64,000 nt of DNA. It comes from Klebsormidium nitens (Eukaryota > Plantae > Klebsormidiophyceae). Made by a program: the position numbers and the translations under genes. Shown one piece after another: positions 1 to 64,000 of this stretch. The first letter of the stretch is position 1, and every line of letters begins with the position of its first letter. Under the pieces are notes generated by a model, which ran no database searches, was not told the origin of the DNA, and saw only the letters and a program-made list of their open reading frames with translations. The stretch covers positions 1 through 64,000 of the forward strand of contig DF237008.1 of NCBI GenBank assembly GCA_000708835.1, in the 5' to 3' direction.

Positions 1-662
1 AGGGGTGCAGAGAGCTTGAGAGGCAGACGAAGAAACTGCAGGGGAAAGACGACGGACGTCTCAAAGTCAAACCAAACTTCAGTCTCAACTTCTCAAGATT
101 AGGTGGCATTGTAGGTAGAATCTGAGCTGCTGAATGAGTAGCATGTCCTTTGCACCTGGGTACGTCTTTTCGTCTTTTCTAGCAAGCACAGACGTCCCCA
201 TTGGTCCCCCAATGGTTTGAGTCTTGACCGCCCTCTGTCAGCTGAATGTTGCAGCTATCATGCAGACTAGATCAGAGCATGTTCTGCAGGTCCTGCACAT
301 GCACTGCAAGTTTAGGGAGCAGTGCAGAGTGAGATCACTTTGCTGACAATCACTCATGAAGGTGTTGTAGGCAGGTACAGTATATAACTCAAGTGGATTG
401 AATGGCCGCATTTGTTGAAAGACATTCAACGCACTTGGTCCAAGTTCAATCATACGAGCGGTAGAGGGCGCAGTGATACAGCTGCATTGCCCAACTCTTC
501 TGCACCCAAACAATAGAGGCAGCTGCCACTTGTTTGTTAGCTCCCAACAACTTCTGCCTGGGGCTGGATGACCTTCTGCCCAGATTCATGCGACCAGCAA
601 TCCACCACAACTGAACATTGTCTGAACAGGGGAGCTCTTCCCAGAGTCAGTCTCTGGCCAAC

Positions 663-2006
663 ATGATGGCCCCAGCTAAGCGCCGCGCGAAACGGCCAAC
701 CCTCATTCCAACGCTCCTCCTGGAGTTCCTCGCAGGCGCATTCGTACTTTGTTTCTATTTCCTCTACCGCCGCTACCACAATGCAGTTGGCGTAACCCCC
801 AAAAACTCCCTGAGGCAATCCTGCCAGTTTACAAAGTGGGTTAACCCTGCGGTAGAGCCCCCGGAGGAGGAGATTGGGGACAGGTGGGCATGCCCCTCGG
901 AGCGCTTCTGCCAGGTGGCGCTCCGCGATTCGTGCCTGCAGCGGCGGCCGCCGGCAGGGCCGGACTCGCGGATGTATCAGCACGACTTTCAGCTGCTGGT
1001 GGCGAGCGTTGCGCAAGCGGAGCAATGCGGGGCGACTGCGGGGAAGTTCTCAGATCACTACAAGGGCTGCCGGCGTTTTGGGTTAAATGCAAACCTCAAA
1101 TTTGAGGACGGGGGTGTGACCCCGGGGGGGCGGGTGGAGTCAAAGCCGACGATCCTGATCAACTGTATGGACATGATGTGCGATAACTGGTTCCAAGCGG
1201 TTGCATATGTGGCGTATCCGACAGCAGCGCTCATGGATCAACTGGGTCTGCAAGAGCTGCGAGGGTTTGCGCTTCGGATCCTGATGGATAAGAACAAGGG
1301 GCGGGAGCTTCTAGTTGGGTTGATGGAGACTTTCAAACCAGACGAGGTCATCTTCTCAGCGATGAATATGCAGGAAAGCCAGGACCTTGGGTGCTACAGT
1401 CGTGCTTACTTCATGGGGTATGACTCGCACCCGTTCCACTGCGACCTTAATCGGAAGGTTGGCATTAACCCAACGTTGGTCCGGATGTCACGATTGATGA
1501 TGTCAAGCATGGGTTTTGTGGCCCCTCCTGCGCTGAAGAGGGACGTGTCCGTTGTGCATGCCAAGCGCACGGGGGTGCGGCGAATCCTCAACCCCACCGA
1601 AGTAGAGGCGGAGTTTCGGCGGCCAATCCGTTATGTTGAAGAGAAAGAGGGGGCGGATTGGAAGGACTATTTCCGGAAAACGATCCAGACGCACCGGGAG
1701 GCATCGGTGCTGTTTGGGGTCCAGGGCGCGGGGCTCACGAACCTGCTGTTTTTACCCCCCGGGGCGGTGGTGATCGAAGTCGGGAATGATGGGTTCGTGT
1801 TCCATGCGTTCAGAAACATGGCGGTGCAGAGCGGGCACTATTACATGTTGATAGAAGTCAGTAAAGAAGCCAATGATAGCGCGGTGGTGCTGCCCGCGAG
1901 CGGGAGCGCTCAAGCAGCTGATCTGTGGGTGCATCCGAAGGAGGTGAGGCGGGCAATGGACACGGCAGAGCAGCTGCTGCAATTGCCCCGAGACGTTGTT
2001 AGCTAG
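663..2006 (+). CDS. Glycosyltransferase family 61 (DUF563)-like, type II membrane protein, single exon (~447 aa)
   Basis: Uninterrupted ORF (first ATG at 663, TAG at 2004-2006). N-terminal hydrophobic anchor LLLEFLAGAFVLCFYFLY. C-terminal GT61 signature VLFGVQGAGLTNLLFLPPGAVVIEV...FRNMAVQSGHYY (canonical form xHGAGLTN). Confidence 0.8.
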   Translation: MMAPAKRRAKRPTLIPTLLLEFLAGAFVLCFYFLYRRYHNAVGVTPKNSLRQSCQFTKWVNPAVEPPEEEIGDRWACPSERFCQVALRDSCLQRRPPAGPDSRMYQHDFQLLVASVAQAEQCGATAGKFSDHYKGCRRFGLNANLKFEDGGVTPGGRVESKPTILINCMDMMCDNWFQAVAYVAYPTAALMDQLGLQELRGFALRILMDKNKGRELLVGLMETFKPDEVIFSAMNMQESQDLGCYSRAYFMGYDSHPFHCDLNRKVGINPTLVRMSRLMMSSMGFVAPPALKRDVSVVHAKRTGVRRILNPTEVEAEFRRPIRYVEEKEGADWKDYFRKTIQTHREASVLFGVQGAGLTNLLFLPPGAVVIEVGNDGFVFHAFRNMAVQSGHYYMLIEVSKEANDSAVVLPASGSAQAADLWVHPKEVRRAMDTAEQLLQLPRDVVS

Positions 2007-2973
2007 CCTAACACGCAGGTACCTTAGATCCGACTACGTTTTGGCTTCCCATGCAATAGTGTCTCTCGACAGCGTAGAGTTGACACTGCGGTTGCATGAA
2101 CGATTTTGCTCCCTATTTGAACGGTTCCAGTATTGGAAGTCCAGGCAGCATGCATGTAAGCTGTCCCAAGGTTCATTCCCGGTCGCGGGCTTACCTTCGT
2201 CTTGTGTGGACTCGTTGCGAGCCATCAAGGACTGCAGGATCATTGCTGCCCACTGTATCGGTCGTATAATCTGCAAAATCCGGCAGTCATTGCTTAAGTA
2301 CGTGTTGCTGCATCCGTCTCTACGTCAGATATCCAACGGGAGCTTGGACATGATGCTATATAAGCCCCCGGCGGCTTGAAGTGTTTAGGCGGCCGCCCGG
2401 CCCTATATACGTACCTAATAATAGAACCCCTTGGTTGACGTGTGTGCATCATTGCCTGCATCACGCCGGATTAAAGTACTAGCTTCATGCCTGGACTCCC
2501 GTCAATTCGGTGCACATGCTGCAGCTCTGGTCGGCCGCGGATATATCTCTGAATCTTCACAAGGCATTCGAATCCCCCTCAGTTGCATCCTTACCGGCCC
2601 AGGTCCGCTTTTAGTGAAGGATATCGCTACGTTGCCGATCGGTTATTGCCGCAGAATACCAACGTTTTGACGGCATCAGAGCAACTTTGATCATAAGTGA
2701 ACAAAGAAGGCATGCGCTTCATGACCACACGCGGCTGACTCATGTAAAGCTACCCAGAATATCTCCTGAGGACCAGATGCCTTTGCCGCGCTTCAGTGCA
2801 ACGGCCAAAACGGTAAGTGGGTGTTACTCACTCGTTGGATTCGAATCAGGGAATATTGATGGCAGTTTCAGTGCGTTCGCCTAGATAAGTATAAACCTTC
2901 AGCAACTTTACTTCCTCCTCAAAAGCATATTCGAGAGATCGACTAACTAGTAAGAATTTTGTGCGATTCAACA

Positions 2974-5900
2974 TTAAAGCGTTAGTACTTTGTCTGCCGT
3001 GTTATACGTCCAGGCCACCAACGCCCAAACGAGCAACCCGATAATCCACCATACGGACTTGAAAGGCGAACTGTGTATATTCAACGGGTGGGCTTGACCT
3101 ACTGTTCGATGGTCGAGGACACTGGGGTGAATCCTTGCCAGGTGCCTGCACAAGACGGCGAAGTTGCTGTTCAGATTTGGTCACGTGCTCTGGAAAGAAA
3201 AGTCTTCATCCGAACAAAGTAAGTCTAGAATCTCTTTGTTTGGAAGGCGTCCTGGATCCGGACGAGACACATCGGGACTGCAATCGTAGAGTTGCCAAGC
3301 ACAGGCCCATAAGCTGTTAAACCTTCCTTGCAGAACTTATTGTAGAGAATTGCACCTTTGAAGCGCGGATGCCTCCAGCGCGTCATTGGACAAAGCCAAG
3401 AACCCTGTTGCAGGCCTTGAAGGAGATGAGCCACGACTCAGAGGAAGGAGAAATGCACTCCCTTACTCTCTTGAGCAGTAGACGAGGCACGCCGGAATGA
3501 CGCTCATGACGGCAACCCCTGCGTATGCGCCCGTGACCCCAACCAGCGAGTCCAGTTGGAGGTGCGAGTGCTGCAGGAGAGACGAAACGCTCAGTACCGA
3601 GAAGTGCAGGGCGTTACACGACAAGAACAGAGACGAGTCGGGGACTGCCTGGCTGAAAGACGACCCGAGCTACGGACTCGACAGATGCACCGTCTCGGAC
3701 TTGAAGAAGATTCGTTACTTGTCCGAATCACAGGGCAGTCCCATCCGATTAGAAAAGCGCCCCCCCGGGGTTAACAGGACACCGAGGCAGACCGATGTAT
3801 GTCAGAAAGGACGTGGGATGAGGGGCATCTGTAGCTGCCAGTTGACGTTTTGAATCTTTGGCTCAACCCTTTAAGGTGACTGTTAAAACAGTGAGCGGGA
3901 CAGCTTCGATGCTTTCCAGACGCAATCGTCTTCTGGTGGTCTTAATTGGGCCAAAAGTTAGAGTGATTATGCGCTTTTCCAATCCGAGCAATGGGTACCC
4001 TTGCGAGACCTATGCCCCATCCCATTGGTCTTCACTTCTACCCTATCTGAGAGGCTGCTTCCATTGATGAATGGCTTTACAACGGCGGCCCTTACGAGAG
4101 TGCGTCGTCACCATATGCTGCTAACCGAACTCAAGAAAAGGTGGACCAGTAACTCGACAAACGAGACTCCTGCCAGGCAAAAGAACCTCAAAGAATCACA
4201 ACCAAAGAATGGAGAACGAACAACTCGATGAACCAGAATCCTGCAAGGCAAAAGGACCTCAGTAAGCCAAAGCGGTCTCTGGTTAGCGGTCTGTACCTCG
4301 GCAATGACAGAAAGGACAATGGGCGGCAGAGTGGCAGCCATCGTAAGCGCGACCCGCCGCGCCGGAATGCGATCGATGGCCTGCGGATCCGGGACGGCCT
4401 CGCCTTCGCCCTCGCCCTCTCCTTCGCTTTTCAGCTTTCGTGGGTGCAGATGGGGGGCCGGCGTTACTGCAGAGCAAAATATGTCATCGTTATTATCCGA
4501 TGAAGAGAAAAAACCCGGGTCGTGTTGTTTCGGTTTGGTTGAGAGGCCCTTAACCCATGTACTTTAGGAGACGTGATCCGTGAGCAGTCAGTGTTCACCA
4601 CCCTCTGGAAAAAGACGCTCAGGACGCCCTTAATCACCTCATCAACCAAGTGGGCTGCTCTGCAGGCTTTCATTTCCTGTGATTGGGCTAAGTTTGCAAC
4701 TCAAACTACTCTCCAGCGCTCTTTCACCCCAATTCATAGAGTCGCAAACTTCCCACCGGTCGTTAACCCCAATTCAAAGCATCTGATTTGCAACATAGAG
4801 GTGCGCTTCTCCCTCTACTCCTCGGCCCCGCTTCTTTTACCTTTTTGAGTCTTTCGTTGTTTTTCCCCGCTTTCTCTGTGGGTTTTACTATCTTGTCGTC
4901 TTGGTGGGCGCGGATTGGGGGCCGGTGTTACTATATGGAGACAAAGATGGACGTTGAGGGCTTTGGAAGCGCGAAGCATTGGAAAAGGCTATCTCGAAGG
5001 CGAGGAAAGTAGGGCGCATCACGAGGGCTGGGTCCAACGCTTTTCAGCTTTCACGGGGGCAGGTGCAAAGCAGACAACTGAGGCAAATTGGTATTGAGCA
5101 GGTGTGGACGCAAGGCGCCAAAGCGCAGGCTCTCCAAAGGATCGCGCACCAGCGCATGATTTGCTTGCCTAAGGGGTAGTATGGTAGTAAGGGTAGTCGA
5201 AAGCAGAATTGTGCTAAGTGCCAAAAAACGCTCCACGGAATTGACAACCGATGTCTCATCAGCCTGAATATTCTTCCAGCGGGCTTTTGAAAGCACCTGA
5301 AAGCTCGTCTGAGTGCATTCGTTCCGTTCCAGCTCATTCGGAGGATCTCAAAGTTGCCACCACCTTTATCTGTTGGGAACGGAGATGGAGGGGAGAAAGG
5401 GCTCACATCGGGAAGATATGAGGCTAGCGAAGATGTCCAAGTTGTTCCGCAGCGTGATACCAATGATTGGGAAACTTGACGACAGCGTGAAGACTGCATC
5501 GAGAAGAAAGATGATGTCAACCTGTGATTGACGGTGATAGGAGCGCACGCAACGATCAATGCACTCCGATCAAAGAACTCCATGGCAAGAGGCTAGCTGG
5601 CCGTAGTACATTGCGTTCGACCAAGATCCAGCGGGCAGAGAGAAAGAGAGCGCGTCAGGAACCACATTCGAATCACCTCGCCTCGATTCTAAGCAAGGTA
5701 GCTGGGGAAGCAAGTAATAAATCAGAAGCAGCGTCTCACTGCAGCAGGTATACCTTCATGGGTTGTTGTTGATAGGAATCTACAGTTGCGGTCTGTGCTT
5801 GACTGAAACGATATGATTTACCCCCATCGGTATACAACGACGACCAAGATTGTGGAGTGACTAACTACCTGCATCGGTGAACAAGCATGCTTTTCTCTAT

Positions 5901-8900
5901 GAAGCCGTTTCTAGCACGTACCTTTAAGCGCTAAGCCTTGCCACTACGAATCCAGTGAACGACAATGAGCGGACTCTAGGACCCCTGACTCCTGAAACGC
6001 TAAAACGTAAAACCCAACTTCAAAAACCCAGAATCGTAAGTCACCTGGGAAGAGCAGCAGGAAGTCGCCGACCACGCCGTACTTCTCGGGGGGGAAGTTG
6101 AAGGTGATGGGGTCGCGCACATTGATGCCGTATGCGAGGCAGGTCGACACGAACAGGCAGACGTAGAGGAGCAGGATCGCGACGAAGGCGGTCGTGACGA
6201 GCTTCGTCACCTTGGCCTTGTTCTTGATGGGCGTGATGATGCTAGGCAAACTGCGGAAGAGAAGAGGAGAAGGTGGGGGTTTATAGAGGGGGGGGAGGGC
6301 AGGACTTGAGATAAGAGTTTGTGGGAAGGGGGTCGTGACGAGCTCCGTCACCTTGGCCTCGTGCTCGATGGGGGTGTTTGGAGGAGGGGGAAGGCGGAAG
6401 GAGGGGTGAAAGCGATGGCGAAGCTCGCCCCCTCTTCCTTTATCCCAGCTACAGATTTGTGCACATGGGCCACCTCTTTCAACAAGTGGATCAAGGGTTT
6501 TACTGAACACGCAAATGTGTTGGTTTCGACTACTTTAGAATGAGGATCACTAAACGAAGTGGTCCTCATATATCGCCTCGAAGGAGACGACATGTTGAAA
6601 CAAAGATGTAGAAACCAAAAAAAACTGGTGTTCCAAACTACCTAAAAGCTCGATCTGCTACAGATGAAACCGCGAGCCTCGGGATGCTCACCTGTGGTGG
6701 CACATGAAGGCGTAGACGGCGCCTCCAAACAGGTTCGGCAGAGCTCTGCACGATGACATGCAAAGCATAAGCAGAATGACCCTCACTATCGAGGATGACA
6801 ACTGCATGCAAACCTGCGTCTACCGAGCCGTGTCAAACGCCACTTTTCGGGTTTCTTTGCTCGGCACACAACTACAAGCGCTGTTTTGAGATGAAGGAAA
6901 AAAGAAGCAAATAAAGCTGGCAGACTAGAGCGCTATATGAAATCTGAAAAGGCAGGAAAAGCAACAAGGGCTTGGAAGAAGTAGTTGGGCGCTGCATGAA
7001 ATAGCCGGACTTTACCTGAGGCTGGCGCCCGGAATGAACTTGGTATGAGGTCCCCTCTGGATGACTAGCCTCGATGACAACATAATCATACTGCACGAGA
7101 TGGAAAAAAGAGGCAAATCAATTGACTGAGCTGCAGAGACTCATTCTTTGCTTGACGACGTTCTCACAGAGTACACGTCGCTGCAGAAGCTTGTGGCACA
7201 CTGATCGCTCATTCTGCTGGATGCATCTGAGGATATTTTACAGTCGGCCTGCGACGTCATGCTGAAAAAGTCAGAGCAACAGAGGACGTTCTTTTACAAG
7301 GATTCGGTCTTCAAAGACTTTACTCAAGCCACGAGGGGAGATTCTAGATCTGGACACAGAGCTGCGCTTGACTTGAATCCGATGTGCACCTTCTGAACGT
7401 GGACTCCTCGTGTGGAATATCTGCTAGATATTTTCGTCCGAGTGAGGAAGTTACGAATCAAGTTAGGAAGCGAGAAGGACCCTTTTGAAAACATGGGTGA
7501 GAGAATATGAGAGGCTCACATTAACAACGCAGCATTTCGTATAATCTGCACAGGAAAACGCCGGGCTGGGTTCAATCGTAAATGCACTTGCTTAGGGATT
7601 GCCAAGAAACGTTGCAACTTGCAGGGAAACGTCAAACGACGCTTCCTTTTCATTCAAACTGCTTTTGCAAATCGTAGTACTGAGAGCATGTCTCATGGGC
7701 TGACATATTGTTCCAATTTTCCGAAAGACGATTAACGACGTCGAGACAAGGAAGCTTGTACTCTGCCTCCAATCAAGCAACAATTACAAGAATAGGAGCT
7801 GGACCTCAGGTCTTCACGCACACACGGTCGGTTTGCTGTGTCTCTACGGATCGCCATATGAGACTCGCTCTGAATCATTTCACTTGATGATTAGAACCAC
7901 AAGTTGCTGGATGGTATATGCATATACCCAAGCTCACAATGGTGGAGATCTGCAGAAGCTTCGTCTTCTGGAGGTCGAAGAAACTGCACGCAAAGAGTAT
8001 TTATGAGTCCAGACCTTCAATTTCGGACCAGTAAGAGTGCCGATAAGTTCATCAATTCTGCTGACAGGAAAGCCAACCAACCTGCTGAGAAGAGAAAGCA
8101 GTCAAGCATTCGGTAAAAACCAAAGAGGGATATACTCACCAGAAGGGCACGATGATGACGACAAAAACGAAGAGGAAGACGTCGAAGGCGTAGGCGGGTG
8201 CGTTCTCCCCATAGATGAACAGCACCATGGACTTGGGGACGACCGTCGAGTAGATGGTGAGGTCACCAAACAAGTAAATCTGCAGAGGGTGAGGGCGATC
8301 TGGAATACTGCGGGTGTGATTTCTGAGATCTTATCTAGTTTTCTTTCGACCTCAGGGGAAGCTTTTGAAGCCAGAAGATCCGGAGCATCTCAGCAGGTTA
8401 TCAACGAAAGTCGAGAGTAGTTGCAAGACCGACTACTCACGCTGCTGGTTCAACAGCAGATCGACGCCCCCCACAGAAGAGGTCTGGTCGTACTTAGAAC
8501 CAGAAAGGTGAGGGGCGTGTCAGGAAGACGAGCATACTTTTGCGTTCTAGCATATTGTTGACATATGGAAAAGGGTTGAAATTATATCAAAGTTCATTGG
8601 GCGTATTGTGGACAACTTTGAAACAGGCTGCACATATAAATTGGCGAAAGACAGGACTTCCCAATAATCAGCAGAAATGAAAGTGCTCGAGAAAGTAGTA
8701 ATCACTTCAATTTCGAAGATGGGAAAGGTGGCCAATGCTCACAATAAGGGCTGCGTAGAAGAGCGTCCGACCCGTCAAGTTGAAGAAAACGTCCTGTATG
8801 AGAAAAAGGTTGGGTTCATGAGGCCAATAATTTGGCACAGCGTTTTGCTTGCAACCATGACAGTTTGAATTGAAGGCAATCTTCGGAAGGATGTCAACGT

Positions 8901-10812
8901 ACCAACCGGATACGTCACCTTGGCAGGCTTCAGAATTTGAACACGAGGCTTCCTGCTGACGTACAGGCACTGGAAAGCGATCTCGCCGGACGGTAATTCA
9001 GGCAAAGAACAATGTTCGAACATGGCACGACAGACATTCACAGATTGTGTCTGCGGGTCCGCCCATAGGACTCTCGATGAAGGGCTGGCTCTTGCTTACC
9101 GCCATTTGGCCCATCTCTGTGCGGAGGACAATCATGAATGGCTGGTTCTTGCCCTCTTCCTCCAGGAGCGGAGAGTCCTCCACCTCCCCATGCCCCGTCA
9201 GCGCCTGCGTCTACAGGAAGGGCCGTCATTACAAGGGTTAATGAGATCTTGAAATACAAGTTTTGACCTTTCAGAAGATACTCTATGACCATCGAAGAGC
9301 GACAAGAAACTACGTTGCAGGACCCCACTAGAACTGGAGCCAATCAACAAGAGCTTGCAAGTTGTTAAGCCTCCCTAGAGTGCTCACTTGAGTGTCACAA
9401 TGCAATTTCTGGTTGTCATCAAATTATTCATTCCCCAGAAGTCCGCATATTGCTCCAATTTGATCCAGAGTCATGGCCTCTCTTGGATCAGCCTTGAGCA
9501 AACCATGGAAAGACCGAGGCCGTCACAAACTGTCAAAGAAGAGTTAATTCACAGACAGCAAATGATCAAAAGGATAGTTGAGCAATTGAAAAACGCTCAC
9601 CTTCCGCTTGAAGTACAGGACCGCATTCGTAGCTGCCATCGTCTCAATGATGAACGTTACTCCAATATAACTGTAAGAGAAAAATATGTGTGCTTTTGTA
9701 TTTTGAGACTCCACCCAGATAAGTTGGAAGGGCTCCAAGATGCGGCCATGTGTTTCAGATTAGCTTACACTTTCATAAAAGACTTGAAGGAAACCGGACA
9801 ATGACGTTGTAAACTGAACTCACCTTAAGAAAGCCACGATGACCATGAATGATGTTCCAAGAATCTGCAGAAGAACCAGCTCTGGATCATCGTAATGCCC
9901 TGTTACTAGAGTGTGAACCAGGTGAGTCGTTTCTCAAGGACAGAAGTTTGTCCTTGAAAAGTATGCAGCAAAACTATTCCGCAGCATCTGTGGAGGGGCA
10001 TATTTCATATTGAGGGCTCCGACGAAGGTTTTGATGATGTTACAACTATGGTTTGGATTTGGATGACCATTCACCCGGTTCACAATCTGCAGGCGATCGA
10101 GCATGCATGAAGCGGGCCTTGCAGCAGAGAGTGCCAGACGAGCTGTGACTACGAGGGTGGTTGCTCCTCACCCATCCACCCCTGATCAAGACAGAAGGCA
10201 ACGCCAACACGCCTGGTGAGAAAGAAAGGAAGGGTTTTGTACATCATACAGCAGAAATTGCTGCCATTTAGCAGGTGACAATCTAGCACCAGCAAACACA
10301 GACGTTGAGCTCAGCCTTAGCAAGCTGACAACCGATAATACTAAGCCAATTCCCCTAACTGTCAGGTAATTCAATGCTGTAGCATAGACCAGGGGCAAAA
10401 GGAAATGACGTACCTGTCCCAACCACCAGGTTGAAGAGGTACCTACACCAGAAGGCCATATACGCTAGGTAAGTGCTGGCAGGAGCACAGGACAACATTG
10501 GCTTATGGACCTAGAACGTCAGAAACCCTAATATCACAGGCTTGTCTTAGGTGACCGCATCTTGAAAATAGAGAGACATCAGTGCTTCCTTCAACGCCAA
10601 CAATCCTTCATGATGTTCAGCTGTCCATTCTGATATGCTTTCTTCAGCACATAATTATGCACCATTCATTGCTTGTGAATGCAAATGCACTAAAGGTCTA
10701 AAAAATAGGTTTGGATAGTCAGAGCACTGGTCAGATCAAGAAGAGGATGTTCTCACATGAAGGCAGTCAAAGGTCCATAGGTCGCCCCGCCCGCTGAATG
10801 TCCCCCCGCCAT
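2974..10812 (-). CDS. TMEM104: TMEM104-like amino-acid transporter-family membrane protein, 17 exons, ~490 aa
   Basis: Phase-consistent GT-AG exons: 10757-10812, 10414-10442, 10172-10212, 9824-9864, 9601-9670, 9100-9204, 8743-8793, 8140-8279, 7938-7983, 7520-7545, 7016-7090, 6692-6745, 6045-6250, 5407-5493, 4297-4466, 3467-3570, 2974-3145 (1473 nt). Motifs match TMEM104: YLFNLVVGTG, FIIETMAATNA, RTEMGQMA, IYLFGDLTIY, FFDLQKTKLLQ, LFGGAVYAFMCHHSLPSIITP, FPVFTLSSSFPIIGITLRNN, LVGVTGAYAG, HSSPFKSVWW. Confidence 0.87.
6328..6380 (-). repeat. TMEM104 intron: copy of the 5' part of exon 6045-6250
   Basis: Copy translates NTPIEHEAKVTELVTTP versus exon ITPIKNKAKVTKLVTTA. Confidence 0.85.
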
Positions 10813-11852
10813 TAGGAGCGACTCGCTGGACTGCTTTGACTTCTTAAAGTAGCTGATCAGCTGGAGAGAGATCAACCCGAGGGGCTGTCGCCTCAGAACT
10901 TTTGCTGATTTGCATATGGCATAGACAACCGTTGAACACAGGACGCGTGGAGCAACCCAGCTGCGCCGAGTCATAGGAGTTGCGGTACGTCTTGTCGACA
11001 GCTACCGTCCACAATTTCTCGAGATGTATCACACGGCTCACGGAAATAGCCGTCAGGATTGCCATGGATCGTGATTCATGGAGCCTGAGAGCAACCTGTG
11101 GAGGGGCGGCCACCAAACTCCACAATTTACCACCATCTTGCAAGCATCATGCTCAGCCTCAGCCTCAGGCTCAGCACTGCCAGTGCAGGTCAATTCTGTT
11201 CTCAACAATGCACATAGTTTCTTGAGCGAACTAGAGGCGGAGAACGCCTTGGTAATCAAGGGCGAATTCCAATTTTAAAGCTCACTGAAACTTACCGTAC
11301 TACAAATAGTAAGTATAAGGTCCTTGGCTAAGCCAGACTTTCGACAAATTCCGATCGTCTATTAGAAATATTCGGTATCTTCTAAGTCGTCTAAGTCGTC
11401 GATTTCCCTCATCCTTGCGCGGCGATATGTAAGGAGACTGCCAGCTGGCATGGCGGGGCATAGCTGTAACTTTCCTGCTTTTTTGAAGAAGAGAAATGGC
11501 GGCTTGGCACTGGGCCTTCACTTCCGAAGTTGGTGCAGGCGCCGTTGCAAAAAGCTGGTGATGAGATGCTGCTTTAAAGAGTGAATGCCAGCTAAAAAGG
11601 GTGCAGAGCTTGTGATTGCGCTGATGACTGCAAATCTCCATTTTATGTGTAGCTCAGCCTCCGAGTCCGCCTGTGGTATTCCAGCGGGAGACACCTAGAA
11701 TGTAAGAGCATTTAAGGAATTTGAGTTCATGGGAAGCTCAAGCAGGCATCCTGGCAAAACATCAGGAAGAATCGACTGATCATCCGTGCTTACTTGCATT
11801 GAAAGACGGCAGGGTGTGTTGGAGGAGGGAGACGCATACAACCATGCCAGGA

Positions 11853-14800
11853 ATGGTGAGACTGCAGTTTTGGAAGCGACTCCTGCATGCATGATTTGTG
11901 CTACTTCCGAGTGAAATAGGAAAGCGGCTCTCTTTCACCAGACAACCTGCTCCTGTCAATTCCCCTTTGCGCAATTGGGGCGCTGGCACGAGGCACCCCC
12001 CCGCTCTTTCCTGGCGAGATGTTGCAGCTTTGAGACGCCGCAGCTTGGCAGGGAAAGAAGCTCTGAGCAATGGCGAGCAAAGATTCCAATGTTCTTACAA
12101 TATCAAAATACGAAGAGTTTCACGTTCGTAATCAGGCAACTCTGTAGGACCATGTACGCAAACAGAGTCTGCCCTGATGCATTCGCTAATCACAGCTCCT
12201 GCCACCAATTCTCAGGCGTCCCCTGCATAAGTGCTCTTTTCAACGCAATCTCATCCTGCCAGCTTTTTCTGCAGAATGCATCTGTGAAGTTCCGGGATGG
12301 CCAGCGACCTCTATTTAAGCTCAAAATGCCCATGACCATGTTCGGCGTTCCACTGCAATCGGGGGTCACGGTCGGCGATGGCGAAGACTTTGGCTTCCAT
12401 GTGAGCGTCCCCTTCGGTCCCTGCAAATGCAATGAGTTTAGTGGCCCTTCTCAGGAGGATTTTCAGGCCCCGTCATATTAGTTGGCGGGGTTCAAACTAT
12501 CTTACGTTGGCCTAACCGGGGAGCTCGAAATGCAAACATCTACGAGAGTCTTTCGCAGCAGATTGTGATCTGCTGAAGCGGGATGGGGCATTGGCCGCGT
12601 AGTGAGAAAGTCTGGAAATCCACCCACATTCTCTGAACCCGCTGCTTGATCTTTGGTTCCTTGGATATGTCAAGGATTGTCCTTTGCCATGTTGTGTCGA
12701 CGCAAGGAGTTCTTGATCCGAGCCAAGCGTCTGAGTACTTAGCCCCATTTCATTCCTGAGTGCAGCTAGGTACTGCTTTTGCATTCGGCCCGACGTGGAG
12801 GGTGAAGTACAACCCCAACGATGGGAACCCTCCTGCGCTTGAGATCAAGGTGTGACGACAGGCCCACTCCTCTGCAGAAAACTTCAAGCGTCTATGTTAG
12901 ATAGGGAGTGGCCATGTTAGGCTGGTCGTTCCTACACACAAGCGAACCGTGACAAAACATTGTTGCAGAGTGCGTGCTAATGGTCAGAGTGAGATCTCAA
13001 AGTATGTTCTTAGTATGCAACTAGAACATGATAGCCTAAATGTTTCCTTGTGACCAAGCCTTGCCGCAAGTTGATAGCCGAGTGCGACAGCAGTTGTCAA
13101 ACTCAAGGACACAAACGGTCTCCGCAAATAAAGTCATCAATCCTAGGATTGCAAAGAGTTCTACTCGGTATCCTACTTATGCTTATGTCTGACTTGATTC
13201 AATCCATTTTGCAGACGGGCTTAGGTCGCTGGGGGTCGAACAAGAACGCCGCTCTTCAGGTCTCTGCGGAGTGGGACTTGGCCGATATGAGGGGGGGCGG
13301 CAATGGCCGCTTCATGCTGAGAGTGAAACCAAGAGTGAGTTCAGACTCTCTGGGCCCACTCAACAGCCATACCAACAAAATTATCATCACACTCGCTCTG
13401 ATCGGCTAACATATCTGGTGCATTAGATCTGGGATTGTAGGCTCATGGTAATACCAACACCAGTACTCTTGCTTGCTGAATGCCTCCTTGGGGTTTTCTA
13501 AAGCTCTCTTTGTCAAATCGCAGCGTCATTTGTCAGAAAAGAAGCACCTCGGGATTGGGAGAGGCTTGTGGGTGTCATATCCTTTCCGTGTGGGGTAACT
13601 TACTCTGTCTTGAAAGCAAGGTGCTTGGCATGAAGTTGGAACAGCCTGCTCTCCTTTGCAGCACAGATCAGACATCGCGCTCACTATTTGTGCAGCTTAA
13701 GAAAGTCCAATCTTCTGTGTAGCTGACACGGCGTCTCGTTGTCTTGGCAGCTTGGGGACTTCTCCTTACGACACCAAAGCATCTCGGGGTACAGCGGCGA
13801 ACCTGAAGAGGAGAAGGAAGCCGGAGCAGAGGCCAGGCCGCACAGCGAGGCGAGGTATGGCTGGTCGCCACTGAGAAGCATTGCAATAGCACCAGTCTGC
13901 TAGTCGACTTGCAATAGACCAGTCAGCTAGTCGACGATCGGAGATCTGATATTCTTCTGATGAGAACGTGTCCTGTGCAAAGCATGCCCTTTTCTTGTGT
14001 CAATGCATCCAGCGAGTCTGTTGAGTGTGCACGAGCGGTGTCCACCCGCTATCCGCTCCTGTCGAAGTGTTGGCATCGTCACGCTGTGCGGCCTGGCGTT
14101 GCGTGACAAGGGTCCAACTGCATTGCCATAGTCCCAGAAGTGGGGGCCTCAGTGCATAAACGCCGCTCCCTTTGCTGCTCAAGTCCCGCACAAGTACATC
14201 ACACCTTGCAAAACTCAAGATGTGTGTTCCGTGTCCACTATCTGTACAAGCAGCACGAATTCTGAAGGTCACGCGACCTTTGACAACCGGACTTCCGTGT
14301 CGTGTTTCTGCCAGGCAAGACGCCAGCCCAGACTCTCCCGCGTCAAGAACGGGCTCAGAGAACGGGAACGCGTCGGAGGACAGTCTGGTCGTCGTGGATG
14401 GGGCGGACTCGTCGTCCGCAATGGAGGCGCGAGAGGGGCCACCGGCGAAGCAAGGAGTGCAGCGGTCGATTGGTGAGTCGATGGAGTGTTGTAGGTTGGT
14501 TGTGATTGCAAACGGCTCTGCATATGGGACTGAATGCTGTGATGGTATAATTGAGCCGTGATCTAAAAACCGGCTGCCTGGAGAGATTGCACTCGCTTGA
14601 TCGTCGACTGCTTAGAAGGCCTTCTTCATATGGACCACATGTCGTGACAAGAACCGTTTTTCATGATGGCAACCCCGTCCCACCAGAGGGAAGCAAAAAC
14701 CAGGTTTGTTCGCCGGTCAGAATGATCTTTTCCTGGACATTCTGAAGTGATTTTGGCTGGGCGACACAGTGGCAGGTCTTCGATGATGTGGGACGTGCTA

Positions 14801-17800
14801 TCGTCAAGTCCGATTGTTTTGGACCTTCTTTTGATACGTTACAGGCGCCATGCGGCGAGGCGCCTGGTACCTGAACGTGCACAGTAGACTGCCCCTCGGC
14901 AGCAAGGCGAACGCCCGCGTGCGGTGGGCTGTCAAAGTGCCCAATGAGATGTTCTCGTCTCCAGCTCGAGGGTAAGCTCATATCACCTTGTGCAGCAGCG
15001 GCACTTCCTGGTGTCGCATGATCATCTGCACATAAGAGCGTGACTGGCTCGGAGTAGCCTCTGCATGTCATTCCACGGCCTTCTGCCAATCTTAACAGGG
15101 ACTGAAGAAATACAGGTGGTTTCTTCGAACGCTAGGTTTGCGTGCCTCTACGAATGCTGGAAGTCTGTATGTTGTGAATTGACTTAACCATCGGCTGCGG
15201 CCGCAACCCAACCTGTTTCGGAGTGAATTTGAACAGCGCTACTCGCTTGAGCACTTTTGCTATCGGCTCTTATTGAGGTGGACTGACTGTAGATTCCTCA
15301 GAGGCTGCTAGAACCTAAGCCTCAAGAAAGCCCACCGCTTGCCGTACGGTCGCCAAATCAATGCCACAACCTTTGGAAAACGCCGAAAATCACCGATTGT
15401 CCCGCAGTTACGGCGCGCTCGACCTGATCCACCGCCCGACGCTGGTGCTTGACATACCAAGCCTCAACCACTTGTCGAACGCTCACCGAATTGTTCACAC
15501 CCTTTAAAGATTGTAGTTTCTTCCTGCAGTATCGGCGCGCTCGACTTGAACCACCGCCCGACGCTGGTCCTCGAGACCCCAAGCTTCAAGGAGCCTTAGT
15601 GCTCTCCATATGCCCGACCGTTCCATGCCAACCTCTATACGAGATTGCATTTTTCCTCTGACAACGTCTTTGCTTCCTGCAGATTTGGCGCGCTCGACCT
15701 GAACCACCGCCCGACGCTGGTGCTCGAGAAGCTGAGCATCGAGACGCGCGAGCGGCGCAGCCTGTCGTTCCAGAAGAACATCTACGAGCACCGCCCGCAC
15801 CCGCGGCGGCCGCGACGGGAGGCGCTGCCGGCGCCGGACACGGACAGGGAGCTGAACGTGCTCAAGGAGGACCTGGCGCGGGTCAAGTCAACAACGGTGA
15901 GCGGGTTAGCTCACGTCGAAAGACTGAGCAGCTCTACAATTGGACGGATTCGAGGGGCGGGAGGACTACAAACAGGGGTGTTGTATCACGATTGTGGTGT
16001 GGTTTTAGAAAAGAGTTTCCTCGCGTCAGTCAGGGGACTCTGAGTGACACTGAGCTGGCACGGAATCATCATACCTGCGGCGTTCAGGGTCTTGAGTTTT
16101 TAGGTTCCCCTGAGGTAGTCTGCTCTGAATGGTGTGCGGGCTGCCATGCCACCTGTTCAGACACACACCTTTTTGAGCTACTTCGAGCGGTCCAAACAAA
16201 TAGGCACTGTTGCCAGTCGTCGATGGCGGCAGAGACATCGAAGGTTGAGAGCAGAAATTGAGGAACTTGAGGGCTTTGCTGACGTACGATTTGCCATCGC
16301 TTTGGTTCATTAGTGTGGTTAAGAATAAGCTGTCTCCTAGCAACGAGGTGGTCAAGAGGTGAACACGATGTCAGCTACGCTTTTATACTCTGGAAGCACT
16401 TTTTTAACCCAGACTCCGCTTCGAGATTGATACGCAATACTTGCGGGGTGAGTGCCTGAGCACTGGTTGGCGCGCCGTCTGGGAAAGCATCTTTCACCGT
16501 GCTTTGTGTACGTTTCTCTTTACGGACCTGTACAGTTCCATGGGATGAAACAAACTTCGTTTCGTTCGTTTCGATGAACAGGGCGAGGCCCCTCCAGTGA
16601 CAGGCGTGATCCTTGTGTGCAGCAGTCCAACTCCCGGAGCATCCAGAAACTAGAGTCGGAGAACTTTGACCTGCGGAGCGCGCTCGACGACCTCAAGGCG
16701 CAATTCGCCAGGGGGAAGCCGCGCGGGGGGCCCACTTCGTCGCCTGTGAGTCGCCGATTCAGATCCGGTTAAAGTAGTTTTGTTTTAAGCATCTTGCTTG
16801 AAGAGGCTTGAGTTCAGAAAAGTAGAGGGCGACGAAGGAAGTGCTTCGCTGCGGGGCGGGCATTTTCTATAGCGCCAGGAACGGGCTTTTGCGATCCTGC
16901 GTGAACAGGCGATGCTGAGCTCCGAGCAGCACGTATATCGGTGTCTCGATTGAACGAGTTTCTGTGACTCCTTTTTGAAATCGCCCTTCGCTACTCGGCA
17001 GGCTTCCTTGAGTACGCCACAGGCGGCGATGCTGTGCTCCTCTAGTCCTTTTCTGAGCAATCCTAGACTTCAATCAACCGCTCCACAACCATCCCTCCCT
17101 CCTAGATTGAACCGAAGTTGCGAGAGCGAACAGGTGTTGCGAAAGATCGCAAAAGGACCGTCCTTCGGTTGTCGGCAGGCTTCTCTGATATCGCGCACGG
17201 ACGTAACGCTGTGCTCCCTCCTTTACCCAACGCTTCAGCACGTCTCTTCGGCTTTGATCGAGCTGAAAAGCCCTTTCGAACAGGCACCCCTTGCTACTTG
17301 ATAAACACCTTTAAGTAGCAAGTATTTCTTCAACAGCAGATCGGGCAAATCTGTGTTTTCTTTTGAATTATCGCTCTTGACTGCTCGCAGGCTTCCGTGA
17401 TTTTGCGCGAGGAGGCGATGCTGCGCTCCCAGCTGAAGCACCTGGAGGAGGAGGAGGAGCGGGGCCGGCGGGAGCGGCCGCGGCAGCAGGAGCCGCGGCG
17501 GGTGCAGGAGGAGCGCGAAGACGACGGGGACGAGCCTGCGCAGGACGATTCTGATATCAGGTGCGAAGCTTAGCTTTGGCTAAACCTAAGAAATTTGGAA
17601 TCTTCGAAACCCTAAAGGCTTCGGATTTGAATCCGTGAACGTTGTAAGTAGAAAGACTCGGTTGTGGAGGAGCGGGACGACGACGGCGACGAGCCTGGGC
17701 AGGACGATTCCCACATCAGGTGCGGAGCTTCAGCTTTTGTTAAATCCTAAAAGTTCTGGGATTCTTGAGACCTTAAGAAGGTAAAGATTGGTGGACGAGC

Positions 17801-18693
17801 GAGAGGACGACGGTGACGAGACGGGGCAGGACGACTCCGACGTTGGGTGAGGAATTGGATTCTGTGGAACGCAAAGCTTTGAAACTCTAAGACCCTAATA
17901 ACGTGAAACTCGATGGAGGAGAAGCGGACGACGACGGATTCGAGCCGGGGCAGGACGACTCCGACATCGGGTGCGGAGCTCGGCTTTGATATTTTCCGGT
18001 AATTGTACTCCAATTACCGGAAAAGGTGGATGATGCTAAACGTAAGGCGAGCGCCTGAGCTTTGACTTTGCCGGAGGTCGTCGGAAGAGAGGCTTTCAGA
18101 TTCTGATATCGTCACGAGGACAGAAGGACTTGGCGCAGGATTCGGTGTGAAGCTCGGCGTTTACTCTTTCCGACTCGTGACGTGTAGCCTCCAAATGTTG
18201 GATGGCGGGGAGGTTTGTTGCAACAGTAGGCGAGGGACTGTTGCTCGACTTTGGCAATCGGCGTTGGAAGGGTAGGCGACTCCCACAACCAAAGAAGGTT
18301 AATTTTGGTGCTAATGGAGGAATCTTCTGGAGGAATCCGCATAAATCGCGTAACAGTCGTTGAAGAAAGGAGTTCGGCGGGAATGCAGGCGCCTCCGATT
18401 CCCATAGGCTGGTTTTAGCCTGCCCATCAAGACGATTGGACAAGTCCTCTCGAAAATGTCGAGTTTTTTCAAAAAAGTGATGGGGCAGACCGCAACCCGA
18501 CAGGACCTCGGTCCTCATGCTTTTTCGCTCTTCGGAAACGCTTGTTCCAAAGCATCGACGTCCTTACTTTGAAGAAAGTGTATCCTTCAGAGAAGAAGAC
18601 AAAGGCTGGCTTAATACGTACTACGGGCTTCGTTTAACGCTTTCCTTCGTCTTGCCCATAAGGCTTCGTGAATCAGAAAGCATCCGAGTCTAG
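11853..18693 (+). CDS. OEP40: OEP40-like chloroplast outer-envelope beta-barrel solute channel with C-terminal coiled coil and acidic tail (~414 aa)
   Basis: Exons 11853-11855 (ATG|gtgag), 12275-12400, 12766-12849, 13215-13334, 13751-13854, 14315-14472, 14845-14971, 15683-15881, 16623-16745, 17391-17560, probable last exon 18663-18693 (uncertain). Translation MNASVKFRDGQRPLFKLKMPMTMFGVPLQSG...GPTWRVKYNPND...TGLGRWGS...SAEWDL...FMLRVKPRLGDFSL...RVRWAVKVP...LVLEKLSIE...LESENFDLRSALDDLK follows the recalled Arabidopsis AT3G57990 pattern. Confidence 0.75.
15401..15682 (+). repeat. OEP40-like intron 7: two tandem copies of the acceptor plus exon-8 5' end
   Basis: gcag|..ggcgcgctcgac(c/t)tga(a/t)ccaccgcccgacgctggt with acceptors ending at 15407 and 15529; real acceptor ends at 15682. 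Confidence 0.9.
17660..18170 (+). repeat. OEP40-like intron 10: three to four tandem copies of the exon-10 3' end plus donor
   Basis: gacgacgg.gacgagcc.g.gcaggacga.tc.ga.atc.g|gtgcg at ~17667-17722, 17800-17850 and 17915-17980; a weaker copy near 18095-18160. Confidence 0.88.
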
Positions 18694-19609
18694 CAGGTGT
18701 CACTTCAAAAGTCGTCATGCACTCTCACTAACGCTCGAAAAGGCGATGCCAAAGCGAGAAGCAACTCAAGTCCCCGGACTCGATATTCATCAATTGATCT
18801 CCTTGTGCAGTGCGAAACTGCGACAGGCGTTGATGCAACGAGGAAGTCGCCGGTGATCAGACAAGATCTGATGCAAAAGTTGTGGCCAGACAACGGGCAA
18901 GTGTCGTGTATATATTCTTGAATGTTTGTGGTGGTTCAGTCCACGCGGTTCCGAGGTTTGAGCAAGGGAATCTGCTTTCGAGAACCCTTTCAAACATTTT
19001 TAAGCGTCTCATTGAAGGTATCTCTCCAGAAGGCGTATCCTCAACGTTTGGCCGTGCTTTTCCGTTCGAAAGTTGTGAGGGCGACATTCAAAACAATACT
19101 ATTCATGAGTCATGGCATATGTCAATATGGTACTACTTATTGCGAGCTGAGGTTAAAATGCATCAATGGCACGTTGGTAACCCTTCAGCTCAGGACTGGC
19201 ACGTGACCCCAGCGCATTTACGAGAAAGGTTTATGCTAGCATAAACTAGGAGGCTTTCATGCGGCCCCGGGGACTTTATGCATGTGCAGATTTCACTGTG
19301 GCTAGTTGCACGTGACGGTTGGGCCGACGGCAACGGATACATATGCCTAGGTCAATGGAGGCATACCGTAACCCATGCCATGGCGCCTACATGTACGCAT
19401 GCTTACATGGTATGGCATCATTGCATATGCCATCACAGTGATTCGAAGGGCCTTCTATGGGCCGGAGTTAGGTCCGGTGAAAGCTAGGCAAGCGTCACCG
19501 TTGATGCTCTCGTGTTCGAGAAGCTCATTGACGCCCTGTGTATCAAGCAGCTTTCCTGCCAGAGGGCCGCGTCGATTAGCGTCGATCCGGCCCGGCGTCC
19601 ACCTACGTC

Positions 19610-21186
19610 TTAAAGACGGCACTGACTTAACGACTCAGTTACATTCACCAAGCTGGATTGCATGCCGTTGATGCTCTGCGAACACTCTTCCTGATCTTGT
19701 GAGTTGCTTTGCGATGTAGGAGAGCTGTTTGAGGGAGCGGCAGTAGTCCTGCTTGAGTTGTGGAGGCTGCACAAGAGCAATAGAAACAATGTCGTCAGTT
19801 TCTTGCTTCCCTCTGCAATATAAAGGTCGACTGAAGGATCTGCTTTAGTGAGAACTGAGTGCTCTCAATCGGACGATAACTCTGGGAAAGGTTCTAGCTC
19901 AGCAGCTCATGTTGACAGCAGATAGCTGTGAATACAAAACGTTCCGTGGAGGGCCAAAGCTGACCCTTCAATTGATACGACCTTTCACCAAATACTCCGC
20001 AGGATGAGTTGGTCCTTTGCATACTTTGGGTTGCCTTTAGGGGACCAGAAAACTTTGCAACTCTGCATGATGTCCCAAGAGTACTATCCAGTGTCTGGTC
20101 AAGCATCACAGTTCCACCTTGTTCAGTGCTCTTTGCTCAATCATGCTCAACCAGACAGCAAGCCTCATGTGCCAGCCTTGATATTGATTAGTCGCCATCG
20201 ATATCTCACTCTGCTGGTCGTCCTTTCAAGGCACGCGGCTACTGTCCTTCACGGTAGGCCATCATATACAGTAAACAGAACGAGGAAAGCCCCACTTAAA
20301 ACATCCTCTTTCATCAAAGTATGCATGTCAGTCCCAAGCACGGTGGCTTAGCCTCATTGCAACATCTGCTCACCCTTGCCCTCCAAGGAAACGCTGTCGT
20401 GTCTTCGAATCACTTGCGGACTTTCAGACTCAAAGTCAACAAGTTCAATTGAATTTTGCAAGGAGCCCAAGCGACTTTGCTCACCGTGCTTTCAGGGACC
20501 TCACAGCTTCCTGAAGCTGCTTCTTCTCCTCTGCCAATTGGACTTCTCGAACAGCCTGCTCCAAGCCCTCAAGCACAAGCAGTTGCTGCTCTCGCTTGTT
20601 GCGCGGGGTGACTGCAAGGACGAAGCGTTGACAACTTGGTGAGGTTGATCATCATTGGCAACTTGTTTGCAATGCAGCGCTGAGTGCCGTAAGAAGCATG
20701 TTAGCTCCCCAGTGAAAATTGATATATTGCAGGCCGCATATTTCTTCTGACCTGAGCAGTTGGCAGTTTCATAGTACCGTTTTGGTTGTTGAAAATATCA
20801 CTGACAAGTAATTTAGTGTCCATCATGCGAATGGTTGGTTGATCTTTGCTTGTCCTTACAGTACTTGCCTAGCTGGTGTTCAGGGTGCTCTGGTGGTAGT
20901 GAGATTCAAAAGACCTATCATGAGCAGGTCTGCTTGTGAAGGGTCAAAGAAAAATTTACATCCAATGTGTCCCCCGGCCTGCGCACGCCTGTAGACATTA
21001 AGAGTCACCAGCTTTGATCCTCCCCCGGATCCTCCGGACTACCGGAATCTCAGCAGAAGATTGCCTGGTAACAATCCACAAGATCTGATCGTTTGACTGC
21101 CAGCGAGTTACGGAAACCAACTAGAACGAAGTTAGCATCGCCCTTCTTTCCTTACCAACATATAAGCACCTGGTACCAGAGACATC
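19610..21186 (-). CDS. Probable small uncharacterised protein with a coiled-coil segment; 5' structure uncertain
   Basis: Exon 20485-20611 (cttgcag|...|gtgag) encodes TPRNKREQQLLVLEGLEQAVREVQLAEEKKQLQEAVRSLKAR. It joins in phase to terminal exon 19610-19766 (RLHNSSRTTAAPS...SLSQCRL*). Candidate upstream exons near 20915-20990 and 21156-21186 are weak. No family recognised. Confidence 0.35.
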
Positions 21187-22349
21187 CTGCACTTCCGCTA
21201 TAGTGCTTGATGATCCTTCTGCCACACGACCTGCTATAAAGCGGCCTGCCTCCAAGCTCCAGGCAGCAAGTAAACTGAAAAGAGCCTTACTCACACTTAG
21301 ACTAGGCCCAGGGTCTGTATGTCAAGCCCAGCCCTGGATGCCAAGACCGAGGGATCCCCTCGAATATACTCAAGTTTCCACCGTCCGATCGAAAGGATGT
21401 AAAGCTTGTACGCCGCTTGATCCCCACGTCTGTCGACGCCGCGTCTCCGTAGATCCCTGCACTGATCTGAAACTGCGGCGCAGATTCAGAGAGGAGGGCG
21501 GATCCGATCGCGAGAGCACTAGGTATATGCATGTCGAGAATGCAACTTATAACTAACCGGTATGCACTGAGAGTCAGGCTGCGTAAATCGTGCTCTCAAA
21601 ATGCGCTCGCATGTGAGACCACACGTCAAGGCAACTATGCTTCACAGATCGCATCGCTAGCTCTCATTGCCAGCCATTTTGCGGCTCAAATGAGTTGAGT
21701 CGAAGTTCTTGCGCATGAGACTTTGATCGGATGCGAAGATTTTGACCAGGGCGAGATATAGCACGGCCAGGATCAAGATTTATTGTAGGGTGGAAGAAAT
21801 CTCATAGCCCATGCATGGAGGTACATGGATCGAGAGAAGATGATATTGAGCAGATAGCCCATAACAAATACATAGGTAGTCGATCCTTACGGGGCCTCAT
21901 TATACCTTTTTGGTGGTGCTCTTGGAGCATGACAAGGCAGAATGTTGAGTTATGAATGCTAAGGCCACCCGGCTGGCGACTGCCATGTCGGCAGCACGAC
22001 TTGTGCTGCACATCACAGTAATCATAAAGCTCATGCTAATCAATTCTGAAAAGAATATTGACTTGAATCATTGGCCATTTCGTCAGCTCTGCCTGAAGAG
22101 AAAGGCACAAGAGCGGCCCAAACAGAGGGATATGTTGGAACATGGTTGGTTCCCATTCCGGCGGGGAGAAAGTAGCGGCCCCTAAGCAAAAGTTGCAAAG
22201 CCATTTCGGAGGAAGGAAGCAACGCTCTGACTGAACATTCAAGCGAACTTCGTTGTAGGATATGCGTCCCCTGATTCATGGCGGCTGTCGTTTATACGAT
22301 AATATTCAAACACGCCTGAATAATTCGCTCAAAAAGCCAAGACCAAATT

Positions 22350-24281
22350 TCACTTGGCTGGAAGCAGTTCTCCTATTTGAAAGTCGTCAATGATGTCGTA
22401 AACACGTTGTGGGTGTTGGGGCCTGCAAATCAACAACATCGACAAAGAAGCATAAACATGAGACCTAACGCTGTCAGCATTTCTTCGAGCAACCGTTCAC
22501 AATTACTGGTGCCTTATGCGTGCTACTTGTAACAATCCCCTTTTTCGTCTTCCGGTCCAAAAAACATGAGGTACCTACTACATTTCTTGATGACAAATGT
22601 GCACTGAACCAACCTGACAAAGAAGGCGATTCCTACTTCCACGATACACAGAATGGTAAAAAAAGTCAGTATGCGGAACCATCTTTACGAGAATATCGAT
22701 CTGCAGATGAATCTGACAATAATAGCCACCATAAACTTCAAATGAAGGCAGGCTTTCGTCGGTTGGTCTGGCTGAAGAAAGGTCGCGCTAACCGCTCTGG
22801 ATTTGAATTGTTGCTCGTCAATATCCAAACATACAAAGATGGCTCACCCATGAAAGCCTTCGCTAGCATCTCCACCCGCGTTCCGCAGAATGGCATCCCC
22901 CCCAGGGTGTTCTTCCACATAAGGCGTCACGTCGTATACCTGCACAGAGCCCAAGATCTGCGCTTAGCAATAATTGATGGTTGATGCTCTTTGTTCATGC
23001 GAGCAAGATGATGAGCTGATGAAGTCATAAAAAAGGCTGCAGACCAGATCACAGGGAACTGCAACACAACGTGTTCAACGCTAAGAATAAGGGGTGCTGC
23101 AAGGTCAGCAAGAGCAGCTCTCTTTGAGGAGCAGATTTTCACTCATTGTCATAGGTTTCCGAATATTACTACCATTGCAGGTCTTCTCCAACCTGAGGGG
23201 ATGGAAAAAAGGAGATCACTTCTACAGCTGGTCCATATGAAGGAGAGGTGCCAGTAAGCTAAAGACGGCTCACCTTGTCATCGACTATGATCCAGCAGTC
23301 GCCTCGATCTACGTGCTTTGCGACCTCGTCTTTTGTGTACTTTCGTCGCTGTAAACATTAAGACGGTGTCAGCGTAATAGGCGGAAAACAAGCACTGCCT
23401 TCACTGACAAGTCCCGTTTGTGGGAAAGCACAATGAGCACTGTACTGATGAAGCAGCCGCATCTATCAGGCACATGCTGGACCTTAAGTCTCTGTCCAGA
23501 GAAGCTGTTTGGAATTGCATGACCTACTTGCACCATCTTTTCCCCGGTTTCTCTGGCAAGAGGATAGGACTTGAGGAGCGCAGTAGGCATCAACTGCACA
23601 AGTCTTTGTTGGTCAACTAAAAGGCATCAGAACGAGGAATGTGCATCAGGATGGGGTGAGTCTTCAGAACAGGCAGCTTACCCTGTCAAGCGGCTCTGCT
23701 TTAATTGTTGCAATGGGCGCACCTGCCAAATATCCAAAAACATGTAGTTTGCAAGAGGGGATGAGAAGTCTCAAAATGGTGCGGCGTGCTCTGGGGGTTC
23801 AGCTTTTTACAGTGGCCGCTCATTTCTCCTGTTTATCTCGTCTCTTGGAGTCCACCCGAAGGCTTGAGCACTACTGCTTCACATTTGATGCCAGCTGCCT
23901 TCAGAAACTTACAGGATGCCGTCTCTGCAGCTGAAGGCCCCAGTGACATTATACCTAAGTAAGAATCCGGTTGAACTGCTTGTAGTGTCACTAAGAGACG
24001 TATTGAGCGTGGGTGGCATCACGACATGAGAAGTGCGCTTGAGCAGGTTTTCACGGAGGGCAAACCAAGCAACAACGAGTAGAGCTAGCTCTCACGTATT
24101 TTGATAGACAGTAAGCCACAGTGCGCGATCTTCTTCGACATGTGATTGAAGAGGACTCACCCTGACCCTGCTGCCGTTTTGTACACAAGCTAGATAGCAT
24201 CCACAACACAAGAGCGCCCGCTGCCACCGACCAGATGTACAGTGCTGGAACGGTGAAGAAGAGCTCATGAAAGGCCTCCAT
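22350..24281 (-). CDS. Cytochrome b5-like heme-binding protein with N-terminal membrane anchor (133 aa; CB5LP-type)
   Basis: Exons 24161-24281, 23682-23722, 23274-23348, 22848-22939, 22350-22422 (402 nt, phases consistent). Translation includes [73 protein letters not shown], with HPGG and the second heme His present. Confidence 0.88.
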
Positions 24282-25829
24282 GATGCCAAAGCAGTGGAGA
24301 TTTGCTAATCAGTGCAGAACAAGGGCGGTTGCCAATGTAGCCTCCGTTGTGGGAAGAAGGAAGAAGCCAGAGCTAGCAATCTGTGCAGCCCTCCCTTATC
24401 CACCTCCGGACCCCCACTGGAAGAAGAACTCCACCGGGGACTTGTGTCCAGACCGCCGGCATCAACCGGCATCTCCATCAGCTGCTGTAAACCAATTCCG
24501 AAGTCGCTTCTCCCGTTATGGACCCGCCTGTAGCCAGACTCCCTTCCATTTAGAAAGCGGCCACTTGATCGCGGGTCACTGTTAACCTGGGGGTATCGTC
24601 GTGCCGGCGCTTATACCGGGCGGTATCATATGCTCCCCGGTAATTGATCTCGCGGTGGTTAATTCCCTGCTTCATGATTGATTTTGCTGCTTTGCACTGC
24701 AGGCTCAGCCGCAGCGCCAGGTGGCACCTGGGTCCTGTAAAGTTTCCTGGAGGCTGGCCTGTCGGATGAGGTTCGAAAGCACAGGAGCTGAGAGCGAAGT
24801 AGAAGTGGTCTATTGTAATTTGTCTATTGTATAGTATTGAAGAGTTTCCTGGTTCCATGCAACGTCCTGGCAGCTGCTGATTGCGGGTTTTGAGAGCTGA
24901 AGAACGCAATAGACGGTGTCGACCTGTGACAAACTGTTGCTGGCGCATACTGAGCTGGAAGTGCGGTTCCATCGGCCCAGGATTGAGCTGGTGAGTGATC
25001 GATGAGACTGAGCATGCATTTAGAATGCATGCAGTTTTGCCAATGTCCCCTCAGATTACATTTTTCTAGTGCTCATTTTGCCAAGCATTTGAAACATATG
25101 CATCAACGCAATCTGAGGGAATCATAGTTGGAGTCTGCTTTTAAGTAGTGGTCAAGCGGAAAGGCGACATATTGCGATGAAATGCTTGGGGAAAGGAACG
25201 TGTCAAAAAAAGTATATTTTAAAGCGTAGATGCATTCTGTTCTCCTGAAGCGACTCAGCGCATGCTCAACTGTTCAGGGACCTTCAGCACTGATTTTTAA
25301 AGACTCGCAAAGATTGAGAAATTGAGTGAGTCCATCTAGTGGCAGCTTCTTCCTTGTATAAAGGGCTATGCTATTGGTTCTGAAGTCAAGCCCTCAATGT
25401 TTTTGTGGTCCAAAACAGTAAGACCGTAGTGTTTGTGGAATCAAATTGTTCAGGCGCCTGTGAAGGATCACAGATACAAGCAAGTGTCCCAATTCAGTCC
25501 TTCCTCAATTCACTAGAAGCTGGTCAACAGACTTACATAAGAGTAGAGTCTTTCCTAATACAAAGATGCATACTTGGGAGGATCTCTACTCTAACAATCC
25601 ACATATGCAGACACAGACCTTTCCTGTCTTGGTACGGCTGCCTAATATGCTCTCCGCTTCATTCTGCAGATGCTGGAGAACCTTCCTGATGTAGGCCTGA
25701 GAGGGCGCAAGCGGATACAGAGTACCTATCTAGGCCTTAAAAAGTACGGTTTAGAGGTAGTAGGATAACCTGGAGGTGCTTGTGAGCCTGCCGTTTAGGC
25801 CACCATTTCACCAAATCTCTAATTTTGCC

Positions 25830-28800
25830 ATGAACTGCACAGCAACAGCCACAGTTGCCAGAGTTGCGCCACACTTCCCTCACGCCGCTGTCCCAAGCCA
25901 TGATATGTTGACAAGCACAGCGCTAGGCAGGACTCTCCCGCACTGGAGAGCCGCACTCAGCAGCGCTTCCGCAATCTCCTCTGGTCGAGAGGGCTTCTGC
26001 AACACTTACAACAGACAGAGTAGGACCGCGCCTCACTGTAGACAGCCTCAAAGCCGACGGCTTCTTGTAGCTTGCAGTCTTCGAAAAGACAGCCATTCAC
26101 AGCCAATGTACCGCCAACTCCAACCCCCTCCCTTTAAGGATGGTTCCCGTTTGGGTGCTGCCAAAAGTCCCACCTACGGCCTCTTTCTCAATGCCGGCCA
26201 GGGAGGTTTCACAAGAGACGGCAAGTTCAGAAAGTCGTCCTCATTCTCCCCCCCTGTCCGGGCCGCCTCCTCAGGGGCCCTCCCTATCCCTCCGGAAGGG
26301 GACGAAAACGTCATCCGTCCGATCGACGCGTTTGAGGGCCTTCTGGGGGTTGCTGGGGCGGCTCCCAGGGATGCTAGCGACAGGAGAGGGGACGCTGAAG
26401 TCAGCGGTGATGTCAGCAAAGAGGAGGTGCGCAGGAAGGGCCGTGCAGTTGCAGGGGTCAACCAGGGGCGGCTCGTGGAGGCGTGGGAGATCGCGGATCC
26501 TGACAGCCGGTTCGCTGAGTATCGGAAAGTCTACATCCACTACAAGATTGCCATGCCTGGGGGCGCATCATGGACCCCTGTTTCTGGGAGTTCGGCCTCT
26601 GGAGCGGAGAGAGACGCGCAAGGAAAGCTGGTGAGGACAATCGACCGCCTTGGGGGCTCGAACTCGGGCGCCAGCAACTCCCCAGAAAGCGTCTCAGAGG
26701 CACAAGGGAGGAACGAGATTGAGGAGGCGTCCACGTCGGGGCGGCCAGCGTTTCCGACGATTCTGTTACACGGGTTTGGGGCGTCGCTTTTCTCCTGGGA
26801 GAGGGTTCTACAGCCAGTAGCAGAATTGGCGGGCGGCCCCGCGCTCGCATTTGACCGTCCAGCGTTTGGGCTGTCCGCCAGGGTCGAGCCAAAGAACCTG
26901 CCGTTGAACCCGTACAGCGAAAAGTTCTCAGCCGCCGCGACTCTGGCGTTCGTGGACTTTCTGGGAGGGAAGAAGGCGGTCCTGCTGGCGTGAGTAAACT
27001 AAAAGTACATGTTACACGTTTTTTGCGGATGTTTTGGGTTGTCGACTGCTCTTGGACCGCTCAAAGGGCCTCACGCGTCCCACAGATTGCTTGTCGATTG
27101 AAACTGCGACATTGTAGGCAACCTTAGCATTGCTGTCGTCGTGCTAGTCCTGCCTCAGAACTTGCTATGATCAACGACGGCTGTCTCTACCATGAACGAA
27201 GAGCTCATGTGGCCTGATAAGTGGAACGCCTGTGGACTTGAACAACGAATGATACTGACTTTCCGTAATAGTATCCAGTCCGCTTGCCTTCTCTCCGAGA
27301 CAAGCTACCCTCCTTCTGTAGCCGCCTTGGAGAAGGTTCGACGTCAGACGCCCACAGCTTTTTCAGTTGTCTTTTGCAAGACCAGAGTCGAGGACCGACC
27401 TCACGTTCCGCTGTTCCGTTGCAGCCATTCCGCCGGCTGTGTAGTCGCCCTCACGTCGTACTTCCAGGCCCCGGAAAAGATCGCCGCCATCATTCTCGTC
27501 GCCCCGGCCATCTTCCCCAAGGCCGGGAAGCCCTCAGAGCCGCAGCTCGAGCCAGCGGAATCCGCTTCCGGCCCCCAGGTTCCGTTCTGGCAGCTTCCGT
27601 TCGTCTGGATCAAGCGGGCAGCTGCGGCAGTGATTTCTGCCGTCAAGTGGGTTGTGCGGCAGTTCCGGCGGGGTTTGGGAATCTTGGGGCTGGCCCTTGC
27701 GGCAATCGTGGTGCGATCGAGGGCGGCCACGTGGGCGGTGAGACAATTTCTGACCTCTGTTTGGACAATTGAACGGTTGAAGATTTGTGATTGGGTGCCG
27801 CCGCGCTCGATGCAAAGAGCATCGAAGAACTCATTCGCTGATGGGCAGCGTTACTCGACAGGCGTGGTCTGCGGTATGGACGGCTTGTTGCCTTCCTGAG
27901 CTGCAATGTGATCGACGGACTGCATGACTTCCAAGCCTCGCGCTCTTGGTCCGATGTACACACCTTCAAAGACATTCGGCAACGTCAACGCCCCTGGAAT
28001 GAAAGCTTGTTTCAGGCATCCTAAACCGTGGCCAAACATTCAGCCACTGTTTGTAGCCGCACCTGAACGCCCCGACTGACGCACCCCATATCCATGCGTC
28101 AGTGACTGTGCATAACGTGCATTCCTCGGTCGTGTGTGCGGCTTCGCCTCTGAGTGGACCTCTCCCTGCTGACCCCCATCGATGGCCCCTGAGTCGATCA
28201 GTTTTGTCTTTTTTTAAATCACCTATTCGGTGTACGTGCAGCTTCGTCTTGATTACACGCCCCCGATCGACGGCCCCAATGTCATCTTTTTCGATTAACG
28301 CAAATCAATAAAAGCCATCATTCGTGTTTCGTATGTGCAGCTTCGCCTCATCTTGGACCGAGTTGGCGAGGCTGGCGTCAAGTCCGCGTGGTTCGATCCC
28401 GAGGCTTGCACACAGGACGTCCTTGACGCGTACAAAAAAGTAAGTCGTTGTAGCGTCCCTTTGGCCGCCAGGGCTTCTCGTCACCTTGTATACCCGTTTG
28501 CTTTGTTCATCCGTTGCAGAGGGACGCGGATCTCTTCAACGCCGCCAGTGCAATCCTCTTTCAATGTTATCAACGGCACCGTCTTTAGCTTACATCTGCG
28601 ATTTGAGATGCGGAATGAGACGGCTTCGCTTCCTGCTACCGCTTTTATCATGCATGATAAAAGTACACCCGAAAACGACAGGCCAACCAGCCGGCGTCTC
28701 GCTGGAAATGGCCAGGACTAAGGTCGTGATTCGAGGATTGACTGCTTGGCTGTTCTTAGGCAGTACGTCATTGCATCTCAGCACCTTACTCTTGAAACCC

Positions 28801-29697
28801 TGACGCCCCTTGGGATTCCCGACAGCCGCTTAAGGTGCGCGGGTGGGAGCGCGGCCTTCTGGAGTTTGTGCTGGCGACCATGGGGGGATCCCCCGGCTCC
28901 GAACTGCCGCTGGGCCACAGGCTGAGCGAGGTCACGTGTCCAGGCAAGGGCCAATTCACACCACCCCCCCTCCTTTTCGTGGCAAGTGCGATAGGCCCTC
29001 CTGACGAGTGTGCTTAGGAGGTTTCTGTGCCCGCTTTTGAACGTTCAAAGGACCCATTTCTCTGCCTCCTCTTTATTGCAACCGTAGTAGTGTCACAGAC
29101 AGGGAGTTTTCGGCAACCGAAACGTTCGGGAGCGGGCACAGCCCTTCCTGAAAGACAGGCGGCGACACGATTTAGCGAGTCTGCCGTATTATTCTCGCGC
29201 CTTTAGCGTTTCGGGGGTATATTCGGTTGTACATTACGTCGCTCCTTTTCGCGAAGACCCCTCCTTTTGCTGTTGAAAATTTCGAGCATCTCCGCCTTGC
29301 TTCCATTTTTCTTCGCTATAAGAACTATTTCAGATATGTTTCTCTGAAGGAGCCCCGCCACCAAACTAGCTGTCGTAAGCGACCCTCGTGATTGCTGCTT
29401 CGTCACGACGTGTATTTCTTTGTCAATGCCCCTCGCCACAGCTTCGGACAACGCCTAAACCCTTGCTTTCCCGGCGCTCTAGTTCTCGTTGTTACTGGCG
29501 ATTCAGACCGACTCGTCCCCACTTGGAACTCTAAACGGGTCGCCGAGGCCCTGCCCCGAGCGCAGCTGCGGGTGATTGAAAGATGCGGTCATCTGCCACA
29601 AGAAGAGAAGCCCCAAGAGCTTCTCTCCGCAATCAGGGACTTCTTACGAGATCAGTTCGAGAACAGCGGCGAGCAATCCCCTAGTCGTACGTTCTAA
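25830..29697 (+). CDS. Plastid-targeted alpha/beta-fold hydrolase (Abhydrolase_1/6), 5 exons, ~634 aa
   Basis: Exons 25830-26989, 27425-27737, 28341-28439, 28826-28943, 29483-29697. Motifs ILLHGFGASLFSW, AFDRPAFGLS, AHSAG (Ser), VVTGDSDRLVP (Asp), CGHLPQEEKP (His). Ser/Ala/Arg-rich N-terminus resembles a transit peptide. Confidence 0.9.
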
Positions 29698-30646
29698 GCC
29701 ACGCATCGTTTTGCACACGTTGAGTAGTTGACAAGTCGGCGAGACCTGCCGACAGCTATTCAGCCTGTGTCTCAGCATGAGAGCCCGAGCCACGCTGTCG
29801 CTCCAAACAGGTAACCAACTTTTACAATTACTAGGTGCAAAAACTGGATGGTGCCATGCAAGCTCGCAGAGGTAACGTATTGCATTTAAGAGGGCTTACG
29901 CAAGAGCATACACGGCTGGTGTAGATTAGTAGAGATTAGCAATGTGCACCGGCCTACCTAGCTCCTTCTATCCAAAGGAACGCTACAGCATTCTTTGAGA
30001 ACGTATTTGAGTGTAAACTAATCTGTCCACGGTCTCCAACCGGCAAGATTTTGACAATTTGACAGTCCGGCGTCAATCGTCCCCAATTACTACATGCATG
30101 TTGCGACGCTTGTACACTCAAAAGACCGCCATGTCAGATTTTGGTACTTCATGCTCAATTTGAGCTAAGCAGGCCTAAATATATCTGGCGGCATTGAATG
30201 CCGCTCTCGTATCAGGCTTGTGGAGCGAGCTCTGGACATGCCGCGCTGACCGTCAATTATCGATATTGTACAAGATGAGATGTAGTTTGTATCCATTTAT
30301 CGAACATGGACAAGACAACAAGTTGAGATTTTAGACTGGCTCGCATGGGTTGCATGTGGAGCCTCCCAAACTTGAGGAATTTTGTCCTCCGCCAGCTGGA
30401 ACGCATATCATGCGCCCTGCAGATCAGGATCGGTCAAATTCCGACATGTGCACACGATAGCCGAAACCTAAACATGCTCTGCATCATCAAACTTTCTTCC
30501 CGGCAATCAAACGGCTCGGACCATATGCTTTTGAACCTTTTACCGGGCGCGAAGTGGCTGTAAATCAGGCTTCAGCCGGCCCGGGACTCCGCGGCCGCCC
30601 GGCCGGGAGACCTTGAAGTTCCGAAGTTCACTGACAAACATGCAGG

Positions 30647-31174
30647 NNNNNNNNNNNNNNNNNNNNNNNNNNNNNNNNNNNNNNNNNNNNNNNNNNNNNN
30701 NNNNNNNNNNNNNNNNNNNNNNNNNNNNNNNNNNNNNNNNNNNNNNNNNNNNNNNNNNNNNNNNNNNNNNNNNNNNNNNNNNNNNNNNNNNNNNNNNNNN
30801 NNNNNNNNNNNNNNNNNNNNNNNNNNNNNNNNNNNNNNNNNNNNNNNNNNNNNNNNNNNNNNNNNNNNNNNNNNNNNNNNNNNNNNNNNNNNNNNNNNNN
30901 NNNNNNNNNNNNNNNNNNNNNNNNNNNNNNNNNNNNNNNNNNNNNNNNNNNNNNNNNNNNNNNNNNNNNNNNNNNNNNNNNNNNNNNNNNNNNNNNNNNN
31001 NNNNNNNNNNNNNNNNNNNNNNNNNNNNNNNNNNNNNNNNNNNNNNNNNNNNNNNNNNNNNNNNNNNNNNNNNNNNNNNNNNNNNNNNNNNNNNNNNNNN
31101 NNNNNNNNNNNNNNNNNNNNNNNNNNNNNNNNNNNNNNNNNNNNNNNNNNNNNNNNNNNNNNNNNNNNNNNNNN
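30647..31174. other. Assembly gap (528 N)
   Basis: Run of N in the sequence. Confidence 0.99.
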
Positions 31175-31275
31175 CTTTATCGGATCGGCGTGACTTTCCG
31201 ATAAGCAAAGTACCGATAAGGACTTATCGAAAAGTTAAACTTTACCGATCCGATAAGAAGCTTATCGGAAAGTTA
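31175..31275. repeat. Cluster of direct and inverted CCGATAAG/CTTATCGG motifs forming short hairpins next to the gap; possible TE/MITE end
   Basis: cgataag-ga-cttatcg (31214-31229), aaagtt-a-aacttt (31231-31243), ccgataag-aag-cttatcgg (31250-31268); 31177-31188 is the reverse complement of 31245-31256. Confidence 0.55.
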
Positions 31276-32607
31276 AAATGCTGCGGGTGCGAATCGCCCC
31301 TCAGTGTTGCCACGCGCGTTAAAGTTGAAGTTGTAACCCTGTCCGAGTGGACGCTTCAGATGCAACTTCAGAATTGACGGACTCGATGAGGGCGGTCGAT
31401 ATTTCATGCGCGAGCCTGAATTTACCTACCATTTCGAGGAGTTGGACTCAGCTGAGTCGGACGAGTATGCGAGTAGCTTACTCGCCAGTATGCGTCATGA
31501 CGCTCTCTCTGCCTACATGCGCTTTCAGACGTGCGCAAGATGTTCACATTTTCAACTGCATATGCCATAGCCGTTGAGTGCATCATTCATGCGCGTCAAC
31601 TCTGCAGAAGTACGTAGTGCAATGATCATCGATTCGTTGGAGGATAAGGCTTGTTGTACGGACACCTGAGTAGCCAAATTCTTATGGTGGAGGTTGAATT
31701 GCAACGACCAGCAGGCCCATCAGGTTGTCAACTGCCATGTGCTCTTGTCAGATGCAAGCGCCGTTCCATCTTTGCTCCATCATGCATCTTCTGCGATTGT
31801 CAATCCAAGAAACTCTCGAGCCCTCAACTTCAAGACCTAGCAGTGGTAAAAAAGCAATAGATCCTGTAGCAGTGTTAGCAGACGTACAGAGACTAGACAG
31901 GGCTCCTTGCATGGTCAGTCAGACCGGCGTAAACGATCTTACCTCTTGGCTACTCAAGTTAGTTAGGTAGCAGCGCGGGCCTACGTCTAACCATGAAAAG
32001 ATAACATACCTATGAGGTCAATCTTTGCATTTGAGAGCGTTGAGCTGTTTCTCACAAGGTATGTGTACAACCTGCAACATCCGGCTGCTAAATACACGTA
32101 TGATCACAGTGTATCACACTCACGTAGCATCTTTTACCAGTCTGCGGCGCACCACCCAAATTGCAAGCACTTGTACTCCTCTTGGGATGAGCTGAAGTGT
32201 CAATGGCACGCCTTTGTTTCGTCCCAGCTCAATGCAAATACCTGAATCATTAGCAAGTACTTGGAGCATTTCAGCTTTGTGGTCTTACCACCCATCATTG
32301 TTTCAGAGGCAACAAGACGGCAACGCCTACGCTGAGATAAACGCAGCGCTCGCTTGTTGGTGCTCAATCAGCTTGATCTCTGCATGAGGGACGTGTAAAG
32401 CCCATGCATCACTCCACCATTTTTCCAATCGCTGTTCTGCAACTAAACTAAACGGAGCTCTTTATTCTGACGGGATAGCAGGAGCTGATCAATTCTGATA
32501 TCTAGCAGGGACCACTTTACCATACCTTGAAGATAAAGTGAATCACATCAGAGCGCAACCTATCCCTCACCTGGCTAGGAACGTGCCTCGAAAGCAGGAC
32601 ACGTGTC

Positions 32608-35600
32608 ATGGCGCCTTCCCCGAGTAACGCTGCGCGTCAGTCTGTCCGGCTCCCTCAACCGCTGCTTGCAGCTCTGCTCATCTACCTCACACTTTCTCAC
32701 GTGAGCTCTGCTTCAGCTGCAGTGGATGAGTGGGATGGTACAGACGATAAGCTGGACGATTATGCGCAGTTCATGGACCTGGACTCGCAGATCACTTACA
32801 ACGCGCATGGTCATCCGGGGATGGTCTTGGAAGACGAGGAGGAGCAGAGCGAGGTCGGGGGACGTCATCGTTACAACGCGATGCACATCGTCGACGGCAA
32901 GGGCAGCCTGCTCCACATCAAGTATGACGTCCGCACGGTGGCAAACTTGGTGAACCTTGCGAACCATGCGGACGTCATCTCTGGCGTGAGGTGAGGAGAG
33001 GAACTGCGGGTAGAGTTAAGTTGGCACTGCCGTTTGCAAGCTGGATGAGAATGTGCAGAGTAAGCGGCAGCAAGCGCAAGCTCTCTCAAGGTCAAGTCAG
33101 GGGTGAGGCCATAAACAGGGGTGATATGTTTACCCTATCTGGAGCTCAAGTCTAGTTGGAGTACCCACTAGTGTGACCTTTCAACGTAAAGGATAAGCTT
33201 CCGACGTTCGCGCATCAAGTTAGTGAGCTCTGTTTTTACAAACCCCCAACAAAAAGCAATCTCTAATCCTGAATTCGTGCAGAATCTGCGTTCCGAATCA
33301 TGCTTGGTGACAGAGCATTGACTGAGTCTCAAGTAGTCCCTCTCTTGCAAAGGCACCTACCAAACGCTGTGAACAAAATCCGCTTCAAGCTGAGTACTTT
33401 TTTTGGATCTGCAAGGCTCCAGCTAAGCTGATGCAGCCACGTCTTGCTCCTAGGTGCTTTCGAAACGAGCTCCACGTGTCCGTAATCGACGGCGCTCCTT
33501 TGCCAACGTGGCCGACGGGCGCGACTCTGGTGGGGGGCCTGGAGTGGAACTGTACGGACGAGGAGGGGGAGCCGGCGCCTTTCTACCGGCGACTGCTCCG
33601 AGTGCTTCCGGACAACGAAAGCAGTGACGTCATCATGGAGACGCACCACCGAGAGATGGTCCACTGCTTCCGTGGGGCCAAGATATCGTTCAAGTCAGTG
33701 CTCGAGACATCTTTCCATGTGGGCTTGTCTTGTCTGAGCCTGCGCTTTGCTTGAGTGGACTGCCAATCCTTGTGATCTCATTTGAAAGCATGCCCAGCTT
33801 GGTTATGTGTTCCCAGCGCCAAAGAAACTCGAGTTCGAAAAGACCTCATGAACGTCATCCTTAGAGCTTTGGCGTGATCTCTGTAACTAGAAAAAGGCAC
33901 GGATGCGCTTCATAAGAGTGCGTGATTGTTTCCCAAAAGGCGAAGCAGTTTTACTTCCCTTTCCAGTCCGGAAATCAGCTTTCTGAGGTCCTGCAAAACA
34001 GGAGAATTCCTTGAAGAGGTTTGCCGTTGTAACGATATCTCAAACCCGTTTTCCAGGTACAGTATGTGGTACTGATGCAAAAGGCAGCCAGAGATTGGAG
34101 AGTTTTGTCAGGACCGAAAACCTTTACATCTGTTTCCGTCGCAGGTATACTCCCTGCAAGGGGTCCCCCGACAGTCCCGGGGACGACTTACGTCATGCGC
34201 GGCGCAAGCTCTTGCAGTTCGGTTTTGTGAAGACCCTCGTCAAGACCGCCGGTCAAGTTGTGGATGCCGGCGTGTCAGGCGTCAAGAAAATGGGTCAGGC
34301 GGTGGTTATCGCCGCTGACGTGGTGGGAAACCTCGCAATTAACGGCCGGTTCGACTGGCACGGCGGCCAGAACTGGGACTTGTTCCAATTCAACTACGAT
34401 AAGGCGACGCAGCGGGCGGTTCTGCAAAACGATGTGTTGTATGCGAAGACGGCAACTCAGAGCAACGGCTTCAATACAAAGGAGTCCGCGCGCGTCACGT
34501 GCGTCAACTGCTATGCAACGCTGGAGGCGGGAGTGAGCGTCGACATCGTGCTGAAGCGGCAAGTGAGTGAAACGGCCACGTCATTCAGATGGGTGACTCA
34601 ACCTCCTTTTCCTGAGTGCCAGTCTTTGATCACCAAAGCAAATTCTCGTCTTCATTCATATAGACTAAGTTAGCAACCAGAGACGTTGTCAACTTCTCGG
34701 AATTGTCAGCTTCAAGCGTCTAAGTTTCGTTGCAAACTTCTACGTGGAAAGTTGAGTTGAGAAAGTCAATGTCATCTTCTCGGCAAGACAGATTGCTTCC
34801 TGGTCTCTCCTAATGTTGGTCTCCGCTTTTCCACAATTGTCCCACTTTCTGGATCCGTACGCTTGTCTGCAGGTTTAGTCGAGCCCGAATAGATACGAAG
34901 GACCATCAATCCAGCACCCACCACCCCAAGCATTAAACTCCCAACCGATTGCAAAGCTGCTGCAGGCTCCCCCTCGTTTCGCACGGCCTTAACAGAGAAA
35001 CCGCGACCCGAACTTTTGAGACCCTAAACGTTGAGATCTCTGCAGGCGTCGCTCGTCCCGGTGTACCTGGACTGGATGAAGGTCGTTGTGGGCGGCGACT
35101 TCAAGTTCAACGCCGACTTCGACGCGCAGTTCAGCTTCTCCGCCTTCCGCAGCAACTGGAGCAAGCCCATCGGCCCGAACCGCGCGTTCAGCACGCTCAC
35201 CATAATGGCAGCCCCGTGCCGCTCGTCATCCTGCCCAGCATCCAGCTGTACGCGCGCGCGAACCTCGCGGCCGCGGTGCGCGGCGGCGCGACCTTCGGGG
35301 TGGACTACCAGCAGCGGCTGCAGTTCGGGCAGGAGTTCCGCGAGGCGTGGGGGGAGTTCCGGCCGGTGCAACCGGAAGCCTTCGCGCGCCTGAACCTGCA
35401 CCCGCCCACGTTGTCTTTCCAAGGCGAGGCAATGATTGAGGGGCTGCTCATTCTGGAAGTGACGCTGAAGCTGTATGACGCGATACCGGTGGTTATCGCG
35501 CCGGCGCCTTATCTGGGGGTCGAGTTTGCGACGTCGCTAACCCGCATCCAGAAGAGCTGCCCGATCTCTTATAGGATCTACTCCGGGCTCAACCTCTCCC

Positions 35601-38600
35601 TGGGGCTCGACAAGTAAGCGCAGATCATTTGCGTCAATGATTCTATAGGCCCAGGGCCCATTTGGCCTACGATTATCAACATTTGAACTTCCCAGCAACA
35701 CAGAAACGGACTTCTCCTTCTAAACGAAGATGGGCTTCGCAGATTTTGACTTGCGTCGTTCAAAGGTCGTGCACCGTGGCAGTTCATGTCGTAAGAAGCA
35801 CATTTTCCCGCACATTCCTGACACAAAACACTGTCCTGAGCGCCCCTGCTGATCCTGTAAGGAGCACAGAACGGTTCTTCTGTATTCTCGGTTCTTCCTT
35901 ACTTTCTCGATCATTGATCCGAGCAAAATGCGTTTCCTAGAAACAGCGGCACAGGAACATGTGGTAGGCACTTCAAGTCTTGACCTCTCTTCGAAGCTCC
36001 TGTAACTTCGACCAACGACAAAAATGAAGCTCAAGGTATGGACCAAGCATTCGAGGCGGCGTCAAATTTTGCACCTCCGGATTTGTGATATTGTATTACA
36101 TGATGCTTGTCAAACGCAGGACTGAAAGCACGTGGAAACCCTTGAAGTACTTATATTCAGAAAGCTTCTTTTACTCTGCAGGCTTGAGATTCCGCTGGGG
36201 AAGGTGAAGGTCAACGTGGGCGGCAGCATTATACCCTTCCGAAAAAGCCTCCGCCTGATCGGCAAATCCTATCTCCCCTGCGCTTATTGCTCCGGCTGCA
36301 TACACACCCTGGGCTCCGACCCTCTATATAAGTGGGTGGCGGGCCCTTGGGGCACGTGCGGCGCCGACAGCGTGTGGAAGCGTGACGTCACGTGCCAGGC
36401 CGACGGACAGCCCAACTTCGCGATGGCGGACGCCCTTTGCAAGGACGCCGGCGCCAAGCCGCCCGCCTCCAGCGCGTGCAGCGTGGCGCCCTCCTGTCCC
36501 GCTACCTGTCAGCCTGCGGACGGCGTTTGCAACGCCGAGTGCAACGTGGCAGCCTGCGGCCACGACGCCGGCGACTGCCGGACGTCCGACCCGTGCCGAG
36601 CCTTTTCGGACTGCCGCACGTGCCTGACGGGCCCGGCCGTCTGCGGCTGGTGCGCGAGCGCCGGTGCGTGCATCCAGTCCGAAGCGGCGTGCGCGCGCGA
36701 CTTTTGGACGGACCGCTGCGCTCCGGAGGAGACGCAGATCGCCTTCAGCCGCCCCTCGTATGCGGACACTTTGCGGGCCGGCCAGAGCTTTGCCGTCCGG
36801 TGGTCTGGAGGGCCTGCGTCCGGAAAAGTGGTCCTGCGCTACCGCTTCGACGACAGCCCGGACGTCTTTTCCGGCTTCGGCATTCCGGCGGAAGGCGTCC
36901 CGAACAGCGGAACGTTCACGTGAGCGATCGACGGGGGCCTCCCCACCAGCCGCGGCTTCGAGCTGCTGCTCGCGTCGGAAAGCGACGCCGGAAACTTTGC
37001 GTTCAGCGACCTCTTCTCCGTATACGGCGCGCTGGATATGAACGGCTACATCTGGAAGCAGGGCGACTACGGCGCGTGTAGGTAGGTGAAATGCAGCTTC
37101 CCAAGGTCCGCCAAAGAGAGACGATTCTGAACCGTCCGATTGACTGCAACAATTTCTGGGCCGTACTCCATTGCGCTGCTCCAACCTTGCCTCCTTTTCG
37201 ACGAAACGGCAGCTAGACACCCCGCAGACAGCCAGCTCGCTGAATCGAAACTCTTGACTAACATCTAGAGACGTTCTCCCGCCGTTCTAATTCCGTCGCG
37301 GTCTGCACGCAGCAAGTCTTGCGGGGGGGGCGTCCGCACGCGGACCACGTTCTGCGCGAACGCCGGAAACGGAACGGCGGTCGACGCGAGCTTCTGCTAC
37401 GCGGCCGCCAAGCCGGCCGCCCCGCCGCTGTCGTGCAACACGCAGGCGTGCGTGCAGTGCCCCAACGTGCCGATATGCCTTCCGGGGAGCGGCTACCAGT
37501 GTACCACGTGCTCCTGTCTTCCGAACGGCGACGGAACGGAGTTTTGCGGTATGTACTACACGGACGTGCGGACCGGGGCGCGGACCCGGACCGGGTGCGA
37601 CACGCGGGGGAACGAATATCAGGAGTGTTGCAGGAAGCAGGGGTGAGAGTTCCTCGCTTTTCTCAGTACTGTTTCAGCCCAACCTGTGTTTGGTTTGCAG
37701 AGGATCGGCCGAGAACGGCTGTTTTCATGTACCGGCTTGCTATGCCCTGAAAATCCGCCTTCTCTGTTGACTCAAATCCTTTTCCCTGCCTTCCACAGGG
37801 AGTATTGGTTGCTAATCGGGCTGACTACCAGACCTGAGGAGTCTCTTGTTATGGGTCAATCAGTCGGGCCTTAATCTTGTTCCAAGACTGGTTACCGCCC
37901 AAGTCTGGTTTCTGGACACATGACCGCTCTCTGACCAGCCCAAAACCGTTCATGGTTACAGCTAAAACTCTTGTGTTCGCGCCTCAGGCTCTACTGCGAG
38001 GACAAGTGTACGGAAAAAGCCCAGTGGGTCGTCGAATTCAGCATGGAATGCAGCAAGCCCTGCGGAGGGGGAGACCAGTACCGGCAGTTCCAGTGCCGGG
38101 GCTGGCTGATGCGGAAGGGGATAAGGCAGGAGGAATATTGCGAAGACGCTTTCTGCGGACGAAGGCCACCGGGAAGCGGTTCGAGTGCAACACCCAGCCG
38201 TGCATGACCTACTCTTGGCAGGTCGGTAATCCACTCGGTGAAGGTTATCAGTTGAATAACCGAGTCGTGATTCATTCCATTTGGATGCGGCTGCTCGTTT
38301 CACGCCTCGCCGCATCCGCTGAGGAACAGGTAAAGTCTGCTTTTGAAATCTAGGAAGTGATTCAAATGAGTGCCCCGAATCGGAAATGAATATTTCTATC
38401 ACTCGTTGTGATAGGACGGTCGTGAAACGGGGCATTCGTAGAAACTCTCAGGCGGTACCAAGGAAAGTTCACAAATGCTCGCAGAAGAACTTCTGTTTTG
38501 TGATCTTAAGAAGAACCCCTCAGCAGTCAAGCTACTTCACTTCCGTGAAGACCCCCCTTATTAAAATCTTCACCAGCTAAACGGAGGCGAGGAGGCGCAA

Positions 38601-41600
38601 AGGTCTAGACGGGCCGGAGCATGCGGACATCATGTTATGTAGAATACTATGCGCTGATCCTTGAACTTCTTGACACCTATACTCGCAACTTCCGGAAGGA
38701 AAAATAGACTACCAGAGGAGCTGATAACGGGATTACGTCGCGCTTCTCTTCTAGGTGGGGGAGTGGCAGAAGTGCAGTCAAGACTGCGGGGGCGGTACGC
38801 ACGTCAGAGACATCGCCTGCAAGGCGTCAGACGGCAACCTCGTTGCGGAGTCCTTCTGTGCCGGTGCTCCAAGACCTGACACCCAAGTAAGGCGGTCCGG
38901 TCCATCTGCTCGTTTTCTAATTTGAGTCCATCAATCTCGGAGTGCGAGATTGTGCAATCCAGCACAGCCCAACACTTTTTCTTGACGGATCGATACAATT
39001 GAGTGGCTCCCTTAGAAACGCACCGCAACGACCGTCGTCTTTTAGCGGATCCGTTCACGAGCCCTTCGCGAGGCCTCTTTACTGGGTTGGGTGTCTCTTC
39101 AGTTCAGACTCTGGATTCATGAACCGACTACACACAGGCGTCTGGTATTCCCATAAGAATACCTTCTTTACCTGTTGTGCAGGAGACGTGCAATACGAGC
39201 CCCTGTTTGAATGTCGACCCCTTTCTCAGTCAACCACCGCCGCTCGACGTCTGGACAGCGGGGCAAACGCACAACGTTTCCTGGGGAGGGGGGATACAGT
39301 ACGGGACCGTTCTGCTGCAAGCCAAACTGCTTGCTTCGTCCCTGTCTGCACAGCAGCTGACTGCAACGGATGAGTGGAACCATGGGTCCAAAATTGGGCT
39401 CCCGATGGTTGCAGTGTCGAATACTGGAAGCTTCGTTGTGAGGATACCTGATGCGGCCCGTTCGGCGCTTGTTTCATTGAGGGTAAGCGCTATGACTTGT
39501 CTTCTGAGCTGCCGAATTATATGATCGCATCTTGAGAACAGCCTGATCGTGAGGCCTGATTGTGTCGCGTTCAATGTGGGTATCCATGCATAATCTGGTG
39601 CTTCGGATCCGTTGGGATCTTTTCTGACTTGTTCTTGGGGAACTGTTTAGAAATGAATCCGTTTCGAGTAAGTCTCCTCAATCTGAGACGTTGAAGTGCC
39701 TAACGGACCGGCAAAAAGTAAGTAAGACGTTGCCCATTCAGTCGACGGCACAGAATCCCATCCTTTTGGCTTGTATTTGAGTCCATAATGATAACGCCTG
39801 CGAGTTCTTTGAATAATTTCTTGAAAGTACGTGTAGTGCTCTGAATCCAGCTCATTTACATTGTCTGTTTCCAGTTACTTTCGACCGATGCCAACGGCAC
39901 GAAGACGGCCACAACAAACGGACCGCTGGTCGTTCGCGGGCTGGTCACCTACACGGTTATCTTAACCGCAGTCTCTCGAGCTCCCGGCCCGCCAGCCAGC
40001 CTGCCCCTCGGAGCGTCCGTTACACTGTACGGCTCGCTCGACTCCTCCGCTTCGTTCTCGGTCGGTGCAACCTCCCCCGGGCAGCTCTCAGTCACCAAAA
40101 TGGTTCAACAACTAGACCTTGGGGCAGTGTCCCAGTGTGCGGTGACGGGGCCAAGCTGGATGGGCTCGGTTCAAGTGTTGGCCGGGCAAGACGGGTTAGT
40201 GCGAACCTTCGGGTTTGATAACCCGCCAACCGGCGCGAATTCCCTTCGCTCCGACTGCGCCCAGATCCAAGACTGCTTCGCCTGCTCTGCCACGGAGGGC
40301 TGCGGCTGGTGCGCTTCAGGTTCCGGTTCCGGTTCCGGTCCGCAGTGTCTCCCGGGCGACGACTTTGGGCCGTACGTGGGGGTCTGCTCGCAGCCGGTTG
40401 AAGCGGCCCTCATAGCGTATGCGTGGGCGGCGAATCCGGGCACGTGCGCTGATCCCTGCCGCCTTTCCGGCGCGCGCACTTGCAGCGACTGCGCGCTCAA
40501 GGCCGGCTGCGGCTGGTGCGAGGCGACCTGCTCCTGCCTTAAGGGCAACGAAACGTCGCCGGAATTCTTCCCCTGCCCCCGTACCCCGAGCCTCCCCCAG
40601 CCGTGGAGCCTGTCTGCGCAGCAGTGCGGCGCGGGCGGCACCTGCGCGGCCGCGGGCGGCCCGAAGGCGCTCGTCGTGGCCGCGCTGCTCCAAACCTCCC
40701 AAACCTTCGCCTTTCTCGATGGGTCGGCTTCCACGCCCTGCGCCACGTGCTACGGCGTCGACTGTGGCCCGCACGGGGAGTGCATTCACACCAGCGACCA
40801 GGCGGTCTGCCAGTGCAAGGCCGGCTACACCGAGCCTAAGTGTGAATTGCCACCCAGTCCCTGCACCGGTTTTGATTCCTCCCAGGGCGTTCGAACCTGT
40901 GCACTGAGCGGCGACTCTAGTTACCTTTTTGTATGCGCCGACGGCAGGACGGGTCTTGACTGCGCACCTCCGACCCTTTCCTCGACGAGTGTGAATACCC
41001 CCCCAGTAAGCCCAAGCGCGAGCCCGGTTCCAAGCTTAAGCGCCGCCCCGAGCGCAAACGCCAGTTCTAGCCGGTCCCCGGTTCCTTCCCCGAGCGCCAG
41101 TCGGAGCCCCGCCCCGAGTCCCAGCCGTAGCCCGCTTGTCTGCTTCAACAACTGCAACGGCCACGGCACGTGCGTCGCCAACAACAAGTGTGCGTGCGCG
41201 GCCGGGTGGGACGGCGGCAACTGCGCGGCGCTCGGGTGGAACTGCTTCTGCGACTGCCCGCAGGACGAGCGCACGTGTCTGAAGACCGCCGGCTGCCGCT
41301 GGTGCATCGACAACAATTACAACAGCGGGTGCATCCCCACGCGCGACGACAACGGCCAGTGCACGCGCGCGCGCCGGCGGCTACTTGACGCGCCCGCGGC
41401 CGCGCCGCGCGAGAGCTGCTTCCTTTGGCAGCAGGCGGCCGGGCCGAACCAACCGGCGGTGCAAAATGCGCTTTCAAGGGTGGCGAACGTGACCGGGCTT
41501 GTACCCGGGAGCTACACCTTCGTGCTGACGTCAACGGATAACGACGGCCGCGCTTCCAACGCGACCATCCAAGTTGGCGCTGCCGCAACTCCCGTTCCGG

Positions 41601-44565
41601 TTCCGTCGTCCACTCCGGTCGCGACCCCTAATTTCGGAACGGAATCCCCCGGTCCAGTCCCAAATCCTCCACAGGCCACAGGCCCTCCCCCTCTGGCCGT
41701 TCCTCCCCCGATTCAAACGTCGCCCCCCCTCCAAAACCCTCCCCCCGTCACAATCGAGATCCCCACCCCAATCTCATTGCCCCCTCCTGCTTCCCCCGCG
41801 AAAATGCCTCCACCGCGGTCCAAGATCCTCCCCCCGTGACACCTCCTCCCCTTGTTTCGATGCCTCCCCCGATCTCACCTCCCCCCGTTTCGATGCCTCC
41901 GCCACCTTCACCTCCCCCAGTTTCGATGCCTCCCCCGAGTTCACTTCCTCCCCCCGTTTCTATGCCTCCCCCAATCTCACCTCCCCCCGTTTCGATGCCT
42001 CCCCCGAGTTCACTCCCCCCCCCGTATCGATGCCTCCCCCGATCTCACCTCCCCCCCTTTCGATGTCTCCCCCAATCTCATTTCCTCCTCCCGTTTGGAT
42101 GCCTCCCCCAACCTCGCTTCCTCCCCCCGCAGCAACTCCAGCCCCTCCCACAACGCCTCCTCCCGCCGCAAATCCTCCCCCTGTTTCGAATCCCACAGGT
42201 GCCACAGTTCCTCCCCCAACCACAACTGCTTCACCACCCAGAGAACCCCCCCCAGCGGCAGTCCCTCCCCCGGCCGAAATTCCGCCTCCCTCTGCTGCAA
42301 ACCCTCCCCCGGCCGCAACTCCTCCCTTTTCAATCCTCCCTCCGCCTGCTACACTCCCTCCTCCGCCTTCATTTCCCCCCCCGGTGGCAACCAGTGCAAG
42401 TCCCAGCCCGGTTGTTAGCCCATCAAACAGCCCGGTTCCTAGTCCTTCAGAGAGCCCGGTCTCGAGCCCCTCCATTTCCTTAAGCCCACTTCCCAGCCCT
42501 TCCCCTAGCCCTTCGCAAAGCCCCTCTTCGAGCCCGACCCCGAGTGCCTCCTCTAGTCCAGCCCCAAGCTCTTCGTCCAGTCTGAGTCCTTCCTCCACTC
42601 TAAAACCAAGCGCTTCACCCAGTTCCGTCCCGAGCCCTTCCGCCAGCGCCTCCGGAAGCCCTCTCCCCAGCCCGTCCGCAAAAGCATCCCCCAGCCTAGT
42701 TCCCGTTCCGTCGCCGAGTTCCGCTGCAAGCCCTTCCGTCTCCCCTACGATTCAGTCCCCCAGCAGCGCTCCTTCTCTGTCACCCCCCGCAATTTCGCCC
42801 TCTCCAAGCCCCCCCGCCGCGGCTGTCGCCGCCACTCTGAACCTTGGCGTCGCGCTGGCAAATCTCGCCGACCCAGAAGCGGTCCAAACCGGGGACATCG
42901 AGCGGTCGCTGGCCGCCGCAAACGGGCTCGACGCGGGCGCCGTTTCGGTCGCCTCCATTCCGTTCAGTGTGGCCCAGTCGTGCGCCATCGGTAACGTCAG
43001 CCCCGGGGAGTGGGCCGACGGGGGCGGCCGCGACGCGTTCGTCCGCGCGATCGCGGCGGAGTCCGGCGTCGATCCGTCTTCCGTTTCCGTCGAGAGCGCC
43101 GCGGAAAGCAGGCGGCGCCGCGGGCTGCTCCAGTCCGCCGGAACCCTCCGGGTGTCCTTCAGCATCCTGTGCGGGGACGGCGCGCAGGCCAAGGCCGTGA
43201 TCCAGTCGGTAACGGGCGCTTTCGACAGCGGGAGCGTTACCTCCGCTCTAGTTGCCCTCGGCCTGGCCCCCACGCAGGTGCAGGCCGCCGACCCGCCGAC
43301 CGTCAGCGCCCACGTGGAGGTCGTCATCAGCGTCACCGTGAACCGCACGGCTGACGTCACCGCCGTCGCGTCGGCGATCTCGCAGTCCGTGTCTTCGGGC
43401 TCGTTTTCGTCGGCTCTGCAAGAGAGGGGTGTCAGCGCAGACACTCTAGTCGTGTCGGTTCCCACATGGTCGATTGTGACATTCCCACCCCCAGCGCCGG
43501 CTGCTTCCCCAACGCCAGTTCACCCCCCCCCTCCCTCGTTCCCGCAATACCCCCCTTATCCTTCAGCCTCCCCTTATCCAAATCCAGCCTCGTTCCCTCC
43601 ACCCCCTAACAGTCCGACAATCCCACCGCCGGAGGTAAAGAAAGGAGGCTGTTTTGCGGCCGACGCAGAAGTGACCTTAGAGGACGGAACGGCAAAGCGG
43701 ATGGCGGACCTTTGCTTGGGAGACCGAGTCTTTGTCATAGACCCACGAGACGGTCGCCTCTTTGTTGAGGAGGTTTATTGGTTCACTCACAAGTCCGATG
43801 AACAGGTGGGGATTAGTTCTCGACGGCTGTCTCCCATTTCGAGCCCACTAAGGTTGAATTCATTTTAGGCTTTGTATTAGACGTCTGTCGGAATGCGTGT
43901 GCAGTTGCCTTTCAGTGCCTTGCCTTATGACGGCCTGTCGATATCACCAGAGCGCCGATACCTCAACGCCGGTCCCAAGACGCTTTGTTTACACTTTCCT
44001 TGGTACAACCTGTTAGATGTGCTTCCTGTCAGAATGCGAATGCGTTCTTCAATCGGTGCCCAAGCGCCGAACGTCGATGGGCCCCTGTGATGCCATCCGG
44101 CCAAGTTGTTGCTCGGACTGTCTTCGAACTTTGCAGGCCACATACGTTCGTCTACAAACCGAGGAGGGAGCCAGCATATCCGGGACTCCGCATCATTACG
44201 TCTTCGCCCACCGCCCCCCGGCTAGCACCGCTGCTTCTGCCCTCAGTTTCGCCAACGCTACTATTGTGACATTCAGTGAGGTCCGAGTAGGGGACCTCGT
44301 TTGGGTGGCCCGGGGATATCCATCCAACGGTCAATCCGCGCTTCTGGCCCAGAGAGTTGCGAACATTACTGAGGTTTCTCTGCCCGGGATGTATAGTCCC
44401 AAAACCTTGAGCGGTACCATTTTGGTCAACCACGTGGCAGCACTGCAGTTCACCGCCGCTCTTCCGAGGGCCATGTGGGCTTTCCACGTGGCAATGCTTC
44501 CCGCTCGGTTCGTCAGGAGCTTTGTGCCTAGGGCGCCGCTAAACTGGGTGTTTCAGCTCCTTTGA
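32608..44565 (+). CDS. Giant secreted mosaic protein (~2,620 aa if repaired): signal peptide, TSP1 x4, LNR, PSI, EGF, PLAT-like, PKD-like, Pro/Ser-Pro-rich, SEA-like, C-terminal Hog (Hint + SRR-like); disrupted as assembled
   Basis: Exons 32608-32990, 33454-33693, 34145-34562, 35046-35613, 36182-37081, 37313-37642, 37988-38221, 38755-38886, 39183-39482, 39875-43805, 44137-44565 (7865 nt; +4 nt = 2623 codons). Motifs: WVAGPWGTCG, WKQGDYGACSKSCGGGVRTR, CSKPCGGGDQYR, WQVGEWQKCSQDCGGG (TSP1); CQPADGVCNAECNVAACGHDAGDC (LNR); C..CL....CGWC (PSI); CNGHGTCVANNKCACAAGWDGGNC (EGF); GLVPGSYTFVLTSTDNDG (PKD-like); GGCFAADAEVTLEDG (Hint). Confidence 0.85.
41580..42830 (+). repeat. Coding low-complexity repeats: PPPVSMPPP(I/S)S units of ~10 aa, then poly-Pro and (SP)n blocks
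   Basis: Repeated cccgtttcgatgcctccccc units at 41845-42110; SPSPSPSQSPSSSP blocks at 42400-42820, typical of algal hydroxyproline-rich wall proteins. Confidence 0.9.
43650..44565 (+). other. Hedgehog-type Hint autoprocessing domain plus SRR-like tail, split by intron 43806-44136
   Basis: G|CF cleavage junction (Cys codon 43650-43652); block A CFAADAEVTLEDGTAKRMADLCLGDRV; block B ISGTPHHYV (TxxH); terminal GMYSPKTLSGTILVNHV, matching Hedgehog GxYAPLTxxGTIVV; tail FHVAMLPARF resembles the SRR HxxxxPxR helix. Confidence 0.88.
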
Positions 44566-45862
44566 GGCTTTTGCGACGACAGCCGACCCTGTGACTACCA
44601 CCGGGCAGCCCTTTGCAGAAGACAATTTTGTTCCGTTCAATGGACGCATCAGGACGTCGACCTTTGCCAGGTCGGTCGTTAGCAGGGGATAGCGGCGTTC
44701 AGATGTCCGTCGCGACAAGCAAGTGGCGAGATCTGGACAGGAACGGACTGCTGAGTGCCGGCACATTCTCACGCCAACATGTCAAGAACCAAACATTCAG
44801 CAGAAACTTCTGAGGCCGTACCCGCTCTGCAGCATCATAGTACGCAGGTGGTACGCAGCATACGAAATAGCTCTGGCAAGTTTGAAGAGGGTCTCAGTTG
44901 ATCTTTACATGCACACATCTGACCACTGATGACTCTCTCTGGTTACCTTGGGCTGAGGTATTATCGCTGAGACTGCTGCGCAGCTTTAACCGTCTGAGTG
45001 CTCATGAAAAGTGCATCTAATGGCGGCATGACCGAATTGGCTGGATCAAAACCTGTCGTCCTTGTCGTCCTAGTCGCCCTATAGTACATCTTACTCACTT
45101 TGGCATAATGTATAGGGCCGACTACGGTACTTGAGCTCCTATACCATACTGCACCATCCGTGATCGACTATTTGATTGGGCCGGTGGCCCGGGGACGCAC
45201 CGAGCGATCGATCTGCGATTTGCATATGAGCTAGGTTGGCTAATCAGACCTGGGCCGGACGGTATACTTCGTTGATCGTGCCATGATGCGACGTATGCAA
45301 CAGAGTACGTACTTTCCAAAAACCTCGATGCACTAAGATCAGTTCGACGCCGACGCGCTTGTATGGTGGCCCTTCATTCATGATATACTCGGTCCGGTTT
45401 GCATATGGCCCATTCTTCCATCGAAACTGTGAAGCTTCGCCAATGACCTACTAGAAGACTAAAGTTGAGCTGACGTGATCCGATGCACAGAAGTAAGTCA
45501 TGGGCAGCGCATGATGCGACCATGCTCATGGGATCAATCGCGATTCAGAATTTTATGTTTGGATGTCGTCGGGTTACCTAAGTCTTCAGGCGCTTCCAGG
45601 TCACCAGTATGCATGTCTAGCCCGGTACATTCGAACATCTGGCCATGGAGTAACGATCCAGAAAGATGTTTCAATGCCCAAAACCCAATAGGCTCCAACC
45701 AGTCCAGAGTTATCCAAAACACGGAATTGTATCTGAGGGTTGCAACTCGACCCAAAAACGCATTGCTGAGTCTCAGGCAATCCCAGAAGCGTGCAGCAGC
45801 AGGACGTAAGTATACGTATAAAGTACTGTACAACTTATGAATGTGTTTCCTCGAAAACCTAT

Positions 45863-48371
45863 CTACGAGTCATCGTCGCTCCCCGAGCTGCCGTCGTCAT
45901 CTCCGTCGTCATCGTCGTCGTCCTCGTCGTCATCATCGTCATCGCTGTCGTCATCGCTGCCGGACCCGGAGCTGTGCCCGCTGTCGCTCGAGCTCTCCAC
46001 CAACCCGCTCTTCACTCGCGTCGACGCCGAGGCCTTCGGCCGGGGGGGCGCCTCCGGCCGCGCCTCCTCCTCCTCGTAAATGATCTCTTCGACGATCTCC
46101 TCGACAACCTCCTCCTCTTCGATGTGCTCCACGTCAGCAGGCGCCGGGTCTGCCCTGACAGAGCTTTCGGGCGGCTTTTCTGCTTTTTTACCGGCTTTCG
46201 AGGGCTTTGGTCCTGGGGCTTCCGTCGCGCCCGGTTTTCGTTTCCCGGAGGGTCGTTCGGGGGGGTGCTTTTGGCTTGTCGGACCCTTGCCGCCTGCCAA
46301 CAAAGAAAGACGTGTCAGGAAGGGGACCCGGAGAAAACTAAGTATGGCTGCACGCGGCTCTGAGACACAATCCTGAGATGCTATGAAGCCAATGTTTCGC
46401 CTGAGCGCCCTTTTGCAGCTCTTTGCTCAACCCGCAAGTGTGGCAGCCCTTGTGCTGCCAGAATGCCCATTCAAAGCGGACTATAGCAACTGGGTTGGAT
46501 CCTGGACAAAGACTCCCTGGATCTTTATGCACTCCTTTGCTGGTGAAGTGGGCGTTATGATGTCAGCAGCAGAGCCCGCCTACATTATCGGGAATTAACA
46601 TATGAGTCGCTCGAGTCAAAGTAGCTCGCGCCATCCACGTTGTACTGACGAATCGGACGGCAAGAAGCGCAGCGGTGAATCGCACCTTGCTTCGGTCCCT
46701 TCTTGCCGACTTCCGGCCTCTCTTCCTGCTCCCCATCGCTTTTCGCCCCGCCGCCGCCGTCCCTCTCCTGTACTGGCGAGTCTATCCTTTCCGCTTCAAC
46801 CGCCGCCCCGCCCTGCCTCTCCGCTCCCGCTGACGTCATCCCCCCGCCGCTCTGCTGCTTGATGTGCCGCAGACTGCCTATGCTGCGAGCTAGCTTCTCG
46901 ATCGTGAAGCTCTCTCCGTCGAAGAAGAGGACCGCCTCTAGTTCTTTGCAAGGTTCGGCTTTGCCCTGAAAGACGAAGTTGGGCTTCCCAGCGGCCGGGG
47001 GGTGGAACTCCATTGTGACCTCGTTGTCGCCGCTGATGTGGAGCGAGCCGGAGGTGGAGCTGCGAACAGATGCCGGCTTGAAGGTGTCTGCACAGAAAGA
47101 TTGTCTGATAGCTTTTATTGCAGTTGCCAACAGGTGGTGGAAACTCGAAAGAGGAGCGGGATGGAGCTTCGAAGGGATGCCAGCTTGAGAAAACATGGAA
47201 AACAGACGTTTCCGTTATTAGCTCCGCCTCATTTCGATCCACAAAGAAGAGATGACAAAGGAACGAGAAGCGAGGTGGAGCTCCGAACAGATGCCGTCTT
47301 AAAGGTGTTTTGCACAGACGAGACATTTGGCCAACTTCAGATCCACAAACTAAAGAAACGGAGGCGGACAGGAAGCAAGGTGGAGCTCGAGAGACATTCA
47401 CTGCTCCTTCATCTGGTTTCTTCCAAAGAACGGAAAGGAGAAGCCAAGGAGAAGACATATGAGGATCCATTGGACAACCTCCTGGTTTTAGCAGCCATTG
47501 ACTGTTACAGTCTTTCAAGTGCTTCTGATCAAGATTTGGGGATACGAAAGAAACGAGAAGCGAGACGGACCCTCGAAGGCTGCTGGCTTGACATTGTCCG
47601 CACAGAGAGACGTCCGCATTCCGATACATTCAATAAGAGAAAGAAAATTAGAGAGCAAGAAGCGAGATGCAAGAAGCGAGATGGAGACTGGAACGGGGCA
47701 ACGCAGGGAAGCGTTTGCAAAGACAAGATGGTGATTGACTTTCAAGTGCACGCTAGGCTTGAAAAAGCTTGCAGGAGTCCACACAGTAAATGGCGTCAGG
47801 GTCTACATTGATATCTCAACATCGTGCCGGGGCACTCCGCAAGTTTGAGACATTTTCTTTCATCATCCGCCAACCCCTGGGTACTTGAAATATTGCATGA
47901 AGTTTGGTCCAGACAGTCAGCAACTAAGGTTGTGGTAAGGATACCCCACAGGCAAGAAGGAGCAACCACGGTGCATTCTTTACAAGGCACATGAAGTGAT
48001 GCGTTGTAGCAAACCTTTTTGTTTCTGGAAAGGGCCCATCTGCAAGGGCATGGGTTGATCGAAACACGATGCACTCCATTTCCTCGTAAAGGTGCACAAA
48101 AGACACCTATTCGATTGGTTTCTGAGAGCTGGGCCTTGGTCAGGTCATTTGACAATGAAAACTTGGACCGGATCGACCAGCGGTGATATGCAAACAAAGT
48201 GCAAGGTGACAAAAAGGGCGTTGCGTGGAAGCACTTTAAGCTGTGTGGCTACTCACAGCGCATCGTGTACAGGCGGTCGCCAGAGCTTCCGGCAAGCGTT
48301 GAACCGAGTGTTACAGGATACCACCTCTCCGGCTCCACCTTCGGTCCAACGTCCTCCTGCTTTTCCGTCAT
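45863..48371 (-). CDS. EAF: ELL-associated factor (EAF) family transcription elongation factor, 3 exons, ~315 aa
   Basis: Exons 48257-48371, 46686-47087, 45863-46293 (948 nt). ERWYPVTLGS...LYTMRYTFKPAS...VTMEF...FVFQG...EAVLFFDGESFTIEKL matches the EAF N-terminal domain; acidic Asp/Ser C-terminal tail. Confidence 0.88.
47271..47317 (-). repeat. EAF intron 1: copy of the exon-2 5' end with a mutated acceptor (cag>caa)
   Basis: gaggtggagctccgaacagatgccgtcttaaaggtgttttgcacaga versus 47051-47097 gaggtggagctgcgaacagatgccggcttgaaggtgtctgcacaga. Confidence 0.88.
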
Positions 48372-48934
48372 CCTGCCACTAAACCGTTTCCTTTCACTAT
48401 CACCGCAACTTTTTGTTCAGAATGCCTTCACAAACCTTCTTACGATCCAGGCGTGTAGCAGGAATCCGCTCAAACACCCGCTCACAAGATGCGGCGATAT
48501 CCCAAGGTTGCTGCCAATCTCGGAAGGATGCGATAAGAAAGCTAAAGATCAATTCAGACAGCGAGCGTGCAGACCCACGCAATGGCGACCTGACACGGCG
48601 CCAAGGACATGGTTGGGGCTGGAGTGGTTCGAAACTGACGTGAGAAGTTCAGCACATGTATTCAAGAATGAGAAATTGAAAAGTGAGACAGAGCTGAGAG
48701 GGTATCTCAAGCTCCTTTCCTGAAAAGTTGCAACCTGAATGGAGTTTGATCAGTTTTCTGCTGCACACCTCTGGCCCTAGCAACATGGACTGGGTTAAGG
48801 TTGAACCGAGAATTGGTGCATGTATTAAACCAGCTTCAATCCTCTCCGTTTAGTCCCGAACCTGCTTTTCATGTGGCTGGAACCCGCCGCTTGATGGATA
48901 GAAATTTCGAGTGATCTGTAAGAACGACCAGGTT

Positions 48935-49001
48935 TTGCAGTGCTCTGCAAGCAAAACGCAAATTGCAGTGCTCTGGTTAGTCTGCAAGCGAAACGCAAAT
49001 T
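48935..49001. repeat. Short imperfect tandem duplication in the EAF/PNPase divergent intergenic region
   Basis: ttgcagtgctctgcaagcaaaacgcaaatt followed by ttgcagtgctctg(gttagtctg)caagcgaaacgcaaatt. Confidence 0.7.
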
Positions 49002-49380
49002 ATCTGTCTGAACAGCTCGGACTCGGAGGCGGAGTCAAAGCTGCTGCTTTGAGGAAGATGGCTCGGCTGGAAGGACGGTAGGGAGGGAAGCTGGGGAAGC
49101 AAAGCGCAGTGTGGCACCACCCACCCAGAGCAGCTGGAAAGGGAGAGAGTGCAGTGAGTGGTGCATGATTGTGCAGGGCGTCGTGTCAAAGGCCAGGGCG
49201 GTGCAGCAGGGAGGCTAACAAACCCACCATTGATCAAGTAACGCTCCTTTGGTGGTGGCATCCGGCAATTGTTAAAAAGTCGGCCGCCGAGCTCTCGATC
49301 AGACGACTCCGCGGTGGCAGAGCGCTTATGCAGTCCATGTGAACTAGCCGTGTGGGCAAGCAATGCAGTGAGCTCTTGCG

Positions 49381-52300
49381 ATGGCGGCATCCTCTGCATG
49401 CCTGGGGCTGCAGCCCTCCTGCTCTGTGCCAAGGAGTGCCGCACGAGCGGCGTGTAACAATGTGGGGGAGAATTCTGCTTCAGGGTTTTATTCGCCACAC
49501 CCTGCGATCAAGGATCCCCTGTCAGTAGACGTTCACCGGGTCACGCGCCGTTTCTCAAGCCAGGCACGGCTTTGCATGTACAGAAATGATCGATCATCAA
49601 ACGCCCAGAGTTTGAGAATACCAAGACCCCTGCGGAGCTCTCATTTTTGGGGCATGCAAAACAGCCTATCAAGGCCAGCTCAAAACCCGCCACCCGCCCA
49701 TCGCACTCTTGCAATTGCCAATGAAGCGAGCGCCGCAGAAACTCTTCCTCAGGAACGAACCAAGCTGCTCTCTCCCAAGAGCATCACAGTCCCCCTCGGC
49801 GACCGCACCATTACCATCGAGACAGGCCGCATGGGCCGCCAGGCCAACGGTGCGGTCACTGTAACCGACGGCGAGACCGTCTTGTATTGCACGGCCTGCG
49901 CGGACAACCGCCCTTCCGAGCCGGCCGACTTCGCACCTCTCAGCGTCCACTACCAAGAGCGGTTCAGCGCGGCAGGGCGAACCACCGGAGGGTTTATCAA
50001 GCGGGAGGGTCGGCCGAGAGACAACGAGGTTTTGGTGTCAAGGTTGGTCGACAGGCCGCTCCGACCGATGTGCGACAAGGGGTTCAATTACGAGACGCAG
50101 GTGCTGGTGTGGGTGTTGAGTTATGATACGGAGCACATGCCGGAGCCGCTTGCGATCTTGGCGGCGGGCGCGGCGCTCGCGATTTCGGACATTCCGACCA
50201 AAAAGGCGGTGGCCGGGGTCAGGGTGGGGATGAGTGGTGAGGGGTGGTTGTTTCATTCTTGTCAGGAAACTGTTCTTGAGCCAATGTTAGACTTGCGGCC
50301 TTGGGGTATATTTCTTTGATTTTGTATGCTCGCATGACTTCTTCATCAACATCCGTGTTTTGCCCTTTCGGTTGGCACTGACTTTTATCAACTGGTTCTC
50401 ATGTGGTGAAATGGCTTTGATGGCGCCCATTCTGGTGGCAGGAAGTCCCGTATAAGTTGATATGTGGTATTCCCAGAGAAGTTCATTACATATCCCTTAA
50501 GCTTTGGACTTTAAGAGTGCTCCCGCTTTGAAATGGATCCGAACACTCAGTTTGCTGCCCTCTGCAGAGGACGGCGAGTACATAATCAACCCGACGAAAG
50601 CACAATTGGCGATGTCCAAGCTGGATATGCTGGTGGCAGGCACGGCAGATGCGGTGCTCATGATCGAGGTTAGCCAGCAAGGGCATCGCATTTCTGTCCT
50701 TGGAGGATTCTGCAGTCGCTTTGGATTCATGGTCTCCAAAGTGTCGCAGTTGACTGTGGGCTGGTAATCCGAGTCTGGTTTGAGTCGGGGTTTGTCCAAC
50801 AACGTTGCAGACGACGAGATTTAGTTGAGTTGGCTTCTGGAGTCAGACCTGAGATTGTACGTAGCAGCTCAAAGAGGACACTGTTGCACTCTTGTAGTTG
50901 TCCCACGTAATCTTGATAGGCCCTTTGAAAAAAGTTCGTTGTGCTATCAACATTCTCTCTTGCCATCAAGTCATATGCTTATTAGAGCTCCTCGCTTTGA
51001 TTTCGAGAAGTGTATCTCTATGTCCAGGGTTACTGCGACTGCCTCACCGAAGAGCAGACCTTGGCAGCGGTGAAAGCAGGCCAGGTGCGTTGCGTTGTAC
51101 ATGGCCTTTCACGCGACTTTGCTGTGGCTTTGTTGGCCATGCCTGCATGTTGCTTGCACCAGTCTCAAGGACGTGTCACCTCATGAAGCATTTTTGCTTC
51201 CTTCGTAGCAAGTCAGACGAGGGCTTTGCAACCAAAACTGTCTCCAAGAATATAATCATTGAGGCTCGCACTGCTCCGAAATGAGAACATGTTGTGCGGG
51301 GTGTGTAACGCGCAAGTCGGATCAGTAGGGTGCTTTGGCGACTCAAGTAGCGTCTGGAAAATTGTCACTTGTGAGGGGCGGAAGTGTGGCTCTATCTTGT
51401 GACTTGGTTTCGTGCTTCGCGCGTAGGACGCGTTGAGCGGGGTCTGCAATGCGATTGAGGAGTGGGCTAAGGAGGTGGGAAAGCCCAAAATGTGGGACAA
51501 GGTGGGGCGACCACCAGAGGGGCTGGAGGAGATGCTCGAGGTGAGGCCCCTGCCGCTCGGTTCTAATCCCTGGAGTGGAGAACCATGTTTGCATTGGTTG
51601 CGTGCTCATGTTTGTCACTAATGTTACAATGTCAATGGGAAAAGCAGGCGAAAGAGCCAGCCGGTTTGACCTCATGAGCGACCGCTCTCTCTGAAGCCCC
51701 GTCAAAGGCCTGAATTGCTGGGTCAAGTATTTCCCTTGAATCCCTTGATCATTATTCAACCTGCTCTGGGGCTCGTTTGTGACGTGTAGTACTAGTAACT
51801 CTGGCGGGGAAGCTTTTCTAATCCTTCTAGGCTTCTCTGAAAAACACTTACTACAGGCTGCATCGAGGGTCCAGTCGGCTCTCAGGTTCCGTCCCTTTGC
51901 CGGGCACGTTAAGAACTTTCCTTGTGTACTTGACATCAAGCAAAATGGTGCGCACGCAGAGACTGGTGGGCGCTGATCTGGACAAGGTGCTGCGCATTTC
52001 CAAGAAGCAAGAGCGGGGGGCGCGTGTAGCGGAGATCGGGGAAAGGGCCCTGTCGGTGTTGACTGAGAAAGGCCGAGCCGAACTGGTGAGCCGGAGTTCG
52101 TCCGCCCGCTGTTCTGCACGGCCTCTTGGGATGAGTGTTGCGAAGGGGGTGCATAGGCAAGGAGGCTTGTTATCAAAGAAAGCGGGGTATGCCAGCGGTG
52201 TGCATCTTCCTTCATTACGCATTTGTTAGGCTTCCTTACGTGGCAGGCCGTCTGCTTCGTCCCTGTTCTACCGGTTGCCTTTTCCGGCCCCTCCGTTTCT

Positions 52301-55300
52301 TGCCCAATCTTTTGGGACCTTTTTCACCCCGTCCGTTCTGTCTCAATCCTTTCGAACCCATGCGAGAACCTTCAAGCAAGATCTAGCGTTTCCTTTAAGC
52401 CCTCTGTGGCAATCTTTTCTGCTCGTCTTCCTTTGGTGCCAAGACTGCTGCCTGAGCAGCGTTCCGTGTTGAACCCTCGGAGCCCCTCTGATGGATCCTT
52501 GCTGTTTGCCTTCTCTCATGTTTCGAAAGGTGCTCCAAATGTTTCTCATCTTCTCGAACCTTGCCACTTGAGCTGGCCCAGTCAATGCCGAATAGAAGAT
52601 CTGAGCCGTTCAATTTTCGGGTGTGCTGATCGAATCTCTGTTACCACCTCCCATCCATCTCAAACAGGCCGTTGCGTCTCGAAAGCGTGCTGTTGCAAAC
52701 TATCACGGCGGGACATCTCTTGAATTCCGCATATCGACTCATCTGTCAATATTTCTCGCATACCCCCCTCGTTCCTTGGAACACGCAATTGTGTTTCGCA
52801 AACACTCACATCGGACATCTTCATAGTCGCATAAGCGATGCTCTCAACCGAACCCCGCACCGCGCAGAAGTCCGCAGAGAGCGACAGCGACGACGAGGAC
52901 ATCTACCCCGGCGAGGATGACGTCATCGACCTGTCGGCTGACGAGAGCGAGGAGCCGGTGCTGCCGGACGCGGTGGTCGCCGGACGGCGGCCGAAGGTGT
53001 ACGATCCGGACGCCGTGAAGCAGGCGTTCAAGGAGCTGAACTCGCGGGTGCTGCGGCGGATCGTGGTGCAGGAGAACCGGCGGAGCGACGGGCGCAGTAC
53101 GACGGTGAGTATGTCTCCGGTCCTGACAATAACCCATCTTTGCCGTTTATTCTTGGTTTCGTTTGGTGACCCCAAATCGCGGGTGCTGCGGCGGATTGTG
53201 GTCCAGGACGACCGGCGGAGCGGCGGACGGAGTACGACTGTGAGAATCATACGGCCATCGTTGCTCACTTTCGCTTTGCCAAAGCGGGACTTTCTTGGGG
53301 CCCTCGCCAGTCAGTCCCCTTTTGCAGGAGGTACGGTCTATTGAGTGCTCTGCCAAACTGTTGCCGCGCATCCACGGCAGCGCACTCTTCCGCTGGCGCT
53401 GACCCCTCCCTTTATGCTCTCTCAAGTCAACCTTTTGCTTCCAAGGGCGTCAGCATACGGGAGTCAGTGTGACGCCCTTGGACGACCTTTCCCATCCACT
53501 TTCAGATCAAATCTGCATTGTTTCCACTCTGCAGGAGATATGCCCCAATTGAGTGCTCGCGAACCTGTTGCCGCGTGTCCATGGAAGCGCAGGTTTTGGC
53601 GGCGCTGGCTCCCTCTTTTGCTTGCCCTCTTCAGCTTATCTCTTCGCAGGACGTTTTCGGCGCCCTGCCTAAGCCTGATCGGTACCCAAATGTTTTAGTG
53701 ACTTTCAATCTGCAGGAGGTACGGCCCATCCGCGAACCTGTTACCGCGCATCCAAGCCGCGCACTTTTCCACATGCGCTGACTCCCTTTCTTCATGCTCT
53801 TACAAGCCGTGCTTTTGCTCCGCAAAGGGAGTCAATGTAGGGAGTCAGCGTGACTCCTTCGACCGACCTTTCGGATTGATTCTAGAGCAAGATCGTTCTT
53901 CTCTCCACTCTGCAGGAGGTACGGCCCATTGAGTGCTCCGCAAACCTGTTGCCTCGGGTTCACGGCAGCGCGCTGTTCACGCGCGGGGAGACGCAGGCGC
54001 TGGCGGTGGTGACGATTGGCGGCGAGGACATGGCGCAGAAGCAGGACAACATGCAGGGGCAGCAGGCGGACCGCTTCTACCTCCAGGTAAGCTCGGACAA
54101 ACAGTTTGATTCACAGAGTGTTTTGAAGCTCTGGTCTTAGGATTCTACTTGTCAGAGGGTTGTATGGGTTACGGCTGTTGAGGGGGACTTGGCGCAGAAG
54201 CAGGACAACATGCAGGGTGGGCAGGCACGACCGCTTCTACCTCCAAGGCAGCCAGGAGAACCAGTTGTAATCCTAGGGCGTTTCGACTTTCTTGGATCGG
54301 ATTTTTTATGTCCAGTTGTTCGTGCGGTTAAGAGTTTTGGAAGGACATGGCGCGATAGCACAACATGCAGGGGCAGCAGGCCGACCGCTTCTACATTTGG
54401 GTTAGCAGAAGTTTCGAAATGTCAAAACGCCCGAAACCTGAAAAGCCACAGAGCTATATTCAAGGCTAAGGACTGTTAACTGGAGGAGTCAGCATTTCCG
54501 AATTTCGGATGTCTTGATACCAGGTAGCATCCTCGTCGTATTGTAAACAGACGTGCTGGACGATTTTGATGCCACCTTCGGCCAAGCCAGAGCCGAGGAG
54601 GACTTTGAGCCGTTTTTCTGCCGATTTGTCAATTGGGCGCGAACCCCACTCATTCGGTAGGCCGATCGGCTCGCCCCTGTCTTCGCAAGGGAATCTTGAT
54701 TGCTGGAGCTTATCGTCCAGCACCCCCCTCACCCACTTATATGCATTTGCTCTCCGACTTGATTTCTGTCGACTAGCCTTACTGCTACTTAACGCATGTT
54801 TCCGATCCCTTCTCCAGTACAACTTTCCCCCCTCCTCCGTTGGCGAGACCAAGCGAGTCGGCGCCCCGGGCCGGCGCGAGATCGGCCACGGCATGCTCGC
54901 GCAGCGGTCGCTAGAACCGGTCCTTCCCCCCCAGCTCAGCTTCCCCTATACGATGCGCGTTGAGAGCACCATCACCGAAAGTAACGGGTCGTCCAGGTGA
55001 GAGGGTCCTTTTGTTCTTAAGTAGGGCTCTTTCGGAAATTTTCACTTTCGAAACGATCTTTTATACCTTCCCTACGGCATGTGAAAGATCGACAACGTTC
55101 TTGTGGGGCGTCAGTAGCCTACTTGAGGAGTGTCATGCTTGCGTTTTCCAGCTGCGAAAGGAGTTGTTTTTCTTGTATACCAAGTTCGATCGAGAAAACG
55201 TGCAAAGCTACCCTCAACTTTAACCCTAACCCTCGTCATCCTCACCAGGATGGCATGGCTTCCATTCGTGGCGGCTGCCTCGCACTCCTGGGCGCAAGCG

Positions 55301-58300
55301 TTCCCCTATCCTCAACCCAAATTTATCCCAACGCGCTCAGCAGTCCTACTTTGCAGGACTCAGCGATAGAAAATCATAAAACCCTGACCCTAAACTTCAC
55401 TTCAACCCTTGTCCTAACCCTACCCTAACCCTCGTCAATTTCTTGCAGCATGGCCTCCGTTTGCGGCGGCTGCCTGGCGCTTTTGGACGCAGGGATCCCC
55501 CTGACGTCAATGGTGGCGGGGGTGGCCATGGGACTGATTCTAGACACTGCGTCAGCAGGAGGAGACGGGCAGCCCATGATTCTTACTGACATTCTGGGGT
55601 CGGAAGATGCGCTGGGAGACATGGACTTCAAAGTTGCAGGCACGGAGGATGCAATCACAGCGTTCCAGGTAGGTCAGAAGAGAATTCCATCGCTCTCGTT
55701 ACTTCGAAGATGACTGCTCAGGAGGGTTCACAACTGAGGGAGTTTGCACTTTGACGTAGCAGGGTATTGAGGATGTCATCAAGGCGTTTCATGTCCGTAA
55801 AAAGGAGTACTTGCGAGGATTACGTGCTCTTGCCCGTTCAGAATACATGGCCACGATCTCTTATCTCATGGTGAACAAGAAAGTCAGAGTCCCGATATGG
55901 TAAGTTGCGGGTACGACGTTCCAGGTTGAGGGGAAGACTGGCGAGAATCGTAAATCTTATTGTCAACAATTCGGGGCCTTCTTCCTTCACATGGCCGCAT
56001 CATTGCGTTTGAGGGGTGCTTGTTGATTTCTGCGACGTTGGACGGACCTCAAGAAAGCGGGAAGCTACCGTGCACGTAACCGCAGCATCACTGGAACCAA
56101 CTTGTCACTCACTGCTAATGGAACGGCGACGAGATGCTGACACACGACTGTTCTGCTGACGTTAGATGGATATCAAGGTGGAGGGGATCACGGTGGACGT
56201 GATGACGAAAGCGCTGGAGCAGGCCAAGGCGGGGCGCAAGCACATTCTGCGCGAGATGAAGGCGTGCGAGCCGCCGCCGCGGGGGCAGCTCTCGTCGTAT
56301 GCGCCGAAGATAGTCAGGCTAAAGGTGAGACGAACCATTTGTCTTTGTCGATCCTTTGTTGGGTCAGCTCTTGCCGCATGCGTCCATCAGCTCTTGTCAC
56401 ATGCGCCAAAAATGGTCCGGAAGGGGAGCTTCCTTGAAAACCTTCTCGTTGAAGATTGGACTTTCGCAGTTCCATTCTCTGAGGCCGGTTGCGTTCCTCA
56501 CGTAAACCAAGACAAGGTCGGGCTGGTAGTTGGCAGCGGTGGCAAGACTTCTCAGGGCTCCGAAACTGTTTTGTCTTGACCAAGACTATGCTTCATTAAA
56601 ACTTTTCCACAGGTGAACCATTCAACATTGGGCTGGTAGTTGGCAGCGGTGGGAAGACGAATCTGAGAACCCGAAAACCCTCTTTTCTCAACCAAGATTA
56701 TCCTTCGTCTCCTAAAACCAAATCTCTCCTCAGGTGGACCAAGATAAGATTGGTCTCGTAGTAGGCAGCGGCGGTAAGACGATCCGCGCAATCATCGAGG
56801 ACTCAGGCGTCGACAATGTGGAGATTTCGGACGAGGGCGTTGTGTCCATTTTGGGCACCGACAGCGACAAGCTTGCGGTCGCAAAGGACCGAATTATGGC
56901 GCTGGTCACCGTTCCAGAGGTTGGGACCGTGTACAGGTACGGTACATCTTTTGTATTTGGCGTTTTGGGATCTCGCCGTAGTTTTGGAAAGCGTCTTGCT
57001 TGTTTGCGAGTCTAAATATGATTTTAGAATCAGTGGCCTGAAGACTGTGTGCCGACGGAGACAAGCTCGCGCTTGCAAAGGACCGGATCATGGCGCTAGT
57101 CACCGTTCCAGAGGTTGGAACAGTGTACAGGTACGGTACCGGTTTTTGAAGTCAGCTTTTGGGATGAAGACGGGCGCTGATCGGCTTGGGACCACCCCGA
57201 AGAGCGGAAGTCGAATTCCTGAATGCGCGTGCGGACTAATGGAGGAAGCGGTTGGAAAAAGTTGACCGCCAGAGAGTCTAGAAGGACTGCACTACGGCGC
57301 TGTTCACCGTCTGGATCGTAGCTGACGGCTACAGCTATGGTGCTTTTCAAGAGGTCTGCATTACATGAGCAGCCTCCATTTCGGCTCATCAGGTCGCGAA
57401 CGTTTCCGAAAAGCTCGATTTGACGTCCAAAGAAAGTGGGGAAAAGACTGGGGCTTCAAATATGTGGAAGTGAAGCGGCTGGACGATGATCTAGTGCTTC
57501 AATAGGTGCAGGCACTCAGTCCAAGATTGAGGTGTAAGTGCTTTGTAGCCGCATTCACTTTCAACCAGCAAAGCACTTCCAATCCATTCCTGGGCACCCA
57601 CTTGAAGGTTCGTCGACTTTCAAAGTCTTGGTCTGGCAAAGCAATGCGCCACGAGTAGTAGAGAAGGTTATACAACCCGCAACGTCTGTTAGGAGATGCT
57701 TCAGCAAACGCTCAACGTGCCACTACGGGTACACCGGTTTGAACCGTACTAGGTACCGGTACCTTGAAACAAAAGCAACGGTACCGGTATTGTAAAGCCA
57801 AGTACTGAGCACTAACGGAGCGGCGGGCCGCAGGCACTGCCGCCGGCGTATGATAGCTCCCCCCATTGTTTTCGCAGGAACTGCACGGTGCAGGGCGTCG
57901 CTCCATACGGATGCTTCGTGGAGATCGCGCCGGGCAAGCAGGGGCTGGTCCACGTGCGTGAGCTCAGCATGACGCGCATCGAAAACGTGGAAGACCACTT
58001 CAAGGTGGGAACGCGCTCCAGGGCCTGTTCACACCACTTTGTATGTCGGCTTGAGTTCGCTTAAGAAGTTGGTGTAGTTCAAAGACGTTCTGCTTCGCTT
58101 GGAGACTGCACTGGATTGCTTCGAGCGCCCCAGGGTGTCTCAGAGCGATTTCCGGCTTCCGTTTACTTCAGCCGTTGTCTTTTTCCCACCGTTGTAGAGG
58201 CGGAATGGCCGGCCTCAATCCTCGACTCGCACCGTCTCTCTCCTGACCGCTCTCCTCACCTTTTCGTGGATTGTCAGAGTAGTGCAAGTGCTGCTTCTCA

Positions 58301-59181
58301 AAAACGAGAACAGGTCAAAAACGGTTTGTTGCATGTCGTGGAAATTTGGCACGCAGCATTGGCTCGTCAGGATTCTTCCTGACGAAAGAAGCTCTCCTGA
58401 AAGGTCTCGAGCCGCCCATAATTTGCAGACTGGTTACAAGATAAAGGCCGCGCTTGAACAACGAGCTCCTGGTTAAAAGATGCATACCTGGCAATACTAT
58501 TGGGCTGTAAAAGCTCACCCTGCCGGGCGTGGAATCCACCTCTCTCCTCGTCAACGGAATCTTGTTGACCCTATTACTGCAACCGAATCTCTTGGCGCTC
58601 CGACTAAGAATCTGACAGCATCTTGAAGCTGACTCGGACAGTTTTACTTTATGCTGACATCAAAGACGCTTAAGCTGACTTGGAAGTCGACGCCGCAGGT
58701 TGGCGACACCCTAGACGTGAAGCTCCTAGAGATCAACGAGCGGGGCCAGCTGCGGTTGAGTCACCGGGCGCTTTTGGTAGAGAACGAAAAGGGGGCAAGC
58801 GCCGGGGCAGGTCCTCCTGGGGGCGGCACGGGTAGCGAGGCGGCGAAGCCTGCGTTCAAGGCCGTTTGGCAAAGACCGGGGAACTCAACTGGGGGAGAAA
58901 ATGCGTCGGGAGCAAGTCAGGTGAGCTTGGCGATGCATGCGTTACAGTGCGGTGAAATGCAATTTATAGTAGGACTGTTTCGAAATGGGTGTGCATGCGA
59001 AGAAGGAAGATACAGTTCCTGGTTTCTTTCAGGTTCGCCGAACCTGTGCAACGAAGTATCGCGTGAGTTTAACGTTCCTGACCACCGAATCACTGGCTTC
59101 CTTTTGCAGGGGTCTTTTCAATCCGCCCCTCGAAACCCCGTTGCCACGTCACCAACAAGCAAAGCCGGCAAGCAAGATTGA
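49381..59181 (+). CDS. PNP: Chloroplast polyribonucleotide nucleotidyltransferase (PNPase), 14 exons, ~947 aa
   Basis: Exons 49381-50236, 50568-50668, 51028-51084, 51427-51540, 51960-52085, 52868-53104, 53916-54086, 54818-54996, 55449-55668, 56166-56324, 56734-56936, 57878-58004, 58699-58920, last exon 59110-59181 (alternative 59033-59191). Motifs [80 protein letters not shown] GxxG loop, S1 domain. Transit peptide and an acidic insertion typical of the plastid isoform. Confidence 0.96.
53174..53915 (+). repeat. PNPase intron 6: one copy of the exon-6 3' end with donor, then three ~180-207-bp tandem copies of the intron end plus exon-7 5' end
   Basis: Echo acceptors tgcag|gag end at 53327, 53534 and 53715; the real one ends at 53915. 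Both intronic and exonic parts of the unit are repeated. Confidence 0.9.
54186..54410 (+). repeat. PNPase intron 7: two degenerate copies of the exon-7 3' end
   Basis: ggcgcagaagcaggacaacatgcaggg...gaccgcttctacctcca at ~54190-54246 and a second copy at ~54345-54393. Confidence 0.88.
55255..55308 (+). repeat. PNPase intron 8: degenerate copy of the exon-9 5' end
   Basis: Copy translates [18 protein letters not shown] versus exon [18 protein letters not shown]. Confidence 0.88.
56502..57140 (+). repeat. Echoes flanking PNPase exon 11: two 5'-end copies upstream (56502-56549, 56613-56660) and one 3'-end copy with donor downstream (57063-57135)
   Basis: [16 protein letters not shown] versus [16 protein letters not shown]; [22 protein letters not shown]|gtacgg versus [22 protein letters not shown]|gtacgg. 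Confidence 0.9.
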
Positions 59182-60263
59182 TACCGTCTAGTGCCTAGGT
59201 CTGATGATCGCAGGGTCTGCCATCCGGGCGTTTTGGTGCTTTAGCGACATCCAGGTTCTGCAATAGCACGGGTTGCTCATTTGAAGCTTTGGGTATCCTG
59301 GTTCTAGTAGATGAGGTATGGTATACTGCAGAACGACACGCAATGCTCAGACGCGCTTACGCGCCTACTCGTGAACAAAGAAATGTTTCCCAGACCGTCA
59401 GGATCATGCAGCATGCTGCCAGCTTCAATCGGTACTCATGGGGGCTTGATCTCGCTTTGGTCCCAAGGATTGACTTGTACTTTCAGGAAGTCTGGGGATC
59501 ATGAATGGAGTCTCTCCAAAGGGCATCGCGGCCCATGCATGCTTGCCTTGAATCTTATAATCAAGGCATATATATTGTTGGTCCATGTACGTGTGGCCCA
59601 CATGTTCATGCAACTTTCAATAGGCATAATCATACCTTAGTATATGCTTGAGCGATTTGCTTAATCGCTCAATAGTACTCATTCGATGCATATGTAAGCG
59701 GTCGGATGGCGCGTATGCCCCGGGTCATGTCATCGTCATACTCTAGATACGTGTTTTCCACCCGCTGTATATACATGCGTGAAGATCAGATGCACCGGCT
59801 CGAGAGCCGTACAATTGCAGGCCAGCAACGATCAATGATACATATATGGTACTTCAGGATGGTATCACGTGCAGTTTACCGGCCCATGCACGATTTAGAG
59901 GTAAGTTTATGACACGCCATACAACTTAATTGCATACAGGCGGAGGGCTGCACGCGAACTTAATACTATGCACAACTTATCAACGACGTGAGCTAGTCGG
60001 CTGCGCCAAAGCATGAATCCTGAGTCCGGGTAGGACTGGCACGCATCAGGATGGATTTTTCGTACGCCACGCTCAGTCGACTTTCGCCCGGCAGATAATG
60101 ACCAGTATACATATCTCTACAATCTCAAACTAATACAGTCTACTGTATGACATTATGATGTCTAACAGGCCAGCATTGCCTGATACTTACAATTTACTAG
60201 AGTCTGTCGGAATAACAAGCAAAGGTACGCGGACGTCACAACCACCTTGCGGATCAGAGGGTG

Positions 60264-62986
60264 TCACTGTGGTTTATATCGTCGTTTGGCTTCACTATAT
60301 GCTATAACTCCTGTGATGGTTATCGAGTAGCCAACCATGCCCATAACCGTAACCGGATTCCTAAACAGCAGTATGGAGACTACGGTCGCTACAGCCCCCT
60401 TTGCGTTTCCCAATACCTGCATAGGGAGGGGACAAAGCGACAGATTAGTTTATTGAAGTATTCACATTACGATGTTCTACCTGAGTCCGACCAACTCAGG
60501 AGTTGCTCAAGAGCTTGACGTTCGGCTATGGCTTCAATGCATGCACAGACAACGTCGTGCTGACACGAAAGGGAACAGAAACGCTCTGAGCCCGGCAGTT
60601 TTGACCGAGCAACTTCGTTTCGCTTTCTCCCACCGTTGAATTCCGTCTCCGCGGTGAAAAGACTTGCGACAAACAGCCCACCAGTGGCGACGACATATTT
60701 GCACAATAAGTGCGCTCCTTTCCCTCGTAACCGAACGACTGATCTCAAGCTCGACGAAGCAAGCCAGAGCTGAGTTGACCAAAAACAGAGTGGACAAAGT
60801 GCGACAACCGATTCACATACTCACTTGCAAGGTGAGTGCACTCGTGTGCTTGGTAACCAGAAAGTTGGTCAGATTGACGAAGTAGGCCATCCCCGAGTTA
60901 AGGAACAGCAGGAAAAGGATGCCCGGCCCGTCCACGCGCGCCTTCTCGACGGTGATACCGAGCACGTTGTCTTCCAGCGCCAGCGTCGCTGGCAGCAGGA
61001 CCACCACCGCGACGGGCGCCATGTACATCAGCAGGTTCATCGAGTTTAGCTTCTCCCTGCAAACAAGGGTTCAAAAGTATGAGGATTTCTGGGTTTGACT
61101 TACTTCCTGCAACTGAGATGTTAGTGTCTCGGGGTTCTTGGGTTCAGATTCTCCTTGAAAGAGGGCTTCAGCGTATACGTGATTTTAAAGAAAACTTTCT
61201 CCCTGAAAAGAAGGTTTGTGATCTTGAAGGCGTCAGAATCTCGGGTCTGCGTGATCGAAATCTTGGGTTCACATCCGATTTTGAGACGGGCAAGTTTGAC
61301 GCTACTGCCAGCGCGACGGGCGCCATGGACATCAGCAGGTCTACTTCTCTCTGCAGAGAGCTTTTAGAGGTTTAAGGGGGTTGCGACTTTTCCAAAATGC
61401 TCATTTTGGACCGTGGATTAAAGATCGGAAGAGGGGATGATCACTTTGACACCGTCACCACGGGACGAGCGCCATGAACATCAGCAGGTTCACCGAGTGC
61501 AGCTTCTTTCTGCAGGAAAGGTTTCCGGATCTTTAAGCACGTCAGAGGTTTTCGAATATTGTGCGGCTTAGAAACTGGATCAAACATTAGAGTTTAAGGC
61601 CGGCAACGCTGACGCTACTACTACCAAGAAGGGCGCCATTAGCAGGTTCCTTGAATCCAGCTTCTTCCTGCAATTGAGATTTTGCGGTCAAGTGGGGCTG
61701 AAACTCGCGCAATGGCGCAATATTGAAGGTTGCATCTGACATCGGGGTCGAGGCGGACTAGCTTTGACAGACGTCACCACAGCAACAAGGGCCTCGTATA
61801 TCAGCAGGTTCACTGAGTTGAGTTTTCCCTGCGACTAAAGTTCACAGATTACACTGTTCACAATCACAGAGTTACTCGGACGGGGCCCTCGAAGAGCGCG
61901 CTTTGACGGGAGAAGAAACTCGTCAGGCTTCTGGCTTTGCCCTGCAGAGGTTTGCAGCATCGGTTCACGCAGCGGTCCCTTTCACGAATCGTCCGGAGGT
62001 CGGGTTACAAGGTTCACCGAGGGCGGGAAAGTTTGTCAGACGGTAATCAGACGCTTTGTGCCGCTTCAACCAAGTCGCACAAGCCTCTTTCAAACAGGTT
62101 TGGTCTGTCACCTATCGGGAGCTGTCGGACAAGATGTGTCGGCCAGCGAACTCGGCAGGTCGTATTTCTGAGACTGAAGCTTTATCAGCAATTTCTCGCT
62201 GCCTGAATCCATCACCTTGGACGAGTATGCGGAATGTTTCGGACGCTTTTTGGACGCTCGAAATGTGCTCGAGTCGAAGCCACTCTGAAATTGAGAGCTT
62301 AGCCTGCGGGCAAAGGATTCAAACACCAGATGTAGACGTGGAAGCAATAACCAAACGAAGCAGGCGCACCCGCAAAAAAAGGGCCCCAGTCCAAACTCAC
62401 CCATCTGACGACAGCAGGATCCCTTGCAGGACGGACTTGAGGGCCCGCGCGGAGGTTGCGGCCATGCACATCGTGAATCCGTACATGTGAAAGCTGGGTT
62501 CGCCCTGCAAAGATTGACATACGCTGACGTCATGAGCTCAGACGCTGGTGCTTTGGCTTTTCCTTGACATGTTGCTCGAAGTTTTTACAGATGAAAGCTG
62601 GGTAGACGACTCGAGCTAGAATTCGTAGGATCGAGTTGGATTCCTGCAGGAAAACTTAGACTTTGTTGCTCACCCCGCTGGCCACCATGATCCCGACCAC
62701 CACCGGCACGAGCGACCCGTACACCGGCCATGCCTCCCGCTTCATCGTCATCGCGGCCGCAAATATTGCTGTGAAAAACGGCGTTGTGGCGCCGATCGCC
62801 TGGTTGAAGGAGACGGGGAGGAAGCGGAGCGAGATGTTGCCCCCCACGACCGAGGTGCAGAAGATGACGGAGAGGGCGCAGATCTTGATGAACTGGGAGC
62901 GGGAGCGGATGGGCTGCATCGGTACGATCTTGAGCCACGCGATAGCGACGTACGAGAAGAGCGCGCACGCGGCCATGTGGAGCATC
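60264..62986 (-). CDS. Sugar-phosphate/nucleotide-sugar transporter (TPT family, UUAT-like); 5' exon(s) not found, probably beyond 64000
   Basis: Exons 62674-62986, 62401-62504, 60825-61056, 60264-60416, all in phase. Motifs [108 protein letters not shown]. Confidence 0.92.
61290..61835 (-). repeat. TPT-gene intron: four tandem copies (~159-bp period) of the acceptor plus 5' end of the 60825-61056 exon
   Basis: On the + strand, agcaggt(t)c...ctgc units. Acceptor AG complements at 61351-52, 61510-11, 61668-69 and 61829-30; the real one is at 61057-58. Confidence 0.9.
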
Positions 62987-64000
62987 CTGCAGAAGATAAA
63001 GTTTTCTTGCTTTCTAGTGTTGCAGCGGAGTCTTCACCTTATGAAGGTCGAATGTTTTGGAAACTTCAATTGGATGATGTGTGAAGAGGGCGGGCGCGCG
63101 ACGAAATGCAGCATCTTGCAGAAGAAGGAGGTGTAGGTTTAAGGGACTTTTCAACTTCCGAATTTTCAAAGTGTTTGGGGAGAGTGTTCAACAGTTGATA
63201 GCCTCTAAAAAAGAAGAAGAGCAGGAAAGAAGAAAGCCTGCGACAATACTTGAAGCGTCTTGCAAAGAGGGGAGGAAAGGGTACATTGTGCTTCCAAGTG
63301 AGAGGAGCGGGGTAGATCTTGCAAGGGGGTGTAGGCTCTTGATCGCTTCAACAACAACAAGAGTCTGAGCAGTAAAGTTGTGTCATCAGCTTTGAGCACT
63401 TCAGTTCAAACCAGGGGGAGAAGAAGGTTTCAAGAGGGACGAGGCTTTTGCCACCTTGGCAAATAAGAAGTATTTTCCAAATACTGGTGGTTAGAAGGTG
63501 ACGACAAGCAAAAGCACTTTCTGAAAACATCGCTTGAAATGCGAGGAAACCTAATGGAGCGGTAGTGAGTCTTTTGAGAAAGAGAGGGAGCTCATTCACA
63601 AGCTACATGGCTTAGTTGAGCAGGTCACTACAGAATGAAGCCAAACAGAAACCGACACAACAAGTGTCTTCAACGTGAAAGGTTCTTCAGGTGTCCAGAT
63701 ATTGCCTTCTGTTAAATCTCTCCCATTGTTTATGAGAGCAACCTTTATCAGAGACATTTCAGCTGCATATAAGACCACTGTCTTGACATGCTTTGTAACA
63801 TCGCTGAGACAGATACTATCAGGCCAAACACCGATCCTTGATTTGACTTTTGACTAACGGCAGCTATTCAAAGCACCTCTTAGGATGAGGAATGCTCTCA
63901 TTACAAAGAGTCGATTTCTGAATGCACTCCACCGTCAGCCATTTTGATTCACTCTCCGTCAATGGAGCATCTGATTGCTGTCACTTGAGCTCGAAGGTGC

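Follow-up and report, generated by a model that had tools for sequence, protein, structure and literature searches.

The locus at positions 32608-44565 of the window (the whole 64,000-nucleotide stretch analyzed here, from the streptophyte green alga Klebsormidium nitens) is a single gene of 11 exons on the forward strand, which is conserved and weakly transcribed. The 10 introns of our gene model are all of the GT..AG type and measure 231-568 nt each. Contigs of a relative, L003 and L001, provided a similarity block for every exon, and their introns were not alignable with those of the window.

The start ATG lies in exon 1 (32608..32990), whose 128-aa ORF is conserved in an L003 block spanning 32558-33005 and which encodes the signal peptide noted in the preliminary description (32608-32718, ending ...SSASA|AV). 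Exons 2 (33454..33693; L003 block 33444-33705), 3 (34145..34562; block 34141-34621), and 4 (35046..35613; block 35037-35621; dN/dS 0.10-0.18) encode the N-terminal region, which is conserved and to which no fold could be assigned; a Pfam search with exon 3 returned zero matches. The borders of exons 2 and 3 were set to 33693 and 34145 from the comparison with L003; the exon 2 donor AA|GTCAG is kept in both taxa, and the exon 3 acceptor CGCAG|G is conserved. Exon 5 (36182..37081), supported by Pfam, aligned with its L003 block (36177-37087) with no gaps. It is followed by exon 6 (37313..37642; L003 block 37302-37710), exon 7 (37988..38221), which is in a single frame in L003, and exon 8 (38755..38886), covered by RNA contigs of runs X3 and X4. 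Intron 8 (38887..39182, GT..AG) is the only RNA-confirmed intron, through a spliced contig from run X3 that joins 38886 to 39183. Exon 9 (39183..39482) is represented by an RNA contig and an L003 block (39178-39488); a donor at 39438 was dropped in favor of that at 39483 (AGG|GTAAGC), which fits this block.

Exon 10 (39875..43805) extends from the PLAT-like domain to the first half of the Hint domain and is supported by Pfam, fold search, L003 and L001 blocks, and RNA contigs. Exon 11 (44137..44565), covered by RNA contigs at 44134-44733, encodes the second Hint half, a hydrophobic tail, and the stop codon. The intron between them (intron 10, 43806..44136; GTGGGG..TTGCAG, phase 0) thus lies inside the Hint domain. 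Similarity to L001 ends at 43807 and restarts at 44129, the intron of L001 at this place being a GT..AG intron of 244 nt, and the Pfam Hint profile continues over the junction as positions 63|64. We rejected candidate introns of 53-85 nt that would bridge the frame breaks described below, since true introns here are 231-568 nt long; such bridges would also remove conserved Cys residues or repeat units at places where L003 has a single frame.

Pfam profiles were run on stop-free pieces of the gene, and the scores were judged against the gathering cut-offs; in these searches, Hint, TSP1, and LNR were all assigned. The four ADAMTS-style TSP1 repeats of the preliminary description were recovered with TSP1_ADAMTS (PF19030, cut-off 23.8 bits): TSP1-1 in exon 5 (36333-36488; 27.6 bits), TSP1-2 across exons 5 and 6 (37047 to ~37451; 30.6 bits), TSP1-3 in exon 7 (38019-38209), a broken copy that scored 23.3 bits on its first part, and TSP1-4 (44 bits), which starts in exon 7, has its body in exon 8, and ends with CNTSPC in exon 9. 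A Cys-rich stretch follows TSP1-2 in exon 6 (37452-37642). The Notch-type LNR module in exon 5 (36471-36581) likewise matched its profile (PF00066, 28.3 bits versus a cut-off of 21.2; 29 bits in L003), as did the PKD domain in exon 10 (41420-41575), which is of the K319L type (PF22352, 36.9 bits versus 27).

Other modules fared less evenly. Where about four PSI modules had been proposed, one firm match was obtained (PSI-1, exon 5, 36594-36722; PF01437, 23.7 bits, cut-off 23.1) together with two weaker ones in exon 10 (40253-40339 and 40472-40555; 16.8 and 14.6 bits), and the fourth (41228-41377, exon 10) was recognized by eye only. Both proposed EGF modules of exon 10 (40745-40831 and 41141-41224) were matched, with scores just below the Pfam cut-offs: one by EGF_2 (21.5 bits, cut-off 22.1) and EGF_Teneurin (21.7 bits, cut-off 24.3), the other by Pvs28-EGF (20.3 bits, cut-off 26). 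The PLAT-like beta-sandwich (39944-40219) gave no Pfam match and has weak fold support; for a low-confidence AF2 model of 39875-40252 (pLDDT 55), the top Foldseek matches were all PLAT-bearing lipoxygenases or lipases (TM 0.47, E 0.015-0.05). The proposed SEA-like domain found no backing, as Pfam gave no match and Foldseek returned weak generic alpha/beta matches, none of them SEA, for an AF2 model (pLDDT 45) too poor for excluding a SEA fold. Two Kre9/KNH Ig-like domains were absent from the earlier list of modules. The first (exon 5, 36735-37034), whose copy in the window is interrupted by a TGA, matched PF10342 in P0124 (30 bits) and in the L003 ORF (36.3 bits; cut-off 24.6); the second (exon 9, 39243-39482) was identified by eye only, and Pfam gave no match for it.

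The Pro and Ser-Pro region in exon 10 proved to be a 415-aa rod (41594-42815) with 39% Pro and 22% Ser. Behind it lies a conserved alpha/beta region of 215 residues (42816-43475), which is followed by a Pro-rich linker and contains an RRRR motif (43110..43121), also found in L001, that may represent a candidate dibasic processing site. We found no TM-like segment in the protein, as the preliminary description had stated. In its intact form, the product would be a secreted surface or wall glycoprotein of ~2,620 residues. Its predicted order begins with the signal peptide, ~530 beta-rich residues without fold assignment, TSP1, LNR, PSI, and a Kre9/KNH Ig-like domain, continues with TSP1, the Cys-rich stretch, two further TSP1 repeats, and the KNH-like and PLAT-like domains, and would then comprise two PSI-like modules, two EGF modules, a PSI-like module, PKD, and the 415-residue Pro/Ser-Pro rod. 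The alpha/beta region, the Pro-rich linker, GG|CF, and a 194-residue Hog module, consisting of Hint and a short helical tail, would form the C-terminal end.

The Hint domain with G|CF and TxxH was confirmed on both sides of intron 10 (PF01079, cut-off 29.7 bits), with 43.8 bits for profile positions 8-63 at the end of exon 10 (43650..43805) and 59.6 bits for positions 64-181 in exon 11. PDB matches to it at E below 0.01 were to Hedgehog only. The predicted autocleavage site G-G|C (43644..43652) falls after model residue 2428 within KKGG|CFAAD (43638-43664), the Cys aligning to Cys1 of the Hedgehog C-terminal domain (6TYY, 1AT0, and 7E2I), and TPHH in exon 11 (44185-44196) aligns to TPAH of Drosophila Hedgehog. 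Two residues depart from Hedgehog. At the position of Asp46, which in Hedgehog serves as general base toward the incoming nucleophile, the window encodes a His (FTHKS, 43788-43790), which aligns to a His of 6TYY and an Asp of Shh, and at the Cys143 position (motif J) it encodes a Gln (44446-44448; VAALQF versus VAASCY in Hedgehog), which is shared with the relative's P0001. The profile match stops at position 181 of 213; beyond it are a hydrophobic tail of 37 aa (44452-44562), found in both taxa, and the stop codon (...WVFQLL). Pfam gave no match to the Hedge signaling domain in any piece of the gene, and intein or BIL features were lacking in that there is no C-extein, the protein ending 37 residues past Hint.

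The preliminary description had assumed one reading frame that joins signal peptide and Hint domain. Our results showed that its model had silently "repaired" five lesions; introns aside, the deposited sequence contains four frameshifts with one base missing in each and one in-frame TGA. At B1 (35208..35215, exon 4), the window is one base short, with GGCAGCCCC versus GGCGGGCCCC in L003, and the frame changes by -1; in the alignment, L003 keeps one frame here (TLTIMAGPVPLII). At B2 (36921..36923), inside the first KNH domain, TGA stands in place of the TGG (Trp) of L002 and L003, and P0124 reads GMFTWAIDGG at this site. The change at B2 also creates a GTGAG donor-like motif (CAC|GTGAGC); a 63-nt intron at the TGA was rejected because both relatives read Trp through it and its removal would take away strands essential to the KNH domain. 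B3 (38154..38158) is a -1 frame break in the alignment to L003, where 13 L003 bases are missing from the window, taken as an in-frame stretch of 12 bases and a single G.

The two remaining breaks lie in C runs of the Pro-rich rod. B4 (41830..41835) consists of 6 consecutive C, one fewer than the 7 needed for the frame (KILPP|VTPPP), with a TGA next in the old frame; the frame changes from f1 to f0 while the PPPVSMPPP repeat carries on, and L003 has a single frame. B5 (42015..42023) has 9 consecutive C instead of the 10 needed, the frame changes from f0 to f2, and the repeat spacing reveals a unit of 35 nt, not 36. L003 keeps its frame at B1, B3, B4, and B5 and has TGG at B2; by comparison with L003 and L002, the lesions of the window are derived. 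At other sites, the frame of L003 is itself broken three times, twice by one missing base and once by a 13-base deletion. In the deposited sequence, translation from the signal peptide would end in exon 4, and the Hint domain is out of frame with the signal peptide, from which it is separated by all five lesions. The proposal of a secreted wall or adhesion Hog mosaic thus holds for the ancestral gene and the relative and fails for the gene as deposited, which cannot be translated from signal peptide to Hint.

RNA mapping covered 38801-44800. The contigs were biased to exons and extended into the 3' UTR, and those in exon 10 lay at 40351-40977, 42368-42789, 43076-43332, and 43637-43892. They span none of the five lesion sites; over these ~3.2 kb outside the lesions, RNA contigs and window showed 0 differences. 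Selection was assessed from substitution rates. Overall dN/dS was 0.20 at a dS of 0.43, with values of 0.05-0.37 per exon in all exons, 0.19 for Hint, and 0.14 for the alpha/beta region. Apart from B2, ~2,600 codons are free of stops.

We also searched for the protein as listed for this genome and for independent contigs of the strain. An exact ORF look-up for the protein of this gene returned nothing, and word-index searches returned only two fragments, both from relatives. The second Hint half, searched against 1.84 billion representatives, gave 123 matches, none from this genome; metagenome scans for independent contigs yielded nothing, and no database protein carried this Hint half beyond ORF fragments.

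On balance, we lean toward the reading that the gene has recently been disabled in this genome, with at least some of the lesions being real. As the reading frame is cut by four one-base breaks and a stop, the full-length protein is probably no longer made, and the relative's copy in L003 looks similarly disabled. We infer that lesions are real from four findings: the TGA at B2 is a substitution and not a homopolymer miscall, a 13-base length difference accompanies B3, the ~3.2 kb of RNA contigs agree with the window at every base, and L003, which is a separate data set, has frame breaks of its own. Counted against this are the loss of one base, in the same direction, in all four indels, the location of B4 in a 6-C run and of B5 in a 9-C run, and the fact that B1 can be placed in a 4-C run; the dN/dS values show no relaxation, and B2 is the sole stop.

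The same observations favor a possible, if less probable, explanation in which the draft assembly introduced all five lesions into the sequence of a functional, unbroken gene, whose ~2,620-aa precursor self-cleaves at GG|C and may become attached to lipid or wall via the Hint thioester. Assemblies made from 454 reads with Newbler are liable to homopolymer miscalls. The genome was assembled with Newbler from 454 and Illumina reads (PMC4052687), and the long C runs at B4 and B5, the uniform one-base deletions, the purifying selection on every exon without further stops, and the transcription of the gene are all consistent with this explanation. However, a TGG-to-TGA substitution is atypical for 454 data, B3 lies in a run of just two G beside a 12-13-base indel, and the frame-breaking indels in the relative's contig are genuine. 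If all five lesions reflected a general assembly error rate, ~2 errors would be expected in the ~3.2 kb of RNA contigs, where we found 0.

It is highly unlikely, in our judgment, that the lesions are real and the full-length protein is nevertheless made, whether by recoding (transcriptional slippage or -1 ribosomal slippage on C runs), by splicing at the GTGAG motif, or from an intact second allele not displayed by the haploid assembly. Such rescue would agree with the single missing base in all four single-base indels of the window and both in L003, with the 13-base deletion of L003, which shifts the frame in the same direction, with the position of B1, B4, and B5 on C runs within Pro codons, with the CAC|GTGAGC generated by the TGA, and with strong selection in both taxa in spite of the breaks. 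B3, the TGA, and the 13-base deletion of L003 have, however, no slippery site; the sole in-frame acceptor past the new donor would give an intron of 63 nt, far under 231-568 nt, at the cost of core KNH strands, and the RNA gives no support for any of these routes. Since purifying selection persists despite one-base-missing breaks in two taxa, frame restoration could follow, and we give equally little credence to the broader proposal that the alga routinely uses transcriptional slippage, ribosomal slippage, or other recoding to restore the frame and that the precursor self-cleaves without Asp46 or Cys143.

No greater weight falls on the view that this is not one gene, with the adhesion modules transcribed separately from the Hint exon, or the latter an unused relic behind a shorter neighbor gene ending in the Pro-rich region: the spliced form of intron 10 (43805|44137) was not found among the RNA contigs, two of which (43637-43892 and 43776-43971) run unspliced into the intron, where the frame stops after 20 codons, and this Hint half is known in databases from ORF fragments only, but exon 10 encodes the first Hint half together with the rod and alpha/beta region, the profile passes directly from 63 to 64 over a phase-0 GT..AG intron at the same place in both taxa, the Hint dN/dS is 0.19, and the unspliced contigs physically join exon 10 to the intron.

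Whether the gene is recently disabled, as we favor, or intact, both the annotation and protein models with a "repaired" frame depend on the status of the five lesions. For an intact precursor, we propose a route in which Hint would form a thioester at Gly2428-Cys2429 in the ER, assisted by TPHH. The thioester would then be resolved directly by a nucleophile placed by the His in the Asp46 position, as a Cys143-type branched intermediate would not be possible with Gln at that site; Gln cannot form an ester. This would release the 2,428-residue ectoprotein, whose C-terminal Gly, at the base of the Pro-rich stalk, would be either free or esterified, for instance with a sterol. Cleavage, its chemistry, and any anchoring are predictions from the sequence. 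With Asp46 replaced by His and Cys143 by Gln, any cleavage chemistry would therefore differ from that of Hedgehog, and Hedgehog-style sterol ligation serves as an analogy only. Wild-type Drosophila Hedgehog has Asp46 where the 6TYY sequence has His, and Cys143 is needed for Hedgehog autoprocessing (PMC12054796). Because D46H mutant Hedgehog still autoprocesses in cells (PMC12054796), the His found here may be a functional swap.

To our knowledge, Hog domains outside animals are known in short proteins only, with N termini that are mostly anonymous, and we know of no biochemistry on non-animal Hog proteins, including those of the plant lineage. TSP1, LNR, PSI, EGF, PKD, and PLAT-like domains are usually regarded as animal-type modules. 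At this locus, the plant lineage seems to have fused a Hog domain to a giant mosaic of such modules, of matrix or adhesion type, that is carried by an extensin-like stalk. Provided that the protein is produced, Hint chemistry could serve to tether or release a glycoprotein at the surface of an alga closely related to land plants, and the natural His-for-Asp46 and Gln-for-Cys143 replacements would probe models of Hedgehog autoprocessing.

Compared with the C-terminal domain of animal Hedgehog (1AT0, 6TYY, and 7E2I), the window encodes a member of the same Pfam family with the G|CF start, TxxH, the GTI(V/L)VN motif, and a hydrophobic helical tail behind Hint. Unlike animal Hedgehog, the protein has no Hedge signaling domain, has His for Asp46 and Gln for Cys143, and carries a tail of ~37 residues, shorter than the ~65-residue sterol-recognition region of Hedgehog. 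Hoglet of the choanoflagellate Monosiga ovata (PMC2362128) resembles it in having a non-Hedge, carbohydrate- or matrix-type N terminus and a long low-complexity stalk right before Hog, which is Thr-rich there and Pro/Ser-Pro here (PMC2362128). It differs in its lineage, in its cellulose-binding domain as opposed to TSP1, LNR, PSI, EGF, PKD, and KNH, and in size, the window protein being far larger.

Non-animal Hog proteins have been described from moss, Selaginella, red algae, and protists (Buerglin 2008, PMC2362128). They share with the protein encoded here a secreted precursor, a lineage-specific N terminus, and a C-terminal Hedgehog-type Hint, whereas they are short and their N termini mostly lack known domains; ~2,430 residues of named adhesion modules and an extensin-like rod precede the Hint domain here. 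Among ten related Hog proteins (443-658 aa), EGF and a trypsin domain were each found in one, and TSP1, LNR, PSI, and PKD in none. The Cys of motif J, replaced in moss and red algae (PMC2362128), is Gln in the window, and of 86 related matches bearing the motif, 52 carry Thr at this position and 12 carry Cys.

The gene for the Hedgehog-like (Hog) protein, at positions 32608-44565 on the plus strand, is a chain of long stop-free pieces with a change of frame between pieces, as expected of a eukaryotic gene with introns. Using an exon-chaining script followed by manual correction, we modeled it as 11 exons separated by 10 GT..AG introns, each 231-568 nt long. A relative's copy of the gene (75-89% DNA identity) is carried by two contigs of the public run Logan SRR23617307. 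The first, L003 (11.9 kb), aligned in ten main blocks, which match exons 1-10, and the second, L001, aligned to the end of exon 10 and to exon 11; intron sequence between the blocks was not alignable to the window, and the two contigs share a 27-base overlap within the Ser-Pro repeats. Between window and relative, dN/dS was 0.20 overall at a dS of 0.43, 0.05-0.37 in each exon, and 0.19 in the Hint domain. DNA similarity extends for ~60-70 nt past the intron 3 donor (34563-34621) and before the intron 7 acceptor (38682-38754); splicing signals may be conserved there, or the exons may have alternative ends. A metagenome contig, L002, is 93% identical to the window except for L002:1-125, which is not alignable, yet its ORF P0124 runs through those bases; this may mean that the upstream exon junction differs or that the low-coverage contig is chimeric.

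Short contigs from four small runs of one study matched the window exactly over ~3.2 kb, favoring exons and extending into the 3' UTR. One of them is spliced from 38886 to 39183 (GT..AG), proving the presence of RNA and confirming intron 8 (38887-39182). No contig of the four runs joins 43805 to 44137, so we infer splicing of the Hint intron (43806-44136) from comparison with the relative rather than from RNA. Both taxa have this intron at the same codon position, and the Pfam profile runs on across it. Two RNA-derived contigs, from two runs, leave exon 10 and continue unspliced in the Hint intron (window 43806-43971), which could represent intron retention, nascent RNA, or DNA carry-over.

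The preliminary description placed the whole protein in one reading frame. This does not hold, as five repairs (lesions B1-B5) were needed. The window has one base fewer than L003 at B1 (about 35208-15) and 13 bases fewer at B3 (about 38154-58; net -1). B2 (36921-23) is a TGA inside a KNH domain, where L002 and L003 both have TGG and keep the Trp. B4 (41830-35) and B5 (42015-23) are runs of six and nine C, respectively, after which the PPPVSMPPP repeat goes on in the next frame. At each of the five sites, L003 keeps the reading frame. The TGG-to-TGA change at B2 also converts ACGTGGGCG to ACGTGAGCG (window 36918-36926), which places a consensus-like GTGAG splice donor right at the stop. L003 in turn carries three frame breaks, none at the window's lesion sites (L003:4300-4900 and L003:10600-11060). 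Exon 4 has lost one base near a (CG)n tract; exon 10 has lost one base in a C run and, between the fourth PSI-like module and the PKD domain, another 13 bases in a single deletion.

We lean slightly toward the reading that the gene was recently disabled in this genome; given the low dN/dS and the lack of stops besides B2, inactivation, if any, is recent. An intact gene with lesions due to assembly errors is plausible but less likely. The Klebsormidium nitens assembly combined 454 and Illumina reads in Newbler (PMC4052687), which leaves room for homopolymer miscalls; B4 and B5 are the kind of site where these typically arise. As the whole explanation, however, assembly error is at odds with B2, which is a substitution, and with B3, which lies in a two-base run adjoining a 12-13-base indel. 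Furthermore, the RNA contigs revealed no errors in 3.2 kb, all five lesions lying outside them, and the frame-breaking 13-base deletion of the relative comes from another data set. Exact ORF look-up, word-index searches, and metagenome scans found no independent sequence of the same strain. Recoding and separate genes share what little probability these two readings leave.

Pfam searches of the stop-free pieces bore out most of the domains originally proposed. The model protein (2,622 residues, 105 Cys, X placed at frame breaks) has the expected signal peptide and no transmembrane-like segment. Four TSP1_ADAMTS repeats scored 27.6, 30.6, 23.3, and 44 bits (gathering cut-off 23.8), the LNR module 28.3 (cut-off 21.2), and the K319L-type PKD domain 36.9 (cut-off 27). 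PF01079 matched the Hint domain in two halves, profile positions 8-63 (43.8 bits) and 64-181 (59.6 bits; cut-off 29.7), and for both halves Hedgehog proteins were the only PDB matches with E below 0.01. About four PSI modules had been claimed: one passed at 23.7 bits (cut-off 23.1), two were weak (16.8 and 14.6 bits), and the fourth was recognized by eye. Both EGF modules are present at scores slightly below the cut-offs, one as EGF_2 (21.5 bits; cut-off 22.1) and EGF_Teneurin (21.7; cut-off 24.3), the other as Pvs28-EGF (20.3; cut-off 26). A PLAT-like domain may lie at 39875-40252; the top Foldseek matches of the AF2 model of this stretch (pLDDT 55) were all PLAT-bearing lipoxygenases or lipases, but at an E of 0.015 at best. 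A SEA-like domain found no support: the 215-residue region had no Pfam match, and its AF2 model (pLDDT 45) gave no SEA match. Two Kre9/KNH Ig-like domains had been overlooked, the second of them recognized by eye; PF10342 scored 30 bits in one relative and 36 in another. The ~530 N-terminal residues matched nothing in Pfam and feature searches.

The predicted Pro/Ser-Pro region is a 415-residue rod (39% Pro, 22% Ser). A tandem repeat of 33-36-nt units at 41836-42100 encodes PPPVSMPPP(I/S)S, with B4 at the array and B5 inside it. Midway along a conserved alpha/beta region, upstream of the Hint cleavage site, lies ESRRRRGLL (43104-43130), which is identical in the window and L001 and may serve for dibasic processing of the kexin or furin type.

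As described at the outset, the Hint domain opens with Cys-Phe after Gly-Gly, and its TxxH motif is TPHH. The Asp46 position is His, aligned with a His of PDB 6TYY, which differs here from the wild-type Drosophila Hedgehog sequence printed in PMC12054796; the Hedgehog D46H mutant retained autoprocessing in cells (PMC12054796). Gln takes the place of Cys143, a residue that Hedgehog needs and that forms a branched thioester there (PMC12054796). Among 86 related Hog sequences this position is Thr in 52, Cys in 12, and Gln in 2, in agreement with Buerglin's comment on the replacement of this cysteine in the Hogs of moss and red algae (PMC2362128). Gln at the Cys143 position and His at the Asp46 position suggest that, after an N-to-S acyl shift, the first thioester would likely be attacked directly. 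Cleavage at GG|C, after residue 2428, would cut below the Pro-rich stalk, at its base, and release an ectoprotein of 2,428 residues. A hydrophobic tail of 37 residues follows the Hint domain, also in the relative, and could hold a lipid.

A 2008 paper described Hog proteins of moss, Selaginella, red algae, and protists (PMC2362128); for Klebsormidium, our literature search returned nothing on Hog or TSP1 proteins. TSP1, LNR, PSI, and PKD are absent from all 10 related Hog proteins compared (443-658 aa), whereas the window gene has all four, and among 1.84 billion representative proteins queried with the second Hint half, no match exceeded 788 aa. Thus, the architecture appears to be new within a known class, the Hog proteins.

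The low-GC bin that appears at 30-32 kb results from a run of N (scaffold gap) at about 30650-31180, ~1.4 kb ahead of the start codon. On the plus strand at 49372-59178, stop-free pieces (e.g. 56166-56576 and 58633-59178) resemble a multi-exon PNPase gene with an S1 domain.
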